Source: Bdellovibrionales bacterium (lineage in GTDB: Bacteria; Bdellovibrionota; Bdellovibrionia; Bdellovibrionales; UBA1609). Taken from it: a stretch of DNA of 64,000 nucleotides. The stretch is from positions 64,001-128,000 of the forward strand of contig DAHVQG010000002.1 of NCBI GenBank assembly GCA_027317865.1, read 5' to 3'. Of the stretch, positions 1-64,000 are shown one piece after another. The first letter of the stretch is position 1, and each line of letters opens with the position of its first letter. The notes beneath the pieces are model-generated. The model worked only from the letters and a program-made list of their open reading frames with translations. It searched no databases and was not told where the DNA came from. Position numbers and translations under genes: made by a program.

Positions 1-753
1 AGGTAAATCGGTAGGGTTTTCACCACGCCCCGAATGTGTCGTATCCACCCAAATCAGATGTACCACCGGCGTGGCGGAACGCACCCTTTCAATAATGATC
101 GGTTCATTTTCAAAAAACCAAATATCGCGATGACGACTCTTAAATTTCTCCACTATTTTTTGCATTTCTATTTCTTTAAACTCTTCATCTTCGATCGAGC
201 CTTTGATCGGCTTCATGATGAGATTCGCTGGTAACATCGAACCATCGTTGGAGTGCAATTCGGGCTTTACAAAATTGAGCGGGAACCCCCACCGCTTGAG
301 CGAGTCGACAGTGCCAATTTTCATATTACGTTCGTCACGACCGGTAAGATAGATGATTTGCGCACCGGCCTCATTTAGTTGCAAAACCGCTTCGCGACTA
401 CCTGGATACGGCCGGTCTGCGTCTAAAAATTCAGAACTAAAAAAACGGCTGCGCCAGTAGTCGCGCAATGTTTTCGCAAAGGCTTCAGTCACTTGAATGC
501 CCGAACGCTCAATTGCCTGCCGGAGCCCCCAGTCACGTGGCGTAATTTTCAACGCTGAAAGCTCGGCCACTTCGCTCGAAAATTTCTCTCGAATCGCCGG
601 GTCATTCACAAATGTTTCGACAATTTTTTGCGTTCTTAAACTCACGTTAAAAAGCGTCGAATCAAGGTCAAAAACGACGAGCGGACTTTGGCCTGCGGAA
701 TTTTTGCCTATGATTTCATCTACAATTTCCGAAATTGAAATTCTTCCGGTCAC
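1..753 (-). CDS. HAD-superfamily hydrolase/phosphatase (partial; 3' end runs off the window)
   Basis: Missing from the ORF track because no stop lies in the window. Manual translation from GTG at 753 (GTGA overlap with the NUDIX stop): MTGRISISEIVDEIIGKNSAGQSPLVVFDLDSTLFNV...IIYLTGRD...LIMKP...WFFENEP. HAD motif I DxD, motif II T and motif III K are present. Confidence 0.8.
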   Translation of the reverse strand, partial: MTGRISISEIVDEIIGKNSAGQSPLVVFDLDSTLFNVSLRTQKIVETFVNDPAIREKFSSEVAELSALKITPRDWGLRQAIERSGIQVTEAFAKTLRDYWRSRFFSSEFLDADRPYPGSREAVLQLNEAGAQIIYLTGRDERNMKIGTVDSLKRWGFPLNFVKPELHSNDGSMLPANLIMKPIKGSIEDEEFKEIEMQKIVEKFKSRHRDIWFFENEPIIIERVRSATPVVHLIWVDTTHSGRGENPTDLP

Positions 754-1322
754 CTGCGCTCCAGGTACGGCCGTGCCATTTCGAACGACGCCAACATCAA
801 CGAATGGATTTTTTTTGACCGGTACAAAAGCGGTAAGAAACGTGAAATCGGCAATGTGCGGACGTAAAGATCTTCAAAAGGATCAAGCTTCAAATCGCCA
901 ATTCGCGTGCATTCAAGTGCCAAAAAGACGTGGCATTTATTCGTCAAGAGCGCCGGATTTGGATAATGATACCCCAAATACTTCCATTTTTTTGCAACGC
1001 AACCCGTTTCTTCGCGCAGCTCACGTTTGGCCGCCGTTAATGGTCGTTCTTTGCGGTTCGGGTGCGTTGACCCCCCCGGGAACTCCAAATACCAACCCTT
1101 ACCTGGATAGCGATATTGTTCAACAAGAAGCAAATCATTTTGCTTGTTCAAAGCGACGACTTGAACCCAATCCGGAAAGTCGACTACAAAATATCTGGGC
1201 ATCACGCGGCCGTCTGGCAGACGGCACTGATCGACCCGCATCTGAAAATAATGCGTGGAAAAAATTTCTTGCGACGCTACTTTTCGCCACTTGCCACGCG
1301 ACTTTAGTTTAACGCCGGGCAT
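750..1322 (-). CDS. NUDIX hydrolase (ADP-ribose pyrophosphatase-like)
   Basis: Nudix box EFPGG...ERPLTAAKRELREETG; LLLVEQYRYP is typical of the ADPRase family. Confidence 0.9.
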   Translation of the reverse strand: MPGVKLKSRGKWRKVASQEIFSTHYFQMRVDQCRLPDGRVMPRYFVVDFPDWVQVVALNKQNDLLLVEQYRYPGKGWYLEFPGGSTHPNRKERPLTAAKRELREETGCVAKKWKYLGYHYPNPALLTNKCHVFLALECTRIGDLKLDPFEDLYVRTLPISRFLPLLYRSKKIHSLMLASFEMARPYLERR

Positions 1323-2005
1323 ACCAAACTCGGATAACGGGAATCGGTGATACGAACAGCCGACAAATATATTTTTTTATTTGGGCCGAAACTCACAAAA
1401 TAGAAAGTGCCGCCGATTACAGGTAAATAACGAATTTTGGTGGCATTAAGATGAAATCCCGATTTTGAATTCGCGGTCAAAAGAGTTTTTGTCACATCCA
1501 TGTAACGATCGCAGCCAGCGCCAAAAAGATTACCGCCTATTTTTCGTTGCTTCGTATTACTGAAGAAATAAATGCGCAGATTCTTAAGCGGGCTTTTTGG
1601 CTCACCGGCACGATGAACATTAAAATGCATGTAGAAACTGCCTTTTTTGCCGACAACAACTCCCGCCAGATCGATTGCACCACCGCCGTCAGGCAGATCA
1701 AATTCAGTGTTTTGAGAAAGCACGCCTTGCTCGCCGCTCATAAAATAAATTGTTACGTCAAGTAGACCCCGCGGGATCTGGCTCAAAATTTCGGATTTGG
1801 TTAAAACTATTTTTGGATAGGCCTTATGAATGTAATTTAAATATTCCGTTCGAAATATGTGGCTGAGTTTTTTTGGAACAATAAAATTCTTACTCGAAAC
1901 GACGATATTACCGGAAGCAAATTCGCCATGAGGATGCCAATTGGCGGTACCGTGCTTGCACCCTGATATCGCTATGACAGCGACGACGATCAATATTGCC
2001 TTCAT
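1304..2005 (-). CDS. hypothetical lipoprotein
   Basis: Track ORF 1304..2044; likely start ATG 2005 gives MKAILIVVAVIAISGC (lipobox); K/R-rich, beta-rich mature region. Confidence 0.65.
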   Translation of the reverse strand: MKAILIVVAVIAISGCKHGTANWHPHGEFASGNIVVSSKNFIVPKKLSHIFRTEYLNYIHKAYPKIVLTKSEILSQIPRGLLDVTIYFMSGEQGVLSQNTEFDLPDGGGAIDLAGVVVGKKGSFYMHFNVHRAGEPKSPLKNLRIYFFSNTKQRKIGGNLFGAGCDRYMDVTKTLLTANSKSGFHLNATKIRYLPVIGGTFYFVSFGPNKKIYLSAVRITDSRYPSLVCPALN

Positions 2006-2033
2006 CGTACCAACATGATGAACACCCACGCGA

Positions 2034-3797
2034 TTATTTCGCATGATTTTCGGTCTCGCTTAATTTGCCGCTGAGGGCGTAAAAGGGCTTATAATCGCTC
2101 GCCATTTCGAGTCCGGTCATTAAATATTTTCTCGCTACCGGGATATGATTTTGTTCAATCGCAACATTCGCAAGCCCCGCCAATGCGTCGAGTTCGCGAT
2201 TCGATTTAATGAGAACATCCTCCCAATAAGTACGAGCGCAATCCATGTCGCCGGATTTTTGACAAAGGCGAGCGAACAACCGGCGCGGTTGAATCCACTG
2301 ACCAGTTGGGTCGTTTGCCACCGCTGTTTTAAGAGCCACTTCCGCTTGATCGTCCATATCCGCTGACTCGAGCAAATAGGCATTAATCGACTGAACAATT
2401 GTATCCTGTGGGGCCTGGGCTAATGCATTGTCAATGTAACCGTTGGCTTTGGAATACTGACCCGCTTTTGCATAACACATGGCTAAAAACGCGCTCACTA
2501 CCGGCGAGGGTTGCGAATTTTGCGTAACGGCCTGACACCAGTTTAACAAATGCGGCCACGTCACGCGATCCCGATATACAAATAAATTATGTTTAAATTC
2601 GGATGTCATGTTAAGATCAGAATCGAGAATTTTGTCGACTTCTGAAGAAATATTGACCGTGTCGCCAATTAATGACTCCAAATAAACGGCCGCGACACGC
2701 GCCTCAAGGGCATAATCGAAAGATTGGTTGGCAAAATCCCTGATGGCCAATATGCCCGCCTGCATCTGCTTTTTATTTTTATTAGTCTTGTAAAGTTTCG
2801 CCAAAGTTTGCGCCAACATTATGAACTCTGCACCATCCGGATGACTTGACTGTATCGCGAGCTGCAATTGATCATTTGCCTTGTGGAGTTCGCCTTCGTT
2901 TAAAGCGGTCGCCCCAAGATCTATAATCGCTGGCTGAAAAGTTGGATCGACGCCCAATGCTTTTTGAAATGAGGCTTCAGCGTCTTGAGTGTCTCCGTCT
3001 TTGAGATCCGCGATGCCGATACCGGTTAGTATCCGTTTCTCGTCGACGTTAGACAGATTTTGCAGCTTCTCGAGAAGCCGACGCCCTTCAGAAGTTTGGT
3101 CCCCCATTTGTATTTTTAAAATACCAAGCCAAAGATAAATGTTCGTGTCGCTCGGTTTAAGCGCGTAGGCTTGACTGTACAAATTCAGCGCCTGCCGGTA
3201 CCGGCCCTTGGCATAATCTTGAGCGGCCTCGGTTGTCACCGCTCCTAATTGATCGCGCTTTTGAATGGGCTTTTCGACGAACCGCTGAAAAGCGACAATG
3301 CCGACCGCTAAAAGTACAACCATTATTGTAAGAACCCAAATCCACCGCGAATTTTTTTGCGCTTCTTCTTTGGCTACGCGATCGGCGTCGTATGCAAATG
3401 CCTGGGCGTGAGCGCGCTCCGATTTTAAATCGTCTATACTGTGAAATAAAACATCTTGTACGGGCGATAGCGGCAGCTCCTTTATTTCGGCCGTGTGTTC
3501 GTCGGGTTCCGGGCTCGAAGAAATCGTTTGCGTTTCGTCGATATTTCGTGTCGTCGAATCATCGGCCGAATTGCGCAAACCTTGCACTCGAACTTCCTCG
3601 ATCACCTTGGCAAATATGGGCTCGTCACGCAGATAAACCCAGCGCCCGCAAGGTCTTGAAACTTCATCAAGCGGCACAAGAACGCGTTCACGAAGTAAAT
3701 CGCCAATTTGACGATCGAAATATGGTCCAATAATGCGGCCACTAGCTCTAATTAGCCACAGAGTATTTTTACCAACTTTTAGAGACGCTGCCATCAC
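2034..3797 (-). CDS. GYF_2-like N-terminal domain, single TM, periplasmic TPR-repeat protein
   Basis: WLIRASGRIIGPY...W is GYF_2-like; TM WIWVLTIMVVLLAVGIVAF; many TPR-like helical repeats (e.g. AEASFQKALGVDP). Confidence 0.75.
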   Translation of the reverse strand: MMAASLKVGKNTLWLIRASGRIIGPYFDRQIGDLLRERVLVPLDEVSRPCGRWVYLRDEPIFAKVIEEVRVQGLRNSADDSTTRNIDETQTISSSPEPDEHTAEIKELPLSPVQDVLFHSIDDLKSERAHAQAFAYDADRVAKEEAQKNSRWIWVLTIMVVLLAVGIVAFQRFVEKPIQKRDQLGAVTTEAAQDYAKGRYRQALNLYSQAYALKPSDTNIYLWLGILKIQMGDQTSEGRRLLEKLQNLSNVDEKRILTGIGIADLKDGDTQDAEASFQKALGVDPTFQPAIIDLGATALNEGELHKANDQLQLAIQSSHPDGAEFIMLAQTLAKLYKTNKNKKQMQAGILAIRDFANQSFDYALEARVAAVYLESLIGDTVNISSEVDKILDSDLNMTSEFKHNLFVYRDRVTWPHLLNWCQAVTQNSQPSPVVSAFLAMCYAKAGQYSKANGYIDNALAQAPQDTIVQSINAYLLESADMDDQAEVALKTAVANDPTGQWIQPRRLFARLCQKSGDMDCARTYWEDVLIKSNRELDALAGLANVAIEQNHIPVARKYLMTGLEMASDYKPFYALSGKLSETENHAK

Positions 3798-3814
3798 ATG
3801 CCTCGATTTGCCGA

Positions 3815-5359
3815 CTAATGCGCGAAGTGGCGCCTTCCGGTCAGAACCATTGTGAGCCCCTTTTCTTTCGCACGCGCGATCACTTCTTCATCTTTAACTG
3901 ATCCACCAGGTTGAATAATATATTGAATTCCCGCTTCGCAAATTAGATCGATAGAATCCGCAAACGGAAAAAATGCATCGCTTGCCAATACCGCGCCATT
4001 CGTATTTTTATGAAAACGGCGCATCCGCGAGATCGCGTTCTCGACCGCGTCGACCCGATTGACCTGTCCCATCCCCAGGCCCAAGGTTTGAGAATTTCGC
4101 GTAATGGCGATGGCATTGCTTTTTAGGTGTGCGCAGACTTGCCACGCGAAAAGAAGATCTTGTCGAATTTGTTCACTAGGGGCTTCGCCTATGACCCTCC
4201 AACTCTCAGACCATTCGCTTTCAACTTGGTCGGCAGTTTGAACAAGAAACCCGCCGCTAATGGAGCGATAACGAAAAGTCTCGGATCGTTCAGTCAACTC
4301 GGGCCAAATCAAAACTCGCAAATTTTTCTTTTTGGACAATGCCACGGCCGCCTCGCGGGTCAGGTCCGGCGCAACCACACATTCCAGAAAAAGTCCCGTC
4401 ACAATTTCCGCAACCGGCACATCCAGCTTGAAATCCATCGCTACAATCCCGCCAAAAACAGATTGCGAATCGGCGGCAATTGCAAGTTCAGCGGCCTTTG
4501 CCGGATTTGACGATCGGGCCACCCCACAAGGGCTATTATGTTTAACCGCAACACAAGTCGAAAGCCGGTTGGGAGTCGATGAAAACTCGCGAACCGTTGC
4601 GATTGCGGCCTCGAGGTCGATTAAGTTGTTATACGAAAGTTCTTTGCCTTGCAAAATACGCGCTTGATGAAGACCCGAGCGTTCACCGCGAATTCGAAAC
4701 CACGCGGCCTTTTGCTGAGGATTCTCGCCGTAGCGAAGCGCTTTGACATGCTCACCGCCGAGACCGTAATCACGAAAATCAAGCGCCGAATCACCAGCAA
4801 AGTGCCGCGAAATCATGGCGTCGTAAGCGGAGGTGTGCGCAAAAACTTTGGCGGCAAGCTGGCGGCGATCTTCGAGGGTTAATCCCTCTGGTTTTTCGAG
4901 AACGCGTCCATAATCAGCTGGATCGCACAAAACGGTGATGCGCTCGAAATTTTTCGACGCCGATCGTAAAAATGAAGGCCCGCCAATATCGATTTTTTCT
5001 ACTGAAGGCGCCGACTCAAACGGATACAAATTGCCGACCACTAAATCAAAAGCTTCAATTCCATATTCGTGAAGTACGGCTGTGTCTTCTGCATTACCTT
5101 CGCGCGCCAAAAGCGCCATGTGAATTTTCGGATGAAGCGTTTTCACACGCCCATCCATAACCTCTTGAAAACCGGTTTGCTCTGAAACATCGACGACCTT
5201 GAGGCCGGCTTCGCGCAAATAGTTGGCTGTTCCACCGGTTGAAACAATACGAAGGCCATCGCGCTGAAGAGGTTTCAGAAAATCGGCAAGACCAGTTTTG
5301 TCGGAGCAACTCACCAGCGCATTTTGAAACGAAAAATTTTTTTTCGAATGAGATGTCAT
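3815..5359 (-). CDS. purH: bifunctional AICAR transformylase/IMP cyclohydrolase
   Basis: ALVSCSDKTG, GRVKTLHP, IDIGGP, LRYGENPQQ, SYNN, KHNSPCG, ASDAFFPF, QPGGS, TGRRHFAH; track ORF extends to 5404. Confidence 0.97.
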   Translation of the reverse strand: MTSHSKKNFSFQNALVSCSDKTGLADFLKPLQRDGLRIVSTGGTANYLREAGLKVVDVSEQTGFQEVMDGRVKTLHPKIHMALLAREGNAEDTAVLHEYGIEAFDLVVGNLYPFESAPSVEKIDIGGPSFLRSASKNFERITVLCDPADYGRVLEKPEGLTLEDRRQLAAKVFAHTSAYDAMISRHFAGDSALDFRDYGLGGEHVKALRYGENPQQKAAWFRIRGERSGLHQARILQGKELSYNNLIDLEAAIATVREFSSTPNRLSTCVAVKHNSPCGVARSSNPAKAAELAIAADSQSVFGGIVAMDFKLDVPVAEIVTGLFLECVVAPDLTREAAVALSKKKNLRVLIWPELTERSETFRYRSISGGFLVQTADQVESEWSESWRVIGEAPSEQIRQDLLFAWQVCAHLKSNAIAITRNSQTLGLGMGQVNRVDAVENAISRMRRFHKNTNGAVLASDAFFPFADSIDLICEAGIQYIIQPGGSVKDEEVIARAKEKGLTMVLTGRRHFAH

Positions 5360-5381
5360 GCGCGCCTGCCTTTGCCAAAAT

Positions 5382-6755
5382 TTAAAATGCGTATCGAGTA
5401 GCAAACAGCTTCAAGTCGTCGTTCGTCAAGAACAGACCCGCGCCGATAAAGGCGCTGCGCAAAGCTGGATTTGCTAAATTGTCACCGCCGCCGACGAGGT
5501 AAAGACCTTTAAATAAGTTGTAACGCAAATATGCACGAATGACCGTGTCTTGAAAATCAAACGCTTCAACAGACGCACGCAATTTGCGGCCGAACAAGAA
5601 ATAATCAAGCCCGACGCCGCCTGAACTCTCCATCAGTCCGGCTTTTACAGTAAAGTTATAAAAGTTTTTGGCAAAAAGCGCATTGAACTTAAGCTGGTTA
5701 TGATAGGTCATCGTCTCCGTATAATCTTGGTTTAGAGTTCCGGAATCTTGTTGCCGTGTTACGGTCACGTATCCGCGTGGGTCGTCGACAATGCCAACTT
5801 CGTAATACCGATCAAGCCCCGGTTGGATGCGAATGTTGAGAAAAGATTGGATGAGCCCGGGTGCCGCTAAATATTCAGAGTGATAATCAAACGCGGTCTC
5901 CATCGACTGGGCGCCACCCAAAAAATTGTCTAGCTTATCAAGATCGGAATTGATTTTGTTCGATGTCGAATCATCGTTAACAAGTTGCCCGATCGTACCT
6001 TTGCCGCTATTGATTTTGTCAGTAATTTGCTCAATGTTGTCCGCACTTTTTTGGAGACGATTGATCCCAGTCGACAGATTATGCCAAGTCGAATCAAAAC
6101 CTTGTGGCCCGTGATCTTTCATCACTTTGGCAAGTTCTGAAGTAATAACATTGATGTTCGAAATAATGCTGGTGAGTTTATGTTTATTCTTGCCGGTTAT
6201 TTGCGCAAGATCTCCCGAAACTTTTTCGATATTCATCATGATGCGGCCAAGAACGGTCGTGTTATCGCCGTTTCGCCCTGTTGCACGTTTAAGCGTGGTC
6301 GCCACGTCATTGAGCGACTTTGCGATTTTACTAATTTGAGTGAGTAGCGAGGTGACCGAGCCGCCTTCAGTAGCCGTCAAAATTTGCGAACCGTCGGGCA
6401 ATTCGGGATCTTTGGGGTTACCAGGTACGAGTTCCACATGCCGGTCGCCTAAAATACCGTCTGAAACCAACTCGACGTATCCGGAGGTATGCATTTTGAC
6501 ACTTCCGGTAACTTCGATGAAGACGCGCGCCTTACCGTTAACTAATTTTATTTTTTCAATATTACCAACTTTAATACCGGCTTCTTTTACAGGTCCATTG
6601 GGAATAAGTCCGTTGGCATTATCAAGGTCAAAATAGTACGATTTCGTACGCTCGAATAAACCGGGGCCCTGATTCACTTTTAAAGACATGAATCCAATCA
6701 ACGCCGCGACTATCGCGACAAGAGCGCCAACTTTGAACTCCGGTGACTGAATCAT
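5382..6755 (-). CDS. mlaD: MCE/MlaD family protein with long helical region and barrel-like C-terminus
   Basis: N-terminal TM (EFKVGALVAIVAALIGFM); MCE motifs ANGLIPNGPVKEAGIKVG and GILGDRHVELVPG; GKGTIGQLVND; follows mlaE-mlaF. Confidence 0.9.
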   Translation of the reverse strand: MIQSPEFKVGALVAIVAALIGFMSLKVNQGPGLFERTKSYYFDLDNANGLIPNGPVKEAGIKVGNIEKIKLVNGKARVFIEVTGSVKMHTSGYVELVSDGILGDRHVELVPGNPKDPELPDGSQILTATEGGSVTSLLTQISKIAKSLNDVATTLKRATGRNGDNTTVLGRIMMNIEKVSGDLAQITGKNKHKLTSIISNINVITSELAKVMKDHGPQGFDSTWHNLSTGINRLQKSADNIEQITDKINSGKGTIGQLVNDDSTSNKINSDLDKLDNFLGGAQSMETAFDYHSEYLAAPGLIQSFLNIRIQPGLDRYYEVGIVDDPRGYVTVTRQQDSGTLNQDYTETMTYHNQLKFNALFAKNFYNFTVKAGLMESSGGVGLDYFLFGRKLRASVEAFDFQDTVIRAYLRYNLFKGLYLVGGGDNLANPALRSAFIGAGLFLTNDDLKLFATRYAF

Positions 6756-6757
6756 GA

Positions 6758-7507
6758 TTACTTCAAGCCCTTTTCTAAAAAGCTCTTCACAAGTGGAATT
6801 TCAGATTCAAAAAACACCTGCTTATTCCCCTGCAAAAGCACTCGCCCTTTATCTAACATTACAATGAAATCGCCAATGCGAAACGCCGCGTGCAAATCGT
6901 GGGTCACCATGATGCTAGTAGAACCTTTGTGCATTTTATGCGTCGTCAAAATCAATTCGTCGACCATTTCAGTCAATATAGGATCCAATCCTGTCGTGGG
7001 CTCGTCATAAAGAATAATGTCCGGATCAAGGGCCAAGGCCCGCGCAAGACCCACACGCTTTCGCTGACCGCCTGATAATTCTTCGGGTAATTTTTGAAAA
7101 TGCTTTTCGTCCATGCCCGCATCGTTGAGTTTCTTGGTTGCCGTCTCTTTAATCCGCTTCTGACCCCAATCAGGACGATGCTCGACCATCGGAAAGCTCA
7201 CATTCTCGATCACCGTCATATCGTCGAACAGTGCGCTGTTCTGAAATAATACACCAAGATGACATCGAAACTCAGTCAACTCTTCATAACTAAGCGTGTT
7301 CAGGACCCGACCCAAGACCCGAACCTCGCCTTCGGTCGGTGAAATGAGACCCAAGATATGCTTCAACAAAACCGATTTGCCAGTGCCGCTAAAACCGATA
7401 ATGGCCGTAATCACGCCACGAGGAACTGTCAGTTCAAGATCGTTGAGCACGTACTCACGGCCATCAAACGTTTTTTTCAAATGATGTATTTCTACGGCCG
7501 CATCCAT
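6758..7507 (-). CDS. mlaF: ABC transporter ATP-binding protein (Mla system)
   Basis: Walker A GFSGTGKS, LFQNSALFD, signature LSGGQRKR, Walker B ILYDEPTTGLDP, VTHD; start reassigned to ATG 7507 (track start 7738 overlaps mlaE). Confidence 0.93.
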   Translation of the reverse strand: MDAAVEIHHLKKTFDGREYVLNDLELTVPRGVITAIIGFSGTGKSVLLKHILGLISPTEGEVRVLGRVLNTLSYEELTEFRCHLGVLFQNSALFDDMTVIENVSFPMVEHRPDWGQKRIKETATKKLNDAGMDEKHFQKLPEELSGGQRKRVGLARALALDPDIILYDEPTTGLDPILTEMVDELILTTHKMHKGSTSIMVTHDLHAAFRIGDFIVMLDKGRVLLQGNKQVFFESEIPLVKSFLEKGLK

Positions 7508-7509
7508 TT

Positions 7510-8352
7510 TTACCTGATTCCCGCAATTTTGTAGTAAAACCGAATTACGTTGGTCATAAAAAAGTTCATAACAATGATCAGCACCATGCTGTATACGACG
7601 CCGCTGTTTGTCGCTTCGCCTACTCCTTTTGCTCCGCCTTTTGTCGTAAAGCCGCGATACGTGCATACAGTGGCAAAAATCAAACCAAAAACTGCGGCCT
7701 TCAAAAGCCCTTCGTAGATGTCGCGCGGGTGAAGCCATGCCTGAATCTTGTCGAAGAAAATCGCGCTCTCAACGCCCAATACTTTTACGCACAAAAGATA
7801 GGCGCCAGCCATTGCGACAAAATCAAAAATGGCGCACAAAAGTGGCATGGCCACCAGAGCCGCAACAATCCGCGGTGAAACAAGATATTGAACGGGGTTA
7901 ATCCCCATAACTTCAAGTGCGTCAATTTGCTCGGAAACACGCATCGTACCAATTCTTGCAGACATGGCCCCGCCGGCGCGCGCCGCCACAATGAGTCCGG
8001 TAAGCACGGGCCCCAACTCACGGCTAATGCCAAGCGCCACCGTGGGACTCACAAGATTTGTCATATTCACCAAGTCAAAACCTAAAAATATTTGGTAAGC
8101 AAGCGCCATACCTGTAAATGCGCCGGTGAGAACAATGATCATCACCGATTCATTGCCGATAAACTCCATGTGTTTAATAAACTCACCGAAACGGGTTGGC
8201 TTTGCAAAAACAAGCTTGACCGCTTGAATGAAAAAAAGAACGGTTTTACCCGTCGCCACAAAAAAGTCATAGACGATTCTCCAGATACCGATAAAAAAAT
8301 CGTCTATTTGCTCGTTGACTTGATTTCGAATTTTCATCCAAGCATCAAACAT
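7510..8352 (-). CDS. mlaE: ABC transporter permease (Mla system)
   Basis: RELGPVLTGLIVAARAG, IGTMRVSEQIDALEVMGINP, GGAKGVGEAT. Confidence 0.95.
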   Translation of the reverse strand: MFDAWMKIRNQVNEQIDDFFIGIWRIVYDFFVATGKTVLFFIQAVKLVFAKPTRFGEFIKHMEFIGNESVMIIVLTGAFTGMALAYQIFLGFDLVNMTNLVSPTVALGISRELGPVLTGLIVAARAGGAMSARIGTMRVSEQIDALEVMGINPVQYLVSPRIVAALVAMPLLCAIFDFVAMAGAYLLCVKVLGVESAIFFDKIQAWLHPRDIYEGLLKAAVFGLIFATVCTYRGFTTKGGAKGVGEATNSGVVYSMVLIIVMNFFMTNVIRFYYKIAGIR

Positions 8353-8364
8353 TTTTCATTTCTT

Positions 8365-9615
8365 TCATACATACACGCGCGGCACTCGCGCACTAAAGTT
8401 CGTCAATACTTCATACGGGATTGTCCCTGCTGCTTCGGCCAGTTCCAGTGCGGTAACTTGAGCGGCATGAACGCCCGACTCTTGCCGGCCGAGTACGACG
8501 ATTTCGTCGCCAACTAACGGTGCAACGTCGGTCAGGTCGACCATCGAAAAATCCATACAAACGGTACCGGCCACGGGCACGCACTGGCCGCGAAAGACCA
8601 TTTTAGATTTTGTTGAAAGCCGCCGCATGTAACCGTCAGCATATCCGATGGGTACAACACCGATCGTTGAATCGCGATTCACTTGATAGCGCCCACCATA
8701 AGAAACCGTCTCGCCTTTTGCAAGGTTTTGGATATGAACGATTTCGCTTACGACACGCATAACAGGACGCAAATCAATTGCCTCATAAACTGATTTTAAA
8801 TTGTCACTCAACCCGTTAACGGGCGCTACAATACCATAGAGTGAAATTCCGGGTCTCGCTCCCCAATGCGTAAGGGTCGAGTGCGTCACATTTTGACGTA
8901 TGTCATTCGACTCTAAAAATCTTGCCAAAAGTGCTGAGCTATTGAGCACGTGTGCCTTAACCTCGTCACTTTTAAACGATTCAAATATTTTAGAAAAAAT
9001 CTGCAACTGTTTTGCCGTTCGGCCATTTTTTTGTAAAGCGTCGTCGCCCGACAAAAGATGCGTACAGACTCCCTTAAGAACCAGTTTCGGGTTTAAGACT
9101 CTAGCGCCGGCGCCGGGTGACGAAATTTGCGTTTGCGAAAAATAATCGCGCAGTTTGTTGACTTCACCAGGTGCAAAACCGAGACGATTCATTCCCGTGT
9201 TGAACTTCAGGTGAACGTTTACGGATGCTCCGAGCGCGCCCCGCGCCGTCTGTTTTTGAACCGCAGCCTCAAGCGCGCGCAGCGCCTCCCACGAACTTAC
9301 GACAGGAGTGAGCTCATGGCGCACAACTGCGTCGGCCGAAGCGCGATCAACAAAGGGGCCAAATACGAGGAGATCGACCATAATACCACTTTCACGCAAA
9401 CGAACAGCCTCCTCGACAAGCGCGACCCCGAAATGCTCGGCGCCTTCGTTAATCAGCTCACGCGCCACTTCAACATCACCGTGGCCATAGGCGTTGGCCT
9501 TAATCATTGGGCAAAAAAAATCTTCCCGACTTACCATCGCACGCAAAACACGGTAATTGTGTCGAACATTTTTCAAACTGATTTCAGCGCGCAACGGGCG
9601 GAGTATTTCTTTCAT
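8365..9615 (-). CDS. alr: alanine racemase
   Basis: PLP lysine in MIKANAYGHG; HLKFNTGMNRLG, RPGISLYG, VSYGG, GYADG, GTVCMD, TIPYE. Confidence 0.97.
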   Translation of the reverse strand: MKEILRPLRAEISLKNVRHNYRVLRAMVSREDFFCPMIKANAYGHGDVEVARELINEGAEHFGVALVEEAVRLRESGIMVDLLVFGPFVDRASADAVVRHELTPVVSSWEALRALEAAVQKQTARGALGASVNVHLKFNTGMNRLGFAPGEVNKLRDYFSQTQISSPGAGARVLNPKLVLKGVCTHLLSGDDALQKNGRTAKQLQIFSKIFESFKSDEVKAHVLNSSALLARFLESNDIRQNVTHSTLTHWGARPGISLYGIVAPVNGLSDNLKSVYEAIDLRPVMRVVSEIVHIQNLAKGETVSYGGRYQVNRDSTIGVVPIGYADGYMRRLSTKSKMVFRGQCVPVAGTVCMDFSMVDLTDVAPLVGDEIVVLGRQESGVHAAQVTALELAEAAGTIPYEVLTNFSARVPRVYV

Positions 9616-10642
9616 TATTCACCAAAAAATCGGGCGTAAATCGAGGTGGCGTATTTGCAACTCCAACATGATCGGCGCCTTGCTTTTTGACCTCAATCAA
9701 AGCCCGCTCAGCCGAGCGCAACAGTTCTTCGGCGCCGTCGCTCAAACTTGGATATTCGCTGACACTTACTTGAACTGAAACCTTACCGACACTCCCCAAA
9801 ATGGCCTTAAATTTAGACGTCACAAAAATTCGCCTCATTCTTTCAGCCACGATCATCGCCCCTGATTGCGAAGTGTGCGGCAAACAAACGACAAATAAAT
9901 CGCGGGCGATTCTGCCGACCAGGTCATTAGTGCGGGTCAATTTATGCAGTATTTCGGCTATCGATTTGACAAAGTGCCGAACCGTTTCTGGAGGCACCTC
10001 GAGGGTCAAATCGTAAAAACGATCAACGGAAATAAAAACAAGTGAAACCGGCTTCTTAATTCGACGTGCGCGCGAAACCTCTTGCTCCAATTTTTGCCGA
10101 AAATAACCGGCGTTTAAAGCTTCGCAGTCGAGGTCGTAAATGGAAGTCCTGGCGAGTTTTTCTTGCAGCGATAAAACATGGCATCGCTGATTGGCAAATT
10201 TTTGCGCTAGTTGCATCTCGTAAGCGGCCGTACCGTATGAATCTTGATTTTCATGGCCGGCCAAATTTTGATTATCATTTGTCGCAAATACGAAAACACC
10301 CTGGGGGAGGTTGCCGTTTAACAGCGGTAAAATGAGTGCGTCTTTTCGGCATAGACCTTCGTTCACAAAATTTTGCAATGAGCTCAAGCGCCAAGGCTCT
10401 AAAAGTTGATCGGAATAGAAGCCGGGTTCTAGCGCCTGCAGGTCCAGCCCGACACCGTCGATGTAATTCGCTTCTAGGCCGATCGCCGATTCGGCAATCA
10501 GCGACCGTTTCGATTCGACGTATTTAAAATACACTGCGAGATCAGTACGCAGTTTCCGAACCCCCTCGCACAAAAATAACTGGATAAGTTCGTCTTGAGA
10601 AGTTGCCCTATTAGCCGTGCTAAAAAAATCGTCAAGGTTCAA
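9584..10642 (-). CDS. GAF-like plus degenerate GGDEF-domain protein
   Basis: C-terminal GGDEF fold (LEQEVSRARR...SLVFISVD...RTNDLVGRIARDLFVVCLP...AERMR...AERALIEVKKQG); A-site reads ARDLF. Confidence 0.85.
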   Translation of the reverse strand: MNLDDFFSTANRATSQDELIQLFLCEGVRKLRTDLAVYFKYVESKRSLIAESAIGLEANYIDGVGLDLQALEPGFYSDQLLEPWRLSSLQNFVNEGLCRKDALILPLLNGNLPQGVFVFATNDNQNLAGHENQDSYGTAAYEMQLAQKFANQRCHVLSLQEKLARTSIYDLDCEALNAGYFRQKLEQEVSRARRIKKPVSLVFISVDRFYDLTLEVPPETVRHFVKSIAEILHKLTRTNDLVGRIARDLFVVCLPHTSQSGAMIVAERMRRIFVTSKFKAILGSVGKVSVQVSVSEYPSLSDGAEELLRSAERALIEVKKQGADHVGVANTPPRFTPDFLVNNERNTPPVAR

Positions 10643-12492
10643 TCGTCACCTCGAACTTTTGCCTGTGGCATCTGTATAACGGACTCGTCTTTTGAATTTT
10701 CTGAAGCCGCCGAATCGCTTTCATCTGGCGACGGCGGTAGTATTTGGGCAATATCAGGCGGTACCGCTTTTGATTTTAGTTCCGCCGGCGTTTCACTTAT
10801 TGCCGCTGGAATTTTACATACTATTTGAAATCCATTGTAGCTGACTGGTTCTACCGTTACTTCGCCGTTCATTTCGTTAATCCGCGCACGCGCCAGAGCG
10901 AGGTCGAGCCCGCCTTTTTTGTTTGCCTTAATTTGAAACGGCGCAAACAATTTACGGCGAATTTCCGGAGTCAACTCCCGCCCACAAGCTTCGATACGAA
11001 ATTGGGCCATTCCTCCGAGTTTTTGCGCACTAAGCTTGAGCCGGCGATCGCTATCAGGAGACGAGTCGCTCAAATATTCACCGGCAAAGCCGAGCAGAGT
11101 CGCAAATGCCGATTTCAAACGCGTGAAATCCGCTTTCACGCGCAAATCAGGTTGAAAATTATCCTCAATTTGCACGCTTTGTTTCGTCAATGCCGGCTTT
11201 TTCACGGCGATCACAGCATTCAGAAGGCCCGACAAGTCGATGGCATCCAGCTTCAGCTCACTCGAGCGCGTCTCGCGTCCGAGAAACTCAACAAATTCAC
11301 GAACGGATTTTACAATGTCGCTCAACTGCCGATGTGTATTAACGGCTTTAATACTTGGAGTAGACCCCGTTAGATGCGACTCGAGCACCTGCAAATATCC
11401 GGACATGGCAATCACGGGACCGCGTAAGAAATCGACAATTCCGCGCAAGAGGTCGTCTTGATCCAAGAGTGAATCCGCCGTTTTTTGTTGGGTCGGAGCT
11501 TCAACCCGGCTTTGGGTTTCGGCCTTGGTGTTCGCTTCAACAACGGCAGCCGCCTTCGTTTTTGCCAAACGGAGCTTCTCCTTCAACAGTGCCCGCTCGC
11601 GACGTTCAAACCCTAAGACCATAGCTGCAATCAACGCGAGCAGCAGCGCCGCCACAGCTGCAATTTCAAATGCCGGTAAAAACGCCGGTGCTAGAATATC
11701 GATCCAATCAGGCAATGTTCTTGTGGCGACAACGTACAAATTGCTGTTTGGTACATGTTCATAACCGCCAATAGCCTTTTTATAGCCAATCGAAAATGTT
11801 TCGATTTTTTCTGCCGACGGCGCCGCAATCATATCAGCGACGACAGGATGAGCGTTTATGTCCGAACCGACGTATTGCACTTCTGGATAACCGACCGCAA
11901 TACCGGCTTGATTAACAACAAATAAATTGGAACGGCCGCTCGGGTCGGCAAAAGGCGCCAGCGCGAATAATCCGGGCCCGGCGAAACCGACAGCAATTCG
12001 ATTTTTCACTTTTGCGCCTGACACAACCCGCATTGGCACCGCGATGGCAAACAAAACTTGTTGGTTAGGCAACAGTAAGCGTTGCCAAAATACATCGCCC
12101 GGCTTCAGCGGGAATCCGCTCGACTGCTGCAAAACGTTTTGGGCCCAATCTTGAGTTATGTTGGGGACACGCGAACGCCACCAATTGATGTTCCAGTTGC
12201 CGTTCTCGTTAGGTGTCACTAGCGCCAAAGCGCGAAATTCGCTCGAAGCAAAAACTCGAGCGGGCGCCTGCGCATTCCACTCTTTGTTAATTAGGGCAGT
12301 GAGTTCGTCGCTCAAAGACCGGTTGAGTGCGACGCTCCATGAGCTAACGGCGTCCAGTAGATGGGTCACATCAACTCGCCGCGCGCTTCGCGTTTCGCTT
12401 GCAAATTTATTGGCTGCGATCCACCCGACTAATGTCGCCGTCACAAGCACGCCGACAAACAGAGTGACAATCAAAGGATGCCGAATTTTCAT
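10639..12492 (-). CDS. membrane sensor with Cache-like domain and degenerate histidine-kinase module
   Basis: Two TMs flank a Cache-like region (LFVVNQAGIAVGYP); HisKA-like helix GIVDFLRGPVIAMSGYLQVL; HATPase-like RRKLFAPF...GGLDLALARARINEMNGEV. Confidence 0.75.
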   Translation of the reverse strand: MKIRHPLIVTLFVGVLVTATLVGWIAANKFASETRSARRVDVTHLLDAVSSWSVALNRSLSDELTALINKEWNAQAPARVFASSEFRALALVTPNENGNWNINWWRSRVPNITQDWAQNVLQQSSGFPLKPGDVFWQRLLLPNQQVLFAIAVPMRVVSGAKVKNRIAVGFAGPGLFALAPFADPSGRSNLFVVNQAGIAVGYPEVQYVGSDINAHPVVADMIAAPSAEKIETFSIGYKKAIGGYEHVPNSNLYVVATRTLPDWIDILAPAFLPAFEIAAVAALLLALIAAMVLGFERRERALLKEKLRLAKTKAAAVVEANTKAETQSRVEAPTQQKTADSLLDQDDLLRGIVDFLRGPVIAMSGYLQVLESHLTGSTPSIKAVNTHRQLSDIVKSVREFVEFLGRETRSSELKLDAIDLSGLLNAVIAVKKPALTKQSVQIEDNFQPDLRVKADFTRLKSAFATLLGFAGEYLSDSSPDSDRRLKLSAQKLGGMAQFRIEACGRELTPEIRRKLFAPFQIKANKKGGLDLALARARINEMNGEVTVEPVSYNGFQIVCKIPAAISETPAELKSKAVPPDIAQILPPSPDESDSAASENSKDESVIQMPQAKVRGDD

Positions 12493-12649
12493 GATTCCCT
12501 TCTAGCAAAGCCAAGGCCCATCTAATTTTAAAGAGAGAACTGCTATTGCGGCAAGTTGCGAGCTGTAACAATTGCCTCCTCTTGACCGTGTGCGTCTCTT
12601 GGGCGCATAAGAAATCCGTCACAAACGAACAACACTCGCGGGGGAGCGC

Positions 12650-14272
12650 ATGAACTCGCATTCACAATACGAACATTTTGATTTTTTAGTGATTGGATCT
12701 GGACTCGCAGGACTCGTTTTCGCTCTGAAAGCGGCGAATACGGGGCGAGTTCTGGTTATTAGCAAAACAAATCTTGAACTTTCAAATACCGAAAAGGCTC
12801 AAGGCGGAATCGCCGCTGTCATGAGCGATGTCCCAGACGATAGTCTAGAAAAACACACGCAAGATACGCTTGTCGCCGGCGCCGGTCTTTGCGACGAAAA
12901 TGTAGTTCGCCACGTTGTCACTCAAGCCGCGAGCCGAATCCGCGATTTACAAGACTGGGGCGTTCAGTTTGATTTGGATAATAATCACAAGATCGCGCTG
13001 GGCCGCGAAGGGGGCCACACCGCACGACGGATTCTTCACGTTGCCGATCATACTGGGCTCGACATTCACCGCCAGGTGCTCGCACGAGTGCGCGCTAATC
13101 CCAACATCACACTCCGCGAAAATCACTTTGCAGTTGAACTGATCAGCCGACGCGAAGTCGACCCACATTACTTTGACCAAGATCAATGCCTTGGTGCTTA
13201 TATCCTTGATAAGAAAACAAATGAAGTTTATGTGCAAACGGCAAGCTACACGGTACTTGCGACTGGGGGCGCGGGTAAAGTTTATCTTTACACCTCAAAT
13301 TGGGAGGGTGCCACCGGCGATGGAATTGCGATGGCCCACCAACTCGGCGCGCGAGTCGCGAATATGGAATTCATGCAATTTCACCCGACATGCCTCTATC
13401 ACTCTAGCTCACGCAATTTTTTAATCTCTGAAGCATTGCGCGGCGAAGGCGGCGAGCTAATTAACGATAAAGGTGAAGCGTTCATGAAAAAGCATCACCC
13501 GCTCGGGAGTCTTGCCCCTCGTGACATTGTGGCACGCTCCATAGATGCCGAAATGAAAAAATCTGGTGCTGATTGTGTTTTTCTCGACATGACTCATAAA
13601 TCCGCCGAATTTTTGCGCGATCGATTTCCACAGATTTACAAACGTTGTTTTGAACTTGGCATCGATATGTCAAAAGAGCCAATTCCAGTTGTACCGGCGG
13701 CACATTACCTTTGCGGCGGCGTCAAGACGGATATTCACGGCCGAACTGACGTAGCCAACTTGTTTGCCGTTGGCGAAACCGCTTGCACCGGATTGCACGG
13801 TGCTAATCGCCTGGCTTCAAACTCGCTTCTTGAATGCCTTGTTTTTTCGCACAACGCCGCCGAATGGATTCGCGCCCACGATAATGACCGGATACGCAAC
13901 AAAGAGGTAATCGAACACGCCGCAATTCCCGACTGGAACGATCGCCAAAAAAGGCGGGATTTTAGTCCGCAAACCGGGCAAATTGAGGGACAAAATACAG
14001 ACGAACTCATTTTAGTTTCTCACATGTGGGATGAAATTCGCCGACTGATGTGGGCGTACGTCGGAATTGTTCGCACCAATCGCCGTCTCGAACGCGCGAA
14101 GCGTAGGCTTGCTAATATTTTGCAGGAGTTCGACGAATATTATTCGTCGTTTAAAACCAACGCCGACATTATTGAACTTCGCAATATTGCAACGGTTGCG
14201 AGCCTTACTGTCTCTCAGGCATTGGCGCGCAAAGAATCACGCGGAATACATTACAATTTAGATTATCCGTGA
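12650..14272 (+). CDS. nadB: L-aspartate oxidase
   Basis: IGSGLAGL, AQGGIA, REGGHTARRILH, QFHPT, SEALRGEG, LAPRDIVAR, AAHYLCGG, HGANRLASNSLLE, ESRGIHY. Confidence 0.97.
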   Translation: MNSHSQYEHFDFLVIGSGLAGLVFALKAANTGRVLVISKTNLELSNTEKAQGGIAAVMSDVPDDSLEKHTQDTLVAGAGLCDENVVRHVVTQAASRIRDLQDWGVQFDLDNNHKIALGREGGHTARRILHVADHTGLDIHRQVLARVRANPNITLRENHFAVELISRREVDPHYFDQDQCLGAYILDKKTNEVYVQTASYTVLATGGAGKVYLYTSNWEGATGDGIAMAHQLGARVANMEFMQFHPTCLYHSSSRNFLISEALRGEGGELINDKGEAFMKKHHPLGSLAPRDIVARSIDAEMKKSGADCVFLDMTHKSAEFLRDRFPQIYKRCFELGIDMSKEPIPVVPAAHYLCGGVKTDIHGRTDVANLFAVGETACTGLHGANRLASNSLLECLVFSHNAAEWIRAHDNDRIRNKEVIEHAAIPDWNDRQKRRDFSPQTGQIEGQNTDELILVSHMWDEIRRLMWAYVGIVRTNRRLERAKRRLANILQEFDEYYSSFKTNADIIELRNIATVASLTVSQALARKESRGIHYNLDYP

Positions 14273-14686
14273 TCAGTCATATTCGTCAGCTAAAGCCTCG
14301 CTTGTTTTTCGCCGCATAAAACGCATCATGCGCTTCAAATCGCTGCGACTTAGCGTCGGCCGTTTGCTGTTTGGGATCGTACCATGCGTAACTGAAGCGG
14401 GCGTTCGACCGTCATTGATTGTCCCAAAGGTATCAGACTTCTTTTGCATTAAAACGACTTTTTGGCGTCTTTGGTTTTTCGGTTGAATTTTGGGCGGCAA
14501 AGCTTGAACCGATGACGCCGGCAACGAAACGTAGTCAAAATTGACGAGTAGCAATCGCGTATGCGCGCGAACGTCGATTCTTTGGCGAGCGTATGACGAG
14601 ACGCTAAACAGTAAAAATGCGGCTAAAAATCCCGTTTCTAGAATAGAAATGGCGAATTTCTGCTTATAATCGTCCTGTGGCTTCAT
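14273..14686 (-). CDS. small basic secreted hypothetical protein
   Basis: Track ORF 14273..14740; ATG 14686 gives a signal-peptide-like start ending SSYA; lies just downstream of a sigma54-type promoter. Confidence 0.55.
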   Translation of the reverse strand: MKPQDDYKQKFAISILETGFLAAFLLFSVSSYARQRIDVRAHTRLLLVNFDYVSLPASSVQALPPKIQPKNQRRQKVVLMQKKSDTFGTINDGRTPASVTHGTIPNSKRPTLSRSDLKRMMRFMRRKTSEALADEYD

Positions 14687-14699
14687 ACCTGAAAAGAAG

Positions 14700-14716
14700 T
14701 GCACGATGAGTGCCAA
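14700..14716 (-). promoter_or_regulatory. sigma54 (RpoN) -24/-12 promoter
   Basis: Minus strand reads TTGGCAC-TCATC-GTGCA with exact GG-N10-GC spacing. Confidence 0.6.
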
Positions 14717-14799
14717 ATGCGTACGCAAAAATAGCGCCAAACCGCTGAGTCTAAATGAGAATATCCGTTCTTTAGAGCGTCGATCTTTTGTTGTGTTGT

Positions 14800-15318
14800 T
14801 TAAAAGTCGTACATGAGTCCCAAATCAAATACCAAAATCGTGCCCGGTTGCGAACTCACGGTCATATCAAACCGTGCCAATACGCTCGGCGTGATTTTGG
14901 TTAAAACACTTCCCGTAAAATACTCACCTAAAACAGTTTTGGCCCCCGTCACCATATCAGAGGTATATCGTGTTATATTGAGACCGATGCCCGTACCAAG
15001 TTCCAACGATTGAACGGGAATCTGCAAGCTGACTCCGCCGGCGACCTGTTGTAACGAAACTGCGCCGCCGTTGCCCGACGTATACGTCCCGTCAAAATAT
15101 CCTCCATGCGATGCGCTTGTTGGCATGGGAGCAGACAGGCGCAGACCCCAAATCGTAAAAATGTTGTCTTGATTTGAAACGTCGTGAGGTAAAGCTCGCC
15201 CGTAAAATGCGCCAAATTGCCAGGAGTCGGCTTGACCGCCCGCTGACTGCGCAAAGGCTTTACCGGCAATGACTAAAAGAAAAGACAGAAATAAAACCAA
15301 AGTTGCGGTTCTGTACAA
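14800..15318 (-). CDS. small outer-membrane beta-barrel-like protein
   Basis: TTG 15318 follows a GAGAGG RBS (track start 15360); signal peptide ending AFA; alternating beta-strands; C-terminal DLGLMYDF. Confidence 0.65.
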   Translation of the reverse strand: MYRTATLVLFLSFLLVIAGKAFAQSAGGQADSWQFGAFYGRALPHDVSNQDNIFTIWGLRLSAPMPTSASHGGYFDGTYTSGNGGAVSLQQVAGGVSLQIPVQSLELGTGIGLNITRYTSDMVTGAKTVLGEYFTGSVLTKITPSVLARFDMTVSSQPGTILVFDLGLMYDF

Positions 15319-15387
15319 CGAATTACCTCTCTGTGTCTCAACTGTTTTGTTGAATGCCACACTGTCATGGCCTAGGATATCCGTATC

Positions 15388-16287
15388 ATGATCGAAAGGC
15401 TAGAGGGCACATTGCGGGGGTACCAAGACGTCGAGCTGTATTACCAGCTGTGGCGCCCCGGCGAAGACGAAAACATCGGCAGTTCACGCGGTCATTCGCC
15501 TTCAGCTGCGACCATCGTCGTGACTCACGGAATTGCCGAGCACTCTGACTGTTACGAGCGATTTGCTGAAGCCGTTACCAAACAAGGCTACACCGTATTC
15601 GCCTGGGATTTACGCGGGCATGGCCACTCCGACGGTAAACGCGGCTACGTTAACCGCTTTGAAGATTTCAGCGACGATCTTGAAGCCGTCACGCGATTTG
15701 TGAAATCCGAATTTTGGGATAAAAATACCCCGCTTTTTCTATTCGGCCACTCGATGGGCGGTCTTATCACCCTCAAACTTTTACTTGATCACTCGCCTTC
15801 CGATTTTTATGGTTTGATTTTGAGTTCACCGGCACTCGGCTTATCTCTAGAAGTGCCAAAAGTTAAAGAGTTAGCCGCTCACTGGCTTTCGGAGTGGCTC
15901 CCAAAAGTTACACTTTATAATGAAATTAAATTCGACGATCTTGTTCGTGATCAAAATTTAGTGAGGCAATACAGGGCCGATCCGCTCCGTCACAATCGAA
16001 TTTCCCCGCGGCTATTTCTTGGACTGATGCAAACAATGGAAGAAGTAAAACGCGACGCCGGTAAAATTCAAATGCCGACACTAATGCAGTTGGCCGGCCG
16101 GGAGAAACTCGTAAGCACGTCCGTTTCTGAAGCGTTTTTTGAGAATTTGGGAGCAAAGAAAAAAGAACTTTACATCTACGCCGACAGCTTTCACGAAATT
16201 TACAACGACCTGGACCGAGATGACGTTTTTCGCGATTTATTTCGATTTTTAGAAAAATCGGCGCGGGAATTTAAAAACGGAGCTTAA
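15388..16287 (+). CDS. alpha/beta hydrolase, lysophospholipase/monoacylglycerol lipase family
   Basis: HGIAEH, DLRGHGHS, nucleophile elbow GHSMGG, SSPAL, HEIYND. Confidence 0.92.
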   Translation: MIERLEGTLRGYQDVELYYQLWRPGEDENIGSSRGHSPSAATIVVTHGIAEHSDCYERFAEAVTKQGYTVFAWDLRGHGHSDGKRGYVNRFEDFSDDLEAVTRFVKSEFWDKNTPLFLFGHSMGGLITLKLLLDHSPSDFYGLILSSPALGLSLEVPKVKELAAHWLSEWLPKVTLYNEIKFDDLVRDQNLVRQYRADPLRHNRISPRLFLGLMQTMEEVKRDAGKIQMPTLMQLAGREKLVSTSVSEAFFENLGAKKKELYIYADSFHEIYNDLDRDDVFRDLFRFLEKSAREFKNGA

Positions 16288-16291
16288 ACCA

Positions 16292-16927
16292 ATGAAGTTT
16301 AATCGGATTTGTTGCGCGATTGTTGCAAGTTTTGTTTGTACAACATTGGCCGCCTGCGTGCAGGCTCCGATAAATGATACCACTAATCACTCGCGACTAG
16401 ACAACGCCGAATACGACCAGCTTATTAATCAGTATACCCGGCATGAGGAACAGTATAAAGGGTTTAACCAACGTTTTGACGTTTATGCGACGATTTTGAC
16501 GAATGCCGTACAGGCGGCGATATTAAAACAACGCGGCCGCATTTACGAATGGACCCCCTCTCAGGCGCAAGATGCGCGCAACAGAATGTTTCAAAAAAAT
16601 AGCACTGAAACTCAATTTGCGGTCAGCTTTTTTGTTCCGAATTTACAATTAAACGACCTCAATCGCGCAAACAGCATTTGGCGAATCTACCTCGACGCCG
16701 GCGGCAAACGATACATTGGCCACGCGCGAAAGCGTGAAGAGCCGCTTGAAACCATACAGTCGATGTTCCCGTACGATACGAGATTTCATAAGGCTTACGT
16801 CGTAACTTTTAATGTCCCGCTTGCCATTATTGAAAATCAGACGGCCACGTTGATTTTTGCAAGTGCGCAAGGTCTCGCTCGTTTAAGATTTATGCCGCCG
16901 CCTAATCCGCAGATAAATAATTATTAG
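16292..16927 (+). CDS. hypothetical lipoprotein
   Basis: Lipobox TLAAC; starts 4 nt after the hydrolase stop. Confidence 0.7.
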   Translation: MKFNRICCAIVASFVCTTLAACVQAPINDTTNHSRLDNAEYDQLINQYTRHEEQYKGFNQRFDVYATILTNAVQAAILKQRGRIYEWTPSQAQDARNRMFQKNSTETQFAVSFFVPNLQLNDLNRANSIWRIYLDAGGKRYIGHARKREEPLETIQSMFPYDTRFHKAYVVTFNVPLAIIENQTATLIFASAQGLARLRFMPPPNPQINNY

Positions 16928-16939
16928 TTGTGATGCAAA

Positions 16940-17761
16940 TTAAGCTGATTTTTCATCCCGTTGCCTGACAAGGTCGCTTAAAGGAATTTTTCGCGCCGGT
17001 ACACCGCCCCAAATTTCTCCGTCACCGACAATTGTTTTAGGCATAACAACCGAATGCGCTAAAATCTTAGCCTCTCGACCAATCTTCACTCCGCCCATTA
17101 TTGTGGCACGAAGCCCGATCGTCGTGCGGTCGCCGATTGATACAGGGGCTAGGACTAAAAAACCAGACTGACCGTAATGGCCGACAATCGTCGCCGATCC
17201 ACCGATAGTCACCTTTTCGCCCATTGAAATTAGCGCAGGGTCAGAGATGTGCGAAGTGTTGATGATTGTTCCGCGTCCTATATGCATCCCCATTAAACGG
17301 TAAAATAAAATGTTTAAGGGACTTGGGGTAATAAATTCGAGAAACGTAAACCGCATAACATAGGTAATGCCGTTATGAATAAACCACGGCACTGCGGGCA
17401 ACGAATAGTAGGGCCCGCGCCAAGCCTTAGGTTTGAGTCTTAAAATAAAATTAAGAAGCGGGAGGAGCAGAACAAGCGATAAACCATAAAAGAGATAACC
17501 TAAACAAGCCGAACAGCCGAGCGCCCAAAGACGGAAAAATATCGGCCACGACCGCGTACTGAGAAAAACGATACGAAAAACGGCAAGCCCTGGTAGAACC
17601 GCAAGACTGATCCAAGCGCAACCCATCGCATAGAGCGGCAATAGTAAAACGATTTGGCTTAATTCGCGAAAAGTGCGGAAAAAGCGCTCTGCGTAACCCG
17701 CTATGCCACTCCGCCGGCTCGTCGTGCTATCGACATTAGTTCGCCTTTTGAATTTTTTCAT
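16940..17761 (-). CDS. membrane-anchored left-handed beta-helix (hexapeptide) acyltransferase
   Basis: N-terminal TMs, then IGRGTII, MGEKVTIGGSATI, IGDRTTIGLRATI, IGREAKI and WGGVPARKI. Confidence 0.85.
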   Translation of the reverse strand: MKKFKRRTNVDSTTSRRSGIAGYAERFFRTFRELSQIVLLLPLYAMGCAWISLAVLPGLAVFRIVFLSTRSWPIFFRLWALGCSACLGYLFYGLSLVLLLPLLNFILRLKPKAWRGPYYSLPAVPWFIHNGITYVMRFTFLEFITPSPLNILFYRLMGMHIGRGTIINTSHISDPALISMGEKVTIGGSATIVGHYGQSGFLVLAPVSIGDRTTIGLRATIMGGVKIGREAKILAHSVVMPKTIVGDGEIWGGVPARKIPLSDLVRQRDEKSA

Positions 17762-17772
17762 ATTCGCAATGT

Positions 17773-17800
17773 TTATCGGCTATTTTTGAGACAATGTTTA
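17773..17800 (-). promoter_or_regulatory. sigma28 (FliA) promoter for the acyltransferase
   Basis: Minus strand TAAA-cattgtctcaaaaata(16 nt)-GCCGATAA, ending 11 nt upstream of the ATG. Confidence 0.75.
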
Positions 17801-17811
17801 TACTTCGCGAT

Positions 17812-18885
17812 TTATGTATAGTACCGCTCAAATTCGCGCTTGAGTTGTTCAGCCTCGATCTCAGACATGAAAAAATGAAGACGGACTTGTGTCGGCAGAC
17901 GAAAAAGACGGGCTGGCCTCAACCAAACGCCAGTTTCACGTAAAATTCGTTCGGCAAACGCGTCTCCGCTGCGGAATTTTTTCGGAATCCGCAATGTCGC
18001 AAAGTGCCCCGATTGAAGATCATGTGAAAATAAATTGTGCTGAGAATAGCCCGCTCTACTCATGCCGAATTCACGAAAAATCGCTCGCGGTTTTTCAAGC
18101 GCACGCAAATTTGATTCGATTAATTGATCCCAGTTCTGCAAAGCCAACCGTGCCGCCGCTAACGAAAACGACGGCATTTCGATGTGAAAGTTATATCCTA
18201 CACGCTCAAAATTCATCGCCACTTTTGGTTCGGCTCGAAGCCATCCAAATCGAGCCGCCGACAATCCAATTGATTTGCTTAGGCTCCCAATGAGAATCAC
18301 GTTTCGCGGAATGCCCCCTGACAAAATCGACATTTTCCCATCCGAAAAAAGCGGCAAAAATACTTCATCGATAATCACCCATTTAAATAAACGGCTGAAT
18401 GACAAAAGTTCGTCACGCGTCGACAACCGGCCGGTCGGGCAATTGGGATTCGACAGGACCAAAATCTGACAGCGTTTACTTGCCTTTTTTACCGCCGCGA
18501 AATCTCGCTCTATATCAAAGGTGCGATTAAAAAATTCGACTTTCAAACCCAAAAATTCGGCACAAGTCGGGAACGGGTCATACGCGGGCGACTCGACAAG
18601 CACGCGATCGCCTGTTTTGCTAACCGTTGCCAGCGCTTGGGTGTAAACGCTGCTACTCCCGGGAGCAAACCGAAACTCATCGGCGGCGCCGTTCACGTGC
18701 CTTGCAAGTAATTCTTTGATTACGGTTGAAACCTGATCAATTTCTTCGTACGCGAAGGGAATGTTCATGTCGGCAAAGAACTCGGCACTGGCCGGAAACG
18801 GCGGCGTTGAACCGCTTAAATTCAACCGGCATGGTGGAGTCTCGTGAACCATACTATATAGATATCGACTCGTCGGACGCGCCAT
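17812..18885 (-). CDS. PLP-dependent aminotransferase class I/II
   Basis: SNPNCPTG, IIDEVF, PLP lysine in SLSKSIGLSAARFGW; start reassigned to ATG 18885 because the track start (18996) would cover the fliC promoter. Confidence 0.88.
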   Translation of the reverse strand: MARPTSRYLYSMVHETPPCRLNLSGSTPPFPASAEFFADMNIPFAYEEIDQVSTVIKELLARHVNGAADEFRFAPGSSSVYTQALATVSKTGDRVLVESPAYDPFPTCAEFLGLKVEFFNRTFDIERDFAAVKKASKRCQILVLSNPNCPTGRLSTRDELLSFSRLFKWVIIDEVFLPLFSDGKMSILSGGIPRNVILIGSLSKSIGLSAARFGWLRAEPKVAMNFERVGYNFHIEMPSFSLAAARLALQNWDQLIESNLRALEKPRAIFREFGMSRAGYSQHNLFSHDLQSGHFATLRIPKKFRSGDAFAERILRETGVWLRPARLFRLPTQVRLHFFMSEIEAEQLKREFERYYT

Positions 18886-18918
18886 AAGCCTAGTTTTTCG
18901 CAAATTGAGATATTTTTG

Positions 18919-18946
18919 TAAAGCCTCATTTTGAGACAGCCGAGTA
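18919..18946 (+). promoter_or_regulatory. sigma28 (FliA) promoter of flagellin 1
   Basis: TAAA-N16-GCCGAGTA, about 90 nt upstream of fliC. Confidence 0.7.
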
Positions 18947-18988
18947 GACCTTTGAGTAATTTCAACCCACGGGTCGCAAAGGCCCCCT

Positions 18989-19029
18989 GGTAACACGGAT
19001 TGTTACCTGGATTCTTCAAGGAGGAGGAA
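18989..19029 (+). promoter_or_regulatory. CsrA-type GGA-loop hairpins in the flagellin 1 leader
   Basis: GGTAACA-cggat-TGTTACC and TTCTTC-aaggag-GAGGAA; the second overlaps the Shine-Dalgarno. Confidence 0.65.
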
Positions 19030-19033
19030 CAAA

Positions 19034-19879
19034 ATGGGTTTACGTATCAACACAAACATTGCAGCTTTGAATGCGCAAAACAATTTGCGCAAGACGAAGT
19101 TGCGTCTCGACAAGAGCTTACAGCAATTGTCGTCAGGTTATCGCATTAACTCGGCTGCGGATGATCCGGCCGGACTTGCGATCTCTACAAATCTGCGCGC
19201 ACAGATACGCGGCTTAAAGCAAGCTCAGCGTAACGCAGAAGACGGTATTTCGCTTATTCAGGTTGCGGAAGGTAGCCTGAGTCAAGTCGCCAACATCCTC
19301 ATTCGCTTACGTGAATTGGGGGTTGAAGCCGCTTCTGACACCGTCGGTCCAGTTGACCGGCAGTTTCTAAACGTTGAATACGATCAGCTCGTTTCAGAGA
19401 TTGACCGTATTGCCGATGGTACGTCTTTTGACGGTACTCAGCTTCTCAGCGGGACAGGAACTGTTCTCGACTTTCAGGTCGGTACACATAACGACCCGAA
19501 CATTGACCGATTGAGTTTTGATGCTTCAAAGGCGGATGCAACTTCAGCCGCTTTGGGGATCAACCTCACGAGTGTGGCCGATAAAGCCTCGGCGCAAAAC
19601 AGCTTATCAGCAATTGATTCGGCAATCACAAGCGTTTCGGCTATGCGTGCCGACTTTGGCGCGCTCCAGAACCGCTTGCAATCGACGATCAGTAATTTGG
19701 CAGTCACCGTACAAAATATGGCAGCTGCTAATTCACGAATTCGTGACGTTGATGTTGCCGCCGCTACGACAAATATGACGATGAATAAGGTGTTAATGCA
19801 AGCCGGTGCGGCCGTGCTCGCACAAGCGAACCAAACACCCGATATCGCCCTGAATCTCTTGAACAGGTCGCTCTCGTAA
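19034..19879 (+). CDS. fliC: flagellin (short type)
   Basis: MGLRINTN, LSSGYRINSAADDPAGLAIS, QNRLQST, SRIRDVD, LAQANQ; GGAGGAGG RBS. Confidence 0.97.
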   Translation: MGLRINTNIAALNAQNNLRKTKLRLDKSLQQLSSGYRINSAADDPAGLAISTNLRAQIRGLKQAQRNAEDGISLIQVAEGSLSQVANILIRLRELGVEAASDTVGPVDRQFLNVEYDQLVSEIDRIADGTSFDGTQLLSGTGTVLDFQVGTHNDPNIDRLSFDASKADATSAALGINLTSVADKASAQNSLSAIDSAITSVSAMRADFGALQNRLQSTISNLAVTVQNMAAANSRIRDVDVAAATTNMTMNKVLMQAGAAVLAQANQTPDIALNLLNRSLS

Positions 19880-19986
19880 GTCATGAGACGTTACGAGTTT
19901 GACCAATGGTCGGAATGACCTTTAGCTCACACCCCGATGGTGAACATCGGTAGAGTCTAAACAGAGAGCTTACTGTTTCCTGCCTT

Positions 19987-20019
19987 GGGGGCCGCTTCAA
20001 TCGAAGCGGCCGCCCTTTT
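19987..20019 (+). terminator. Rho-independent terminator after flagellin 1
   Basis: GGG-GGCCGCTTC-aatc-GAAGCGGCC-gCCC followed by TTTT. Confidence 0.8.
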
Positions 20020-20120
20020 GGCGCTCAAAAACGCGTTCACGAAACCGATGTCATACACGTCCACCAAAACTAGACTATTCCTCGACTCATTTTGCGACAG
20101 TAATCTGTCGATTCTCTATA

Positions 20121-20136
20121 TGGTACGAAAATTGAA
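20121..20136 (+). promoter_or_regulatory. putative sigma54-like promoter of flagellin 2
   Basis: TGGTAC-GAAAA-TTGAA: correct spacing, but -12 is GA instead of GC; preceded by the palindrome CGACAG-taat-CTGTCG (20095-20110). Confidence 0.4.
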
Positions 20137-20160
20137 TAATTGAGCACAGTATGTGCTCCT

Positions 20161-20213
20161 GAGATCATGGGTGATCTCTGTACATCAGGATGATGTGCCA
20201 TCAAACAAGGAGG
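20161..20213 (+). promoter_or_regulatory. CsrA-type hairpins in the flagellin 2 leader
   Basis: GAGATCA-tggg-TGATCTC; GTACATCA-gga-TGATGTGC; ACAAGGAGG at the SD. Confidence 0.6.
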
Positions 20214-20221
20214 TCTTTGGT

Positions 20222-21055
20222 ATGGCACTCATAATTACTACTAACGTTGCATCGCTGAACGCGCAACGTAATTTAGACAAAACCAACCGCGAGTTGAATA
20301 GAAGTCTCGCGCGTCTCTCGAGCGGATATCGCATCAATACCGCAGCCGACGATCCGGCGGGTCTTGCTATTAGTGAGCACTTATTAGCCGAAATTAAAGG
20401 CATGCAACAAGATACAAAAAACGCGCACGATGGCGTTTCACTTGTCCAAGTTGCAGAGGGCGGTTTGAACACGATTCAAAATATGCTCATTCGTCTTCGC
20501 GAATTGGGAGTTGAAGCTTCATCTGACACTGTCGACAATACCGATCGTCGGTTTCTGGACGTCGAATATCAACAGATGAAATCGGAGATCCAGCGTGTTG
20601 CCGAAGTGACCACATTCAACGGCTACGACTTACTCAACGGAACTGGTGGCGTGCTCGATATACAAGTGGGCGTCCATAATGACCCATTTTTAGATCGAAT
20701 TTCATTTAACACCGCCGCTTCCGATGCCACACTTGCGGCTCTCGGGCTTGGAACGTTATCCGTTTCATCCAAGGCGCAAGCGCAAGAAAGTCTCGACGCG
20801 ATTGATAATGCGCTCACATCAGTCAGCGCGATGCGCGCGAATTTCGGCGCCATGCAAAATAGGTTACAGTCCACCATAAGCAATTTGCTTATAGCGAGAG
20901 AAAACCTGTCGGCTGCAAATTCGCGAATTCGAGACACAGATGTCGCTGCTGAAACTGCAAGGCTGACAAGAGCAGAGATTCTCAGACAAGCTGGCATTTC
21001 GGTTCTACAGCAAGCGAACAACCAATCGCAAATGGTCCTTAAACTATTGAGCTAA
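20222..21055 (+). CDS. fliC: flagellin (short type), paralog 2
   Basis: ATG 20222 follows AAGGAGG (track start 20153); MALIITTNVASLNAQRNL, LSSGYRIN, QNRLQST, SRIRDTDVAAE. Confidence 0.97.
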   Translation: MALIITTNVASLNAQRNLDKTNRELNRSLARLSSGYRINTAADDPAGLAISEHLLAEIKGMQQDTKNAHDGVSLVQVAEGGLNTIQNMLIRLRELGVEASSDTVDNTDRRFLDVEYQQMKSEIQRVAEVTTFNGYDLLNGTGGVLDIQVGVHNDPFLDRISFNTAASDATLAALGLGTLSVSSKAQAQESLDAIDNALTSVSAMRANFGAMQNRLQSTISNLLIARENLSAANSRIRDTDVAAETARLTRAEILRQAGISVLQQANNQSQMVLKLLS

Positions 21056-21069
21056 CGGCGGAGGGAATT

Positions 21070-21150
21070 ATGACAATTCAGTTACGTGAATGGACAAAAG
21101 CATATTGGACGATTGCCGTTGTACTCTTAGTCGCAGCCGTTTTGATATGA
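21070..21150 (+). CDS. 26-aa single-TM microprotein (not in ORF track)
   Basis: GGAGGG RBS, then ATG: MTIQLREWTKAYWTIAVVLLVAAVLI*; starts 14 nt after the fliC2 stop. Confidence 0.5.
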   Translation: MTIQLREWTKAYWTIAVVLLVAAVLI

Positions 21151-21233
21151 TTGCCGTCAAGAACAGTTCAAGAACGCTTGATGGCTAACCGTTCGCTTCG
21201 ACTTTTGTTCAAGTTTTCGCTACGTAGCGAAGA

Positions 21234-21968
21234 ATGAAGTCGAGGCGAACAATAGCAGCGTGGACTCATTTTTTAGCAAGTACTACACTCATTTTTTCTG
21301 TTGTGGCCTCGGCGCACCAAGCGCCGGGCCAAATAATTAGAGATGACCTGGTATTCAACCCACTGCCAACTTCAGTTACAGCCTTGAAACAAGAAGAGGC
21401 GAAGAACAGCCGTCAAATCCAAATTCTTAAACAGCAACTCCATCTTTATAGCGAATACCTCGCCTCTAAAGGTAACTCGCTAGAAATTCGGTTTCAGCGC
21501 CACCTCAATTCGCTACCTGAAACTATTTTTGTTTTGGGAGCTGGCTCTGGTACCGTCACAGGTGGGGCCGGCCTCCTGGGTCTTGCCGTTCAAGATGCCG
21601 GCGAAGTTTCAAGACGCTTTTTTTGGGCCGGGGCGATTATGACCATCGTTGCCGTTATAGGATCTCATTTTTTAAAAACACGCGTTGCCGATTCGCCGGA
21701 AGATATTGCACGCGAAAAAATGGTTGAAGAATTAGATGCTACGCAAGACAGTCGAATTCGATCAGGCATGGAAATCCTTATGGCCAAGCAGCTTTTCGAT
21801 CTTGAAAATCAAAATCGTGCAATTCGCGTCGCCCTACGAAAGGCCACCAATTTTTCCACTGATACGAATGCCAATCGCGGAATTATTCCGCAGCACTCAA
21901 AAATTAGTTTGCAAAAAAGCCCGTCCGATCAGGCCTGGAATCCCGCGTTCAGTTGGAACGGATTTTGA
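21234..21968 (+). CDS. hypothetical secreted protein with coiled coils and a hydrophobic hairpin
   Basis: Signal peptide ending ASA; heptad-rich helices flank two hydrophobic segments. Confidence 0.6.
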   Translation: MKSRRTIAAWTHFLASTTLIFSVVASAHQAPGQIIRDDLVFNPLPTSVTALKQEEAKNSRQIQILKQQLHLYSEYLASKGNSLEIRFQRHLNSLPETIFVLGAGSGTVTGGAGLLGLAVQDAGEVSRRFFWAGAIMTIVAVIGSHFLKTRVADSPEDIAREKMVEELDATQDSRIRSGMEILMAKQLFDLENQNRAIRVALRKATNFSTDTNANRGIIPQHSKISLQKSPSDQAWNPAFSWNGF

Positions 21969-22014
21969 AGTCTTTAAAATTGGCACGGAAAAATTGTAAA
22001 TAAGGAGAACGTTA

Positions 22015-22662
22015 ATGGCTCTAGTATTACCCAAACTCCCCTACCGATTTGACGAGCTTGAACCTTATATTTCTGAAGAAACACTTTCTCTCCATTATCT
22101 CAAACATCACAAAGGTTATATCGACAAAGCGAACAAATTGATTCGCGGAACGCCTTATGATGACATGGCACTAGAAAATATCATCTCGAAAACGGCTCAC
22201 CAGCGGGGTCAAGAAAAGTCGATTTTTGAAAACGCGGCGCAGGCGTGGAATCACACCTTCTATTGGAACTGCATGTGCTCGTCTCAACGCCGGCGGCCTT
22301 CAGCAGCCATGCAGAAAATACTTCATCATAATTTTGGAAGTCTCGACCGATTTGTCGACAAATTTAGCACAGCTGCGGTTAACCTTTTTGGTTCAGGATG
22401 GGCTTGGCTCGTAAAAACCTCGCAGGATCGCCTCGAAATTCTACCGCTTAGTAACGCCGAAACACCTGTTGCAGACGACCTGATGCCCATTCTCGCTTGT
22501 GACGTTTGGGAGCACGCCTATTACATCGATTACCATAACGACCGCAAACAGTACGTTAAAAATTTTTGGAAAGTCGTAAATTGGGATTTTATTGAGACAA
22601 ATTATCAAATGCATTTGGTTACCGAGCCCTCTTATGGGCTGAGAGTTGAATTTTATCACTAA
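22015..22662 (+). CDS. sodB: superoxide dismutase, Fe-type signature
   Basis: LHYLKHHKGY, NAAQAWNHTFYW, FGSGWAW, SNAETP, DVWEHAYY; AAGGAG RBS. Confidence 0.93.
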   Translation: MALVLPKLPYRFDELEPYISEETLSLHYLKHHKGYIDKANKLIRGTPYDDMALENIISKTAHQRGQEKSIFENAAQAWNHTFYWNCMCSSQRRRPSAAMQKILHHNFGSLDRFVDKFSTAAVNLFGSGWAWLVKTSQDRLEILPLSNAETPVADDLMPILACDVWEHAYYIDYHNDRKQYVKNFWKVVNWDFIETNYQMHLVTEPSYGLRVEFYH

Positions 22663-22684
22663 GCAAAAAGGATAGGGAGCTTTT

Positions 22685-23290
22685 ATGACCAACGAAACAA
22701 ACGCAATATTCGCGCTCTACAGACGACGCAAACGGGCAGAAGAAGCAAAGAAATTATTGATTGCGGCCGGGTTTGCCGACAATCAAATATGCCTTTATTT
22801 ACCGCCTGACGAAGGAGCTAAAAACTTTCACGAAAACGTGCGGACCTCATGGCGAACAGGGGCGATAATCGGCGCTGCGGTGGGAGCGTCGGCCTTTCTT
22901 CTTGTCGGATTGGCGCTGAGTCTAAATTTAATTCATTTGCCTGGTCACTTCGAGGCATCGATACCTGTCCTAGTTCGTATTGTTTTAATCTTTGTTGTTG
23001 CGGCGCTCGGCGGTCTGGCCGGTGCGGCCGCTGGTACGTTAGTTGGCTTTGGAACGCCGGAATCGGCTGCCCCCCGCTTTGCCAGTTACGTTCAAGCCGG
23101 CGGCACAATTGTGTCGGTTGCCACTACTAATGGAAATGATCTTGCGAAAGCGCGAATAATCTTAGACCGCTCGGGAGGGCACGACATTACCGAAATGAAT
23201 GAAAAAAATGGCTGGCAGATGATTCACGAACAACTTTACGAAAGGAACAAAAACTATGAACCCGAATTACTCAACGATCAAAACCCCTGA
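22685..23290 (+). CDS. glycine-rich membrane protein, general-stress-protein-like
   Basis: GAIIGAAVG and GGLAGAAAGTLVGFGTPE Gly-zipper TMs inside a small alpha/beta domain; lies between sodB and dps. Confidence 0.7.
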   Translation: MTNETNAIFALYRRRKRAEEAKKLLIAAGFADNQICLYLPPDEGAKNFHENVRTSWRTGAIIGAAVGASAFLLVGLALSLNLIHLPGHFEASIPVLVRIVLIFVVAALGGLAGAAAGTLVGFGTPESAAPRFASYVQAGGTIVSVATTNGNDLAKARIILDRSGGHDITEMNEKNGWQMIHEQLYERNKNYEPELLNDQNP

Positions 23291-23804
23291 TGCGCCAAAA
23301 AAATCGGAAGCCATCAAAAAAGCTACGGCATTGAAGCCGCCAATTGATGTCGCAAAAGAACTTGCTGTTACGCTTGCTAGCACTTATGCCATTTACTTAA
23401 AGACGCAAAATTATCATTGGAACGTAACCGGGCCGCTATTTGGAACACTTCACCGTGTATTCGACGAACAGTATCACGAATTAGCCGAATCTATCGATAC
23501 AATTGCCGAACGCATTCGAGCGCTTGGCGCGTTTGCCCCCGCAACGTTCAAACAATTAGAAGATCTCGGTTATATAGATGAAGATCATGATATTCCGGCC
23601 GCGGCCGAATCTATGATCCAAAATCTCGCGGCTGATCACGAGAAAATCGCAAAACACGTACTCGACTCAATTGCCGTCTGTAATAACAAAAATGATCCTG
23701 CGTCAGCTGACCTTTTGGTCAAACGCATTCGAAGCCATGAAAAGTACGCCTGGATGCTACGGAGTTTTTTGAAAAATGAACTCACGACTCGTACTTCGCA
23801 CTAA
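23256..23804 (+). CDS. dps: DNA starvation/stationary phase protection protein
   Basis: LKTQNYHWNVTGPLFGTLH, DTIAERIRALG, HEKYAWML. Confidence 0.95.
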   Translation: MNPNYSTIKTPDAPKKSEAIKKATALKPPIDVAKELAVTLASTYAIYLKTQNYHWNVTGPLFGTLHRVFDEQYHELAESIDTIAERIRALGAFAPATFKQLEDLGYIDEDHDIPAAAESMIQNLAADHEKIAKHVLDSIAVCNNKNDPASADLLVKRIRSHEKYAWMLRSFLKNELTTRTSH

Positions 23805-23817
23805 CGGTAGTACAGGT

Positions 23818-25509
23818 TCACTTTTTAAAGTAGTTGATAAATGCAAGAACAGACAAAACAAGCGCAACTCCGTATTCGGTTGCGCTGAATGCCGGAATGC
23901 CAAGCCACTTCGGGCCGCTCGCACTCACGTTCTGCAGAACTGCAGCGCTCAATAATAAGCTCGCGATGACAAGCCCTAAAAACACGGCATTTGCGGCGTT
24001 GCGCACCGTAAGACGAAACCGCTCAAGTTCGCGAAATTGTATGGGCACCACAAATTCCGGGCTCGAAAACCGGCGGATAAGCTGCTTCATCTGCCTCGGG
24101 AGCACGGCGAGTAGCGACTGCACGTCGCGCCCCAACGTCGAAACGTCACGGATAATTTTGCGCGGCTCACTGCGCGATTGGACTAACTCCGAAGCAAATT
24201 CAAGAGAATAGGCTAGAAAATTAAAATCACCAACCACCATTCGACCCATTCCTTCAATGGCCACAATGGATTTGAAAAACATGATCAATTCGGCCGGCAT
24301 CAGCAGATCGTATTGAGCGGCGATTTCGGTCGATTCTAAAAGGAGTTTACCCACGTTGACGTGCTTCATTGTCAGCCCATAGTACGGCGCTATCAAATCG
24401 CGCAAATCCCGGGCGAACAAATCAACGTCTATGTTTTCCGTGTACGGCGCAAGATCGACGTACTCGTACGCAAGCCGGTCATAATCTTCGCCTGCCAGCG
24501 CGACAAGCATGTTGGCAATTGCCGCCTGAGTTGTCCGGTTCAACCGGCCGACAATTCCAAAATCAATAAGGCCAATGCGGTTATTCGGAAGCACAAACAT
24601 ATTGCCCGCGTGCAAATCCCCATGAAATAGCCCGTCGGTAAAAACCATTTTCAAATAGCATCGAAGCCCCGTTTTAAGAACAGACTCGGGATCAATTCCC
24701 TCTTGTTCAAGCGCATTTTTTTGGCTTAGCGGTTTGCCGTCGAGGGCCTCCATTACCAAAACGCGACGACCCGAATATTCGTTAAAAACATTTGGTATTT
24801 TAATATTCGGTTCACTCGCGAAGTTTTCTTGAAAACGTCGGATGTTATTGGCCTCGATTACAAAATTCGTCTCGAGATCAACCGTGCGGGCGAATTCGTC
24901 GACAACCAAAACCGGGCGAAATACTTTGGCTTCGGGAACATAACGCTCAAGCAGATCGGCCAGCAAATACAACACTCCCAAATCTTCTAACAAAGTTTTT
25001 TCGATGCCTGGCCGCTGGACTTTGACCACAACTCGGCCACCGTGGCGAAGCTCGGCCATGTGAACTTGCGCAATACTACCTGCCGCCCTCGCGTCCAAAT
25101 CGAATTGTGAAAAAATTTTGTCTACAGGAGCGCCGAAGTGACTCACCAAAACAGGTTTAATATCATCAAATGCAAGCGGCTGCACCTGGCTGTGTAGCAC
25201 CTTAAATTCATCAGCATATTCGGTGGGGATCAAATCCGGACGCGTAGCCAAAAGCTGGCCAAGCTTTACAAAAGTCGGCCCTAATTCTTCAAAAGCCAGA
25301 CGCAAACGCCGCGCTGAAGAAAGCGGTTCAATCGTATCGGGATCACGATCCAAAATCTTTTGCTCAGGTAATATCGATTCAAGAAAAGCGAGCTTTCTTA
25401 AACCGACTCGATCGAGAACGTCGCGAAACCCGTACTTTGCCAGTACGGTTACGATGTTTTTCAAACGGACGGCGTTTTGAATCGGACTTCGCTTTATTTT
25501 TCTTCGCAT
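23818..25509 (-). CDS. AarF/UbiB/ABC1 family atypical kinase
   Basis: LGPTFVKLGQLLATRPD, AAGSIAQVH, VVVKVQRP, FHGDLHAGN, IDFGIVG; C-terminal TMs. Confidence 0.92.
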   Translation of the reverse strand: MRRKIKRSPIQNAVRLKNIVTVLAKYGFRDVLDRVGLRKLAFLESILPEQKILDRDPDTIEPLSSARRLRLAFEELGPTFVKLGQLLATRPDLIPTEYADEFKVLHSQVQPLAFDDIKPVLVSHFGAPVDKIFSQFDLDARAAGSIAQVHMAELRHGGRVVVKVQRPGIEKTLLEDLGVLYLLADLLERYVPEAKVFRPVLVVDEFARTVDLETNFVIEANNIRRFQENFASEPNIKIPNVFNEYSGRRVLVMEALDGKPLSQKNALEQEGIDPESVLKTGLRCYLKMVFTDGLFHGDLHAGNMFVLPNNRIGLIDFGIVGRLNRTTQAAIANMLVALAGEDYDRLAYEYVDLAPYTENIDVDLFARDLRDLIAPYYGLTMKHVNVGKLLLESTEIAAQYDLLMPAELIMFFKSIVAIEGMGRMVVGDFNFLAYSLEFASELVQSRSEPRKIIRDVSTLGRDVQSLLAVLPRQMKQLIRRFSSPEFVVPIQFRELERFRLTVRNAANAVFLGLVIASLLLSAAVLQNVSASGPKWLGIPAFSATEYGVALVLSVLAFINYFKK

Positions 25510-27469
25510 TCGTTACTTTTACCCCGCCAGCACGACCAGAGTCGCCTTCAGCCAGCACAAAGTCAACTCGGCCGGTTTCATGGTCAGCGGCGGCGACTTG
25601 AATCCGAACGGAATCACCGATTGCGTAGGTCAGTTTCGATCGTCGACCAACTAGCCGCAAATTATTTTCATCAAATTCAAAATGATCGTGACCCAATTCT
25701 TCAACTCGTATCAAACCATCGACGTCGAACTGTCGCAGGGTCACGAACACCCCAAATTTCGCAACTGAACTGATCAGTCCGTCAAATTCTTGACCGAGGT
25801 GTTTCTGTAAAAAACGTGCCTTTTTTATGGAGTGGATCTGACGCTCGGCTTTAACTGCGCGCTGTTCACAGGCGCTAAGAAATGCTCCGGCATCGTCTAA
25901 ATCTGATGCCGAGATTTTACTGTAACCGCGAATTCCAAGCATCGATTTCACGAGGCGATGCACAATAAGATCGGGATACCGCCGTATGGGCGAAGTGAAA
26001 TGCGTGTAATTCTTAAAACCCAACCCGAAATGACCGACATTTTCGCGGCTATAGCGGGCCTGATTCATCGACCGTAAAGTGAGTATGTTAATTACCGTTT
26101 CTTCAGGACGATCTTCAAATTCCTCTAACGCTTGTGTTATACGCTGAAGAACTCGGGACTTCCCCAGTCGGTTTTTGTAACCGAATGCATCCAAAAAGTG
26201 CTCAAGCATTTCAATCGCCTCGGGTCGCGGTGGCTCGTGAATACGAAACAACGCCGGAATGTTTTTCTCAACCAAAAAATCGGCAACAGCGACATTTGCC
26301 GCAAGCATGAGTTCTTCAATCAGACGATGTGAAAAAATCCGCTCCGCCCGAATGATGTCAACCGGCACGCCCGCATCGTCGAGCTCAATGGTAGATTCGG
26401 GAATTTCAAGATTGAGCGAACCTTCGCGAAAGCGCCTTTCCATCAAAACTCGGGCCAACTCCGCACACGTTTTGATGTTCTGTTGAACCGCATCGAGATG
26501 CGGCGGACACGAACCTTCAATAACCTCCTGCGCTTCACCATAGGTAACACGCGCATGGCTTTGAATCACAGCCTCGTAGAGGCGACAGCCCCCTTTGCGC
26601 TCGCCATGAAATGTAAAATCCATTTCGGCAACCAACGCGAGTCTCGGAACATTCGGCTTGAGCGAGCAAAGTTCGTTGCTCAATTCTTCGGGGAGCATCG
26701 GTTCAACAAAATTAGGAAAATATACGCTTGTGCCGCGATCATAGGCGTCTCTGTCAATTGCGGAGGTCGGTTTGACATATTGACTGACATCCGCGATGGC
26801 AACCCAAAGTCGAAATCCGCCCCCTATTTTTTCAGTGTAAACGGCATCGTCAAAATCTTTTGCCGTTTGCCCGTCGATCGTGACCAATTTTTTGCTTCTT
26901 AAATCTCGTCGGGAGCCAAACTCTTTTTCGTTTACCTCGCGCGGCAGGGTTTTTCGCTCAGCTTGCGCTTCACGCGAAAAATTCATGGGAATATGATGGC
27001 TCGCTAAGACACGCAAATTGTCATTAAGTGGATCTGATACGTCGCCGATCACCCGTTCAACTTCACCGTGAAATCCGCGAACAGAATCCGGATAACTCGT
27101 AATTTTTACGATCACCCATTCTTTATCGAGGACTTTGATTTCTGGCGACCATGTGACATTTAGAGTTTCGCCCCAGCCATGGCTCTCGTCTTGAATAAAT
27201 CCCCGTGACACATTGACGATCTTAAGCTGACCCGTAACAATTTTTGTTTTTCGCTCAATTACATTAATGCGATTCGCTCGCAACCGGTGGTTATCTCGCT
27301 CAATTGAGATTTCGACACGGTCGCTCGTCATCACCCCATTCATCAAATGCTTGGGGACGTAGACGTCGGCCATATCCGCATCGTCCGGTATAAAAAATCC
27401 GTATCCGTCGGGATGCCTTTTGATGATACCTGAGAAATGGCGTGGTGATGTTATCTTGCGGTTTTTCAA
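25379..27469 (-). CDS. rnr: ribonuclease R
   Basis: HPDGYGF cold-shock domain, TIDGQTAKDFDDAV, IEELMLAAN, HFTSPIRRYPDL, S1 domain, basic tail. Confidence 0.96.
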   Translation of the reverse strand: MKNRKITSPRHFSGIIKRHPDGYGFFIPDDADMADVYVPKHLMNGVMTSDRVEISIERDNHRLRANRINVIERKTKIVTGQLKIVNVSRGFIQDESHGWGETLNVTWSPEIKVLDKEWVIVKITSYPDSVRGFHGEVERVIGDVSDPLNDNLRVLASHHIPMNFSREAQAERKTLPREVNEKEFGSRRDLRSKKLVTIDGQTAKDFDDAVYTEKIGGGFRLWVAIADVSQYVKPTSAIDRDAYDRGTSVYFPNFVEPMLPEELSNELCSLKPNVPRLALVAEMDFTFHGERKGGCRLYEAVIQSHARVTYGEAQEVIEGSCPPHLDAVQQNIKTCAELARVLMERRFREGSLNLEIPESTIELDDAGVPVDIIRAERIFSHRLIEELMLAANVAVADFLVEKNIPALFRIHEPPRPEAIEMLEHFLDAFGYKNRLGKSRVLQRITQALEEFEDRPEETVINILTLRSMNQARYSRENVGHFGLGFKNYTHFTSPIRRYPDLIVHRLVKSMLGIRGYSKISASDLDDAGAFLSACEQRAVKAERQIHSIKKARFLQKHLGQEFDGLISSVAKFGVFVTLRQFDVDGLIRVEELGHDHFEFDENNLRLVGRRSKLTYAIGDSVRIQVAAADHETGRVDFVLAEGDSGRAGGVKVTNAKKNKAKSDSKRRPFEKHRNRTGKVRVSRRSRSSRFKKARFS

Positions 27470-27596
27470 GCCGTTTTAAACAATACGTTTAAAGACGCAG
27501 TTCGTCTATCAGGTAAATTCTTCAACGTGGTGCGCATTTTTTGCAATATCACCTTTCTATCCGCTATGGTCGACGAAAATCAAAAAAGGGGGGGAT

Positions 27597-28364
27597 ATGT
27601 TTGGGAAACGAAAGCTTTCAATAACAGTAAGTGCATCCGTTTTCATTTTGGCAGGGGCAGTTGCGACGGCAGTTGGCTGCAAAGCGAGCGCCACGCCGAT
27701 TAAGAATGAACTGCAATCCGACTGGAGATACATCCAATCCGTTCAAATTAAAAAAATAAGCGAAACGCAGTTACCTTACCAAACGACTTCAATGGGGTAC
27801 AATTACAGTTGTACAACTAGCCCTAACGGAATGTCGCCGGATGAAAATGCACAAGCGGCAAATCCTTTTAGTCTAGTAAACATTTCGCAAATCATAAATT
27901 TTGGCGCCAAGGTTTGGCAGTTTATTAATGACAACACACCCGTGGTATCGGCGCAGACTATGTCAGCTAATGCTCTGCCGAAGGGCACCGTTTGTTGGTA
28001 CGATCTTGAAAATTGGCAACCGCCACGCAGTGACACTTACGAAATCGATTATAAAAACCTATTTGGCATAAATGTCGTACGCCTCGCGTTTAGCCTCATT
28101 TACAGTTACGGGGGCCAATACAACGGGCGCGGCCGTTATCTAATGAATGCGACGGTTCAATATCGCGATTTGCAAGTGGCTTGGGGCGGATTTCATGTTA
28201 ACGCCAACGTTGATGTCCCAACCGTGACAAACATTGGTACCAAACAAAATCCAGTTGCCGGGCTTCAGCTTAATATTCACTGGGTCGTCAAAGGGCTTAA
28301 TCGCATCGAGCGCACCGCGAGCTTTTTCATTGCTGGTGACGGACGCCCGACCAAAGAACTATGA
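27597..28364 (+). CDS. hypothetical exported protein/lipoprotein, beta-rich
   Basis: G-rich RBS; signal/lipobox AVATAVGC; amphipathic helix, then a beta-strand-rich domain. Confidence 0.7.
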   Translation: MFGKRKLSITVSASVFILAGAVATAVGCKASATPIKNELQSDWRYIQSVQIKKISETQLPYQTTSMGYNYSCTTSPNGMSPDENAQAANPFSLVNISQIINFGAKVWQFINDNTPVVSAQTMSANALPKGTVCWYDLENWQPPRSDTYEIDYKNLFGINVVRLAFSLIYSYGGQYNGRGRYLMNATVQYRDLQVAWGGFHVNANVDVPTVTNIGTKQNPVAGLQLNIHWVVKGLNRIERTASFFIAGDGRPTKEL

Positions 28365-31300
28365 CGCTTTCTCAGTCAAAATTTTACTACAAGGTATATT
28401 CGGGCGAAGTCGAGAACTTCGCTCGCGCAATTGTCGGCGCCGATTGATGGCGTCGACGTAGTCGCTGAACGGTTTGCGATTTTCTCGAGCTAAAACCGAA
28501 TTTTGAATCGATTCAAATTGCTGCCCATCTAAGCTGCCATTGTTGCGAATAATAGCGGCAGCAGCGGCGCGAACCAAATCCCAATTCTGTTCGAGATATT
28601 GTCGCGCGAGATTTTCCCCTTCATCTATAAGCTCATTCATTTTTTGCTCGAGCAGTTTTGACTGCTCTGGTGTTAAAACAGGCTCACCGTTATCATTTAA
28701 GCGAATACCCCGCAGCCGCTTATCTAATCCCCACTTAATAAAATAATTCGTGGCGATATTTCGTGCTTGTTCCAAGTCGTTTGAAGCACCGCTGTCTTCC
28801 GCGTAACCCGCCAACGACTGTGCGACTCGACCAGCCATAAGCTGCGCGATCGTCGCTAATGCTCCTTCTCGAGTCATATTTCCCGAGCGTCCGGGCAGCA
28901 AATCGTACCTCGCGTATCCTAAATACATTAAGTCTTTGGCGCGACCACCGCGAATTGTGACGTATTCAAGAACCTTACCGGTGAGCTTGGGGTCATTGAC
29001 GACGGCGTGTCCTGCTTCATGGTAAACAACGGCCATTGCTTCGCGCGCATCCATCAGCATTCGAGTGGAGGCGTGCTCGGTTAGATCAATACGATGCGTA
29101 CTTGTATTTCCGTTTGAGTCGGCGACTTGGGCCACAATTTCAGTTTTTCGTTTTGGCGAGTTTGAAAAACGGTAGGGCTTGAGTCGTCCGTTATCTTTAA
29201 GTTCAAGTCGAACTTTTACGGAGTCAAATCCTTGCTCAGGTATTCCGTGGTCGATCAAGGCGCTGGTTAACAACGAATTTAAACGATGATCCGTTAGATC
29301 GCGAATGCTTCGCCCGCCTTTGTCTTTGCTAAAGAAACTTTCAGCCAACTGTCTGATAAACTGCTCATCGTATTCAACTTTTACCCCTGAATTGTTGGCT
29401 TCATAATGTGAGATCTGTTGGGCGAAAAGTTTTCGCGTTATCGCCTCGGCTTCAGGGCTCAATATCGGCTTCATCAAAACCGAATCAGCCATTCTATTAA
29501 TAAATGCTTGCGGCACACCCGCGCGAAGCAACAATTCTCGTACTCGTTCGCGCGCCTTGTAAGTCTCCCAAACTTTCATGAGCATATCATCAGAGGTAAT
29601 CCCCTGAAACAACTCCTCACCGTCGTTACCCGTGAAGACAAATACATATTTGCTGAGGTCGTACACTTTTCCGTTAACCGGAGACACCCACGTTTTTTCA
29701 TCAACAATGTTATAGAGCTTTTTAAATAACTCGGCTTTGCGAGCCCGGTCTCCGCCACCCATGTTTGATGCTTCGTCAAAAATAATTACGCCGCCATTTG
29801 GATGAGCGATTAGCGCCTCTTCAAATAAGCGCGGCTGATCCGAGCCAATATAACCCGGCTGAACGCCGAGCACTTTGTTGAAATCGGCCTCGTTCTGAAC
29901 CTCACCGAGAGGAATGATAGTGGCTTGATCAATGGAACCGAAACCAGCCTCCGCAATCGCCCTGCCCATTTCAGTTTTGCCGTTGCCCGAAGTTCCAATA
30001 AAAAAGAACGAGGTCGCCCGATCGTTTTCATTTTGCCCGAGTTTTGCAATCAGTGCTTCAGATGCGCTTTTGCCGGCTTCAGTTTGCCCGATCACGCGTC
30101 TGCCAATTACTTCTGGAATGCTTTTTAACTTCGCGACGACTTGCGGGTCATATAGAGGATTTTGGCTCGAGTTTTGCGGACCCAAAAGTTTCACGTCTAC
30201 GTCATGACCTTTAGCGCGTAAATATGTTTTATTCTTATCGCCCTTAAATATTGAAACGACGATTTCTTCGGATTTCTGAGGCTCTTCACCACCGACTTTG
30301 GTGAACAAATTCGTCAAGTGCGTTTTAACTGCGCGTCGTATCTGACGGCCATCATCGTTGGCGGTAAAGTTGGTCAACGCGAGATATTTAACTACTTGAG
30401 GTTCAATTTCAACTTGCAGACCGATTTCTCTCATTTGCCCGACAAAAACATCGGCCTCGTCTTGCGCAATTTTCACCGCAGCTTCGTCTGATAGGGGTTG
30501 CGACAGTAGCCATCCGTCGATTCTGTTTATCACTTCGCGCGGCAACATTTTTCTATCACTTGCTCCTTGCGAAGTTTCATACAGTTCTCGAAGTTCGGCC
30601 GTCGTAACGGTTTCAACTCGTTTTTTAAGCTGCTCGTTCGTCCAATTCTTTATCTCCCGCGGGAATATCTTTTTCGTTCCACGGTTGGAGGTGAGAATAA
30701 TATATAGAAAATTTGCCTTATACTTTGTGCCATCGCCCGCCGTGATTTCGCCACGATCAAGAAGTTCCATGAGGCGCATCCAAATTTCCGGATGCATTTT
30801 GTCCGCCTCATTGATCACAAGTACGCCGTTACCGCCGGTGGCTTTCAGCCATTCGGTTATGGCACCTTTTTGCTGGCCAGCTTGACCCGGCGGCGCACCG
30901 ACAAGTTTATGAAACTCAAAGGAATTCGACATCTGTTGTTGATATTCGGTTCCATCAATCTTGAGCACGTACTTATCAGATCCAAAAATGTCTTTAGCGA
31001 ATTCTTCAGCCGCGTAGGACTTGCCGGTTCCTGACGGGCCCATCATTAGCGCAGTAAAAACTCGCTTAGAAGGGTTCATAAGCGACATTTTGTAAAGATC
31101 CGTGAGCCCATCAATCAGCCGATCTTGTCCGTATATCCTATCGTGAAGTTCGGTTGACAGATTTTTGGCTCGATCTTCGACTTCAGTTAGCCGACCCATA
31201 CCCAAGTTTTTGGGGAGCCATTTAAAATCCGACTGTTGAGGAGCCAGCCAGAATCTTGGAATATCATCGATCGATCGCGCTTTCGAGACAAAAGGCCGAA

Positions 31301-31814
31301 ACCGTTCGTCGATTTGTGTCGCTTCTCCGTTATCATTTAAAAGTTGCTCATAGGTGGCGGTTTGGCCGTCTTCTTTCAAGACCGAAAACAGAAAATATTC
31401 TTTGCTATTAGAAAGCGTCACCCAGCGGCCCGACCATTCCTTAATTTGCGTACCGTCTATACCCAGTTTTTGTAAAATCCCCGCCGAATTGTAGACCCAT
31501 ACCGATTTGCCGCGAATGATGAGGACGTCATTAGGGTTTAATTGCGGCGCCACCTGATCGCGAGCCGCATAGTACGCGCTTTCATTTACCGCCAAAAGCT
31601 TCGGGCGAGCTTTCCACGGAGCGAATTGCTTTACCATTTTCGGATTCTGTCCGTTGCTTTTAACGTAAAGCGCGGAATTTAAATACAAGCGGCCGTGGCC
31701 CAGAAAAACCTGTTTTGTACCATAGTCGATGTAAACTTTTTCTGTTTCAGCCCGCACCTGGTTGCAGCACATGATCGTTACCACAGCTAAGAGTACGGCC
31801 TTCCCCCACTTCAT
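28359..31814 (-). CDS. signal peptide + two ClpA/B D2-type AAA+ modules + FtsH-type M41 zinc protease
   Basis: Start ATG 31814 after a GGGGGG RBS (track start 31850); MKWGKAVLLAVVTIMCCNQVRA; Walker A GPSGTGKS and GTSGNGKT; LVGAPPG and LGVQPGYIG pore loops; YHEAGHAVV; MAGRVAQ; SGASNDL. Confidence 0.88.
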   Translation of the reverse strand: MKWGKAVLLAVVTIMCCNQVRAETEKVYIDYGTKQVFLGHGRLYLNSALYVKSNGQNPKMVKQFAPWKARPKLLAVNESAYYAARDQVAPQLNPNDVLIIRGKSVWVYNSAGILQKLGIDGTQIKEWSGRWVTLSNSKEYFLFSVLKEDGQTATYEQLLNDNGEATQIDERFRPFVSKARSIDDIPRFWLAPQQSDFKWLPKNLGMGRLTEVEDRAKNLSTELHDRIYGQDRLIDGLTDLYKMSLMNPSKRVFTALMMGPSGTGKSYAAEEFAKDIFGSDKYVLKIDGTEYQQQMSNSFEFHKLVGAPPGQAGQQKGAITEWLKATGGNGVLVINEADKMHPEIWMRLMELLDRGEITAGDGTKYKANFLYIILTSNRGTKKIFPREIKNWTNEQLKKRVETVTTAELRELYETSQGASDRKMLPREVINRIDGWLLSQPLSDEAAVKIAQDEADVFVGQMREIGLQVEIEPQVVKYLALTNFTANDDGRQIRRAVKTHLTNLFTKVGGEEPQKSEEIVVSIFKGDKNKTYLRAKGHDVDVKLLGPQNSSQNPLYDPQVVAKLKSIPEVIGRRVIGQTEAGKSASEALIAKLGQNENDRATSFFFIGTSGNGKTEMGRAIAEAGFGSIDQATIIPLGEVQNEADFNKVLGVQPGYIGSDQPRLFEEALIAHPNGGVIIFDEASNMGGGDRARKAELFKKLYNIVDEKTWVSPVNGKVYDLSKYVFVFTGNDGEELFQGITSDDMLMKVWETYKARERVRELLLRAGVPQAFINRMADSVLMKPILSPEAEAITRKLFAQQISHYEANNSGVKVEYDEQFIRQLAESFFSKDKGGRSIRDLTDHRLNSLLTSALIDHGIPEQGFDSVKVRLELKDNGRLKPYRFSNSPKRKTEIVAQVADSNGNTSTHRIDLTEHASTRMLMDAREAMAVVYHEAGHAVVNDPKLTGKVLEYVTIRGGRAKDLMYLGYARYDLLPGRSGNMTREGALATIAQLMAGRVAQSLAGYAEDSGASNDLEQARNIATNYFIKWGLDKRLRGIRLNDNGEPVLTPEQSKLLEQKMNELIDEGENLARQYLEQNWDLVRAAAAAIIRNNGSLDGQQFESIQNSVLARENRKPFSDYVDAINRRRQLRERSSRLRPNIPCSKILTEKAS

Positions 31815-31984
31815 GAAATCCCCCCGGATTAGTCTTTCGCGCCTGAACACGATCCCAAAAATGCTTTATGGCTCTACCACAGCTTTTTCATAAAGTGATT
31901 TGCAACAGTAGAAAATGAAACCTTTACACAATTGCGCTTTTAAATCTGCTTGAGTGAATGGCGCATGTGCGTTAACAAATCAGA

Positions 31985-32977
31985 ATGATTCTCGACGGAA
32001 AACTTTCGCGTTCCTTTGAAATTGCCCTCAGTGAACTTGAATCTGGCGGAGTGGTGGCCATACCAACTGAAACTGTCTACGGGTTGGCGGCCGACATTCG
32101 CTCTTCTATAGGTATAAATAAAATTTTTGCGTTGAAAAACCGCCCGGCATTCGACCCCCTTATCGTACACGTCGCCGATTTTGCGAGTGTCCCATTGGTG
32201 GCCCGTGAGTTCCGGCCATTGGCGCAAAAGTTGGCCGATGCTTTTTGGCCTGGTCCACTAACAATGGTTCTACCGCGCCGCAACGATCTCAACCCCATGA
32301 TTACCTCGGGCCTTGATACGGTTGCTATACGAATGCCGGCTAAAGAAATTACGCGAGAATTGATTCGTAAACTTGGGGCCCCGGTAGCGGCCCCGAGTGC
32401 AAATCGTTTCGGTCGAACAAGCCCGACATCCGCAATTCACGTTGAAAACGAATTTTGCGATCATGCAAGCATACTGGTCGTACTCGATGATGGCCCATGT
32501 CCAGTGGGAATCGAGTCAACGGTGATCACGTTTGAGAGTAACGACAGCAAGCAACCAGCCGGGCGAACAGTCGAAAAAATATTGATTTTGCGCCCAGGCG
32601 CAGTCACTGCGGAGCAGCTCGCACGCTTTGCCCAGGTTGAACGAGTACAAAATAGCGTACGGTCTCCGGGGCACCTACGGCATCACTACATGCCCACCAT
32701 TCCGCTGGTGATTTTACCAAATGCGTGCTCACCCAGCCGTAGCCAATACGAACTGATCCGCATGAAATTGAAAAAAAATGTGCTCCACCCGGGCTGGATG
32801 TCACTGCCCGATGATCCCGTAATGGCCGCGCGATTGTTGTATGCCAATATGCGCACGGCCGCGAATCAGCCCGACGTAAATTGTTTATTTTTGCCTTTTC
32901 CGCTTCAAGAGCGGCGCTCAGATCTTTGGATGGGAATTTCAGACCGAATCGAAAAAGCCGCAACCATAATTATATAG
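31985..32977 (+). CDS. sua5: L-threonylcarbamoyladenylate synthase, Sua5 type
   Basis: PTETVYGL, KNRPAFDPLIVH, FWPGPLT, AAPSANRFG, GIESTV, SPGHLRHHY plus a C-terminal SUA5 domain. Confidence 0.93.
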   Translation: MILDGKLSRSFEIALSELESGGVVAIPTETVYGLAADIRSSIGINKIFALKNRPAFDPLIVHVADFASVPLVAREFRPLAQKLADAFWPGPLTMVLPRRNDLNPMITSGLDTVAIRMPAKEITRELIRKLGAPVAAPSANRFGRTSPTSAIHVENEFCDHASILVVLDDGPCPVGIESTVITFESNDSKQPAGRTVEKILILRPGAVTAEQLARFAQVERVQNSVRSPGHLRHHYMPTIPLVILPNACSPSRSQYELIRMKLKKNVLHPGWMSLPDDPVMAARLLYANMRTAANQPDVNCLFLPFPLQERRSDLWMGISDRIEKAATIII

Positions 32978-32983
32978 CTTCGG

Positions 32984-35368
32984 CTATAGCGTAGGATTCA
33001 TCATATTTTTGTTTTCACCGTGCTGTATTGATCCTTCAAAACGTGTTTTTCGGCACGTGATGGAGTTATACGTACAGTTAAGGCGCATATCTGGATATTG
33101 ATTGTGGTACATGCGCTCGGCATCGAAAATTGATTCGATGAATTTTCGGTTAATATTAGTGGTAATTGGATTTCCGTTGATGTCGTGCGGCCAATAATAT
33201 GAAATGGGCGGCACATGGTGCGGCAAATAGAAATCCAATTCAATACTTAGAGACTTCGCAAGATCGGACTGTGGGATAATTGAAGAAATAAATGCCGGGC
33301 CAATTTCTTTAAACAAATCGTCCAGCAACAGGTTTTCAAATGCCGCTTTTCGCTCGTTTGCCGGCAAACTGAGATTTATAACTTCAGTTAGATATTTAGT
33401 AATAAAAAGTAGGTCTCGACAGTAGCGAATCACCCGGACATTTTGTCCGTTTACTCTTGAAAATCCCAAATCAGCAACGCATTGATGTTCGTCTTGCGGT
33501 CGAAGATACATCGGCGTCGATTTTAGCCCCTGTGCCCAACGGACCGTCGTTGCCAGATGACCCATAATAGAATCCCGTAACTGTCGAGGAGTATATCCGT
33601 AATAATGATTTTCTACCGCTTCAAGCCCATAACGATTTAAAAAGTAGCGCCCAGACACGCGCATGGTCGGCAACATTCTTCGCAAATGCAGCAAATTATG
33701 CTTCGCTAAAAATGTCGTGCGCATATCATAAAAAATGCTCGGCGGTAAAATATTATGAAAATATTGAATGACGGCGCGATTGGCTCGATTGGTGTAGTGC
33801 GTCCGCTTAAGCTCATAATAAAGACCCAATGTTTTAAACTCGAGCGGGTCAAAATTTTTATCGGCGTTAAACATCATCACTTCGTCTTGTAACAAATCGA
33901 AATGATAGAAATTAAAGAATGCAGCAGTTTGGTGGCGTGAATAACATTGTTGAAAGATATAGTATTTGTGCTTTAGTTGACCGGCTTTGGTGTCGTAATC
34001 GGTTATCATCCTGTGTTCGCGACAACTTTCTTGCTGCGAAATTTTAAACACCCCGCCTAAGCCGATATGCCACTGAATGGGCGTACTTAAATCCGCGGGG
34101 CTGAACGAATAGTCCGAACCGATAAAATTACGGTCAACGCGTCGATCATTAAACGGCTTTGACACATCTTCGCTGTATAGTTTTTCAATCTTAGTAAGAT
34201 TGTTAATTAGTATTTTTTGAACTCGTTTTTGATTGCTCGTCGGGTCGACTATCTTCCATACTAAATCATTCAATTTGCCGTTTCGAAAAATAAGTGCCTT
34301 GCTGAAGAGATCATCGTAAGCCTTGCGCACTTTGGGATATTTCAAGTTAAGAGTATAATCGGCTAAAAATGCGCCTCTCACTTTTTTGGCATCAATCTGC
34401 AAACCGCCGACATCGTTCAATTTCAATATCGAAAAGCCTACATTTTCAAGCATATGAAAGGGGGTGTATTGGCTAAACCAAGCATCGCCAAAACCGACCT
34501 TATATATTTCTTGCCAATCTTTGGTGCGATCCGCGACAAGGCGAATTCTCGCCATATCGTTTCGCCCCCGAAAAACGTAGACGTCGTATTCGCCCGACCA
34601 CAACTTGCCGACACTCGAATTAAGAAACGCCACGTTGCCGATCGGCAAATAGTAAGAACCTCCAAAGAACAAATTTAACGGCACCTTAAATCGAACTGTT
34701 GTACCGGGCTTAAGCCGATGAAGGAGCACATGGGCATTAACCGGCAAATCGTTGGCGACAAAGTCGACAAGCGGAATTTTGCGGGTATGGGTGGCGTCAT
34801 GGTAGGTCTTAAATAGGCGCCAAAAATCGATTTCTTGATTCGATTGAATCGTTATATCAAGTGGATAATTGTTGCGTAAGACCCAATGTAACGGGCTGAG
34901 CGTTTCGCTCGGAATAAATCCGTCCTCTCTCAAAGTATACCCGTCGATATATGCCGGCGATAATTCAATGCGATCGCGAACTCCGAGCCCAAACGCATCC
35001 AAAACCGTCTTATTTTCGTTTAGCTCATCAACTGAAATATTGGAGTTTTCGACGCTCTTCTCCCCCCACTTATAAAATCGATGTAGCGCTCCGCCCGCTT
35101 GGCGAAATTTTTTCTTTGCTTTCTCATCAAGCTTTTTTAAGTCCGAATTACTGAGATTAATCTCCTTTAACTTCGGCATTTTGCTTACGTTGACAATAAA
35201 CCCTTCAACCCCGGATAGATTGGGGGGCGGAAGCTTATTAGGCTCTTGAAAAAAATGTTGAGCTGATAGCGATTGATCCGTCTGGGCGCGAGCGTAGCTG
35301 ATCGGTTGAACTGTAAAAAATCCAACAATCAATAAAATTATTAAAAGTCGATTGCCATTCAAATGCAC
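32984..35368 (-). CDS. large secreted hypothetical protein
   Basis: 794-aa ORF; GTG after a GGGAG RBS; signal peptide ending ARA; no motif recognised. Confidence 0.7.
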   Translation of the reverse strand: MHLNGNRLLIILLIVGFFTVQPISYARAQTDQSLSAQHFFQEPNKLPPPNLSGVEGFIVNVSKMPKLKEINLSNSDLKKLDEKAKKKFRQAGGALHRFYKWGEKSVENSNISVDELNENKTVLDAFGLGVRDRIELSPAYIDGYTLREDGFIPSETLSPLHWVLRNNYPLDITIQSNQEIDFWRLFKTYHDATHTRKIPLVDFVANDLPVNAHVLLHRLKPGTTVRFKVPLNLFFGGSYYLPIGNVAFLNSSVGKLWSGEYDVYVFRGRNDMARIRLVADRTKDWQEIYKVGFGDAWFSQYTPFHMLENVGFSILKLNDVGGLQIDAKKVRGAFLADYTLNLKYPKVRKAYDDLFSKALIFRNGKLNDLVWKIVDPTSNQKRVQKILINNLTKIEKLYSEDVSKPFNDRRVDRNFIGSDYSFSPADLSTPIQWHIGLGGVFKISQQESCREHRMITDYDTKAGQLKHKYYIFQQCYSRHQTAAFFNFYHFDLLQDEVMMFNADKNFDPLEFKTLGLYYELKRTHYTNRANRAVIQYFHNILPPSIFYDMRTTFLAKHNLLHLRRMLPTMRVSGRYFLNRYGLEAVENHYYGYTPRQLRDSIMGHLATTVRWAQGLKSTPMYLRPQDEHQCVADLGFSRVNGQNVRVIRYCRDLLFITKYLTEVINLSLPANERKAAFENLLLDDLFKEIGPAFISSIIPQSDLAKSLSIELDFYLPHHVPPISYYWPHDINGNPITTNINRKFIESIFDAERMYHNQYPDMRLNCTYNSITCRKTRFEGSIQHGENKNMMNPTL

Positions 35369-35570
35369 AGAACTCCCTGACCCTTAATAGATAACCGCAG
35401 CCGGGTTTATGCGATCGTGAGCATGCAAAGTAATGCATGCAATTGCGAAGCCCATTGATTGTTGAACTATTGGAGCTGGTGCATGTACACTGTTGAACTT
35501 TTAAACGCAAGCGACAATTAGCGGCAAGAAGCGCTAGACAAGATCCACCAAACACGACTAAATTCCAGGC

Positions 35571-36182
35571 ATGAAAAATTTTATCAATTTTTACCCAAGT
35601 CGCCGTCGTTTGCCATTTGCCCTTTTCGCACTAACATTCATGCTCGTTTCAGCGCGAAATGTTGCGGCCCTAACCAGCAGCGCAAGCGCCGCCGCGTCCG
35701 CCAATGCAACCGAAATGTCGCTCCCGCGCCGTGAAGTATCCAATCCGTCACGACTGTCGATCGGTGCGATCATTCAAGCACACTCAGTTTCAAATACGTC
35801 GTCACCGTGGTTTGGCATTTCAGCGAGTTATAAAATTTTCCACCGGGTATCTCTCGGTCTTCGGGGTTTTGTTCCTATGTCTCAACCGGTCGACAAAAGT
35901 ACCTACGCCGCTCAGGCCTTTTCGCGAATTAGCTGCGTAGAAGTTCGGCAAAATGACTTTTATGTCGAACCGGATTACGCCCTGAATTTCTATGATTTCG
36001 TACCGTTTCAGTCGATTGGCGGGGCAGTCGGGGTGCTTGATCGAGTCAGCCCAGGGCTCAGTATCGGAGCTGCCGGTGGAGTCGAACTTTCAAAAACGAT
36101 TCTCGACAGCATTGGCCTTGAGCGTGTTTCTAATTATAGAGTTTATCCAAAAGTTGCATTACTCACGAACTTTTATTTTTAA
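35571..36182 (+). CDS. outer-membrane beta-barrel-like protein
   Basis: Signal peptide, Ala/Ser linker, alternating strands, C-terminal LLTNFYF. Confidence 0.65.
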   Translation: MKNFINFYPSRRRLPFALFALTFMLVSARNVAALTSSASAAASANATEMSLPRREVSNPSRLSIGAIIQAHSVSNTSSPWFGISASYKIFHRVSLGLRGFVPMSQPVDKSTYAAQAFSRISCVEVRQNDFYVEPDYALNFYDFVPFQSIGGAVGVLDRVSPGLSIGAAGGVELSKTILDSIGLERVSNYRVYPKVALLTNFYF

Positions 36183-36191
36183 TCAAAGACG

Positions 36192-36950
36192 ATGATACAA
36201 ATGAAAAATACTCACCGACGAAATTTACAACTTCCAATTTTAATTGCGACTGGTTTAATCCTCTCGGGCTGTGCGATTCGCAAGGATTTAAACTCGCGCG
36301 CACCGGTACCCGTAATTGGGCAAAGCAATTCGCAAGCTAAACCCGGCGATTGCAACTACCAAGCGGTACCCGGCTGCAAAGTTTATTGCGCGCAAAACGC
36401 AAAGGGGCAATACCCGGTCACCAATATACTTGGGGATACGGGTACGAATTCCGATGGATCTTCGTGGGCTGAAGGCGGCGGTTGCATTCTTCGTCCGATT
36501 CGTGAAGTCTGGGCGGCATTAAATAGTTACGCTGCGATGAAAGTTATTGCTGCAAAAAGCTACAGCGTCGATCATCCGCGCCTTTCGCTCGGGCCGACCA
36601 TTACCAATTTTTATGAAATTACCAACCATTATTCGGAACTCGGCGGCTTAATAAACTTCCACGAAACAATGCGCTGGTTTCACGGTCTATTTAGCGGCAC
36701 TTTCGAAAACCCGAATGCGGTCGAAATTGTTTTTGAACGCACAAATGGCGGAGCGCAGGTTTCGATCTGGAACGGCTATATTACACTTGCAAAAATAAAT
36801 GATTCGACGACTTCTTTATTCATTCACACGAACATGAGAACGCTCGAGTCTGAAGACGATATTTTGCACGCCGAAGCCTATGGAGTCGAAATGTTGTCAA
36901 AAGCAAGGACGCTGCCGCCCGATTGGGATAATCTAAATAATCACAAGTAA
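36192..36950 (+). CDS. lipoprotein with possible SRPBCC/START-like fold
   Basis: Lipobox ILSGC; ILRPIREVWAAL resembles the SRPBCC N-terminal motif; WNGYITL...TTSL followed by a C-terminal helix. Confidence 0.6.
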   Translation: MIQMKNTHRRNLQLPILIATGLILSGCAIRKDLNSRAPVPVIGQSNSQAKPGDCNYQAVPGCKVYCAQNAKGQYPVTNILGDTGTNSDGSSWAEGGGCILRPIREVWAALNSYAAMKVIAAKSYSVDHPRLSLGPTITNFYEITNHYSELGGLINFHETMRWFHGLFSGTFENPNAVEIVFERTNGGAQVSIWNGYITLAKINDSTTSLFIHTNMRTLESEDDILHAEAYGVEMLSKARTLPPDWDNLNNHK

Positions 36951-36989
36951 AATTTTTGTCGTCGAACGCGTGCAAGCGGCGCAAAAATT
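36951..36989. terminator. imperfect hairpin between convergent genes, possible bidirectional terminator
   Basis: AATTTTTG-tCGTCG...CGGCG-CAAAAATT. Confidence 0.4.
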
Positions 36990-36998
36990 CGCGGCCGG

Positions 36999-39716
36999 TT
37001 ACCCAAGCCGCACAAGTGAATCTTGCAAGGTCTTGATCTTGTTTGAAAGCTCTTCTAGTTGAGTGCGCCCTTGTTTAACCACTTCTGACGGAGCGTTTTT
37101 GACAAAATTTTCGTTGCTAAGGCGCGCTTCAATGCCCGCCTTCTCTTTTTGCAATTTCTCAATCGTCTTTTCGATGCGCTTTCGTTCTTCGTTCAAATCC
37201 ACGACACCTTCAAGATAGACGATGACATCGACTCGAAATGAGTGGACTGCAATCGGCGTCAATGCACATTTGGTCAGCGAACCTTCATCATTAATTTGGC
37301 ACTCTGAAAGTTTTGCGAGTTTCGCAATAGTCGGGCTGTTCGCCTGAAGAATCTTTTGCGAGCCCGCCTCTTTAGGGGCAAGTCTCACCCGCAACTCTTC
37401 GCCCGGTTTTATACTGTTCTCACCGCGAATGTTACGAATCGCCGCAATCGTCGCGATCACAAGGTCCATTTCTTCAGCGCGGGTTGAGCTTGCGATTTGT
37501 AACCAATCACTGTCATTTTTAGTGTTCGGATATTCGTCAATCACGCATGCTTCGCCGCGAATTGGTAAACGACTATAAATTTCTTCAGTAACGAATGGTA
37601 CAAACGGATGCAGAAGCCGTACGACGCGATTAAGAGTTTGCGCTAAGACAAGGCGAGTAGCGGCCCTTTCTTCCGGCTTTTCTCCATAAACAACCGGTTT
37701 TATAAGCTCCAGATACCAATCGCAAAACTTGTGCCATACAAAATCATAAAGAGTGTTGGATGCGTCAGAAAATCGTAACTGTTCCAACTGTTGATTAACC
37801 GCCGCTTCGCATTCTCCGAGTTTATGAATTATCCAAAAATCGGCGTCGGAGAGATTTTCGGCTTTTGGCTTTAAACTTAAAAGGTCATTTGGCGATTTGG
37901 ATGCCGTGGACGTTTCCACTTGTGGCGGTTCAAAATCGGCTAAAACATGCAACGAAAACCGGGCTGCGTTCCAAATCTTGTTTATGAAATTGCGATAACC
38001 TTCAAGCCGCGGAATAGAAAATTTTAAATCTTTGCCGGCTGCCACTTGAGCCAAAAGCGTGAAGCGCACGCTATCCGCGCCAAACTCGTCGATAAGTTCA
38101 ACTGGATCAAGCGCATTGCCCAACGATTTGGACATTTTGCGCCCTTCTGCATCGCGAATGAGCCCCGTAATAAGAACTTTTCGAAATGGAACATCCCCGC
38201 GAAACTCGAGCCCCATCATAATCATCCGCGCAACCCAGAAAAATATGATGTCGTGACCCGTGATTAAAACGTCCGTCGGATAAAAAGTTTTGAGCGCTTC
38301 CGTTTCGTTCGGCCACCCGAGCGTGCTAAATGGCCAGAGCGCTGAACTAAACCACGTATCAAGAACGTCGTCTTCTTGTGCGATTTCTTTTGAATGACAT
38401 TTCTCACATTCTTCAGGAGTGTTTTCGGCCACCGTAATGTGCCCGCATCCGGGGCAATTCCAAGCAGGAATACGATGTCCCCACCAAAGCTGCCGCGATA
38501 TGCACCAATCTTGAATATTGTTAAGCCAATGTAAATATGTTTTGGTCCAAGCCTCGGGTTCAAATGTGACCGTTCCATTTTCGACAACCGCTTTTGCCGG
38601 TCGCGCGAGACTCTCCATTTTTACAAACCATTGCTCAGACAGAAGCGGTTCGGCGACAACGCCAGTGCGCGAATCGTGCCCCACAGAATGCGTGTGCGGC
38701 TCCTCTTTGACCAAAAGATTTTGCGCTTTTAAATCTTCGATGACCCTTTTTCGCGCTTCTTGAACTTTAAGACCGGCGTAAGCTCCCGCATTTTCATTGA
38801 GCGTGCCGTTGCGATTGAGAATATTGATCAACGGGAGTTTGTGGCGTATCCCCACGGCGTAATCATTAAAATCGTGTGCCGGTGTGATTTTCACGACGCC
38901 TGAACCGAATTCCTTGTCAACATAGGTATCGGCGATCACGGGAATGACCCGTTCGGTTAGCGGTAATCGTACCGACTTGCCGACAAATTTAGTATAGCGT
39001 TCGTCGTCCGGATGAACCGCGATGGCCACATCGCCGAGAAGCGTTTCTGGCCGCGTCGTCGCAACGGTCAGCCCATCACTATATCGGATATGGTAGAGAG
39101 TGCCCTTTACCTCTTTATGTTCAACTTCGAGATCAGAAAGCGCTGATTCAAGCTTGGTGCTCCAATTGATCAGCCGCTGCCCTTTGTAAATAAGGCCTTT
39201 TTTATACAGTTCAACGAAAACGTGGCGAACCGCTTTTGATACGCCCTCGTCAAGGGTAAACACAAACCGCTGCCAATCGCACGAATCACCGATGAATTTC
39301 ATTTGCTCGACGATACGGTCGCCGTATTTTTTCTTCCATTCCCAGACGCGTTCGACGAATTTATCACGGCCCAGTTCACGCCGTGTTTTATTTTCTTTCG
39401 CAAGCTCGCGCTCCACCACTCCTTGCGTGGCAATGCCGGCATGGTCGGTGCCGGGTAACCAAAGCGCGTTGAAACCGCTCATGCGCTTCCAACGGGTTAA
39501 TGCATCTTGCAAGGTGTGATTCAGTGCGTGGCCGATATGCAGTTGCCCCGTCACATTAGGCGGGGGAAGCATGATGCAAAACGGCGGTCGCGTCGATTTA
39601 TCAAACGCGGCAAAATAACCGCGCTCAATCCACCATGCATAAATTCGTTTTTCAACATCTTTTGGATTGTACCGGTCACTCAGTGGCTGATCCATTTTTT
39701 CGCTTTTCATGCTCAA
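36999..39716 (-). CDS. valS: valine--tRNA ligase
   Basis: PPPNVTGQLHIGH, DHAGIATQ, ATTRPET, DWCISRQLWWGH, KMSKS, C-terminal coiled coil. Confidence 0.98.
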   Translation of the reverse strand: MSMKSEKMDQPLSDRYNPKDVEKRIYAWWIERGYFAAFDKSTRPPFCIMLPPPNVTGQLHIGHALNHTLQDALTRWKRMSGFNALWLPGTDHAGIATQGVVERELAKENKTRRELGRDKFVERVWEWKKKYGDRIVEQMKFIGDSCDWQRFVFTLDEGVSKAVRHVFVELYKKGLIYKGQRLINWSTKLESALSDLEVEHKEVKGTLYHIRYSDGLTVATTRPETLLGDVAIAVHPDDERYTKFVGKSVRLPLTERVIPVIADTYVDKEFGSGVVKITPAHDFNDYAVGIRHKLPLINILNRNGTLNENAGAYAGLKVQEARKRVIEDLKAQNLLVKEEPHTHSVGHDSRTGVVAEPLLSEQWFVKMESLARPAKAVVENGTVTFEPEAWTKTYLHWLNNIQDWCISRQLWWGHRIPAWNCPGCGHITVAENTPEECEKCHSKEIAQEDDVLDTWFSSALWPFSTLGWPNETEALKTFYPTDVLITGHDIIFFWVARMIMMGLEFRGDVPFRKVLITGLIRDAEGRKMSKSLGNALDPVELIDEFGADSVRFTLLAQVAAGKDLKFSIPRLEGYRNFINKIWNAARFSLHVLADFEPPQVETSTASKSPNDLLSLKPKAENLSDADFWIIHKLGECEAAVNQQLEQLRFSDASNTLYDFVWHKFCDWYLELIKPVVYGEKPEERAATRLVLAQTLNRVVRLLHPFVPFVTEEIYSRLPIRGEACVIDEYPNTKNDSDWLQIASSTRAEEMDLVIATIAAIRNIRGENSIKPGEELRVRLAPKEAGSQKILQANSPTIAKLAKLSECQINDEGSLTKCALTPIAVHSFRVDVIVYLEGVVDLNEERKRIEKTIEKLQKEKAGIEARLSNENFVKNAPSEVVKQGRTQLEELSNKIKTLQDSLVRLG

Positions 39717-39720
39717 CCTA

Positions 39721-40908
39721 TTAAGCTGTTTTTGTTGAAACCTTGAACGCCGGGAGCCGATGACGATTCAACCATATCATGGATAGCGCGACGTAACCGA
39801 GAAGCGCCGAAAAATAAAACGGCGAAACCATCGCCACTCGGCCATATAAAATTCCGCCAATCGGTGGGCCAAAAATTCGAGCCATAGCAGACATTGATTG
39901 ATTGACGCCCATGACTTCGCCCTGTTCATGTTGATCGGTGAGTAAACTCAAGCTCCCCGACAACGCCGGCATTAATAACCCATCGCCCAAAGCCAACAAC
40001 GTCATGGCAATGGCTAAAAACCAAATCGAGTGGGCCAGTCCAATCAAAACAAAACTTGTTGAAAACATGAGTACCCCAGAGGTCAGCATGGCCCGCTCGC
40101 CAAATTTTGGCAGAAGTTTTCGCACTAAATAGCCTTGTGTAAAGGCGATACAAATACCCACATAAGCAAAACCGTAGCTTGCCTTTTGAAGATTCCAGCT
40201 AAATCGATCTTGAACAAACAAAAACAGCGTCGCCTCCATGCTGGCCATGGCAAAAGCCACCACAAAATTTGATCCTAAAAGCGTGCCAATCACAGGGCGC
40301 GCGATTTTTTCGCTAATACTGCGAATACGTGACTTGCGAACTTTTTTGCCGCGCTTTTCAGGCGGGAGCGATTCGGGCAAAATAAAAAATGCCGCCACAA
40401 AATTAACGACGCCGATAAGTGTTGCCACTAAGGCCGGAAAATGAATACTAACCTTCGCGCTCAACCCGCCAAGAGCGGGGCCAAGCACAAAACCAAGACC
40501 AAAGGCGGCCCCGATCAACCCCATGTTTTTGGACCGATCTTTTTGATCCGTCACATCGGCAATGAAAGCGGCCGAAGTCGCAATGTTGGCGCTAAACGCA
40601 CCAGCTAACGCCCGCGAGACAAATAACATCGGCAAGGAATTGGCGTAGAAGAACACCAAATTCGCTAAGGCGGTCATCGCAATACTCATCAAAAGTATGG
40701 GCCGACGCCCAAACCGATCGCTAAGGCCGCCCCAAAGCGGCGAGAAAAGAAACTGCATTCCTGAATAAATCGCCATCAAGAGGCCAATATCGAACGCCGT
40801 TGCGTGATAATACCGGGCCAAGTAGGGCGTAAGCGGTATTATGATGCCGAATCCGACCAAATCGACGAAAACAGTTAAAAATATAATGATTAACGGCTTT
40901 TTATTCAT
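39721..40908 (-). CDS. MFS transporter, TetA/DHA1-like
   Basis: About 12 TMs; motif A GGLSDRFGRRP; motif C GFVLGPALGG. Confidence 0.92.
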   Translation of the reverse strand: MNKKPLIIIFLTVFVDLVGFGIIIPLTPYLARYYHATAFDIGLLMAIYSGMQFLFSPLWGGLSDRFGRRPILLMSIAMTALANLVFFYANSLPMLFVSRALAGAFSANIATSAAFIADVTDQKDRSKNMGLIGAAFGLGFVLGPALGGLSAKVSIHFPALVATLIGVVNFVAAFFILPESLPPEKRGKKVRKSRIRSISEKIARPVIGTLLGSNFVVAFAMASMEATLFLFVQDRFSWNLQKASYGFAYVGICIAFTQGYLVRKLLPKFGERAMLTSGVLMFSTSFVLIGLAHSIWFLAIAMTLLALGDGLLMPALSGSLSLLTDQHEQGEVMGVNQSMSAMARIFGPPIGGILYGRVAMVSPFYFSALLGYVALSMIWLNRHRLPAFKVSTKTA

Positions 40909-40946
40909 TGCGACCTGTTGTTTTTCGCGTTTATCATTTTAATGTT

Positions 40947-42074
40947 ATGGCATCAAACCGTAGGGCATCATGGCACGCTAGTCTAGCAAAAAGCACTCTA
41001 GCAAAATTCGTTCTCGCAACTGGCGGGCTTCTAACTCTGGCGCTCTCGCCGGTCAATGCAATGGCCGACTTGCCACCCGTGTATCATGTCGGAGAAGTCA
41101 CTCTCTCTGACTCGAGCACATACTTTACCTCTAAAGCGAATTATGATCGCTATGGTGATAAAGTCGACCTGCCTTCTGATTCGAGCGGACAATATTATTT
41201 CAACACACAAACCAACTCAATTGACGGAGCTTATGACCTCGCGACCAGACTCGGCGTTTGGCGCTTTGGTGCCGGACTTGATATTAACGATTCGACAAGT
41301 CGCGGACCGGACGTTGTCTATGGTGGCGACCAAAACCGCTCCAACAGCCAGTTCGACGATGTCCATTTTCTTTTGCAAAAGCCGATTCCACTTCAACAGT
41401 TTCGTATTATTCCTGAATTCAAAGGAACCGTTACCTTTAATCCGATCAACTATTCGCGCGTACCCTATACCGGTGTCGGCACTGATTTTTATAACGACGC
41501 GTTGACGTCAGATGATTGTGACATTGCCCAAATCGGTTCATGGTTTGTTGGGAACTTCCCGTACGGCAGCGCTTATGCCTATGTCGGATATGAATATCGG
41601 GACAGCCAGTATTCGGCGCTTTTGCCCTACGCTGCAGGAGGGCTCTTTCGCTATAACCAATTTTTGGTTGGCGCAGAAATCGACGGCTTCGACTATGTGA
41701 CGAACGACCAATACAATCCCTACAACAATTACCCGCGACACGAGCTAACTGAACGTGTCGACGGCTATAGCTATAAATACTTTGCCACAAACCCCATCGA
41801 ATCGGATTTTCGTATCAATGCCGGTTATTCGTTTTCACCTAATTTTTCTGTTAATGCCGGATGGTCCAATACCATCAGCGGCCAAGAAACCGCCATCGGT
41901 CAAACTTATCTAGTTTCTCTGGCGTACAGTTTCGACGTAACCGGGGGCGCAAATAGTCAGTATAATGATGACTTACTGCCGCGAAACACCGCAGGCGCGC
42001 CCCAAAGCAATTCAAGCGGAAAGTTTCAACCCCGCACTGAAAAATACGATAAGTCATTATTCGAATCAGATTAG
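40947..42074 (+). CDS. secreted/outer-membrane beta-barrel-like hypothetical protein
   Basis: Signal peptide ending AMA; Y/F/D/N-rich alternating strands (YAYVGYEYR, FRINAGYSF, YLVSLAYSF); track start 40908. Confidence 0.6.
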   Translation: MASNRRASWHASLAKSTLAKFVLATGGLLTLALSPVNAMADLPPVYHVGEVTLSDSSTYFTSKANYDRYGDKVDLPSDSSGQYYFNTQTNSIDGAYDLATRLGVWRFGAGLDINDSTSRGPDVVYGGDQNRSNSQFDDVHFLLQKPIPLQQFRIIPEFKGTVTFNPINYSRVPYTGVGTDFYNDALTSDDCDIAQIGSWFVGNFPYGSAYAYVGYEYRDSQYSALLPYAAGGLFRYNQFLVGAEIDGFDYVTNDQYNPYNNYPRHELTERVDGYSYKYFATNPIESDFRINAGYSFSPNFSVNAGWSNTISGQETAIGQTYLVSLAYSFDVTGGANSQYNDDLLPRNTAGAPQSNSSGKFQPRTEKYDKSLFESD

Positions 42075-42661
42075 CGAATATCGATATCCGACGGCCGAAT
42101 CGAACCCTTAACGGCTTCGGCAACGCTGCTCTTTATTGCTTCTACCTCTTTGGGGGTCGAAGTTCGTGGAGCGACACTTGCATCCTGCATAACTGCAAGC
42201 TCAGGATCAGGCATAATTTTGTGGCCTTGCTCCATCATCGTGAGATGCGCCTGTACAAGGGCGCGTAAATTGTTTTCGTATTGCATCCGAATTTTTTTGA
42301 GATCGGCAATTTCTTGGAACATTTTTTTAAGGCTGTCGCGCGCGTCGCGAACAATGGTTTCACCTTGTTGTTTGGCGTCGTTCAGTATAAGCCGCGCCTC
42401 GCGTTCTGCATCTTGCTGAATTTTGTCTGACATACGGGTGGCCGTAGTGATGGTATTCTTTAACAGCTCATCACGTTCGCGATATTCGAGTATGGCCAAC
42501 TCTTTTTCACGTACCGATTCGCGGAGGGTATTTCGATCGCGAATCAAAGCCTCCATCTCTTCGGCGATTTGCCGTAAAAAATCGGTGACTTCTTCTTGAT
42601 CAACACCCATCATCCGGCGCGTGAAATTTTTGTGGGCTATATCGATTGGCGCGATTTTCAT
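42071..42661 (-). CDS. divIVA: DivIVA family protein
   Basis: MKIAPIDIAHKNFTRRMMGVDQEEVTDFL followed by a coiled coil. Confidence 0.92.
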   Translation of the reverse strand: MKIAPIDIAHKNFTRRMMGVDQEEVTDFLRQIAEEMEALIRDRNTLRESVREKELAILEYRERDELLKNTITTATRMSDKIQQDAEREARLILNDAKQQGETIVRDARDSLKKMFQEIADLKKIRMQYENNLRALVQAHLTMMEQGHKIMPDPELAVMQDASVAPRTSTPKEVEAIKSSVAEAVKGSIRPSDIDIR

Positions 42662-42786
42662 TTTCCCCCCTTAGCCGTCGACTCGAATCGACGTCGCATG
42701 CATTTAGACACATGCACCTTGACTTTAGGCTAAAGAATGAAGGTCAGATGCGCAAGTAAGAATATTCCAGCAACCTATACTGGCAC

Positions 42787-43632
42787 CTATACTGGTACGA
42801 AGGTCGAGCCTAGCTCTTGATCGCGCATGGCCGCTTTTTCAAAGCTAATGCGAAGTGCACGCTCAATTTCGAGTTCACGCATTGAATCAAGACCCGCAGC
42901 AGTCACTCCTTTAAGCGAAACGACCTTGCGCTGCAACTCCGAAAGCGGAGTTTCAGATTCGTGGCCCGCCATTGCCGCAGCGGCACGAAAAGTTTGAATT
43001 GTGACGTTTCGCGCGGTTTTGGCATCAATATCGTGCTCTTCAAGCCATTCTTGCCAGTAGATCATAAGTTCGTAAACAAAACCGATTCCACTGCTTGCGC
43101 CGACCAAAATCGAGCGCATCATTTCACCGTCTTCAACAGGTACCACTATCCCCATAGTCGAAAGCAGTTCATTTATCCATTGTAAGTGGGGTTTGACCGC
43201 GGCCGTTGCCGCATAGGCAATCACGCTTTCTTTGATTTTAGCCGCTGTTGTTGGCATGACTCGCAGAATTTTCTGCGAATTGGGAATCAATTTTTGCACG
43301 GATTGAAGGGAAATACCCGCAGCGAGCGATATAATTATTTGATCGCTGTTGAACGCATGAGCGATCGGCTCAATACATTGATAAAAATCTTGGGGCTTCA
43401 CTCCAATAATAACGATATCGCTAAAATCAATTACTTCTTCGTTTGTTTTGGCGGCCCTGATTTGAAAATCTCGGCTGACGCGCTCAAGCTTTCGCTCATT
43501 GCGATTTGAAATCACGATCTGTTCGCGATCGACAAACCCCGAATCTAAAAATGCGCGCAAAATTGATTGCGCCAGGTTACCGGCACCAATAAAACCAATT
43601 CTGTGGCTTCGAATTTGTTCAGATGCTGTCAT
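42787..43632 (-). CDS. proC: pyrroline-5-carboxylate reductase
   Basis: IGFIGAGNLA, IGVKPQ, ISLAAGI, RVMP, VVSLKGVTAAGL; yggS-proC-divIVA context. Confidence 0.88.
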   Translation of the reverse strand: MTASEQIRSHRIGFIGAGNLAQSILRAFLDSGFVDREQIVISNRNERKLERVSRDFQIRAAKTNEEVIDFSDIVIIGVKPQDFYQCIEPIAHAFNSDQIIISLAAGISLQSVQKLIPNSQKILRVMPTTAAKIKESVIAYAATAAVKPHLQWINELLSTMGIVVPVEDGEMMRSILVGASSGIGFVYELMIYWQEWLEEHDIDAKTARNVTIQTFRAAAAMAGHESETPLSELQRKVVSLKGVTAAGLDSMRELEIERALRISFEKAAMRDQELGSTFVPV

Positions 43633-43676
43633 GATTTTAAACTCCTGATTCGCGGTTATGGCTCCGCGCTTTGGAT

Positions 43677-44369
43677 CTAATATTTTCGATTGCCGAAAAT
43701 CGCCGTCCCGAGGCGCACAATTGTGGCGCCTTCTTTTATGGCCGCTTCAAAATCGTCGCTTGTGCCCATCGAAAGTTCGTTTAAACTATGCGGAGTTGAT
43801 ACGTTTGTCATCATCTCATCGCGCAGTTCACGGGCGCTTTGAAAATACTTTCTCTGTTCGCTTTCAGACAATTGCGGCGGCGGCATAAACATCAACCCGC
43901 ATACCCGTACAAATTCCAGTTTTTGCGCCTGCTCCAACAGCGCCGGTAGAGCCTCGACTGGCACTCCGCTTTTCGTCGTTTCACCGGCCAAATTGACTTC
44001 AATCAAAAGGTATTGGCGTCGCAGCGAACGTTCTGAAATTTGTTTCACAGTCGACAAACGATCAATGGAATGGATCAGCCAAAACCGGTCCGCAATCGGT
44101 TTCACTTTGTTCGATTGAAGCGTGCCGATCAAATGCCAGCGAATGGGCAAATCCGAGAGAACTTCCATTTTTGAAAGCGCGTCTTGGACGTAATTTTCAC
44201 CAAAATCGCGAATGCCCCCATTAAATGCTTCGCGAATTTTTTCTGGCGATACGGTTTTAGAGGCCGCGACAACGGTCACGCTTTGTGGATCGCGTTTTGA
44301 AAAAGCGCACGCGTTTGAAATCTTTTGCCGGATTAAATCAATGTTTTTTTGAACGTCATTTTCTTGCAA
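43677..44369 (-). CDS. yggS: PLP homeostasis protein
   Basis: VAASKT, FGENYVQ, WHLIGTLQSNK, LSMGTSDD, VRLGTAIFG; probable TTG start 44369 (track 44423). Confidence 0.93.
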   Translation of the reverse strand: MQENDVQKNIDLIRQKISNACAFSKRDPQSVTVVAASKTVSPEKIREAFNGGIRDFGENYVQDALSKMEVLSDLPIRWHLIGTLQSNKVKPIADRFWLIHSIDRLSTVKQISERSLRRQYLLIEVNLAGETTKSGVPVEALPALLEQAQKLEFVRVCGLMFMPPPQLSESEQRKYFQSARELRDEMMTNVSTPHSLNELSMGTSDDFEAAIKEGATIVRLGTAIFGNRKY

Positions 44370-44976
44370 CTTGCCATCCTCTTTCACGTAAAATTTTTTC
44401 GAACAATTCAAGAGGTAAACCAATTACGTTACTTTCTGACCCTTCGATCGCCGTAACGAACGACCGCGCCCCGCCCTGTATCGCGTAAGCTCCGGCTTTA
44501 TCTAGAGGCTCGCCGCTTGACACATACGCTTCAATTTCGGATTCAGAAAGCTCGCGAAACTGGACGTTTGTCGACTCGAAAGTGTCTAAAAATTCGTCAG
44601 TTTCAAAGTTAAACAATGAAATCGCCGTAACCACCCGGTGCGCTTTACCCGACAAAAGGGTTAAATATTCGCGGGCCATTTGGGTAGTTTTTGGTTTGCC
44701 TAAAAGACGCTCGCTTAGCCTTAAGCCCAAAAGCGACGGCAGGATCACCATTGTGTCCGCCGCAAGCAACAAAATATTTTGTGGTTTCAATAGCTTACGC
44801 TCTCTTACAACTTCGTTCGCTTTGGCGTGTGCAATGGCCATTATTGCCCGTTCGGGATTCACGTTTTCTTCAATATTTTCCGATATTTTGACTGGATGGA
44901 TGCGAAACAAAAAACCGGCTTTTTGGAGCAGTTCGCGCCGTCTGGGAGATTGTGATGCAAGCCACAGTTCGTACAT
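44356..44976 (-). CDS. maf: Maf family nucleoside triphosphate pyrophosphatase
   Basis: LASQSPRRRELL, AADTMV, LGKP, DKAGAYAIQG, NVIGLP; ATG 44976 (track 45012). Confidence 0.93.
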   Translation of the reverse strand: MYELWLASQSPRRRELLQKAGFLFRIHPVKISENIEENVNPERAIMAIAHAKANEVVRERKLLKPQNILLLAADTMVILPSLLGLRLSERLLGKPKTTQMAREYLTLLSGKAHRVVTAISLFNFETDEFLDTFESTNVQFRELSESEIEAYVSSGEPLDKAGAYAIQGGARSFVTAIEGSESNVIGLPLELFEKILRERGWQVARK

Positions 44977-45036
44977 CGTCGTTATCTTTCGCTGGTATTC
45001 AAGCTTTGGCATGTTTTCAAACGGAAGGTAAGAAAA

Positions 45037-45936
45037 ATGTTTGACCTCTTTTTGCTTTTTTCAGGATTAGGGCTTGCCGCCGCGAGCATTTATTTGTTTA
45101 CCAACGCGCTCCTTGCCAACAACTATGATGCTAAAGCTTTAGCATGGGCCTCGGGTAATGAGCCAGCAAAATCCAAGTCGGGTTTTGTGAATTTTTCGCG
45201 CCCATTGGTTCACAACTTCACTTTACAACACGCGCTTAAGATCAAAAGCCCAACATACCGCAAACGCGTGGCAAAAAAACTTCTGACGGCGGGCCTTTCA
45301 AACGAACTCAATGTCGATGAGTTTATCGGGCTTCAAATTCTCTGGGGGGTGATGGCGCCGATACTGCTGGTAATTTTAAATCTTACCATGCAGCTTGGCT
45401 ACCCGTATTCACTTTGCATCGCGCTCGGTGCGCTCGGCGTTTACTTTCCGCATCTCTATTGCAAATTGCAAACGCAACAACGTTACGTCTCGGTGGTAGT
45501 GGATTTGCCATTTTTTATCGATCTTCTCGCCTTATCAACCGAAGCCGGACTCGATTTCATGGCCGCCATTCAGCGCATTGTCGACAAAGCTGAAAACAGC
45601 GTACTGGCGGATGAGCTCTCCATTGTGCTTAAGGATATAAAACTTGGTTCTTCGAGATCCGAAGCGCTTCGCTCTCTTGCTGCGCGGCTCGATATTGCCG
45701 AAATTACGAGCTTTGTCGCCGTTGTTAACGACGCCGATCAGACCGGCGCCAGCATCGCGCAAGTGTTAAAGGATCAATCCAACCAAATGCGTTTGGAGCG
45801 TTTCGTGCGCGCTGAAAAGGCGGGCGCGCGTGCTTCACAACTTATGCTCCTGCCGATGATTGCGTTCATCATGCCCGCTGTGTTCATTGTGGTCTTTGCC
45901 CCGGTTGTTCTTCAGTTTTTCTACGGAGGCAAATAG
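45037..45936 (+). CDS. tadC: Tad pilus platform protein (T2SSF family)
   Basis: DLPFFIDLLALSTEAGLDF, GSSRSEALRSLA, QTGASIAQVL, RAEKAG...LLPMIAFIMPAVFIV. Confidence 0.88.
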   Translation: MFDLFLLFSGLGLAAASIYLFTNALLANNYDAKALAWASGNEPAKSKSGFVNFSRPLVHNFTLQHALKIKSPTYRKRVAKKLLTAGLSNELNVDEFIGLQILWGVMAPILLVILNLTMQLGYPYSLCIALGALGVYFPHLYCKLQTQQRYVSVVVDLPFFIDLLALSTEAGLDFMAAIQRIVDKAENSVLADELSIVLKDIKLGSSRSEALRSLAARLDIAEITSFVAVVNDADQTGASIAQVLKDQSNQMRLERFVRAEKAGARASQLMLLPMIAFIMPAVFIVVFAPVVLQFFYGGK

Positions 45937-46278
45937 GTGAAACTCGTCAATCAAACAAAAGGCATTGAGGTAAGCCAAGAGATGTGGCGCGCCGATCGTT
46001 TGATTCCGCGGATGGTCGGCCTACTGACGATGTCTTCGCTTGCCCCAGAGCAAGCTTTGTGGATTGACCGCTGTAACAGTATTCACACGTTTTTTATGCG
46101 CTTTCCGATTGATGTGGTTTTTGTTTCGCGCGATTTGAAAGTCCGCGCGACTTACGAAAACGTAAAACCGTGGCGGCTAATTTTTCCGGTGTGGAGTGCG
46201 CGCTCCACGATTGAGATGCCGATTGGCACGATACGCCGCGGACAAATTGAAGTGGGAGACCAATTACAATGTGGGTAG
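45937..46278 (+). CDS. DUF192 family protein
   Basis: RMVGLL, CNSIHTFFMRFPIDVVF, VKPWR, EMPIG. Confidence 0.88.
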   Translation: MKLVNQTKGIEVSQEMWRADRLIPRMVGLLTMSSLAPEQALWIDRCNSIHTFFMRFPIDVVFVSRDLKVRATYENVKPWRLIFPVWSARSTIEMPIGTIRRGQIEVGDQLQCG

Positions 46279-47858
46279 TTCGCTTTTACACAGGACCGCT
46301 TGCGGCCAAACAGTTCCCGTTAAAAATGGGTCGTAATGTGATCGGCCGGGCTTCGTATTGCGACGTTGTGGTGCCTGCGCAGGGAATTTCAAAAGAGCAC
46401 GCCGTAGTTGAAGTATACAACGACCATATTCAAATCACGGATCTTAACTCACGAAACGGCACCTTCATTAACGGCGTCATGGTACAATCGCAAAAACTTA
46501 CCCCGGGCGACCGCGTAGCTTTTCACGACATTGTTACCGATATCGTCGAACGAAAGCCAAAGCCGCACAGTCCGCGCACGCCCGTATTGTTTGACGGCAA
46601 CGCTGCCTTAAAGACTCAACATCAGCCCGGTCTCGACCCGGTCGCAATGGCAACCCCGCAACCTTCATCTGAACCGATTGCGCCCTCGTTTATCGCCTAT
46701 GCGAGAAAATATGTGGACGATGTGGTTTTACCGGGGGTGTACCGGCTCGGCGAAATAATGGATTTTCGCACCGTCTTGGCGTTGTTCGTTGCCGTATTTA
46801 TCGTTCTTGTAACTTCCCTTTCGACAATTCCGCTCATGCGGATTTTAAAAGAAAGTATTGATCAAGAAGCGCGCAACCATGCGCTGACAATTGCGCGAAA
46901 TCTGGCGGAAGTAAATCGCTCACCGCTTGAACAGGGACTTGAAACTTCCGTAACAGTTGATCCGGCCATGCGTGAACCGGGGGTTGACCAAGCGTACATT
47001 ATTTCAGCCGTTAACCAAAATATCATCGCGCCGGTTCAACAGGTCGGGAAATATCTCACGGACGTTCCTTTCGTCGACAACGCGATAAAGGGCAACAGCG
47101 ATGCCGCAGCTCAGATTTCAAGCAGTAAAATCGCCGCAGTGGTTCCGATTCGTTACTATAATTCAGCAACCGGCGGCGAAACTACGGCCGCATACGCGGT
47201 CGTGATTTTTGACATGGGTACACTCGCCGTGAATAACGGCCGCACTTTAAGTCTTTTTATTGAGATCCTATTTATTGCCATTATTTTGGGATCAATCCTT
47301 TACTTTTTCATGTATCGGCTCATTCGGCAGCCGTTGGTTGAAACCAATCAGCAACTCGTGGCTGCCATGTCCCCCGAACATGCGGCCAACATCACGACAA
47401 CCTATCATTTCGATGCCCTCGAGACGCTTATTTCGAACATCAATAACATTCTCCATAGACAGACGGGCGGATTCGGCGCTGATAATTTGAAAAAGTTTGA
47501 AGCCGACCGCGGCCTTGAAATGCAAAATATTGTTAATTTAGTCGGATTTCCCGCGTTGACGGTCCAAGCGCAAGATCGCGTGGTCACAGCAGTCAATGAA
47601 CATTTCGTGCAGCAAATTGGCCAAAATCAATCTTGGGTCGGCATACCCGTTGAACAAATTTTGGACCAAGCATTGAAGCTCAATATCATGAGCCTACTCG
47701 ATAAAGTAGCGGCAATGCCATCGCAAACGGCAATCGATCAACTTGAAATTGCAAATGAAAATTACGATTTGTCAGCGCAGGGCATACAAGGCAGTACGAC
47801 AGCTCTTGCTTACGTCATTATTGTATTTGTACCGAGAGTTGGAGGGGTAAGCGAATGA
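46269..47858 (+). CDS. FHA-domain membrane protein (FHA, TM, periplasmic domain, TM, HAMP/PAS-like)
   Basis: IGR...SKEHA...DLNSRNGT; two TMs; C-terminal PAS-like GFPALTV...VTAVNEHF. Confidence 0.85.
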   Translation: MWVVRFYTGPLAAKQFPLKMGRNVIGRASYCDVVVPAQGISKEHAVVEVYNDHIQITDLNSRNGTFINGVMVQSQKLTPGDRVAFHDIVTDIVERKPKPHSPRTPVLFDGNAALKTQHQPGLDPVAMATPQPSSEPIAPSFIAYARKYVDDVVLPGVYRLGEIMDFRTVLALFVAVFIVLVTSLSTIPLMRILKESIDQEARNHALTIARNLAEVNRSPLEQGLETSVTVDPAMREPGVDQAYIISAVNQNIIAPVQQVGKYLTDVPFVDNAIKGNSDAAAQISSSKIAAVVPIRYYNSATGGETTAAYAVVIFDMGTLAVNNGRTLSLFIEILFIAIILGSILYFFMYRLIRQPLVETNQQLVAAMSPEHAANITTTYHFDALETLISNINNILHRQTGGFGADNLKKFEADRGLEMQNIVNLVGFPALTVQAQDRVVTAVNEHFVQQIGQNQSWVGIPVEQILDQALKLNIMSLLDKVAAMPSQTAIDQLEIANENYDLSAQGIQGSTTALAYVIIVFVPRVGGVSE

Positions 47859-48808
47859 GAGAACTCGCGATCGCCTCACAAGTCGCGCATACCTTGACGG
47901 TCTTAAGTGGTAACGACCGCGGCACAGTCTATGAACTTGTATCCGGGCGAATCACCATTGGACGCGGTTCTGAAAATACAATTGTCATTCGCGATGACCC
48001 AAAAGTGAGCCGGCAACACGCACAGATTACTGTGGGAGCAAACGGGGCTCAGATCGCCAATAAGTCCGATCACAACAAATTGTTTGTCAATAACCAACCG
48101 GTTGAATCGTGCCGGCTCGCTCCCGGTATGATCGTTCAGGTCGGTGACACAAAATTTATGTTCCAGTCCGCCGGTGCGTCGTCACTGGTTCAACCGGTCG
48201 ATATGACAGCCGCAAAACATGCCGCTGCAAAAAGAGGCCCGTTTGTGTCGCGGCCGCAAAAAGGCAATCGTCTTATATTTTACACCGTCGTGGGAGCTGT
48301 CATTTTGTTAGTTGCATGGATGATGAATCAAAGTTCAAAAGGCGCAAAATCGGGCATACCAGGCACAATGGGGAGTTTTCAATCGACAATCAAAACCGAC
48401 CAGCAGATCGTCAATAGCATTGAGGCACACAAAGCGCGTGCCGGCATGAATACGCCACAGTATCAAGAGGCCCAAAGGCAATTCCTCGAGGGATTTCGCG
48501 AATACGAAAAAGGCCAATATTCACGCGCCATCGAGTCGTTTCAGGCGTGTGTGACGTTGTTCCCCCGGCATCCCGAGTGCGGATTTTATTTAAGTCTCGC
48601 TCAGAATCGATTTCAAGAGCTAATTCAATACGAACTCAACTTGGGGAGCCAATACAAAAGACAACAGCAATACAGCGCCTGCGCAGCCGCCTATCGAAAT
48701 GTCATGTTCATGGTGCAGGATCAACTCGTAACTTCGGAGCAGAAAATTTATAACTTGGCGAGAGCGGGTCACGACGCTTGCATAGCGCTTGGGGGGCGCG
48801 ACAACTGA
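47855..48808 (+). CDS. FHA, TM, TPR protein
   Basis: TIGRG...VSRQHA; TM; TPR-like EGFREYEKGQYSRAIESFQAC. Confidence 0.85.
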   Translation: MRELAIASQVAHTLTVLSGNDRGTVYELVSGRITIGRGSENTIVIRDDPKVSRQHAQITVGANGAQIANKSDHNKLFVNNQPVESCRLAPGMIVQVGDTKFMFQSAGASSLVQPVDMTAAKHAAAKRGPFVSRPQKGNRLIFYTVVGAVILLVAWMMNQSSKGAKSGIPGTMGSFQSTIKTDQQIVNSIEAHKARAGMNTPQYQEAQRQFLEGFREYEKGQYSRAIESFQACVTLFPRHPECGFYLSLAQNRFQELIQYELNLGSQYKRQQQYSACAAAYRNVMFMVQDQLVTSEQKIYNLARAGHDACIALGGRDN

Positions 48809-50880
48809 TGGCGAAGATTTGTGTTTATTTACACGGCCAACTTCTTTCTGAACTGGCACTTATGCCGGGGCAGGAATATTTTGCCGGCCGAGCCTCGCAA
48901 AGTGACATTCACCTTTCTAGCGAGCGCGGAATTTCTCGCCAACACGTAAAATTTTTTGAGCAGGACGGCGTTTGGCACGCTCATCTTCTTTCGAAATACG
49001 GCGGAATGATTTTTGAGGAACAATCCGTCGAAGTTCTCGAGCTTAGAGGGACGACGCGATTTTCAGTTCCACCATATGATTTTGTTTTCGAGAGCCAAAC
49101 CGAAATGGTCGACGCGACAAAGCCGATCCATAACATAGAAGGCGGATCGGCACCTGAGGAGTCACCCGAACCGGCAGATCAAAGTACTCATGATAAACCG
49201 TCTGACTCGACCTTCGAACCACAGGTAGACTCCACACCGAAACCTCAGTCTGAATCGGCGCCTGAATCAAATGGCGACCAAAATGATAATGAGCCGTCAT
49301 TTAGCGACCGTACTGTGCTTGCTCAACCCGCACGACTTATTCCTTATTTAAAGGTCGTGAACAATAAACTTAAGACAGAAGAAGTTCTGAAACTCGAAGG
49401 GACATCCTGGCGTGTAGGCCGAAATCCGGAAAATGAAATTGTGGTCAATGACTCCGCGATTAGCCGCAATCATCTTGAAATTTCAAAAAGAGACGAAAAA
49501 TATTTTGTTACCGATTTGGGGTCGTCAAATGGCACCCAACTGAACGGACTTAAGATCGAACCTAACGCGCCACAATCGCTTCAAAGCGGTGATGTGTTAA
49601 CCGTTCGCCATCTCGAAATCATTTTAGAGCTGCACGACTCCGCCTATGAAAATCAAAACGCGCCTTTGCCCGTTAAGTTTGACGATAACTCTGCGGCGTT
49701 CGAAACGTTTGACCTCGTGCGGGAAGAAAACGCGCTCGAAAACGTCAATCGTGAAAGCGGCACCGGCATCGTGGTCAAAATGGATTCGTCTTGGCGCGCG
49801 AAATGGCTCGCACCTGAAATGATCAAAAAGCGCGTGGTACCGGTTGGCATTGCCGTTTTAATCTTGTCGTTTGTATACGTGATGTCGAGATCTTCGACGC
49901 AGCCAAAATCTTTAAAGGGGCAAGCCAATTCCGCCTCGACCGGAGGACTCTCGCTTGGCGAACTCACCCCCGAGCAGAAAAAGCAAGTTATCGATTTTTT
50001 CAATCTTGCGCATAACTACTATACCGAACGGAAATACACTTTGTGCCTTTCGCAGCTCCAACTTATGACCCAGCTCACTCCCTTTTATTTAAATTCTAAA
50101 GAACTAGAAAATCTCTGCCAGCAAGGGCAAATCGACGAAGCCCGGGCCCTCGACCGCGAACGTGAAAAGAAAGAACAGCAAAAAACCGACGAAGAAGTTC
50201 AAGCAAACATTGCCAAATGTCAAAAACAGTTGAACGCTTCGACAACAGTTTCGTCGATGCGTTCATGTCTGGATGAAGCCATACAACTTGACCCTGCAAA
50301 TCCGGCAGTTATGAACCTCCTCAGTCAAGCAAGTATTCGGCAATCGCAAGCTCAATCGCAAGCGCAGCAAGCCGAAGAATTTCGCAGGCGCAAACGCGAA
50401 GGCCAAGCGATTTTTAGCGCCGCAGAAGACGCCTATAGAAATCGAAATAACAGACAGGCATTATATGAATATCGACGCTTTCTCAGTGGTGGTTATCCTG
50501 GCCTGAATCAAGATGACGATGTCGCATCTCGACATTTAGCCTCAATTGAATCTGGAATCGAACACGAGTTCACGGCCGATTTGAACGAATGCCAAGGTGA
50601 CATAAGTAATAATGATTTAAAAAATGCCATTAAGGCTTGCAGTGACGCGCTTAATGTGCGGCCCGGCGATCCCGCCGCCGAAGACATGAAAAAACGCGCG
50701 TACTCGCGCCTAAGCGATGAAATGAGAGCGATTTATCAAGATAGTGAGCTTGAAGAAAATATGGGCAACATCGATTCAGCCAAAGATAAATGGCTCAAAA
50801 TCATTCGGGAATCAGTTCCAGGCGAAGATTATTATGAAAAGGCCAAGAACAAACTCATTACTTACGGCGTTGCGATGTAA
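48808..50880 (+). CDS. double FHA, TM, Cys-containing TPR protein
   Basis: TGATG coupling at 48806-48810; FHA1 AGR...ISRQH; acidic P/S linker; FHA2 VGR...ISRNH...SSNGT; TM; TPR-like repeats. Confidence 0.85.
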   Translation: MAKICVYLHGQLLSELALMPGQEYFAGRASQSDIHLSSERGISRQHVKFFEQDGVWHAHLLSKYGGMIFEEQSVEVLELRGTTRFSVPPYDFVFESQTEMVDATKPIHNIEGGSAPEESPEPADQSTHDKPSDSTFEPQVDSTPKPQSESAPESNGDQNDNEPSFSDRTVLAQPARLIPYLKVVNNKLKTEEVLKLEGTSWRVGRNPENEIVVNDSAISRNHLEISKRDEKYFVTDLGSSNGTQLNGLKIEPNAPQSLQSGDVLTVRHLEIILELHDSAYENQNAPLPVKFDDNSAAFETFDLVREENALENVNRESGTGIVVKMDSSWRAKWLAPEMIKKRVVPVGIAVLILSFVYVMSRSSTQPKSLKGQANSASTGGLSLGELTPEQKKQVIDFFNLAHNYYTERKYTLCLSQLQLMTQLTPFYLNSKELENLCQQGQIDEARALDREREKKEQQKTDEEVQANIAKCQKQLNASTTVSSMRSCLDEAIQLDPANPAVMNLLSQASIRQSQAQSQAQQAEEFRRRKREGQAIFSAAEDAYRNRNNRQALYEYRRFLSGGYPGLNQDDDVASRHLASIESGIEHEFTADLNECQGDISNNDLKNAIKACSDALNVRPGDPAAEDMKKRAYSRLSDEMRAIYQDSELEENMGNIDSAKDKWLKIIRESVPGEDYYEKAKNKLITYGVAM

Positions 50881-50901
50881 CAATGCGATTGAGAACTAAA
50901 A

Positions 50902-51588
50902 ATGCTGAGATTTGAAGAAAAATCTTATAACACAAACCTATTTCGTCCACGGCCAGAAATTCACATCGAGCCTGACGGCAGCCTTTTGATTGTGGCAACT
51001 CCCTGGGGCGCGCGCGCACCGGCCCGCAAGGCAATACGCAAAATTCAAGATTATTTTCTTTCAACCCGTCAGGACGTTGAAGCAACCTCGCCTTTTTCCC
51101 GTCTGGCGTGTCTTTCACCAATGGGCAATGATCTTCGCGTTGCCGTCAAGTTGGCAAGCGACGTTATTCATCACGAAGAAAACCGCGAAGAATACGTTTC
51201 GGCACTCGAATTATTTGTTTTGGCTCGCAACAAAGATGAAACGGTTTGGATTCAAGTCGGCCATCCGTTTGTCTTACTGGATCGCCCCGGTGAAAATTTG
51301 ATGACGCTCGGAAATCAGCAAGATCTCAGCCTTGAATTTTCAAAACCAGGCGCGATTTTTCCACCGCTGCCTTCTCGATTTATTGGCGTGGAAGCGACCA
51401 GTGATTTCGCCGTGGAATCAATGCGAACTCAAGCGGCGGATAAATTTATTTTGGTGTCAAGCTCCTCAGTTCCAGGAAATTTATATTCGCTCCCCGAATC
51501 GAACCGGTCGCTGCACACAATTTCAGAAACTTTCGCGCGCGCGCGACCCTCACATCCGTTTTGGCTCGGCATTTGTCAGTTCTCTTGA
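50902..51588 (+). CDS. PP2C/SpoIIE-like fold protein, apparently non-catalytic
   Basis: LLIVATPWGA (cf. VADGMGG), WIQVGHP (cf. ANVGDS), SRFIG (cf. TRALG), DKFILVSSS (cf. LLCSDG). Confidence 0.55.
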   Translation: MLRFEEKSYNTNLFRPRPEIHIEPDGSLLIVATPWGARAPARKAIRKIQDYFLSTRQDVEATSPFSRLACLSPMGNDLRVAVKLASDVIHHEENREEYVSALELFVLARNKDETVWIQVGHPFVLLDRPGENLMTLGNQQDLSLEFSKPGAIFPPLPSRFIGVEATSDFAVESMRTQAADKFILVSSSSVPGNLYSLPESNRSLHTISETFARARPSHPFWLGICQFS

Positions 51589-53432
51589 GTCTCTTCAAGA
51601 CGGTCGACAAGAATCTGACGAAAAAATCGGAATTCCGGGAGGGTTAAAACTAAATTGACTAATGTGGGCTCATTAGGATTTCTCACCGGAGTATCCCATG
51701 GCAAACCGATGCCATAATTTTCACGTACCGCCTGATTAAGCAGTTCGGACATTAGATATTCGTGAAAAAACCGGTCTTGAAGTAAATTCGGGAGCAAACT
51801 CCCGTTGTTTACCCACTTGGCAAAGGCGATGAATTCACGATCTTCACACGCTTGGGCCGGCTTTTTATTCGGCGACCGTTTGCTGTTACGGTTCAATCGA
51901 TGAATCATCCGAATACAATTGTTGTCTGGCAAGATCGCATGTTCGTTGAGTTGTCGGCGCGCCACGTAGGTCCAAACCGGTTCGTTGTAGCGTTGCCCAA
52001 AATACTGAAGCGCGCGCCAATCTCGTTCGTGAAGCGCGCGCCACGCGAGCCAACGCCCGACGCGCAAGTCTTTCGGTCGCTCCCTCGCCAATCTCTCTAA
52101 TTCTGAAAATTTCCCGCTATAATAATGAACGGCCGAAAACACGTCTTGCGCCACTATAAATTCGTCATGGAGGCTTGGTTTAAGAAAATTAAACGGTTTA
52201 ATGTTATGTTGCCGGATGAATTTTTGAATTTTAGCGGCCGCGTTTTTAACTGTTGGGTTATCTGGCGAAATCGGCTGAACTTCGAAGCGGTCAGTCAACG
52301 AATCAAAAATTTCGGGCGATAAACTATCGATATAAAGAAGATCGCCCAAACGAAACGAGTACCGTATACTACCAAAGCCTCGCCACTTCGCCCAAGCCGA
52401 TTCGATCGGTATCACACGGTTTTTTGGCCAATTAACCGTCGGCGCGGTTAACGCCGCCGCCAACGACACCGATGGGATCGTCATAAATTTCGAGTTCGCG
52501 TGCGCTTTGGTCGCATGAAGCAAATCGAATAGCGTCGCCCCGAGATCAGCGAGAGTGACGTTCGCATCAATTGGCCAACTGTTGCCCTGCTTAAGATCTT
52601 TGTGCGCTGGTTTAAATAACAAGAAAACATGGGTGTTTTCACTGTAAAGATCGAGTGTGTTGATTTCCCCCCGGTCTTGATCTGGTACGCCGTTCAACCC
52701 CACAATCACGACATTTGTTTTGCGCCACCTTCTCAACTGTTTTAGCCGAATTACTAATTGCGACAACGCGCGGTTAAAGTAATCGAATTGGGTATACATC
52801 GGAGTTTCACTGCTTACTTCGGTTTCAAATCGTGCCGGTGGCGCAAATTGCAAATCCGGCACGTAGATAACGGTAAAAAACGGTCGATGTTTGGAGCCGC
52901 CATTTAGCCAGCGAAAAAACAGTTTTAGAGTTACTCCAAACGGACGATAGAGTTCACTTGACGTCGGCATTACATCGTCGTCAAAAAACTCAAAACCCTT
53001 ATCTAATCCGGACTTTCTCCAGATGGGTGGACCCCCTGAAAAAAAAGCGGTGCGATAACCGGCGCGAAAGGCAGCATCGCTCACGGTGTCAAATTTTTCT
53101 GAAAGGTAATTGTCGCCGTTTTGATGAACATGATCGTCGATCGGATATAAGCCAGTCAAAATCGAAGTCAGCGCCGATTGACTTAAGATTGATGTCGTAT
53201 AGGCCTGCGTGAATCGCACGCCATTTTCACAGATTGCCGCTAGACCGTCATCTTGTGCCGTAGAACAGTCTAGCGAATCAGCGCTTAACCGTTCGACGGC
53301 AATGATTAGAAATGATGGTTTGTTCGTTTTACCCCAAGTACAACCGCCTAAAAACAGCATGCCGACTGCTACAAGCGCCGTCCCAACCAACGGTCTTGCG
53401 ATATGGATAACCGAGTCGAATCGCAAAACCAT
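51576..53432 (-). CDS. sulfatase/alkaline-phosphatase-superfamily lipoprotein, degenerate active site
   Basis: ATG 53432 after AAGGAGG; lipobox LGGC; GVRFTQAYT...SILTGLYP, GYRTAFF, GFEFFDD, PFF, DLGATL. Confidence 0.75.
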   Translation of the reverse strand: MVLRFDSVIHIARPLVGTALVAVGMLFLGGCTWGKTNKPSFLIIAVERLSADSLDCSTAQDDGLAAICENGVRFTQAYTTSILSQSALTSILTGLYPIDDHVHQNGDNYLSEKFDTVSDAAFRAGYRTAFFSGGPPIWRKSGLDKGFEFFDDDVMPTSSELYRPFGVTLKLFFRWLNGGSKHRPFFTVIYVPDLQFAPPARFETEVSSETPMYTQFDYFNRALSQLVIRLKQLRRWRKTNVVIVGLNGVPDQDRGEINTLDLYSENTHVFLLFKPAHKDLKQGNSWPIDANVTLADLGATLFDLLHATKAHANSKFMTIPSVSLAAALTAPTVNWPKNRVIPIESAWAKWRGFGSIRYSFRLGDLLYIDSLSPEIFDSLTDRFEVQPISPDNPTVKNAAAKIQKFIRQHNIKPFNFLKPSLHDEFIVAQDVFSAVHYYSGKFSELERLARERPKDLRVGRWLAWRALHERDWRALQYFGQRYNEPVWTYVARRQLNEHAILPDNNCIRMIHRLNRNSKRSPNKKPAQACEDREFIAFAKWVNNGSLLPNLLQDRFFHEYLMSELLNQAVRENYGIGLPWDTPVRNPNEPTLVNLVLTLPEFRFFRQILVDRLEETQEN

Positions 53433-53535
53433 ACCCTCCTTAAGCACCATCTGCTTTGTGTCAGAAGATGATACCTTGACCACGCAAAACTCGACCAGCG
53501 ATAATTTTTAATATTTGCTTGCGGAGGTTCCCAAC

Positions 53536-54162
53536 ATGTTAACTCAAAAATTTTTTGTCATCGCGCAATCCGTTCACGAGGGGACACTCTGGCTCCTTGT
53601 CATTTTAAGCGTTTTTAGTATCGCGTTTATTATCGAAAGGTATTTTACGCTTTCGACTGTTACGAAAAAAAGCGAATCCATGGCTAAGCAAATTCAAGAA
53701 ACGTTACACAGCAACAATCTCAAAGATCTTGAAGATTTGTCTCGTGATCGCGATTCAATCGAGGGCCGCGCGCTATCTTACGGTTTGCGCCACACGAAAG
53801 AACACGGCACAAAAGGTCTAGAAGAAATCTTTGATTCATACGGGCAACTTGAGCGGCAAAAACTCGAACGCCGGCTTGGATTTTTAGCAACTGTTGGCTC
53901 GAACGCCCCGTTTATAGGCCTTCTCGGCACCGTGTTTGGTATTATGGATGCATTTCATGGTCTTGCCAGTTCATCCGGACAAATCCAGGCCGTGCTTATC
54001 GGGATATCCAATGCGCTTGTGGCGACCGCAGCGGGCCTCATTGTCGCGATTCCAGCCGTCATCGCGTACAACTATTTTCAACGGCGAGTGAAAATGGTTT
54101 TACAAAACCTTGAGAGTACAAAAGATATTTGCGTCGCGTACGCCAAAGCATTCAAAGGATAA
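53536..54162 (+). CDS. exbB: MotA/TolQ/ExbB proton channel protein
   Basis: ATG after GGAGG; FLATVGSNAPFIGLLGTVFGI, ALVATAAGLIVAIPA. Confidence 0.9.
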   Translation: MLTQKFFVIAQSVHEGTLWLLVILSVFSIAFIIERYFTLSTVTKKSESMAKQIQETLHSNNLKDLEDLSRDRDSIEGRALSYGLRHTKEHGTKGLEEIFDSYGQLERQKLERRLGFLATVGSNAPFIGLLGTVFGIMDAFHGLASSSGQIQAVLIGISNALVATAAGLIVAIPAVIAYNYFQRRVKMVLQNLESTKDICVAYAKAFKG

Positions 54163-54164
54163 AT

Positions 54165-54581
54165 ATGGCGGCTAAAATCAGCGGAGAAGATAGCGAGCCC
54201 ATAGCGGACATTAACATCGTCCCCTTTGTCGATATCATTTTAGTTGTGCTCATTATATTCATGATCGCGGCCCCATTTGTCGAAAAATCGAGTATCAAAC
54301 TGAATCTACCAAAAGCTGCCAGCGGAGAAGATACGAAACCATCGCAGTTAACGGTTTATATAACGGCCGCCGGCAAAGCGTTTATCGATGGTAAGCCCGT
54401 AACCGACAAACAAATTTCTTCGTTTGCACACGAGATGGCCATCAAAAAGCCGAACACACAGGCGATTATATCAGCCGACAAAGACTCGCTCCATGGTCGA
54501 GTCGTTCAAGTGATCGATCTCATTAAAACGGCGGGAATTAACCGCTTTGCCATTACTGTCGATAAAACGACGAAGCCGTAG
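54165..54581 (+). CDS. exbD: ExbD/TolR family protein
   Basis: DINIVPFVDIILVVLIIFMI, LPKA, ISADK. Confidence 0.9.
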   Translation: MAAKISGEDSEPIADINIVPFVDIILVVLIIFMIAAPFVEKSSIKLNLPKAASGEDTKPSQLTVYITAAGKAFIDGKPVTDKQISSFAHEMAIKKPNTQAIISADKDSLHGRVVQVIDLIKTAGINRFAITVDKTTKP

Positions 54582-54635
54582 TCTGTCGAATTGAACGTCC
54601 TCAAGTCGCAAAGGAATTGTTCTAAGGTGACGCCC

Positions 54636-55061
54636 TCATTTAGGTCGCCAAGCATGTTTTAATAAAATCAGCGAAGTCAAAGTCAGAGCGAGAACGACGA
54701 ATGTAACACCGGCGTAGAACCAATCTTTATCTGCAATAATAAAGAGAATTAACGACACAGCGACTCGAAGTATGGGTGTCAAAACAAGTAGAAAAATACC
54801 GCAATCAAGCACGCTTCTGCCATCAAATTGTGTTAACCCATTAAACATCGTGCGCAAATTATCTTGAAACGCAATATGTTGCATCATCGCAATGCTCGGC
54901 AAGCCGTGAATCCAGCTCAAACCTAAGCCGATCGCCATGACTGCGATGCTCGCAAATACGCCGACTCGCAGTACCCAACTGGCCGCATCTTGAATAATGA
55001 ACTCATTTTTCTCCGCCGGTACAGTAGAGTCTATTGGTGCTTTTTCAGATTGCAGTTTCAC
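54636..55061 (-). CDS. DUF1634 family membrane protein
   Basis: VLRVGV, GIFLLVLTPILRV, DKDWFY; the usual partner of TauE/SafE genes. Confidence 0.8.
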   Translation of the reverse strand: MKLQSEKAPIDSTVPAEKNEFIIQDAASWVLRVGVFASIAVMAIGLGLSWIHGLPSIAMMQHIAFQDNLRTMFNGLTQFDGRSVLDCGIFLLVLTPILRVAVSLILFIIADKDWFYAGVTFVVLALTLTSLILLKHAWRPK

Positions 55062-55075
55062 GATACCACCCCCAA

Positions 55076-55939
55076 TTAGAAATTTAACCCAAGTCCCTTC
55101 AGCAACATCTCAACTCCTATCACACCAAGCGCAACGGCAAACACCTTTCGAATAGACGCGTTGGACATTCGCTCCATTAGTTTTGTACCTATTATCGCCC
55201 CGACAAGAACTGCGGCGGCCACGGGGGCAACCAAATAACTTAGCACCAAGCCGCTGTGCAAATAAACACCCGCCGCAGATGCGGCAGTCACACCAATCAT
55301 AAAATTGCTCGTCGCTGTAGACACTTTGGTTGGAACTTTCATACAGATTTCATGGGCGAGAACCTTCAAAACTCCGGCTCCAATTCCCAACAGTCCAGAA
55401 ATGATCCCCGCCAAGAACATAATTCCCATCGAAGGCGGGATTCCGGTGACTTGGTAATAAACATCTCTGCCGAGACGTTTGTCAAAATAAAATCCATTTA
55501 GACGAAGTTTTGCCGCCAACCCATCGTTGCGAACGCCCTCTGGCAGTTCCTCACCAATGTTGGCAAGAATAGGTATTAGAGAAAGCAAGAGAGTAACTCC
55601 GAACAAAATGCTGAGCGCTGCCGGACTAATGTATGGAGCCAGCAGAGCAGCGCCTACAATTGCACCCGTTGCAGTCGACAGCTCCAGAAACATGGCGATT
55701 CGTACGTTGGTGACATGATCTTTTAAATAAACAGACCCGGCGCCACTAGAAACGGCTATGACGGAAATGATACTGGCCCCGATCGCTTGTTGGATCGGAA
55801 TGTGCATCAGTAAAGTTAACACGGGAACGATGACTATCCCTCCGCCAAGTCCGCTAATTGAACCTATTACACCACCGAGCAACGAGGCTACGCCCACTTC
55901 AAAGAGCCACAACAAAGACGCCGCTGATTGCATATCCAA
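55076..55939 (-). CDS. sulfite exporter TauE/SafE family protein
   Basis: GLGGGIVIVP, AIGASIISVIA, SGLLGIGAG, STATSNFMIGVTA. Confidence 0.9.
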   Translation of the reverse strand: MDMQSAASLLWLFEVGVASLLGGVIGSISGLGGGIVIVPVLTLLMHIPIQQAIGASIISVIAVSSGAGSVYLKDHVTNVRIAMFLELSTATGAIVGAALLAPYISPAALSILFGVTLLLSLIPILANIGEELPEGVRNDGLAAKLRLNGFYFDKRLGRDVYYQVTGIPPSMGIMFLAGIISGLLGIGAGVLKVLAHEICMKVPTKVSTATSNFMIGVTAASAAGVYLHSGLVLSYLVAPVAAAVLVGAIIGTKLMERMSNASIRKVFAVALGVIGVEMLLKGLGLNF

Positions 55940-56037
55940 GACTTTCTAGAAATTGAATTGCTTTTCGAATCGATTTTTTTGGCATATATATGCCTGAAAA
56001 TGAAATCACTTAAAAATATATAATTTCTATGAAACCT

Positions 56038-56052
56038 ATTCCCAAAAGGAAT
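56038..56052. promoter_or_regulatory. LysR-type T-N11-A operator overlapping the LysR start
   Basis: ATTCC-caaaa-GGAAT inverted repeat in the AT-rich divergent intergenic region. Confidence 0.5.
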
Positions 56053-56953
56053 GCTCGTTTTGGACGTAAATCACCTTAAGTATTTTTATACGGTTGCTAA
56101 GGAAGGTAGCTTTACTAAAGCCGCAAATTCTCTTCGAGTTCAACAACCGACCGTCAGCAAAATGATTCGCTCGCTTGAGATGCAGCTAGGATTTGTTCTT
56201 ATCGAACGCGGCAAGAAGGGAATAACACTCACGAATTCCGGGACCCGGGTTTTCAAGTTATGCCAAGAAATCTTTGAACGAGTCGAGCAGATCGTCAACT
56301 GTTCTGACCCTGAAAATCAAGAGTGCGTCGGTTCACTCAATTTTGGCGCTAACGACGGTGTCTCATCGCATTTGATGCCAACCGTACTCAGCGTCTTTTT
56401 GCGCGACCATCCAAAAGCTCGTCCCTCTATTTTCAGCGGCAATTCCACTTTGATCTCTCGAGAAATTATCGACGGCAAAATCGATTTTGGATTATTTTTT
56501 GCAGCTCCTGAGCCGGGAGGTTTTGAATTAACGGAACTATTCCAGGTCAAGTTTGAGTTGGTTGTGGCGACGGCGGTACTTGAGCGCCAAGATATCGAAC
56601 AAGTCACGAAACGTCTCATCGTGCCTCGCGAGATTGACTACGGAAAGTTTATGCCGCCGCCGGCTCTTCAAATGTTAAAAAGGAACGGCATAAGTTTCGA
56701 CCATGTCATTACGACAAATACGTACGACTCGCAAAAGATGCTTGTTCAAGCGGGACTCGGAGCTGCCCTGTTGCCCTCATTCATGGTTTTTCGTGAACTT
56801 AGAAATGGAAAGTTAAAAGCCGTGTATCCGAACAAATCTTTTTTTACTTCGTTAAAGCTCATAAAACGCAATGGAAAGATCCTTTCTAAGAATTCTTCTG
56901 TTTTTCTTGATTATGTCGGGCGCTTAGCGCCCAGTATTATCGAGCCGACTTAA
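56051..56953 (+). CDS. LysR family transcriptional regulator
   Basis: LKYFYTVAKEGSFTKAANSLRVQQPTVSKMIRSLE HTH; substrate-binding domain (VQAGLGAALLP). Confidence 0.95.
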   Translation: MLVLDVNHLKYFYTVAKEGSFTKAANSLRVQQPTVSKMIRSLEMQLGFVLIERGKKGITLTNSGTRVFKLCQEIFERVEQIVNCSDPENQECVGSLNFGANDGVSSHLMPTVLSVFLRDHPKARPSIFSGNSTLISREIIDGKIDFGLFFAAPEPGGFELTELFQVKFELVVATAVLERQDIEQVTKRLIVPREIDYGKFMPPPALQMLKRNGISFDHVITTNTYDSQKMLVQAGLGAALLPSFMVFRELRNGKLKAVYPNKSFFTSLKLIKRNGKILSKNSSVFLDYVGRLAPSIIEPT

Positions 56954-57642
56954 AAGCCGAGCTGCGCTTCGAGATTTTGATTTAAGACTTGCGCGACCTC
57001 ATTGCGGTCGACAGATTCACCGAGAACTTCTTCGATTGAAGTCATAATTGAAGATTGCATCCCGCACGGATTAATTCCCGAAAATGCCATCGGATCGTAC
57101 GTAACGTTTAATGCGACTCCGTGATAAGTCACCCATTTGCGGCAGGCAATCCCGATAGAAGCAATTTTCTTGTCCCCGTTTGCAACCCACACGCCGGTAC
57201 GCGAAATATGGCCCTGGGTATCTTTCGCGACTTTTTCGCTTGAAATCGCGGCCCCCTGTTTAGAGACCAGCGAGCCACCTTGAGCACTAATGCCAAATTT
57301 TGCAAGTGCTTCGGCAACTGCAGTTTCTAATGCGCGCATAAATCCGTGCAAATCACGAGCACCAAAATTTCGACGCGGCCGCGACAAATCTATTATCGGA
57401 TATGCCACCAATTGACTGGGCCCATGATATGTCGCACGCCCGCCACGCGACACTTCAACAATTTCGCCCTGCCATCCATGTAAATCATCGGGTCCGGTTG
57501 CGCGCCCTAAAGTTACCGTCGGCGGATGTGAACAAAAAACAAGTGTATCTTCTATGCGCGACGATACAACGCTCTCTACAAGTTCAAGCTGCCGCCGGGT
57601 TGCTTCGCGATAATCAATTAGCCCCCAGTCGATAAAGTTCAT
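56950..57642 (-). CDS. lipB: lipoyl(octanoyl) transferase
   Basis: HPPTVTLGR, RGGRATYHGPSQLVAYPI, KIASIG, HGVALN, INPCG. Confidence 0.95.
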   Translation of the reverse strand: MNFIDWGLIDYREATRRQLELVESVVSSRIEDTLVFCSHPPTVTLGRATGPDDLHGWQGEIVEVSRGGRATYHGPSQLVAYPIIDLSRPRRNFGARDLHGFMRALETAVAEALAKFGISAQGGSLVSKQGAAISSEKVAKDTQGHISRTGVWVANGDKKIASIGIACRKWVTYHGVALNVTYDPMAFSGINPCGMQSSIMTSIEEVLGESVDRNEVAQVLNQNLEAQLGF

Positions 57643-59171
57643 GTTCTTGTTGCGGTGGTTGGCCGATTTGTCGTTTCGGTTCGCGACAACGGTTTTTGTA
57701 TGATGTGAATGGCGTGGCCGAGTGTGGCTTCAGCGGCCTCCATCACCACTTCTCCAAGCGTCGGGTGCGGGTGAATCGTCAGCGCAAGGTCTTCAAGTAG
57801 CGCGCCCATTTCAATCGCCAAAGCTGCCTCGCTTATGAGATTGCTGACTTCGGGGCCCACCATATGTACGCCCAGAACAACATGCGACTTTTTATCGGCA
57901 ATAATTTTCACGAAACCATCTGTCTCCATCAGTGAAACGGCTCGCCCGTTGGCCGCAAACGGAAATTTGCTGATCATAAGATCATTAAAACCGCGCGCGG
58001 CACATTCCGACTCGAGCAGCCCGACACTGGCAATTTCAGGATCGGTAAATACAACTGCCGGGACGGTCTTAACATCGTACGCTCGGTTCATGCCGCCAAT
58101 GACTTCGGCAACGAGCACTCCTTCGTGACTCGCTTTATGCGCGAGCATTGGCTGCCCCGCAATGTCACCTATTGCAAAAATATGAGCGAAATTTGTCCGC
58201 CTTTGGGAGTTCACCTTAACGAAACCCCGCTCATCAATTGCGACACCAACTTTTTTTAGCCCCGTTTGATCAGAGTTTGGCCGCCGGCCCACAGTTAGTA
58301 AAATTTTGTCACATTCGATTTTTTCAGTTTTCCCTGAAAGTTCGTATTCGACGCTGTACGACGAATCCTTTTTGTCGCCCATTTTCTTATAAGCTTTTGC
58401 TTTGGCGCCAAAAATCACATTCACTCCGCTTTTCTTTAACTTTCGCTCCACAATTTGTACACATTCACGGTCGGCAACACCGTTTAAAAGCGCAGAGCCT
58501 GCTTCAAGCACGGTTACTTCACTCCCCAATTTTCTCAGGTAAGAGCCTATTTCGAGTCCAATGTAACCGCCGCCAATTACAACCAATGATTTGGGAATTT
58601 CGTCAAGTGCGAGCGCCCCCGTCGACGACAAAACATTTTTTTCGTCGATTTGAAATCCCGGAATTTCAATTGGTCTTGAGCCGGTTGCAATGACAAAATT
58701 TTTGGCTGTGACCATTGTCACCTCGCCCGCTCCATTAGTTTTACCGTTCGTTTCGCCCGGGCGGCTCGCGCTGACTTTCAGTTCGTTTGGCGAAACAAAT
58801 TCCGCTTCGCCACGAATCACCGTCACAGCGTTACCTTTTAACAGTTGCGAAACACCGCTCGACATACGGTCTGAGACGGATTGCTTCCAACCCACTAGCT
58901 TTTTCATGTTGAGATTGATTTCAGCCGATTTTCCGCCGCTTTTTATTTCGATACCCATTTCAGGAGCATCATGACGGAGTCTTTCTAAAAAGTGCGACGC
59001 GCTGATCATCGCCTTTGAGGGAATGCAACCAACATTTAAACAAACGCCGCCTAAAAACTCGCGCTCGATGACACACGTTTTTTTACCCAGTTGCGCCGCC
59101 CGGATCGCAGCCACATAACCCCCAGGTCCGGCACCAATTACGCAAACATCAAAATTTTGTTGAGTACTCAC
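57639..59171 (-). CDS. lpdA: dihydrolipoyl dehydrogenase (E3)
   Basis: GAGPGGY, GGVCLNVGCIPSK, GGGYIGLE, LAHKA, HPHPTLGE. Confidence 0.97.
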   Translation of the reverse strand: MSTQQNFDVCVIGAGPGGYVAAIRAAQLGKKTCVIEREFLGGVCLNVGCIPSKAMISASHFLERLRHDAPEMGIEIKSGGKSAEINLNMKKLVGWKQSVSDRMSSGVSQLLKGNAVTVIRGEAEFVSPNELKVSASRPGETNGKTNGAGEVTMVTAKNFVIATGSRPIEIPGFQIDEKNVLSSTGALALDEIPKSLVVIGGGYIGLEIGSYLRKLGSEVTVLEAGSALLNGVADRECVQIVERKLKKSGVNVIFGAKAKAYKKMGDKKDSSYSVEYELSGKTEKIECDKILLTVGRRPNSDQTGLKKVGVAIDERGFVKVNSQRRTNFAHIFAIGDIAGQPMLAHKASHEGVLVAEVIGGMNRAYDVKTVPAVVFTDPEIASVGLLESECAARGFNDLMISKFPFAANGRAVSLMETDGFVKIIADKKSHVVLGVHMVGPEVSNLISEAALAIEMGALLEDLALTIHPHPTLGEVVMEAAEATLGHAIHIIQKPLSRTETTNRPTTATRT

Positions 59172-59225
59172 CGTAAACTCCGTTTGTTATGTACAGGCCG
59201 CGCCATTTCGCGGCCTCAGGTATTG

Positions 59226-60563
59226 TTAAACCATATCGAGTACAAGCTCGCCCACATTTTCAATACGTTTCAAAAACGCCTTTAAGAAATTTGCCGCCAC
59301 GGCGCCATCGATCAAGCGGTGATCGCAGGTCGCTGAGAAATTCATCACTTGGGTGGGCACAAATGTTCCGTCTTTATAAACGGGCTTCCAATCTACCTTG
59401 TACATGCCGATGATCGCGACTTCTGGATGATTAATGATCGGTGTCGCGTACGAGCCGCCCACGCTCCCGATATTGGTGATCGTGATCGTTGCGCCTTTCA
59501 TTTCTTCGACAGATATTTTACCGTCGCGCGCTTTGTTTGCCAGCTCCACAATTTCTCGGCTGATCTCAAGCACTGTCTTTTGATCCGCATTTTTTATGAC
59601 CGGCACTAATAATCCGTTTGGGGTGTCAGCGGCAAAACCGATGTTGTAGTACTTTTTGTACACGATTTCGCCGGCCTGATCGTCAATACTCGCATTGAGC
59701 ATCGGAAAATTTCGCAGTGTCGAAATAAGCGCCTTCATTACAAAAGGTAAATAGGTGACTTTGATACCCAATTTTTCCGCTGCTTGCTTGGCCTGCGCGC
59801 GCAAGCGAACAAGTTCTGAAACATTGGCTTCATCCATTATAGTAAAATGAGGAACAATTTGCTTCGTCAGTTGCATCTGTTCGGCAATTTTGCGGCGAAT
59901 TCCTCGAAGCGGGACTCGTTCTTCAGCATTTGCTTGAGTTGAGACGTAAGCATGCCGAGGTACAGATGGCATCATTGGCGCCCACGACGGAGATCCCGCC
60001 GCGACGGCACCTGAACCCGATTTACTTTTCATCACATCTTCACGTGTCACGCGGCCAGCGAGCCCCGTGCCCTGAAGAAGGTTAATGTCGACACTCATCT
60101 CGCGCGCGAGCCGTCTCGTTGCAGGTGTCGCCAAAACTCGCGATTCCGCCGTCGGCGGGTAAACATCCAACCCGCCGCCGTTACCACGAGCCGCAAATTG
60201 AGGCGCCGCTGCCGGTGCCGTCTTTGGCGTTGCCGACATCGCAGAGGCTGGTTTTGACGGCGATGAAGGCGTTGCCTTCGATGAAACAGTTGCCGCCGGT
60301 TTTGCGACCGCCGCACCAGCACCACTTGCATCGAGCAAAAGAAGTGTCGTTTCAATTGGTACGACATCACCCTCTTTGGCTTTTAATTCTTTTACTACTC
60401 CAGCAACAGGGGACGGCACTTCAACTGTTGCTTTATCGGTCATGACTTCAGCGACCGGTTGATCAGCACTCACCGAATCACCGACTTTCACCAACCATTT
60501 TACGATTTCGCCTTCGGTCACACCTTCGCCAATATCGGGGAGCTTCACTTCTTTCGTTGCCAT
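59226..60563 (-). CDS. 2-oxo-acid dehydrogenase E2 (dihydrolipoamide acyltransferase, single lipoyl domain)
   Basis: Lipoyl domain EVMTDKATVEV; E3-binding ATPATRRLARE; catalytic DHRLIDG; PDH versus branched-chain specificity cannot be told by eye. Confidence 0.93.
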   Translation of the reverse strand: MATKEVKLPDIGEGVTEGEIVKWLVKVGDSVSADQPVAEVMTDKATVEVPSPVAGVVKELKAKEGDVVPIETTLLLLDASGAGAAVAKPAATVSSKATPSSPSKPASAMSATPKTAPAAAPQFAARGNGGGLDVYPPTAESRVLATPATRRLAREMSVDINLLQGTGLAGRVTREDVMKSKSGSGAVAAGSPSWAPMMPSVPRHAYVSTQANAEERVPLRGIRRKIAEQMQLTKQIVPHFTIMDEANVSELVRLRAQAKQAAEKLGIKVTYLPFVMKALISTLRNFPMLNASIDDQAGEIVYKKYYNIGFAADTPNGLLVPVIKNADQKTVLEISREIVELANKARDGKISVEEMKGATITITNIGSVGGSYATPIINHPEVAIIGMYKVDWKPVYKDGTFVPTQVMNFSATCDHRLIDGAVAANFLKAFLKRIENVGELVLDMV

Positions 60564-60581
60564 TTTTTCTCCGTAATTTAG

Positions 60582-61502
60582 TTAAGCGTTCGTCAATTCG
60601 CGTTTTCGTTTTTCGATTATCCCACGCATAAAATATTCACCGGCCCGGTACGAACTACGCACCAAGGCGCCGCTTGCCACATATAGAAATCCCATTTCTT
60701 CGGCCCGTGACTTCCACCACGCAAATTTTTCGGGAGTCACAAATTCTTCAACCTTAAGCTTCGTTTTGGTCGGCTGTAAATACTGGCCGAAGGTCACCAC
60801 ATCGCAATCAACCGCGCGCAAATCGCGCAACGTCTGCATGACTTCGTCATCGCTTTCGCCCAAGCCTAACATAATCGAAGTTTTCGTATAACGAGTAGGA
60901 TCATGCTTTTTAACAAACGCGAGAACCCCAAGTGATTGCGCATAACCGGCTCGTGGGTCACGAGCGCGCTTTTGAAGCCGCTCCACAGTTTCGATATTAT
61001 GCGCAAACACATCCGGTTTAGCGTCGACAATTTTTGCGATAAACTCTTTGTGCCCCTTAAAATCGGGAGTTAAAACCTCAACTAAAAGTTCCGGTTTATT
61101 CGCTTTGATCGTCGCCACTGTGCGCGCAAAATGTCCCGAACCTTCATCCGGGAGGTCATCGCGATCGACGCTTGTAATAACCACATAATCGAGATTCATT
61201 TGGGCAATCGCAAAACCCACTTTTTCGGGTTCGTCATTATCAATGCGGCCCTTCGGGTTACCCGTTTTCACTGAACAAAATCGGCACCCGCGCGTACATA
61301 CCTCACCCATCAGCATAAATGTCGCCGTGCCGCCACCCCAACATTCAGCCACGTTCGGGCAACGTGCCTCTTGGCAAACGGTTGCCAAGTTAAGCGATTT
61401 AAGAAGGTCTTTGATTTCGTGATATTTTTCTCCCGCAGGAGCGCGAACTTTTAACCATTCCGGCTTAGGCGCAAAACGGGATTTAGCGGTATTTTCTTGC
61501 AT
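60582..61502 (-). CDS. lipA: lipoyl synthase
   Basis: CQEARCPNVAEC, radical SAM CTRGCRFC, VRSSY; ATG 61502 (track 61574). Confidence 0.97.
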   Translation of the reverse strand: MQENTAKSRFAPKPEWLKVRAPAGEKYHEIKDLLKSLNLATVCQEARCPNVAECWGGGTATFMLMGEVCTRGCRFCSVKTGNPKGRIDNDEPEKVGFAIAQMNLDYVVITSVDRDDLPDEGSGHFARTVATIKANKPELLVEVLTPDFKGHKEFIAKIVDAKPDVFAHNIETVERLQKRARDPRAGYAQSLGVLAFVKKHDPTRYTKTSIMLGLGESDDEVMQTLRDLRAVDCDVVTFGQYLQPTKTKLKVEEFVTPEKFAWWKSRAEEMGFLYVASGALVRSSYRAGEYFMRGIIEKRKRELTNA

Positions 61503-61556
61503 GGCGTTTATCCTACCTCTATAGGCTGAGACTGGCAAACGGACGAAGGATACCCT

Positions 61557-62297
61557 ATGCGCTACGAAAGTCACCTGATCGAAGGCCGGTTTTTAAATCG
61601 CTATAAGCGCTTTTTTGCCAAAGTTGAACTGAGCGAAAATGGCACACGAAAATCAATTGTGGCCCATGTCGCAAATACCGGCAGCCTTCGTGGTGTTTGC
61701 GAAGTGCCGAATCCATGTCGCGTGGCATTTCACGATAATCCGAAGCGTAAGCTCAAGTATTCGCTAGAACAGATTCAAATTGGCACCGCTTGTGTCGGCG
61801 TAAATACGCATCTTGCCAACGATCTCGTTGCTGAAGCGTTTGAAATGAAACTGTTTAAGCATTGGCGTCATCTTGTCGGCATGCAGCGCGAGTTTAAAAT
61901 CTCAGACAAAACACGTCTCGATTTTCGCTTCGAAGACGCCCGCGGCGGTTACCATTTCGTTGAAGTCAAAAGTGTGTCGATGGCCGCTCGGGAACATAAA
62001 AATCCGCAGCAGAAGGCAATAACAATTGCCCAGTTTCCGGATTCGCCGACTGTGCGCGGGCAAAAGCATCTTGAGGAGCTAATGGCGCTGGTTCAACTGG
62101 GCCACAGCGCTGAAATATTTTTTGTTGTGCAAAGAACCGACGCGGAGGCTTTTTCTCCGGCCGAGCAAATCGACGTCAAATATGCCGAACTTTTACGGTC
62201 CGCCCATAAAATGGGCGTTCGCGTTTCAGCCTTTGCGGTGAACTTTTCCGCTGAAGCGGCGGCGTTATTATCTACGCCGCTTAAAATTTTACTATGA
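61557..62297 (+). CDS. sfsA: DNA/RNA nuclease SfsA
   Basis: RYKRFFA, HVANTGS, RLDF, FVEVKSV, FPDSPTVRGQKHL, FVVQR. Confidence 0.92.
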   Translation: MRYESHLIEGRFLNRYKRFFAKVELSENGTRKSIVAHVANTGSLRGVCEVPNPCRVAFHDNPKRKLKYSLEQIQIGTACVGVNTHLANDLVAEAFEMKLFKHWRHLVGMQREFKISDKTRLDFRFEDARGGYHFVEVKSVSMAAREHKNPQQKAITIAQFPDSPTVRGQKHLEELMALVQLGHSAEIFFVVQRTDAEAFSPAEQIDVKYAELLRSAHKMGVRVSAFAVNFSAEAAALLSTPLKILL

Positions 62298-63110
62298 CGA
62301 TTTCGAAGACGGCGCTTCTGCTGGCGTCGCATCCGACGGTGTAGATTTCAAAATGTGGTCAATCACACGCCTAAAAAATTCATAAGGATACGATCCATTC
62401 ACAATGGCGCCGTTAATCGCAAAACCCGGGGTGCCGGTAATGCCGAATTTTTTCGCCTCCGCCTGATCGTCAGCGATGCGTTTTTTTACTTTTGCACTTC
62501 GAGCTGCCTGTTCGACTTTAAATAAGTTGGCACCGACCTTTTTGACGGCCCTTTTCAAATATTGGTCGCCTTCCATGCGAAACTTATCTTGGTTAGCAAA
62601 AATGAGATCGTGAAACTGAAGCGCTTGAGCATTATTTTGCATGGCTAAAGCTTCCATATATTGCGCAGCAACTTTGCTTTCTGGGGCCAAAATCGGCAGC
62701 TCCTTATAAACGATGCGCACCTTACCGCTATAATTTGCCATGATTTTTTGTAACACCGACTGTTCTTGTTGGCAGTGGCCGCAGTTAAAATCCGCCCACT
62801 CCACAATAGTCACAGGAGCATTGGCCGAACCCCAAATCGCACGATTGGCCGCAATCTTAACCACTTGAGGATTTTTGAGTTCTGATTCGACTTTTTGAAT
62901 GTCCTGGCCGAGAGCTTGATCGAGTTGAACTTTGTGCGCTTCGCTTTGCGCCTTTTCAACAGCGGCAAAAAAACCGCTCGGGTCCGCTTTGATGGCTGAA
63001 AATACAATATCCGGATGCTCTTTCATGGCTTTTTTGAGTTGAGTGGGCGAAGGGCTACAGGCCGCAAGTGCCCAACCGGCCAGGCCGATCAGGATAAATT
63101 GGATTTTCAA
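62292..63110 (-). CDS. DsbA/ScsC-like thioredoxin-fold lipoprotein
   Basis: TTG 63110 after AAGGAG; lipobox LAAC; EWADFNCGHC; GITGTP; N-terminal helix KEHPDIVFSAI. Confidence 0.88.
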   Translation of the reverse strand: MKIQFILIGLAGWALAACSPSPTQLKKAMKEHPDIVFSAIKADPSGFFAAVEKAQSEAHKVQLDQALGQDIQKVESELKNPQVVKIAANRAIWGSANAPVTIVEWADFNCGHCQQEQSVLQKIMANYSGKVRIVYKELPILAPESKVAAQYMEALAMQNNAQALQFHDLIFANQDKFRMEGDQYLKRAVKKVGANLFKVEQAARSAKVKKRIADDQAEAKKFGITGTPGFAINGAIVNGSYPYEFFRRVIDHILKSTPSDATPAEAPSSKSS

Positions 63111-63150
63111 GTTGCACTCCTTTGAATGTTCAATAAAACTGTATTTTGTC

Positions 63151-63768
63151 ATGAAAAAACCCGCGCTGTCTATGATGACCTCATTCTTCGTGGCATTCGC
63201 CGCCATGTCGCTTATCGCCAACCGGGCCCACGCGGTTCAATTTATATATTCCAAATTACAAATGAAAAATTATGATCAAATGCGAAATGAAGTTCGAGTT
63301 CGCGTAAGACAAGCTGAAAAAATCAGTGATGCCAATCCTGCTGGAGCCAAAATCGAACTTCAAACGGCACTGGATCTCATTTTTTCTCGACCCACAACCG
63401 GCAATATGGTTTCTGAATTGGTCCCAATGGTAAGAACGCCTCTGAGAAATATGGGCGGTTATCATGTGGCTCTTTCGCACATCGTGAACCAAGCGATTTC
63501 AAACTTAAAAAATAATGACCTCAGCGCGCCCGTGCGCACCACCGGTCTCATTGTTTTAAAAAATGTAATGAGCGAGCTGCGTCCTGATCTTCGCGACAAA
63601 AAAATTCGGGTATTGTTCGTTCGAATTCAAAATGCCCATCTGAAAATTCCTAAAGCTGTCCGATCCGAATTGTTTTTGCGCGGGTCAATCCCCGTTGGAA
63701 TGTCGCCATCAAAAATTGCGGCTATGATCCTGAAGGCAGCGCCGAATTCCCGGGCCGCTTCACGATAG
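63151..63768 (+). CDS. secreted basic helical hypothetical protein
   Basis: ATG 63151 gives a signal peptide ending AHA (track start 63043 overlaps the DsbA-like gene). Confidence 0.65.
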   Translation: MKKPALSMMTSFFVAFAAMSLIANRAHAVQFIYSKLQMKNYDQMRNEVRVRVRQAEKISDANPAGAKIELQTALDLIFSRPTTGNMVSELVPMVRTPLRNMGGYHVALSHIVNQAISNLKNNDLSAPVRTTGLIVLKNVMSELRPDLRDKKIRVLFVRIQNAHLKIPKAVRSELFLRGSIPVGMSPSKIAAMILKAAPNSRAASR

Positions 63769-64000
63769 TAAGAACGCTCGCATAAGATCGACCTCTGGCC
63801 GTATGCACGCGGATTTTCAAATGGTTTGTGCCGTTAGCAAGCCGAATATAGTCAGAAGTAATCTCACCGTCGCCAAGCTTGAATAATGTCCCTTGGTTGC
63901 CGTTAGCCAAATTGACGATTCGGCTACCTTGAAGTTCAGAAGCTGCCCCATGGCATTTTTGAATTTTAATGCGCACAAGCCGCGCGACACTTTGACGAGT
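63722..64000 (-). CDS. 3' end of a hypothetical protein (partial)
   Basis: Frame stays open to the window edge; beta-rich ...NQGTLFK...TSDYIRLANGTNHLKI. Confidence 0.45.
   Translation of the reverse strand, partial: TRQSVARLVRIKIQKCHGAASELQGSRIVNLANGNQGTLFKLGDGEITSDYIRLANGTNHLKIRVHTARGRSYASVLTIVKRPGNSALPSGS

Follow-up and report, generated by a model that had tools for sequence, protein, structure and literature searches.

The 64,000-nucleotide stretch of Bdellovibrionales DNA analysed here (the window) carries on its minus strand a single open frame, 28359..31850, encoding a protein in which two AAA+ modules of the ClpB-D2 type are followed by an M41 zinc protease. The start codon is likely the ATG at 31814, with a Shine-Dalgarno-like GGGGGGA 7 nt 5' of it; an alternative GTG lies at 31850. 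A database cluster (P0002) has the same length as the window protein, which is organized as follows:

28359..31814, minus strand: whole coding sequence, ATG at 31814, 1151 residues plus stop
31749..31814, minus strand: predicted Sec (type I) signal peptide, residues 1-22, conserved in the family and near-absent in controls
31197..31748, minus strand: family-specific all-beta N-domain, residues 23-206, common to 12 members of the local set
30180..31196, minus strand: AAA+ module 1 (ClpB-D2 type), residues 207-545, recognized by profiles and by the ClpB D2 structure 4lj4 (E 4.5e-27)
29079..30179, minus strand: AAA+ module 2 (ClpB-D2 type), residues 546-912, with the D2 part of the ClpV/ClpB profiles at 561-869
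28509..29057, minus strand: peptidase M41 domain, residues 920-1102, PF01434, matched by FtsH structures

The domain order put forward in the original prediction, two D2-type AAA+ modules and then an intact M41 domain in one chain, is upheld by Pfam, NCBIfam and alignment to FtsH, and the motifs that it quoted all lie where it placed them. As it expected, Pfam reports AAA_2 twice (E 1.3e-32, two stretches) and ClpB_D2-small in two stretches, then Peptidase_M41 at residues 920-1102 with 62.5 bits against a gathering score of 29.9. The NCBIfam ClpB, ClpV and ClpA models match twice (residues 214-522 and 561-869), each time with their D2 part only (profile positions ~550-850), and the FtsH model matches with its protease part only (residues 915-1091). 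No curated NCBIfam equivalog was met: the window protein scores 186.7 bits against a cut-off of 1232 for ClpB and 64.3 bits against 600 for FtsH. The Pfam and NCBIfam scans gave no Clp_N or D1 match, and no stretch between the parts could house a coiled-coil M-domain. The Pfam Torsin model reaches 25.0 bits at residues 211-278, under its cut-off of 27. The two modules share 26% identity (E 5e-15).

The gene is genuine and unbroken, and purifying selection acts on it. Contigs from three further runs of the same study and from one run of another study tile it and show neither indel nor joint. Independent contigs bridge without indel the junctions of the N-domain with module 1 (X3 record 11, 30516-31204), of module 1 with module 2 (X3 record 10, 29436-30485) and of module 2 with M41 (X4 record 13, 28200-29650). 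Population variants occur at 36 sites, 27 synonymous and 9 non-synonymous. With this tiling and this excess of synonymous changes, we rejected an assembly chimera.

The protein is a member of an undescribed family from the predatory Bdellovibrionota, for which we found no published description in the literature. The family comprises ~176 clusters at 50% identity and is present in 40 of the 401 genomes of its phylum, so it is not core to the biology of that phylum. Dozens of divergent homologues repeat the architecture, far more than chance would allow. The earlier statement that the architecture matches none known thus stands in that neither an equivalog nor a description came to light, but the protein is no one-off: besides its spread across clusters and genomes, the same genome encodes a longer paralogue of it that has an additional D1 module. 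Since many members are D1-D2-D2-M41, the two-module form looks, from the domain content of its relatives, like a derivative that arose after D1 loss.

AAA+ motifs and the M41 active site

Conservation was read from an alignment of 32 sequences at 25-66% identity, in which the following sites stand out:

31017..31040, minus strand: module 1 Walker A GPSGTGKS, residues 259-266, with G259, G262, G264 and K265 invariant
30882..30884, minus strand: module 1 pore-loop position Q311, where ClpB-type D2 modules have the substrate-gripping Tyr
30807..30812, minus strand: module 1 Walker B position N335-E336, with Asn for the usual Asp and E336 invariant
29973..29996, minus strand: module 2 Walker A GTSGNGKT, residues 607-614, with G607, G612, K613 and T614 invariant
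29850..29852, minus strand: module 2 pore-loop Tyr Y655 in G-Y-I-G, aromatic (Y or F) in 29 of 32
29772..29777, minus strand: module 2 Walker B D680-E681, with D680 invariant and E681 in at least 90% of members
29007..29021, minus strand: HEAGH zinc-binding and catalytic motif, residues 932-936, aligned to HEAGH of E. coli FtsH
28776..28778, minus strand: D1013, predicted third zinc ligand, in SGASND, invariant
28389..28391, minus strand: C1142, near-invariant (at least 90%), in a C-x-x-(hydrophobic) tail

The description of both modules as complete holds for module 2, which is fully equipped, with Walker A, D680, N730, R774 and R835 invariant. It fails for module 1, in which the Walker B Asp is replaced by Asn and the pore-loop aromatic is lost. 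Module 1 nevertheless retains Walker A, the catalytic Glu, sensor 1, the conserved Arg and sensor 2, and its Walker A, E336, T375/N377, R431 and R490 are invariant. The change at Walker B is widespread (N-E in 23 of the 32 members, D-E in 9), and in the clade of the window protein the pore loop reads G-Q--x-G, with a 2-residue deletion. An aromatic G-Y-[ILV]-G persists in 10 of the 32, all of them deeper-branching long forms. Each module contains a D2-small subdomain, accompanied in module 1 by a small 3-strand unit (517-544) and in module 2 by a beta unit (866-910).

The M41 identity of the C terminus, with HEAGH and the third-ligand Asp intact, was confirmed by the Pfam score above the gathering score and by alignment to E. 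coli FtsH (7vhp), in which YHEAGHAVV corresponds to YHEAGHAII and SGASNDLEQA to TGASNDIKVA. Residues H932, E933, A934, G935, H936 and A937 are invariant, and D1013 aligns to the Asp of GASND, the third zinc ligand of FtsH. The C-x-x-(hydrophobic) motif occurs in 58 of 61 tails; the other cysteines of the protein are at positions 16 and 17, so that C1142 would be the sole Cys of the mature protein.

The AlphaFold2 model of the whole protein has a mean pLDDT of 80.5, with 85-95 in the AAA+ and M41 parts (module 1, ~85-93; module 2, ~85-95), and a pTM of 0.55, which makes the relative domain arrangement in the model uncertain. For three copies of the M41 part, head-to-tail packing is predicted with a score of 0.54, the best of 3 controls scoring 0.00; the runs agree to at least 76%, and the partners have a pLDDT of 77 or more. 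Among proteins of solved structure, 20 of 30 pairs and 1 of 23 single chains attain the mark used for packing, and the pass may reflect mere likeness to solved FtsH rings.

The predicted N-terminal signal and the beta domain

The N-terminal ~210 residues, to which no feature was at first assigned, begin with a conserved, predicted Sec-type signal peptide. In the window protein, K2 and K5 form the n-region, an uncharged core of 12 residues follows (6-17), and V-R-A precedes the likely cut ahead of E23. Basic residues and then an uncharged hydrophobic run are found at 42 of 49 family N termini (40 of 49 under a stricter rule), and most of those failing are truncated gene calls. A 66%-identical orthologue listed without a signal peptide (P0003) regains one when the L089 frame is taken from its upstream start. 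Among 33 controls, made up of ClpB-type and cytoplasmic AAA-M41 proteins, the same test gave one positive. Within this genome, the ClpB-like, ClpA-like and two Lon-like housekeeping proteins have no N-terminal hydrophobic segment of signal type, and the FtsH-like protein carries two of them, as is usual. The export call thus combines our own heuristics with conservation across the family.

The remainder of the N-terminal region (residues 23-206) has no Pfam match. Its AlphaFold2 model contains 11 strands (mean pLDDT 66), and fold searches returned only a weak likeness to beta-propeller blades (Foldseek best E 1.8e-3; VIA Z at most 6.5). A search of 21 loci found no conserved neighbor gene, such as a secretion or partner gene, and the GspL model of the T2SS matched this genome only below its cut-off.

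A proposed exported protease and its alternatives

The mature double-AAA+ M41 machine is predicted, from its signal peptide, to act outside the cytoplasm of its maker. This shifts the main question from architecture to where an ATP-dependent machine would work after export. On balance, we favor an exported, hexameric, FtsH-like ATP-dependent protease built from two ClpB-D2-type tiers and M41. The chain would run from a cleavable Sec signal peptide through a beta-rich N-domain and two AAA+ tiers of the HCLR clade to M41, and the M41 and AAA+ domains would most likely assemble it into a hexameric stacked barrel working like FtsH or Lon. Since every ATPase motif and the pore-loop Tyr are present in module 2, this module would act as the motor, unfolding substrates and passing them into the M41 chamber beneath, whereas for module 1 a role as a tier that binds nucleotide and serves assembly or regulation is more probable. 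Atop the barrel, the N-domains may select or gate substrates. The analysis shows the domains, the motifs and how well they are conserved, the features of an export signal, and selection on the gene; the hexameric state, substrate threading, signal-peptide cleavage and final location of the protein are inferred.

If export is true, an ATP-driven protein shredder is sent where ATP is normally absent. The periplasm is generally held to contain no ATP, so an exported AAA+ motor would be without obvious fuel, which favors another topology or a non-hydrolytic role. As a speculation, prey cells could supply the ATP.

The other topology, which we regard as unlikely, would make the N-terminal segment an uncleaved tether, or one that is ignored, with the bulk of the protein at the cytoplasmic face as a second FtsH-like, membrane-proximal quality-control protease using ordinary ATP. 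The intact ATPase motifs of module 2 make best sense where ATP is present, M41 proteases are, as in FtsH, classically membrane-anchored and cytoplasm-facing, and the export signal was judged by heuristics and conservation. However, in the members passing the test a net charge of +1 to +5 precedes the hydrophobic run, which by the positive-inside rule places the N terminus in and the rest out, and no second hydrophobic segment, found neither in a 19-residue window scan of this protein nor anywhere in the family, could return the chain inside. A tether also fits poorly with the uncharged cores, whose length (mostly 8-20 residues in the family, 12 in this protein) is short for a membrane helix, with the small residues in an A-x-A-like pattern after the core, and with the lipobox-like motifs of two members (F-G-A-C in the in-genome paralogue, V-G-A-C in L099).

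The non-hydrolytic role, in our view quite improbable, accepts export and supposes that the AAA+ tiers no longer turn over ATP there but provide an ATP-independent zinc protease with a ready-made ring scaffold or a platform for passive binding. The lack of periplasmic ATP argues for it, as does the loss of the Walker B Asp and pore-loop Tyr from module 1 in this clade. Module 2, however, keeps Walker A, the Walker B D-E pair, sensor 1, Arg, sensor 2 and the pore-loop aromatic at 25-40% identity, a retention hard to explain without hydrolysis and threading.

It is very improbable that the fusion is an artefact of chimeric assembly or of a fused gene call, or that the gene is a decaying pseudogene: the assembly is in 42 contigs, the runs holding the window sequence are metagenomes, and two relatives have in-frame stops (one TAA in G332; one TGA and one TAG in G325), but among the matches that the phylum search listed, the great majority show the same domain order in a single open frame, an order that also recurs across the family's clusters, and the bridged junctions and mainly synonymous variants speak against both.

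Relation to known AAA+ machines

The exported protease that we favor resembles FtsH in having M41, with HEXXH and an Asp third ligand, directly C-terminal to the AAA+ motor in one chain, in the ring-type self-association predicted for its protease part, and in the presumed pore-loop threading into a protease chamber. FtsH, an ordinary relative of which is also encoded in the same genome, differs in its one classical-clade AAA domain (PF00004 and AAA_lid_3), two membrane helices and cytoplasmic location, whereas the window protein lacks membrane helices, begins with a signal peptide of Sec type and carries two ClpB-D2-type modules (AAA_2 and ClpB_D2-small). With the class I Hsp100 proteins ClpB/Hsp104, ClpA and ClpC it shares stacked AAA+ tiers, both modules being most similar to their D2, and the D1 module is retained in the long-form paralogues. 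In contrast to them, it has no Clp_N/D1 match, carries D2 twice, bears an export signal, and has its protease fused rather than supplied as separate ClpP. Lon follows the same concept, uniting an AAA+ motor of the HCLR clade with a protease in a single chain that forms a self-compartmentalized hexamer, but its protease is of the Ser-Lys S16 type, its AAA+ tier is single, and it is cytoplasmic; the only sequence match to it is weak (TIGR00763, E 0.072).

Similar in composition are unnamed proteins, of which we know of no study and which are labeled just generically in their source records ("AAA family ATPase," "ATP-dependent Zn protease," "hypothetical protein"). P0046, P0061, P0063 and P0065 (AAA_2, classical AAA and M41) combine a ClpB-D2-like module with M41 in one chain, as do ClpB_D2-small and M41 clusters of phages and Bacteroidota; M41 and D2-type modules have therefore been joined more than once. 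They are distant from the window protein (E 1e-8 to 1e-13) and differ in that they lack an N-terminal hydrophobic segment and either place a classical AAA next to M41 or have one module only.

ClpB-related AAA+ proteins that act outside the cytosol via the secretory route exist in Plasmodium HSP101 (PTEX) and the torsins, and HSP101 structures 6e10 and 6e11 match module 1 at ~E 5e-15. These proteins are eukaryotic, work in compartments with ATP and have no fused protease; the likeness is an analogy of location only and not one of family membership.

Domain content and class of the protein

FtsH, Lon, ClpXP/ClpAP, HslUV and the proteasome, the familiar AAA+ proteases, work in the cytoplasm or the matrix owing to their need for ATP. 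The window protein presents a AAA+ protease with a location puzzle. Throughout its family, a conserved, predicted export signal precedes a full ATPase motor plus a zinc protease, which raises the testable question of where the fuel comes from. The protein is encoded by a single open frame:

28359..31850 (-): open frame of the protease gene; ATG at 31814, product of 1151 aa; GGGGGGA run 7 nt upstream of the ATG

The database cluster P0002 is identical to the protein in sequence and length, and the same stretch is present in three further public runs from the same mine-drainage study and in one from a wastewater study (no RNA run carried it among the public runs listed). The contigs of these other runs tile the gene and span every domain junction with no indels, joints or loose ends, and 27 of the 36 variant sites in the coding sequence are synonymous (9 are non-synonymous). 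Therefore, the gene is neither an assembly chimera, a risk that the original prediction had named, nor a decaying pseudogene.

The motifs and coordinates quoted in that prediction were all correct, and the Pfam scan returned the domains that it anticipated, namely AAA_2 (E 1.3e-32) and ClpB_D2-small, each in two stretches, and then Peptidase_M41 (PF01434, residues 920-1102, profile positions 2-190 of 191; 62.5 bits versus a gathering threshold of 29.9). The M41 assignment thus combines a score above the threshold with the HEXXH motif and the Asp at the third-ligand position. The best solved-structure matches were ClpB D2 (E 4.5e-27) and Escherichia coli FtsH (E 4.7e-11). In the FtsH alignment, HEAGH falls over HEAGH and SGASND over TGASND, in line with the proposal that this domain carries its third-ligand Asp in SGASND. 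HEAGH (932-936) and D1013, which we take from the FtsH literature to be the third zinc ligand, are invariant in an alignment of 32 family sequences, as is the extended HEAGHA.

FtsH has two N-terminal membrane helices around a periplasmic domain, whereas the window protein has a single short hydrophobic run, at its N terminus, and no second hydrophobic segment (19-residue windows, KD threshold of 1.6); the FtsH-like protein of the same genome has two segments by this test. Beside its protease, FtsH carries a classical-clade AAA module and AAA_lid_3, while the window protein carries AAA_2 and ClpB_D2-small there, and AAA_lid_3 (PF17862) is missing from its Pfam matches. The FtsH equivalog TIGR01241 scored 64.3 bits versus a cut-off of 600, in a match limited to the protease part (profile positions 407-590). 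With ClpB, ClpA and ClpC (class I Hsp100), the protein shares the D2 module (AAA_2 plus ClpB_D2-small), which it has twice, while Clp_N and the D1-lid gave no Pfam match. The NCBIfam ClpB, ClpV and ClpA models likewise matched by their D2 part alone, two times over (residues 214-522 and 561-869); the ClpB match is restricted to profile positions 554-845 and reaches 186.7 bits versus an equivalog cut-off of 1232. Judged by its sequence, the protein is an M41 protease with ClpB-type D2 modules that lies outside FtsH and ClpB/ClpA/ClpC by both equivalog models and architecture.

The original prediction also held the D2-D2-M41 arrangement to be novel, and this stands in part. The accessible literature that was searched contained no description of a D2-D2 (or D1-D2-D2) plus M41 chain with a signal peptide and a C-terminal Cys, nor any mention of an exported AAA+ protease; a term search of the accessible text of PMC11656739 gave 0 occurrences. 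However, the arrangement belongs to a family of 176 clusters, and other D2-like/M41 single chains exist. The database proteins P0046, P0061, P0063 and P0065 join AAA_2, classical AAA and M41, and clusters of 581-722 aa from bacteria and phages join D2-small to M41; none of these proteins has a signal peptide, and their source records bear generic names only. Fusing D2-like modules to M41 is therefore not peculiar to the window family. Matches in PADLOC/PHROGs (PDC-M37B, DolB, phrog_4871 and phrog_30773) were domain-level AAA+/M41 matches and established no membership of a defense system or phage family.

Motor motifs and modeled assembly

The states of the motor motifs, taken from the alignment of 32 family sequences, differ between the two modules.

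Motor motifs of modules 1 and 2 in the family alignment (residue numbers of the window protein)
Motif; module 1; module 2
Walker A; invariant; invariant
Walker B; N-E in 23/32 (window protein included), D-E in 9/32, Glu E336 invariant; D680 invariant, E681 in at least 90%
Sensor 1; T375 and N377 invariant; N730 invariant
Conserved Arg; R431 invariant; R774 invariant
Sensor 2; R490 invariant; R835 invariant
Pore-loop aromatic; 10/32, in long forms, lost in the window's clade with a 2-residue deletion; 29/32, Y655 in the window protein

The D2 of ClpB usually has a D-E Walker B and a G-Y-V-G loop. Module 2 retains the full motor set (GTSGNGKT, D680-E681, N730, R774, R835 and Y655). In module 1, N335 replaces the Walker B Asp and Q311 the pore-loop aromatic, the rest being kept. 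Of the two complete D2 modules first proposed, both are recognized by D2 profiles, but module 1 lacks these two parts. Since all the motifs are kept in module 2 and some are lost in module 1, module 2, which adjoins the protease, looks like the working motor, while module 1 resembles a tier that binds nucleotide but would no longer grip substrate. Module 1 may exemplify a motor tier partway to losing its threading parts. A recent tandem duplication of the modules was rejected because module 1 scores higher against ClpB D2 (97.7 bits) than against module 2 (61.6 bits, 26% identity, E 5e-15).

The AlphaFold2 (AF2) model of the full-length protein has a mean pLDDT of 80.5 and a pTM of 0.55, with the AAA+ and M41 parts at 85-95, and it places a small three-strand unit after each D2-small (residues 517-544 and 866-910). 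The N-domain modeled alone by AF2 is all-beta (mean pLDDT of 66). It was assigned no fold, its likeness to beta-propeller blades being weak: Foldseek reached no better than E 1.8e-3 (TolB, acylaminoacyl peptidase), and VIA Z values were at most 6.5, within the stated noise. A search for stand-alone N-domain proteins (residues 23-215; shorter lengths), which has low sensitivity for a divergent domain, returned no match at E 0.01 or better.

Three copies of the M41 domain were predicted to pack head-to-tail with a score of 0.54, versus 0.00 for the best of three controls, a result that may only mirror likeness to solved FtsH rings. The runs agreed to at least 76%, partner pLDDT was at least 77, and copy 3 contacts copies 1 and 2 through different faces. 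Among solved proteins, 20/30 pairs and 1/23 single chains attained the score mark for such models. By homology, the protein would form a hexameric stack of N-domains, a module 1 ring, a module 2 ring and an M41 disc; as in FtsH and Lon, the Tyr loops of module 2 would draw unfolded chains into the chamber of the zinc protease. For structural biology, the family would offer new material in the form of naturally occurring AAA+ stacks of two tiers (D2-D2) or three (D1-D2-D2), joined to M41.

The extreme C terminus carries a near-invariant Cys, located 5-15 residues from the end in a C-x-x-(hydrophobic) context (58 of 61 family tails). In the window protein, this is C1142 (28389-28391), the sole Cys of the mature chain. 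In an oxidizing compartment it could, as a guess, form an inter-subunit disulfide or a zinc contact.

Predicted export signal and the source of fuel

The N terminus of the window protein has K2 and K5, a 12-residue uncharged core and V-R-A ahead of E23, and neither this protein nor any family member has another hydrophobic segment. By heuristic reading, the features of a type I signal peptide (basic n-region, short h-region, small residues at -3/-1) are present. Our heuristic, which asks for a stretch of 8 or more uncharged, mainly hydrophobic residues in the first ~45, preceded by a net positive charge, was positive for 42 of 49 family N termini versus 1 of 33 controls, the latter being ClpB-type proteins, many of them close kin, and cytoplasmic AAA-M41 fusions. 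A stricter rule retained 40/49, in a run that excluded 12 rows as fragments, some of them wrongly. Truncated gene calls account for most of the misses, and in P0003, the orthologue with 66% identity, the signal was recovered once the frame of its locus (L089) was read from an upstream start. Lipobox-like motifs occur in a second family member of the window's genome (F-G-A-C) and at locus L099.

The charge pattern predicts the N terminus inside and the bulk of the protein outside, and the short cores with A-x-A-like ends fit cleaved signal peptides better than anchors. On this heuristic basis, we strongly infer a Sec-type export signal. Since a signal peptide predicts work outside the producer's cytoplasm, unfolding and proteolysis would take place there.

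Where, then, would the ATP come from? Speculatively, the protein may act at a site beyond the producer that contains ATP, such as prey cells; Bdellovibrionota is the phylum that includes the predatory Bdellovibrio-like bacteria. A fuller version of this reading, which we put forward as unlikely but worth stating, is that predatory Bdellovibrionota use the family as a weapon or feeding tool gated by ATP. The enzyme would lie idle in the producer's ATP-free periplasm and become active where it meets ATP, in the prey cytoplasm or leaking contents, where it would processively unfold and shred folded prey proteins. ATP would serve both as fuel and as a location cue protecting the producer, and the lone C-terminal Cys may be a second latch, through an inter-subunit disulfide or as a cysteine-switch on the zinc. 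Were this true, the protein would be the first AAA+ protease that depends on ATP and works outside its producer cell; activity in prey would mean a predation tool of a new kind and a new principle of enzyme latency. Activity in the periplasm, which would be new as well, would instead mean that ATP is present there or that the motor uses another mode. A further reading is an exported, non-hydrolysing scaffold, but every motor motif of module 2 is kept, which argues against it. A cytoplasm-facing topology despite the signal features is another, although the charge and length of the N-terminal segment speak against it.

Family, spread and surroundings

A word-indexed search returned 31 full-architecture proteins (66-30% identity, 1054-1482 aa), and phmmer, run exhaustively against 1.84 billion representatives, gave 176 clusters at E 1e-30 or better, below which ordinary ClpB-type proteins follow. 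Within the phylum, matches at E 1e-40 or better are found in 40 of 401 genomes (32/337 high-quality genomes, 30/203 genera), in a patchy spread (1/100 in one large family). Three observations point to Bdellovibrionota: one member is named "Oligoflexia bacterium," the language-model cluster nearest to the architecture occurs most often in Bdellovibrionota, and the window's valyl-tRNA synthetase has relatives at ~65% identity that are named "Bdellovibrionales" and "Pseudobdellovibrionaceae." A contig scan with the family alignment, using the pattern [TV][AS][YFI]HEAGHA, was flooded by ordinary FtsH genes and is uninformative on other phyla; the broader matches L001 and L003 proved to be separate, neighboring FtsH and ClpB-type genes with no fusion.

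The window's own genome (2.65 Mb, 99% complete) has ordinary ClpB-like, ClpA-like and FtsH-like genes, two Lon-like genes and a second family member:

G000:C37:76460-80833 (-): paralogue of ~1450 aa that shares 37% identity with the window protein and adds a helical region at the N terminus and a D1-type AAA module (D1-D2-D2-M41)

Read from the positions of Walker A motifs, the family has three layouts:

(a) signal peptide, beta N-domain, D2, D2, M41: the window form
(b) signal peptide, D1, D2, D2, M41
(c) signal peptide, helical region, D1, D2, D2, M41: the C37 paralogue

P0032 combines the beta N-domain with a D1. In a quick maximum-likelihood tree of the shared part (46 rows), P0003 was entered as the full frame from L089, and P0171, P0196 and P0216 were left out, the search pattern having missed their module 1 Walker A. 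The D1-less window forms make up one clade (SH-aLRT of 99) among D1-bearing forms. Since this clade is nested among D1-bearing forms, the two-module form probably derives from them by loss of D1, a direction that hangs on a midpoint root used for drawing only. The C37 paralogue sits in another clade than the window protein and is therefore not a recent duplicate of its gene. Two relatives have in-frame stops; some lineages are apparently losing the family, in keeping with its patchy spread. These relatives are:

G325:C35:76237-79020 (locus L102): relative from the window's own genus, with one TGA and one TAG
G332:C82:1786-4449 (locus L099): relative with one TAA

The protease gene stands alone. 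A Sua5/YrdC-type gene diverges from it, and nearby lie housekeeping genes (UbiB-type kinase, RNase R and valyl-tRNA synthetase) and ORFs without known function, including its flanking ORFs:

27597-28364 (+): 255-aa ORF converging on the protease gene, its end overlapping the protease stop; lipoprotein-like start (our reading of the N terminus), no Pfam family
32984-35368 (-): 794-aa ORF with a signal-peptide-like start, no Pfam family

No neighbor gene is conserved across 21 family loci. One group recurs, of related large proteins without known function, with an FGE-sulfatase domain in 2 of 6 scanned; found at 6 of the 21 loci, it was judged too weak as a partner. Its members include the following:

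L123:12459-15629 (+): group member, beginning 4 nt after the AAA-M41 gene
L124:3080-4681 (-): group member
L119, L124 and L129: four more ORFs of the group

An FGE-sulfatase (formylglycine-generating-enzyme-like) domain near a lone-Cys family is curious, but the tail Cys is not in a C-x-P-x-R context.

Elsewhere in the genome, at G000:C39:70947-72031, T2SSK (GspK) matched above its cut-off, by a model that also matches 10 of 14 control genomes, and T2SSL (GspL) below its own, ~0.7 kb apart. These matches hint, at best, at a type II secretion cluster, which may carry folded periplasmic proteins over the outer membrane. Within the window, two housekeeping ORFs overlap by 131 nt (25379-25509):

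25379..27469 (-): RNase R ORF
23818..25509 (-): UbiB-type kinase ORF, its start probably called too far upstream

Follow-up and report, generated by a model that had tools for sequence, protein, structure and literature searches.

The window, a stretch of 64,000 nucleotides, carries on its minus strand (28359-31814) a gene for a protein of 1151 amino acids, whose features are collected in Table 1. The gene stands alone between housekeeping genes, and the adjoining genes include no conserved partner; a survey of the gene neighbourhood detected no translocon gene or candidate pore gene next to it. A promoter scan located no sigma-70-like site upstream, and terminator-like sites did not rise above the level of shuffled sequences. 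The start codon is preceded by a Shine-Dalgarno-like run of G, and an orthologue from the same genus (L089, 66% identity) has the same G-run, followed by a GTG start and a signal peptide of its own (MTRVLAATIAVFSVLFCIMAMA, then DQS). The source organism is represented by an uncultured genome, assembled from environmental metagenomes and 99.2% complete, in which the ordinary ClpB, ClpA, FtsH (of the canonical two-TM type) and Lon are all retained. It is presumably a predator, judged purely on taxonomic grounds, with housekeeping proteins that match Bdellovibrionales/Pseudobdellovibrionaceae at 64-65% identity.

Table 1. Features of the exported-type AAA+-M41 gene, in window coordinates
Feature	Position	Strand	Details
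Shine-Dalgarno-like G-run GGGGGGA	31820..31825	-	5 nt upstream of the ATG at 31814; read from the sequence
Signal peptide, residues 1-22	31749..31814	-	MKWGKAVLLAVVTIMCCNQVRA, read from 31814 to 31749 and followed by E23; n-region MKWGK; h-region AVLLAVVTIMCC; c-region NQVRA; predicted cleavage between A22 and E23
N-terminal beta-rich domain, residues 23-165	31320..31748	-	no Pfam match; all-beta in AF2 models
AAA+ module 1, ClpB-D2 type, residues ~206-510	30285..31199	-	Pfam AAA_2 1.3e-32; ClpB NBD2 structures E ~5e-27
AAA+ module 2, ClpB-D2 type with D2-small lid, residues ~557-862	29229..30146	-	Pfam; match to TssH/ClpB D2 region
Peptidase M41 (FtsH-type), residues ~915-1110	28485..29072	-	PF01434 6.2e-17, 62.5 bits against a cut-off of 29.9; FtsH structures E 4.7e-11
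C-terminal extension, residues 1111-1151	28362..28484	-	helix, basic stretch and Cys tail; from model and sequence
Cys-tail motif C1142-S-K-I-L	28377..28391	-	only Cys of the mature protein

The body of the protein joins two AAA+ modules to a zinc peptidase. In the first module the Walker A motif is GPSGTGKS (259-266) and the Walker B motif is I-N-E (Asn335, Glu336), Asn replacing the Walker B Asp in the subclade of this protein, and the pore loop (GAPPGQAGQ) has no aromatic residue. The second module has GTSGNGKT (607-614) as Walker A and F-D-E (680-681) as Walker B, and it keeps a pore loop, GYIG, that reads GY[IV]G in most of the 31 sequences on which conservation was scored. These sequences share 26-66% identity, and across them the ATPase residues are invariant or nearly so. 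Invariant positions include G259, G262, G264, K265, E336, T375, N377, R431 and R490 in module 1 and G607, G612, K613, T614, D680, N730, R774 and R835 in module 2, and Walker A, Walker B, sensor-1, the Arg finger and sensor-2 are all present and conserved in both modules. The zinc site of the peptidase consists of HEAGH (932-936) and Asp1013, with H932, E933, H936 and D1013 invariant in 31/31 sequences. The earlier note had identified the product as an ATP-dependent protease, and the conserved ATPase and zinc-protease residues support that prediction; the same conservation makes an ATP-independent role unlikely. A full-length model (pLDDT 81) retrieved the double-ring unfoldases ClpC, ClpB and ClpA in Foldseek with E ~1e-20. 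The N-terminal domain modelled alone gave a pLDDT of 65.7. Its best structural match, to beta-propeller blades (Z 6.2), is inside the stated noise of the tool, and the domain is given no fold; the alignments used for this fold work misplace the last ~11 residues. At the opposite end of the protein, residues 1121-1141 contain 7 K/R against 2 D/E before the motif C1142-S-K-I-L is reached, as expected from the basic C-terminal tail described earlier.

The N-terminus had been read as an export signal with a basic n-region, a short h-region and a VxA cleavage site, and a closer look at its anatomy agrees with this reading: there are 2 Lys in the n-region, an uncharged h-region of 12 residues, V at -3 and A at -1. 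It has the marks of a Sec signal cut by signal peptidase I (a basic n-region, 7-15 uncharged residues in the h-region, small side chains at -3 and -1, no lipobox). The protein is also positive under a strict heuristic rule, and the "IMC" within its signal peptide does not, in our reading, match the lipobox L-[AS]-[GA]-C. Mean Kyte-Doolittle hydropathy in 19-residue windows has its maximum, 1.31, at the signal peptide and is at most 1.0 elsewhere. The usual TM threshold is never reached, which bears out the earlier statement that the protein has no further TM; a membrane anchor would also need a longer N-terminal stretch than this one. The signal peptide is predicted to direct Sec export and cleavage by signal peptidase I, which would leave a mature protein of ~127 kDa.

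Signal peptides were called throughout by a heuristic rule of our own, the strict version of which was calibrated on cytoplasmic controls. With this version, 75 of 109 family representatives (at least 1000 aa, database start codons) are positive, as compared with 0/221 controls (ClpB-like proteins 0/27, ValRS 0/120, canonical PRPP synthases 0/70 and a signal-less AAA-M41 outgroup 0/4) and with a genome baseline of 669/2251 ORFs. The signal peptide is conserved in homologues and is lacking in the nearest signal-less relatives. The 34 representatives that fail the strict rule appear by eye to be mostly truncated proteins, miscalled starts or signal peptides that begin beyond the limits of the rule, and ~10 of the 109 show no signal peptide at the annotated start. 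When any of six starts is allowed, 28 of 35 genomic loci of the family are positive against a baseline of 895/2251 by the same rule, and three of the seven negative loci are cut by a contig end. Across a family of 26-66% identity the signal peptide is kept as a feature and not as a sequence; two members, L099 and L127, have signal peptides that look like those with a lipobox. A first, lenient rule was dropped after it flagged 23/27 ClpB-like proteins, and the counts that it gave (87/109, 38/42 and 803/2251) are unreliable. With the signal peptide conserved and the catalytic residues invariant or nearly so, export and ATP use both appear to be under selection.

The architecture borrows from two well-known groups of proteins and matches neither. 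Like FtsH (TIGR01241), the protein unites in a single chain an AAA+ motor and a C-terminal M41 domain, the latter with HEXXH and an Asp ligand further downstream. FtsH, however, begins with two TM helices and a periplasmic loop, carries one AAA module of the classical clade and has its active site in the cytoplasm, whereas the present protein starts with a signal peptide of the cleavable type, is free of TM helices and carries a pair of AAA_2 (ClpB-D2-type) modules. FtsH_ext (PF06480) has no match in it, and the FtsH model TIGR01241 matches through the M41 part alone, with 64.3 bits where the cut-off is 600. The resemblance to ClpB, ClpA, ClpC and Hsp104 lies in the modules, both of which match D2 (NBD2) including the D2-small lid, and in the model, which superposes on subunits of the ClpC, ClpB and ClpA hexamers. 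The Clp_N domain, D1 module and coiled-coil middle domain of ClpB are missing here: neither Clp_N (PF02861) nor AAA_lid_9 has a match in the protein, only D2-type matches (profile positions 554-845) are found, twice over, and the ClpB model TIGR03346 scores 186.7 bits against a cut-off of 1232. Clp unfoldases, furthermore, work with a separate ClpP, whereas here the protease is fused and the whole chain is predicted to be exported. A Clp-type AAA module is also paired with M41 in signal-less AAA(ClpB-D2-small)-M41 fusions of other bacteria and of phages, which form clusters of 581-900 aa in Uroviricota, Bacteroidota and Campylobacterota (atlas scores 0.92-0.95). The nearest of these (P0046, P0061, P0063 and P0065) have what we read as a helical, Clp_N-like N-terminus and contain 3-13 Cys; a signal peptide is found in 0/4 and a Cys tail in 0/4, unlike the exported family.

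The Cys tail is the second conserved feature that sets the family apart. Among 101 representatives, 97 have a Cys within the last 30 residues, where the Cys content of the body predicts 2.4%. Nine residues follow the tail Cys in this protein, which equals the family median (range 1-24), and they include no TM. The earlier note had suggested that C-x-x-[IL]-[LF] recurs at the ends of secreted Bdellovibrionota proteins, and in this genome it does: the motif lies in the last 15 residues of 25/2251 ORFs, against 5.9 +/- 2.3 in shuffled tails, and the Cys-tail motif class is enriched among ORFs with a strict signal peptide (24/669 against 16/1582 of the others; odds ratio 3.6, p=7e-5). Within proteins given a signal peptide by the lenient rule, the motif occurs in 27/850 tails and 11/4045 internal windows. 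The same tail is carried by ~25 other exported proteins of the genome, among them a PRPP-synthetase-like enzyme, a cytidine/dCMP deaminase, a cyanophycinase and two further AAA+-M41 paralogues. In an unrelated clade of exported PRPP-synthetase-like proteins, the tail is present in 41/42 members, as compared with 6/70 canonical enzymes. Several carriers act on cytoplasmic metabolites, which fits action in a place where the cytoplasmic contents of prey are available. There are four secretin genes in the genome, and none adjoins a gene for a tail-bearing protein. A Cys-poor body was also considered as a sign of export and was ruled out, given that ClpB-like proteins (0.0012) and FtsH (0.0024) are as poor in Cys as the family (0.0008).

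The conserved single Cys is most likely a portable tag, its reactive thiol serving a further step after Sec export, be it targeting, tethering or restraint; alternatively, it may be a disulfide or lipidation site. The closest parallel is with signals of the MYXO-CTERM type, which, in a preprint by Haft (10.1101/2023.06.07.544157), are described as placing an invariant Cys near the C-terminus of unrelated exported proteins, as being tripartite (motif, TM helix and Arg cluster) and as being cut by CPBP/Rce1-like proteases. An invariant C-terminal Cys on many unrelated exported proteins is common to both systems, but here no TM helix or Arg-rich cluster follows the Cys. The NCBIfam models of sorting domains gave no matches, and CPBP/Rce1-like proteases (PF02517) gave 0 matches in the 99.2%-complete genome although they were found in 11/14 control genomes. 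The tail also differs from a CaaX box in that the Cys is not fixed at position -4, being residue 1142 of 1151 in this protein and at a distance of 1-24 in the family.

At E<=1e-30 the family has 176 representatives among 1.84 billion proteins. It was found in 38/401 genomes of its own phylum (Bdellovibrionota, by the named matches) and in 0/301 and 0/401 genomes of two other phyla. The distribution within the phylum is patchy (28/203 genera, with a single match in one family of 100 genomes), and it follows that these proteins are no general requirement of the lifestyle. A search of genome contigs with the pattern [TV][AS][FYI]HEAGHA returned ordinary FtsH genes and no members of the family.

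In the textbook view, ATP-dependent unfoldase-proteases are confined to the cytoplasm, since ATP is lacking in the periplasm and outside the cell. The ~176 sequence clusters, so far from Bdellovibrionota only, combine an export signal with intact ATPase sites, and this combination points to a compartment in which a bacterium runs secreted machines on the ATP of another cell. Since the export signal is conserved along with the ATPase residues, a machine outside the producer's cytoplasm is to be expected, in a place where ATP would be present only during attack on another cell. The sequences suggest, then, that the AAA+-M41 machine is run outside its own cytoplasm and is probably fuelled by ATP supplied by prey. 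The presence of ATP outside the predator is plausible, and a review (PMC13689555) cites Ruby and McCabe (1986) for a system that transports ATP in B. bacteriovorus 109J. By analogy with ClpA/B/C and FtsH, the protein would form a three-tier ring, with two stacked ClpB-D2-type AAA+ rings above a ring of M41 zinc proteases. The N-terminal beta domain would select substrates, and the threading of polypeptides into the HEAGH chamber would fall to module 2 as the main motor, since its Walker B is intact and its pore loop keeps the Tyr. Module 1 has Asn-Glu at Walker B and lacks a pore-loop aromatic; it is probably an ATP-binding module with slow hydrolysis, or it may have a role in assembly. The likely job of such a machine would be the processive degradation of prey proteins, and it might be carried out in the prey cytoplasm, in the space around the killed prey cell, or in the periplasm or on the surface of the producer when these are bathed in prey contents. 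That the protein is delivered into prey is an inference, and the term "effector" used in the earlier note describes one reading of the protein; a digestive protease driven by ATP that leaks from prey fits the evidence equally well.

The account that we favour, and hold on balance to be the probable one, is that of a Sec-exported, ATP-driven AAA+-M41 protease that works on prey proteins outside the producer's cytoplasm. It could be argued instead that the N-terminal stretch is a non-working export signal or an inward membrane tether, and that the protein is a cytoplasmic quality-control protease similar to FtsH. The FtsH-like M41 domain and the minority of representatives without a signal peptide at the annotated start would agree with this, and every AAA+ protease so far characterised in Gram-negative bacteria is, to our knowledge, a cytoplasmic one. 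However, the short h-region and the absence of any 19-residue window with the hydrophobicity of a TM speak against a tether, as do the positive charges on the N-terminal side and the small residues at -3 and -1, which give the secretory orientation, and there is no second TM that could return the AAA+ part to the inside. Furthermore, the signal-peptide feature persists despite sequence divergence, signal-less relatives exist and look different, and the genome is already equipped with the canonical FtsH, ClpB, ClpA and Lon. A cytoplasmic location is quite improbable on these grounds. An exported protein that does without ATP, its AAA+ modules being structural relics and its role that of a DegP-like periplasmic chaperone-protease or a scaffold, seems very improbable. 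Such a protein would suit a periplasm that is held to lack ATP, and it would account for the missing pore-loop aromatic of module 1 and for the Asn that this subclade has there in place of the Walker B Asp. Relics would not be expected, though, to keep Walker A Lys, the catalytic acidic residues (Glu or Asp-Glu), the sensor-1 Asn, the Arg finger and the sensor-2 Arg invariant or nearly so in both modules of 31 sequences down to 26% identity, and a second ATP-using type of protein, the PRPP-synthetase-like one, is exported in the same lineage.

A different question is where an exported, ATP-dependent protease would do its work. It might never enter the prey cytoplasm and might stay in the periplasm or on the surface of the producer, possibly held by its Cys tail, digesting leaked prey proteins with leaked ATP. 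This is a sub-case of the favoured explanation with a different compartment, and we think it rather unlikely, although the present results fit it and delivery into prey alike. The protein has a Sec signal only and no adjoining translocon gene, the lipobox-like signal peptides of L099 and L127 would anchor those proteins to a membrane, a single free Cys is suited to tethering, and uptake of ATP by Bdellovibrio would imply that ATP passes through its periplasm. Against this, several of the tail carriers are enzymes of nucleotide metabolism that would be more effective inside prey, a weak argument.

An unfoldase that works between two cells has a precedent in HSP101 of the Plasmodium translocon PTEX, a ClpB-type AAA+ protein that is itself secreted and acts in the compartment separating the parasite from its host. 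Two of its chains (6e10 and 6e11) appear in the sequence matches of the present protein, but HSP101 lacks a protease domain and passes its substrates to a membrane pore, EXP2, and we claim homology for the shared Clp-type module only. The idea of an ATP-dependent protease that faces the ATP-containing compartment of a host has also been put forward for phytoplasmas, for which outward-facing paralogues of FtsH/AAA+ are predicted to degrade host proteins, according to an article that cites Seemuller et al. 2013 (PMC6981957). The phytoplasma proteins are there described as membrane-anchored products of wall-less intracellular bacteria, with topology predictions that disagree between programs (PMC6981957), whereas the present protein is predicted to be soluble, with a Sec signal peptide, in a diderm lineage. 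A search of the full-text literature returned no description of a signal-peptide-bearing AAA+ protease in diderm bacteria or of a C-terminal Cys tail of this kind, and neither a paper on deaminases (PMC3239186) nor a review of phytoplasma genomes (PMC3322544) contains anything on exported AAA+ proteins.

If the favoured explanation of a protease working on prey proteins outside the producer is right, it bears on the way in which predators of the Bdellovibrio type gain access to the prey cytoplasm and take it apart, and it supplies testable candidates in the family itself and in the co-occurring exported PRPP-synthetase-like enzyme, deaminase and SLOG proteins. The single tail Cys would provide a handle by which the other members of the set, and the machinery that recognises the tail, could be traced. 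A bolder proposal, which we put forward tentatively and think unlikely as it stands, is that attack proteins with two signals exist as a class in some Bdellovibrionota. Each would begin with a Sec signal peptide and end in a short Cys tail (C-x-x-hydrophobic-[LF]), and the tail would direct a second step into prey. This class would include AAA+-M41 machines and nucleotide-metabolising enzymes that act on prey ATP and metabolites, and the AAA+-M41 machine would either digest the prey proteome processively from within or move other tail proteins across a membrane in the manner of HSP101. One AAA+-M41 paralogue lies in a nine-gene operon of exported proteins that include SLOG, PRPP-synthetase-like and EEP-nuclease domains.

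Judged from its sequence and those of its relatives, P0001, the AAA+-M41 protein under study, appears to represent a family of exported, soluble Clp-type AAA+-M41 proteases joined to a probably new C-terminal cysteine tag. Pfam recognizes two AAA_2 modules, a ClpB_D2-small lid and Peptidase_M41 in P0001, and the only NCBIfam matches are to the D2 part of ClpB/ClpA/TssH (twice) and to the FtsH protease part, with scores far under the family cut-offs (187 against 1232 for ClpB, 64 against 600 for FtsH). Sequence matches in the PDB are to ClpB NBD2 (E about 5e-27) and to FtsH protease domains (E 4.7e-11). The AlphaFold model (pLDDT 81) runs from an all-beta N-domain (25-160) through AAA+ module 1, a small beta insert, AAA+ module 2, a beta linker and the M41 domain to two terminal helices, and Foldseek places it on ClpC/ClpB/ClpA hexamer subunits (E about 1e-20). 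The N-domain belongs to no Pfam family, and when modelled alone it gives low confidence and structural matches at noise level only.

Features of P0001 and of other tail-bearing proteins in the same genome (G000)
Feature	Position	Strand	Remarks
P0001 open reading frame, 1151 aa	window 28359-31814	minus	longest frame extends to GTG at 31850
P0001 signal peptide	residues 1-22		MKWGK / AVLLAVVTIMCC / NQVRA, then E23
Walker A, module 1	G259, G262, G264, K265		invariant
Walker A, module 2	G607, G612, K613, T614		invariant
Walker B, module 1	E336		invariant
Walker B, module 2	D680, E681		D680 invariant, E681 at least 90%
Sensor-1, module 1	T375, N377		invariant
Sensor-1, module 2	N730		invariant
Arg finger, module 1	R431		invariant
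Arg finger, module 2	R774		invariant
Sensor-2, module 1	R490		invariant
Sensor-2, module 2	R835		invariant
Protease domain	H932, E933, H936, D1013		invariant in the 31-sequence alignment
AAA+-M41 paralogue, three modules, 1450 aa	C37		tail, signal peptide, Walker A motifs, HExxH
AAA+-AAA+-M41 paralogue, 1095 aa	L154, G000:C38:191229-194516	plus	signal peptide, Walker A motifs
Ribose-phosphate-diphosphokinase-like protein, 480 aa	L138:14156-15598	minus	above NCBIfam subfamily cut-off
Cytidine/dCMP-deaminase-fold protein	L148, G000:C11:250929-251543	minus	lenient signal peptide, Cys tail
Cyanophycinase	L143, G000:C4:7687-8499	minus	above NCBIfam cut-off; lenient signal peptide, Cys tail
Tight nine-gene operon including the C37 paralogue	L138 (G000:C37:70000-89000), 1794-18984	minus	

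Several known kinds of protein come close to this architecture. P0001 falls outside the FtsH family proper, because it has no transmembrane helices, belongs to a different AAA clade and scores under the cut-off, and it is not a ClpB, because Clp_N, D1 and the middle domain are absent. The Clp-type-AAA + M41 fusions of other bacteria and phages form a looser group together with P0001, but they are signal-less. In the Atlas, AAA(ClpB-D2-small)-M41 clusters of 581-722 aa have known members that are mostly phages (Uroviricota), and phage-encoded Clp-type M41 proteases are seemingly little described. In the full-text literature, with few subscription journals covered, no AAA+ protease with a signal peptide was found described for diderm bacteria. 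Conceptual precedents are of two kinds. Plasmodium HSP101 is a ClpB-type secreted motor, that of the PTEX translocon. For an outward protease, the precedent is the set of phytoplasma FtsH paralogues for which an orientation towards the host cytoplasm is predicted (PMC6981957).

A word-indexed search with P0001 found 32 more proteins that share its Clp-type-AAA + M41 arrangement (E<=1e-103; 1054 to 1482 aa, the longer ones with a third, D1-like module), and an exhaustive phmmer search of 1.84 billion representatives gave 176 at E<=1e-30. The residues in the table come from an alignment of P0001 with 30 of the 32 matches (26-66% identity to P0001), leaving out P0002, which is identical, and P0015, a near-duplicate of P0014. 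In module 1 the residue before the catalytic Glu is Asn or Asp (Asn in P0001), and the pore-loop aromatic residue is gone from this module in the two-module subclade (GAPPGQ--AGQ). Module 2 retains G-Y-[IVQAS]-G in most sequences and is read as the probable main motor.

Whole-genome searches with the identical query (E<=1e-60) detected the family in 38/401 genomes and 28/203 genera of the window's phylum, where it is patchy; one taxonomic family of 100 genomes gave a single match. At the same threshold there were no matches in 301 genomes of the phylum that includes Polyangiaceae or in 401 of the phylum that includes Pseudomonas. One homologue is labelled 'Oligoflexia bacterium' and one Atlas cluster Bdellovibrionota; ValRS homologues at 64-65% identity are labelled Bdellovibrionales and Pseudobdellovibrionaceae. 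The family is so far restricted to Bdellovibrionota.

The start ATG of P0001 at 31814 is preceded, 5 nt upstream, by a run of six G, and an identical G-run lies ahead of the start of an orthologue with 66% identity from a congeneric genome (locus L089). The signal peptide has a basic n-region, an uncharged h-region of 12 residues, and V at -3 and A at -1. When the whole protein was scanned, no 19-residue window reached transmembrane hydrophobicity (maximum 1.31 at the signal peptide, 1.0 elsewhere). Without the signal peptide, the mature chain has a mass of about 127 kDa, and its sole cysteine is C1142, in a tail that reads ...RRRQLRERSSRLRPNIPCSKILTEKAS. The n/h/c anatomy, the hydropathy and the tail thus bear out the earlier note, which had described a basic n-region, a short h-region, a VxA site and no other transmembrane segment.

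Conservation of the signal peptide was assessed with our own heuristic rather than with SignalP. A first, lenient version flagged 23/27 ClpB-like proteins and was too loose, and its counts were discarded. The strict rule demands an uncharged stretch of 11 residues or more, starting by residue 30 and containing a 10-residue window of mean hydropathy >=2.2, together with a net positive n-region and small residues at -3 and -1. With database start codons, 75/109 family representatives with a length of 1000 aa or more were positive, against 0/221 controls (ClpB-like 0/27, ValRS 0/120, canonical PRPP synthases 0/70, signal-less AAA-M41 outgroup 0/4); the crude ORF set of G000 gave 669/2251. Eight of the 34 family negatives lack an initial Met, several are demonstrable start miscalls, about ten are obvious signal peptides that miss a threshold because of a charged h-region residue or a start beyond residue 30, and about ten have no visible signal peptide. 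The miscalls include P0003, the closest homologue, to which an upstream GTG in L089 (G040:C13), with the same G-run as its ribosome site, adds the signal peptide MTRVLAATIAVFSVLFCIMAMA. Where the upstream region is readable, 28/35 genomic loci are strict-positive using any of the first six starts (baseline 895/2251 ORFs of G000), and 3 of the 7 negative loci are cut by a contig end. The signal peptides are unrelated in sequence and have just the n/h/c pattern in common. In P0046, P0061, P0063 and P0065, the closest relatives from outside the clade, the N-terminus is instead helical and Clp_N-like, and the Cys tail is absent.

C1142 is conserved in at least 90% of the 31-sequence alignment, and 30/31 of these proteins have C-x-x-hydrophobic-hydrophobic close to the C-terminus. 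The tail was surveyed in 101 HExGH proteins of at least 1000 aa, taken from the 150 matches listed plus the query. A Cys falls within the last 30 residues in 97/101, where the body Cys frequency (0.0008) predicts 2.4% by chance; the consensus is C-[EAS]-x-[LAIFV]-[LF], followed by 1-24 residues (median 9). No other Cys occurs from residue 45 to the tail in 48/101. Such body depletion was rejected as a telling sign because ClpB and FtsH are similarly Cys-poor.

The terminal motif named in the earlier note does recur in this genome: C..[IL][LF] lies within the last 15 residues of 25 ORFs of the crude G000 set, against 5.9 +/- 2.3 in shuffled tails. For C..[ILV][LI] in the last 22 residues, the counts were 24/669 strict signal-peptide ORFs against 16/1582 others (odds ratio 3.6, p=7e-5). 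In the lenient classes, signal-peptide proteins carried it in 27/850 tails against 11/4045 internal windows, and the remaining proteins showed no tail enrichment (13/1401 against 50/6435). NCBIfam sorting-domain models matched no tail carrier, and no CPBP/Rce1-like protease was found in the 99% complete G000. The available part of a preprint on Cys-type sorting signals (Haft, 10.1101/2023.06.07.544157) mentions neither Bdellovibrio nor a TM-less tail, and no description of such a tail was found in the full-text literature, where most subscription journals lie outside coverage. The tail is probably a short cysteine tag of a new kind at the C-terminus.

The other carriers in G000, scanned with Pfam and NCBIfam, show that P0001 is accompanied by exported enzymes with cytoplasm-type substrates. 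The L154 paralogue is more diverged (HEFGH; tail ...SDCANILQGA), and further carriers include DUF7790 and TraB/GumN-like proteins and many without a family. All nine products of the L138 operon pass the lenient heuristic and six bear the Cys tail; they comprise two SLOG/LOG-domain proteins, a PRPP-synthetase-like protein, the three-module AAA+-M41 protein, an EEP nuclease and four family-less proteins. The PRPP-synthetase-like protein belongs to a separate clade of about 460-490 aa (P0229-P0270), with a strict signal peptide in 33/42 and a Cys in the last 26 residues in 41/42; the corresponding counts for canonical PRPP synthases in the same search are 0/70 and 6/70. By these features the clade is predicted to be an ATP-consuming cytoplasmic enzyme in an exported version, so the export-plus-tail format appears to have been adopted by another ATP-using enzyme, unrelated to the first.

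A pathway can be proposed in which P0001 would be exported by Sec and cleaved at A22|E23, would assemble into a ring by analogy with Clp and FtsH hexamers, and would use module 2 to thread substrates into the M41 chamber, drawing on ATP from the attacked cell; a second step after export may use the tail thiol. The compartment could be the prey cytoplasm, as the earlier note had it, the space around the killed prey, or the periplasm or surface of the producer. ATP is plausibly present outside the predator during attack, and classical work, referenced by a 2026 review, reportedly described a transport system for ATP in B. bacteriovorus. In the proposal of an exported, ATP-dependent prey effector, export and ATP dependence are well supported as predictions, both by conservation, and prey delivery stands as a candidate only.

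G000 derives from an uncultured organism (2.65 Mb, 99% complete, 42 contigs), and the sequencing runs that contain its DNA are environmental metagenomes only, with no RNA run among those listed. It also encodes ordinary ClpB, ClpA and FtsH, two Lon genes and four secretin-family genes. The P0001 gene is solitary and lies between housekeeping genes on the opposite strand, those for RNase R and UbiB to one side of it and those for Sua5/TsaC and ValRS to the other. A 794-aa ORF at 32984-35368 of the window (minus strand) has a signal-peptide-like N-terminus (...LLIILLIVGFFTVQPISYARAQ) and no Pfam family. Elsewhere, a family copy in a further genome of the genus of G000 (L102, G325:C35:76237-79020) has two in-frame stops, one TGA and one TAG, and another (L099, G332:C82) has one in-frame TAA; these are possibly pseudogenes or sequencing errors. 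The signal peptides of L099 and of the copy at L127 (G359) end in lipobox-like sequences, ...AAAVGAC and ...LAVLSSC, which suggests lipid-anchored variants of the family.
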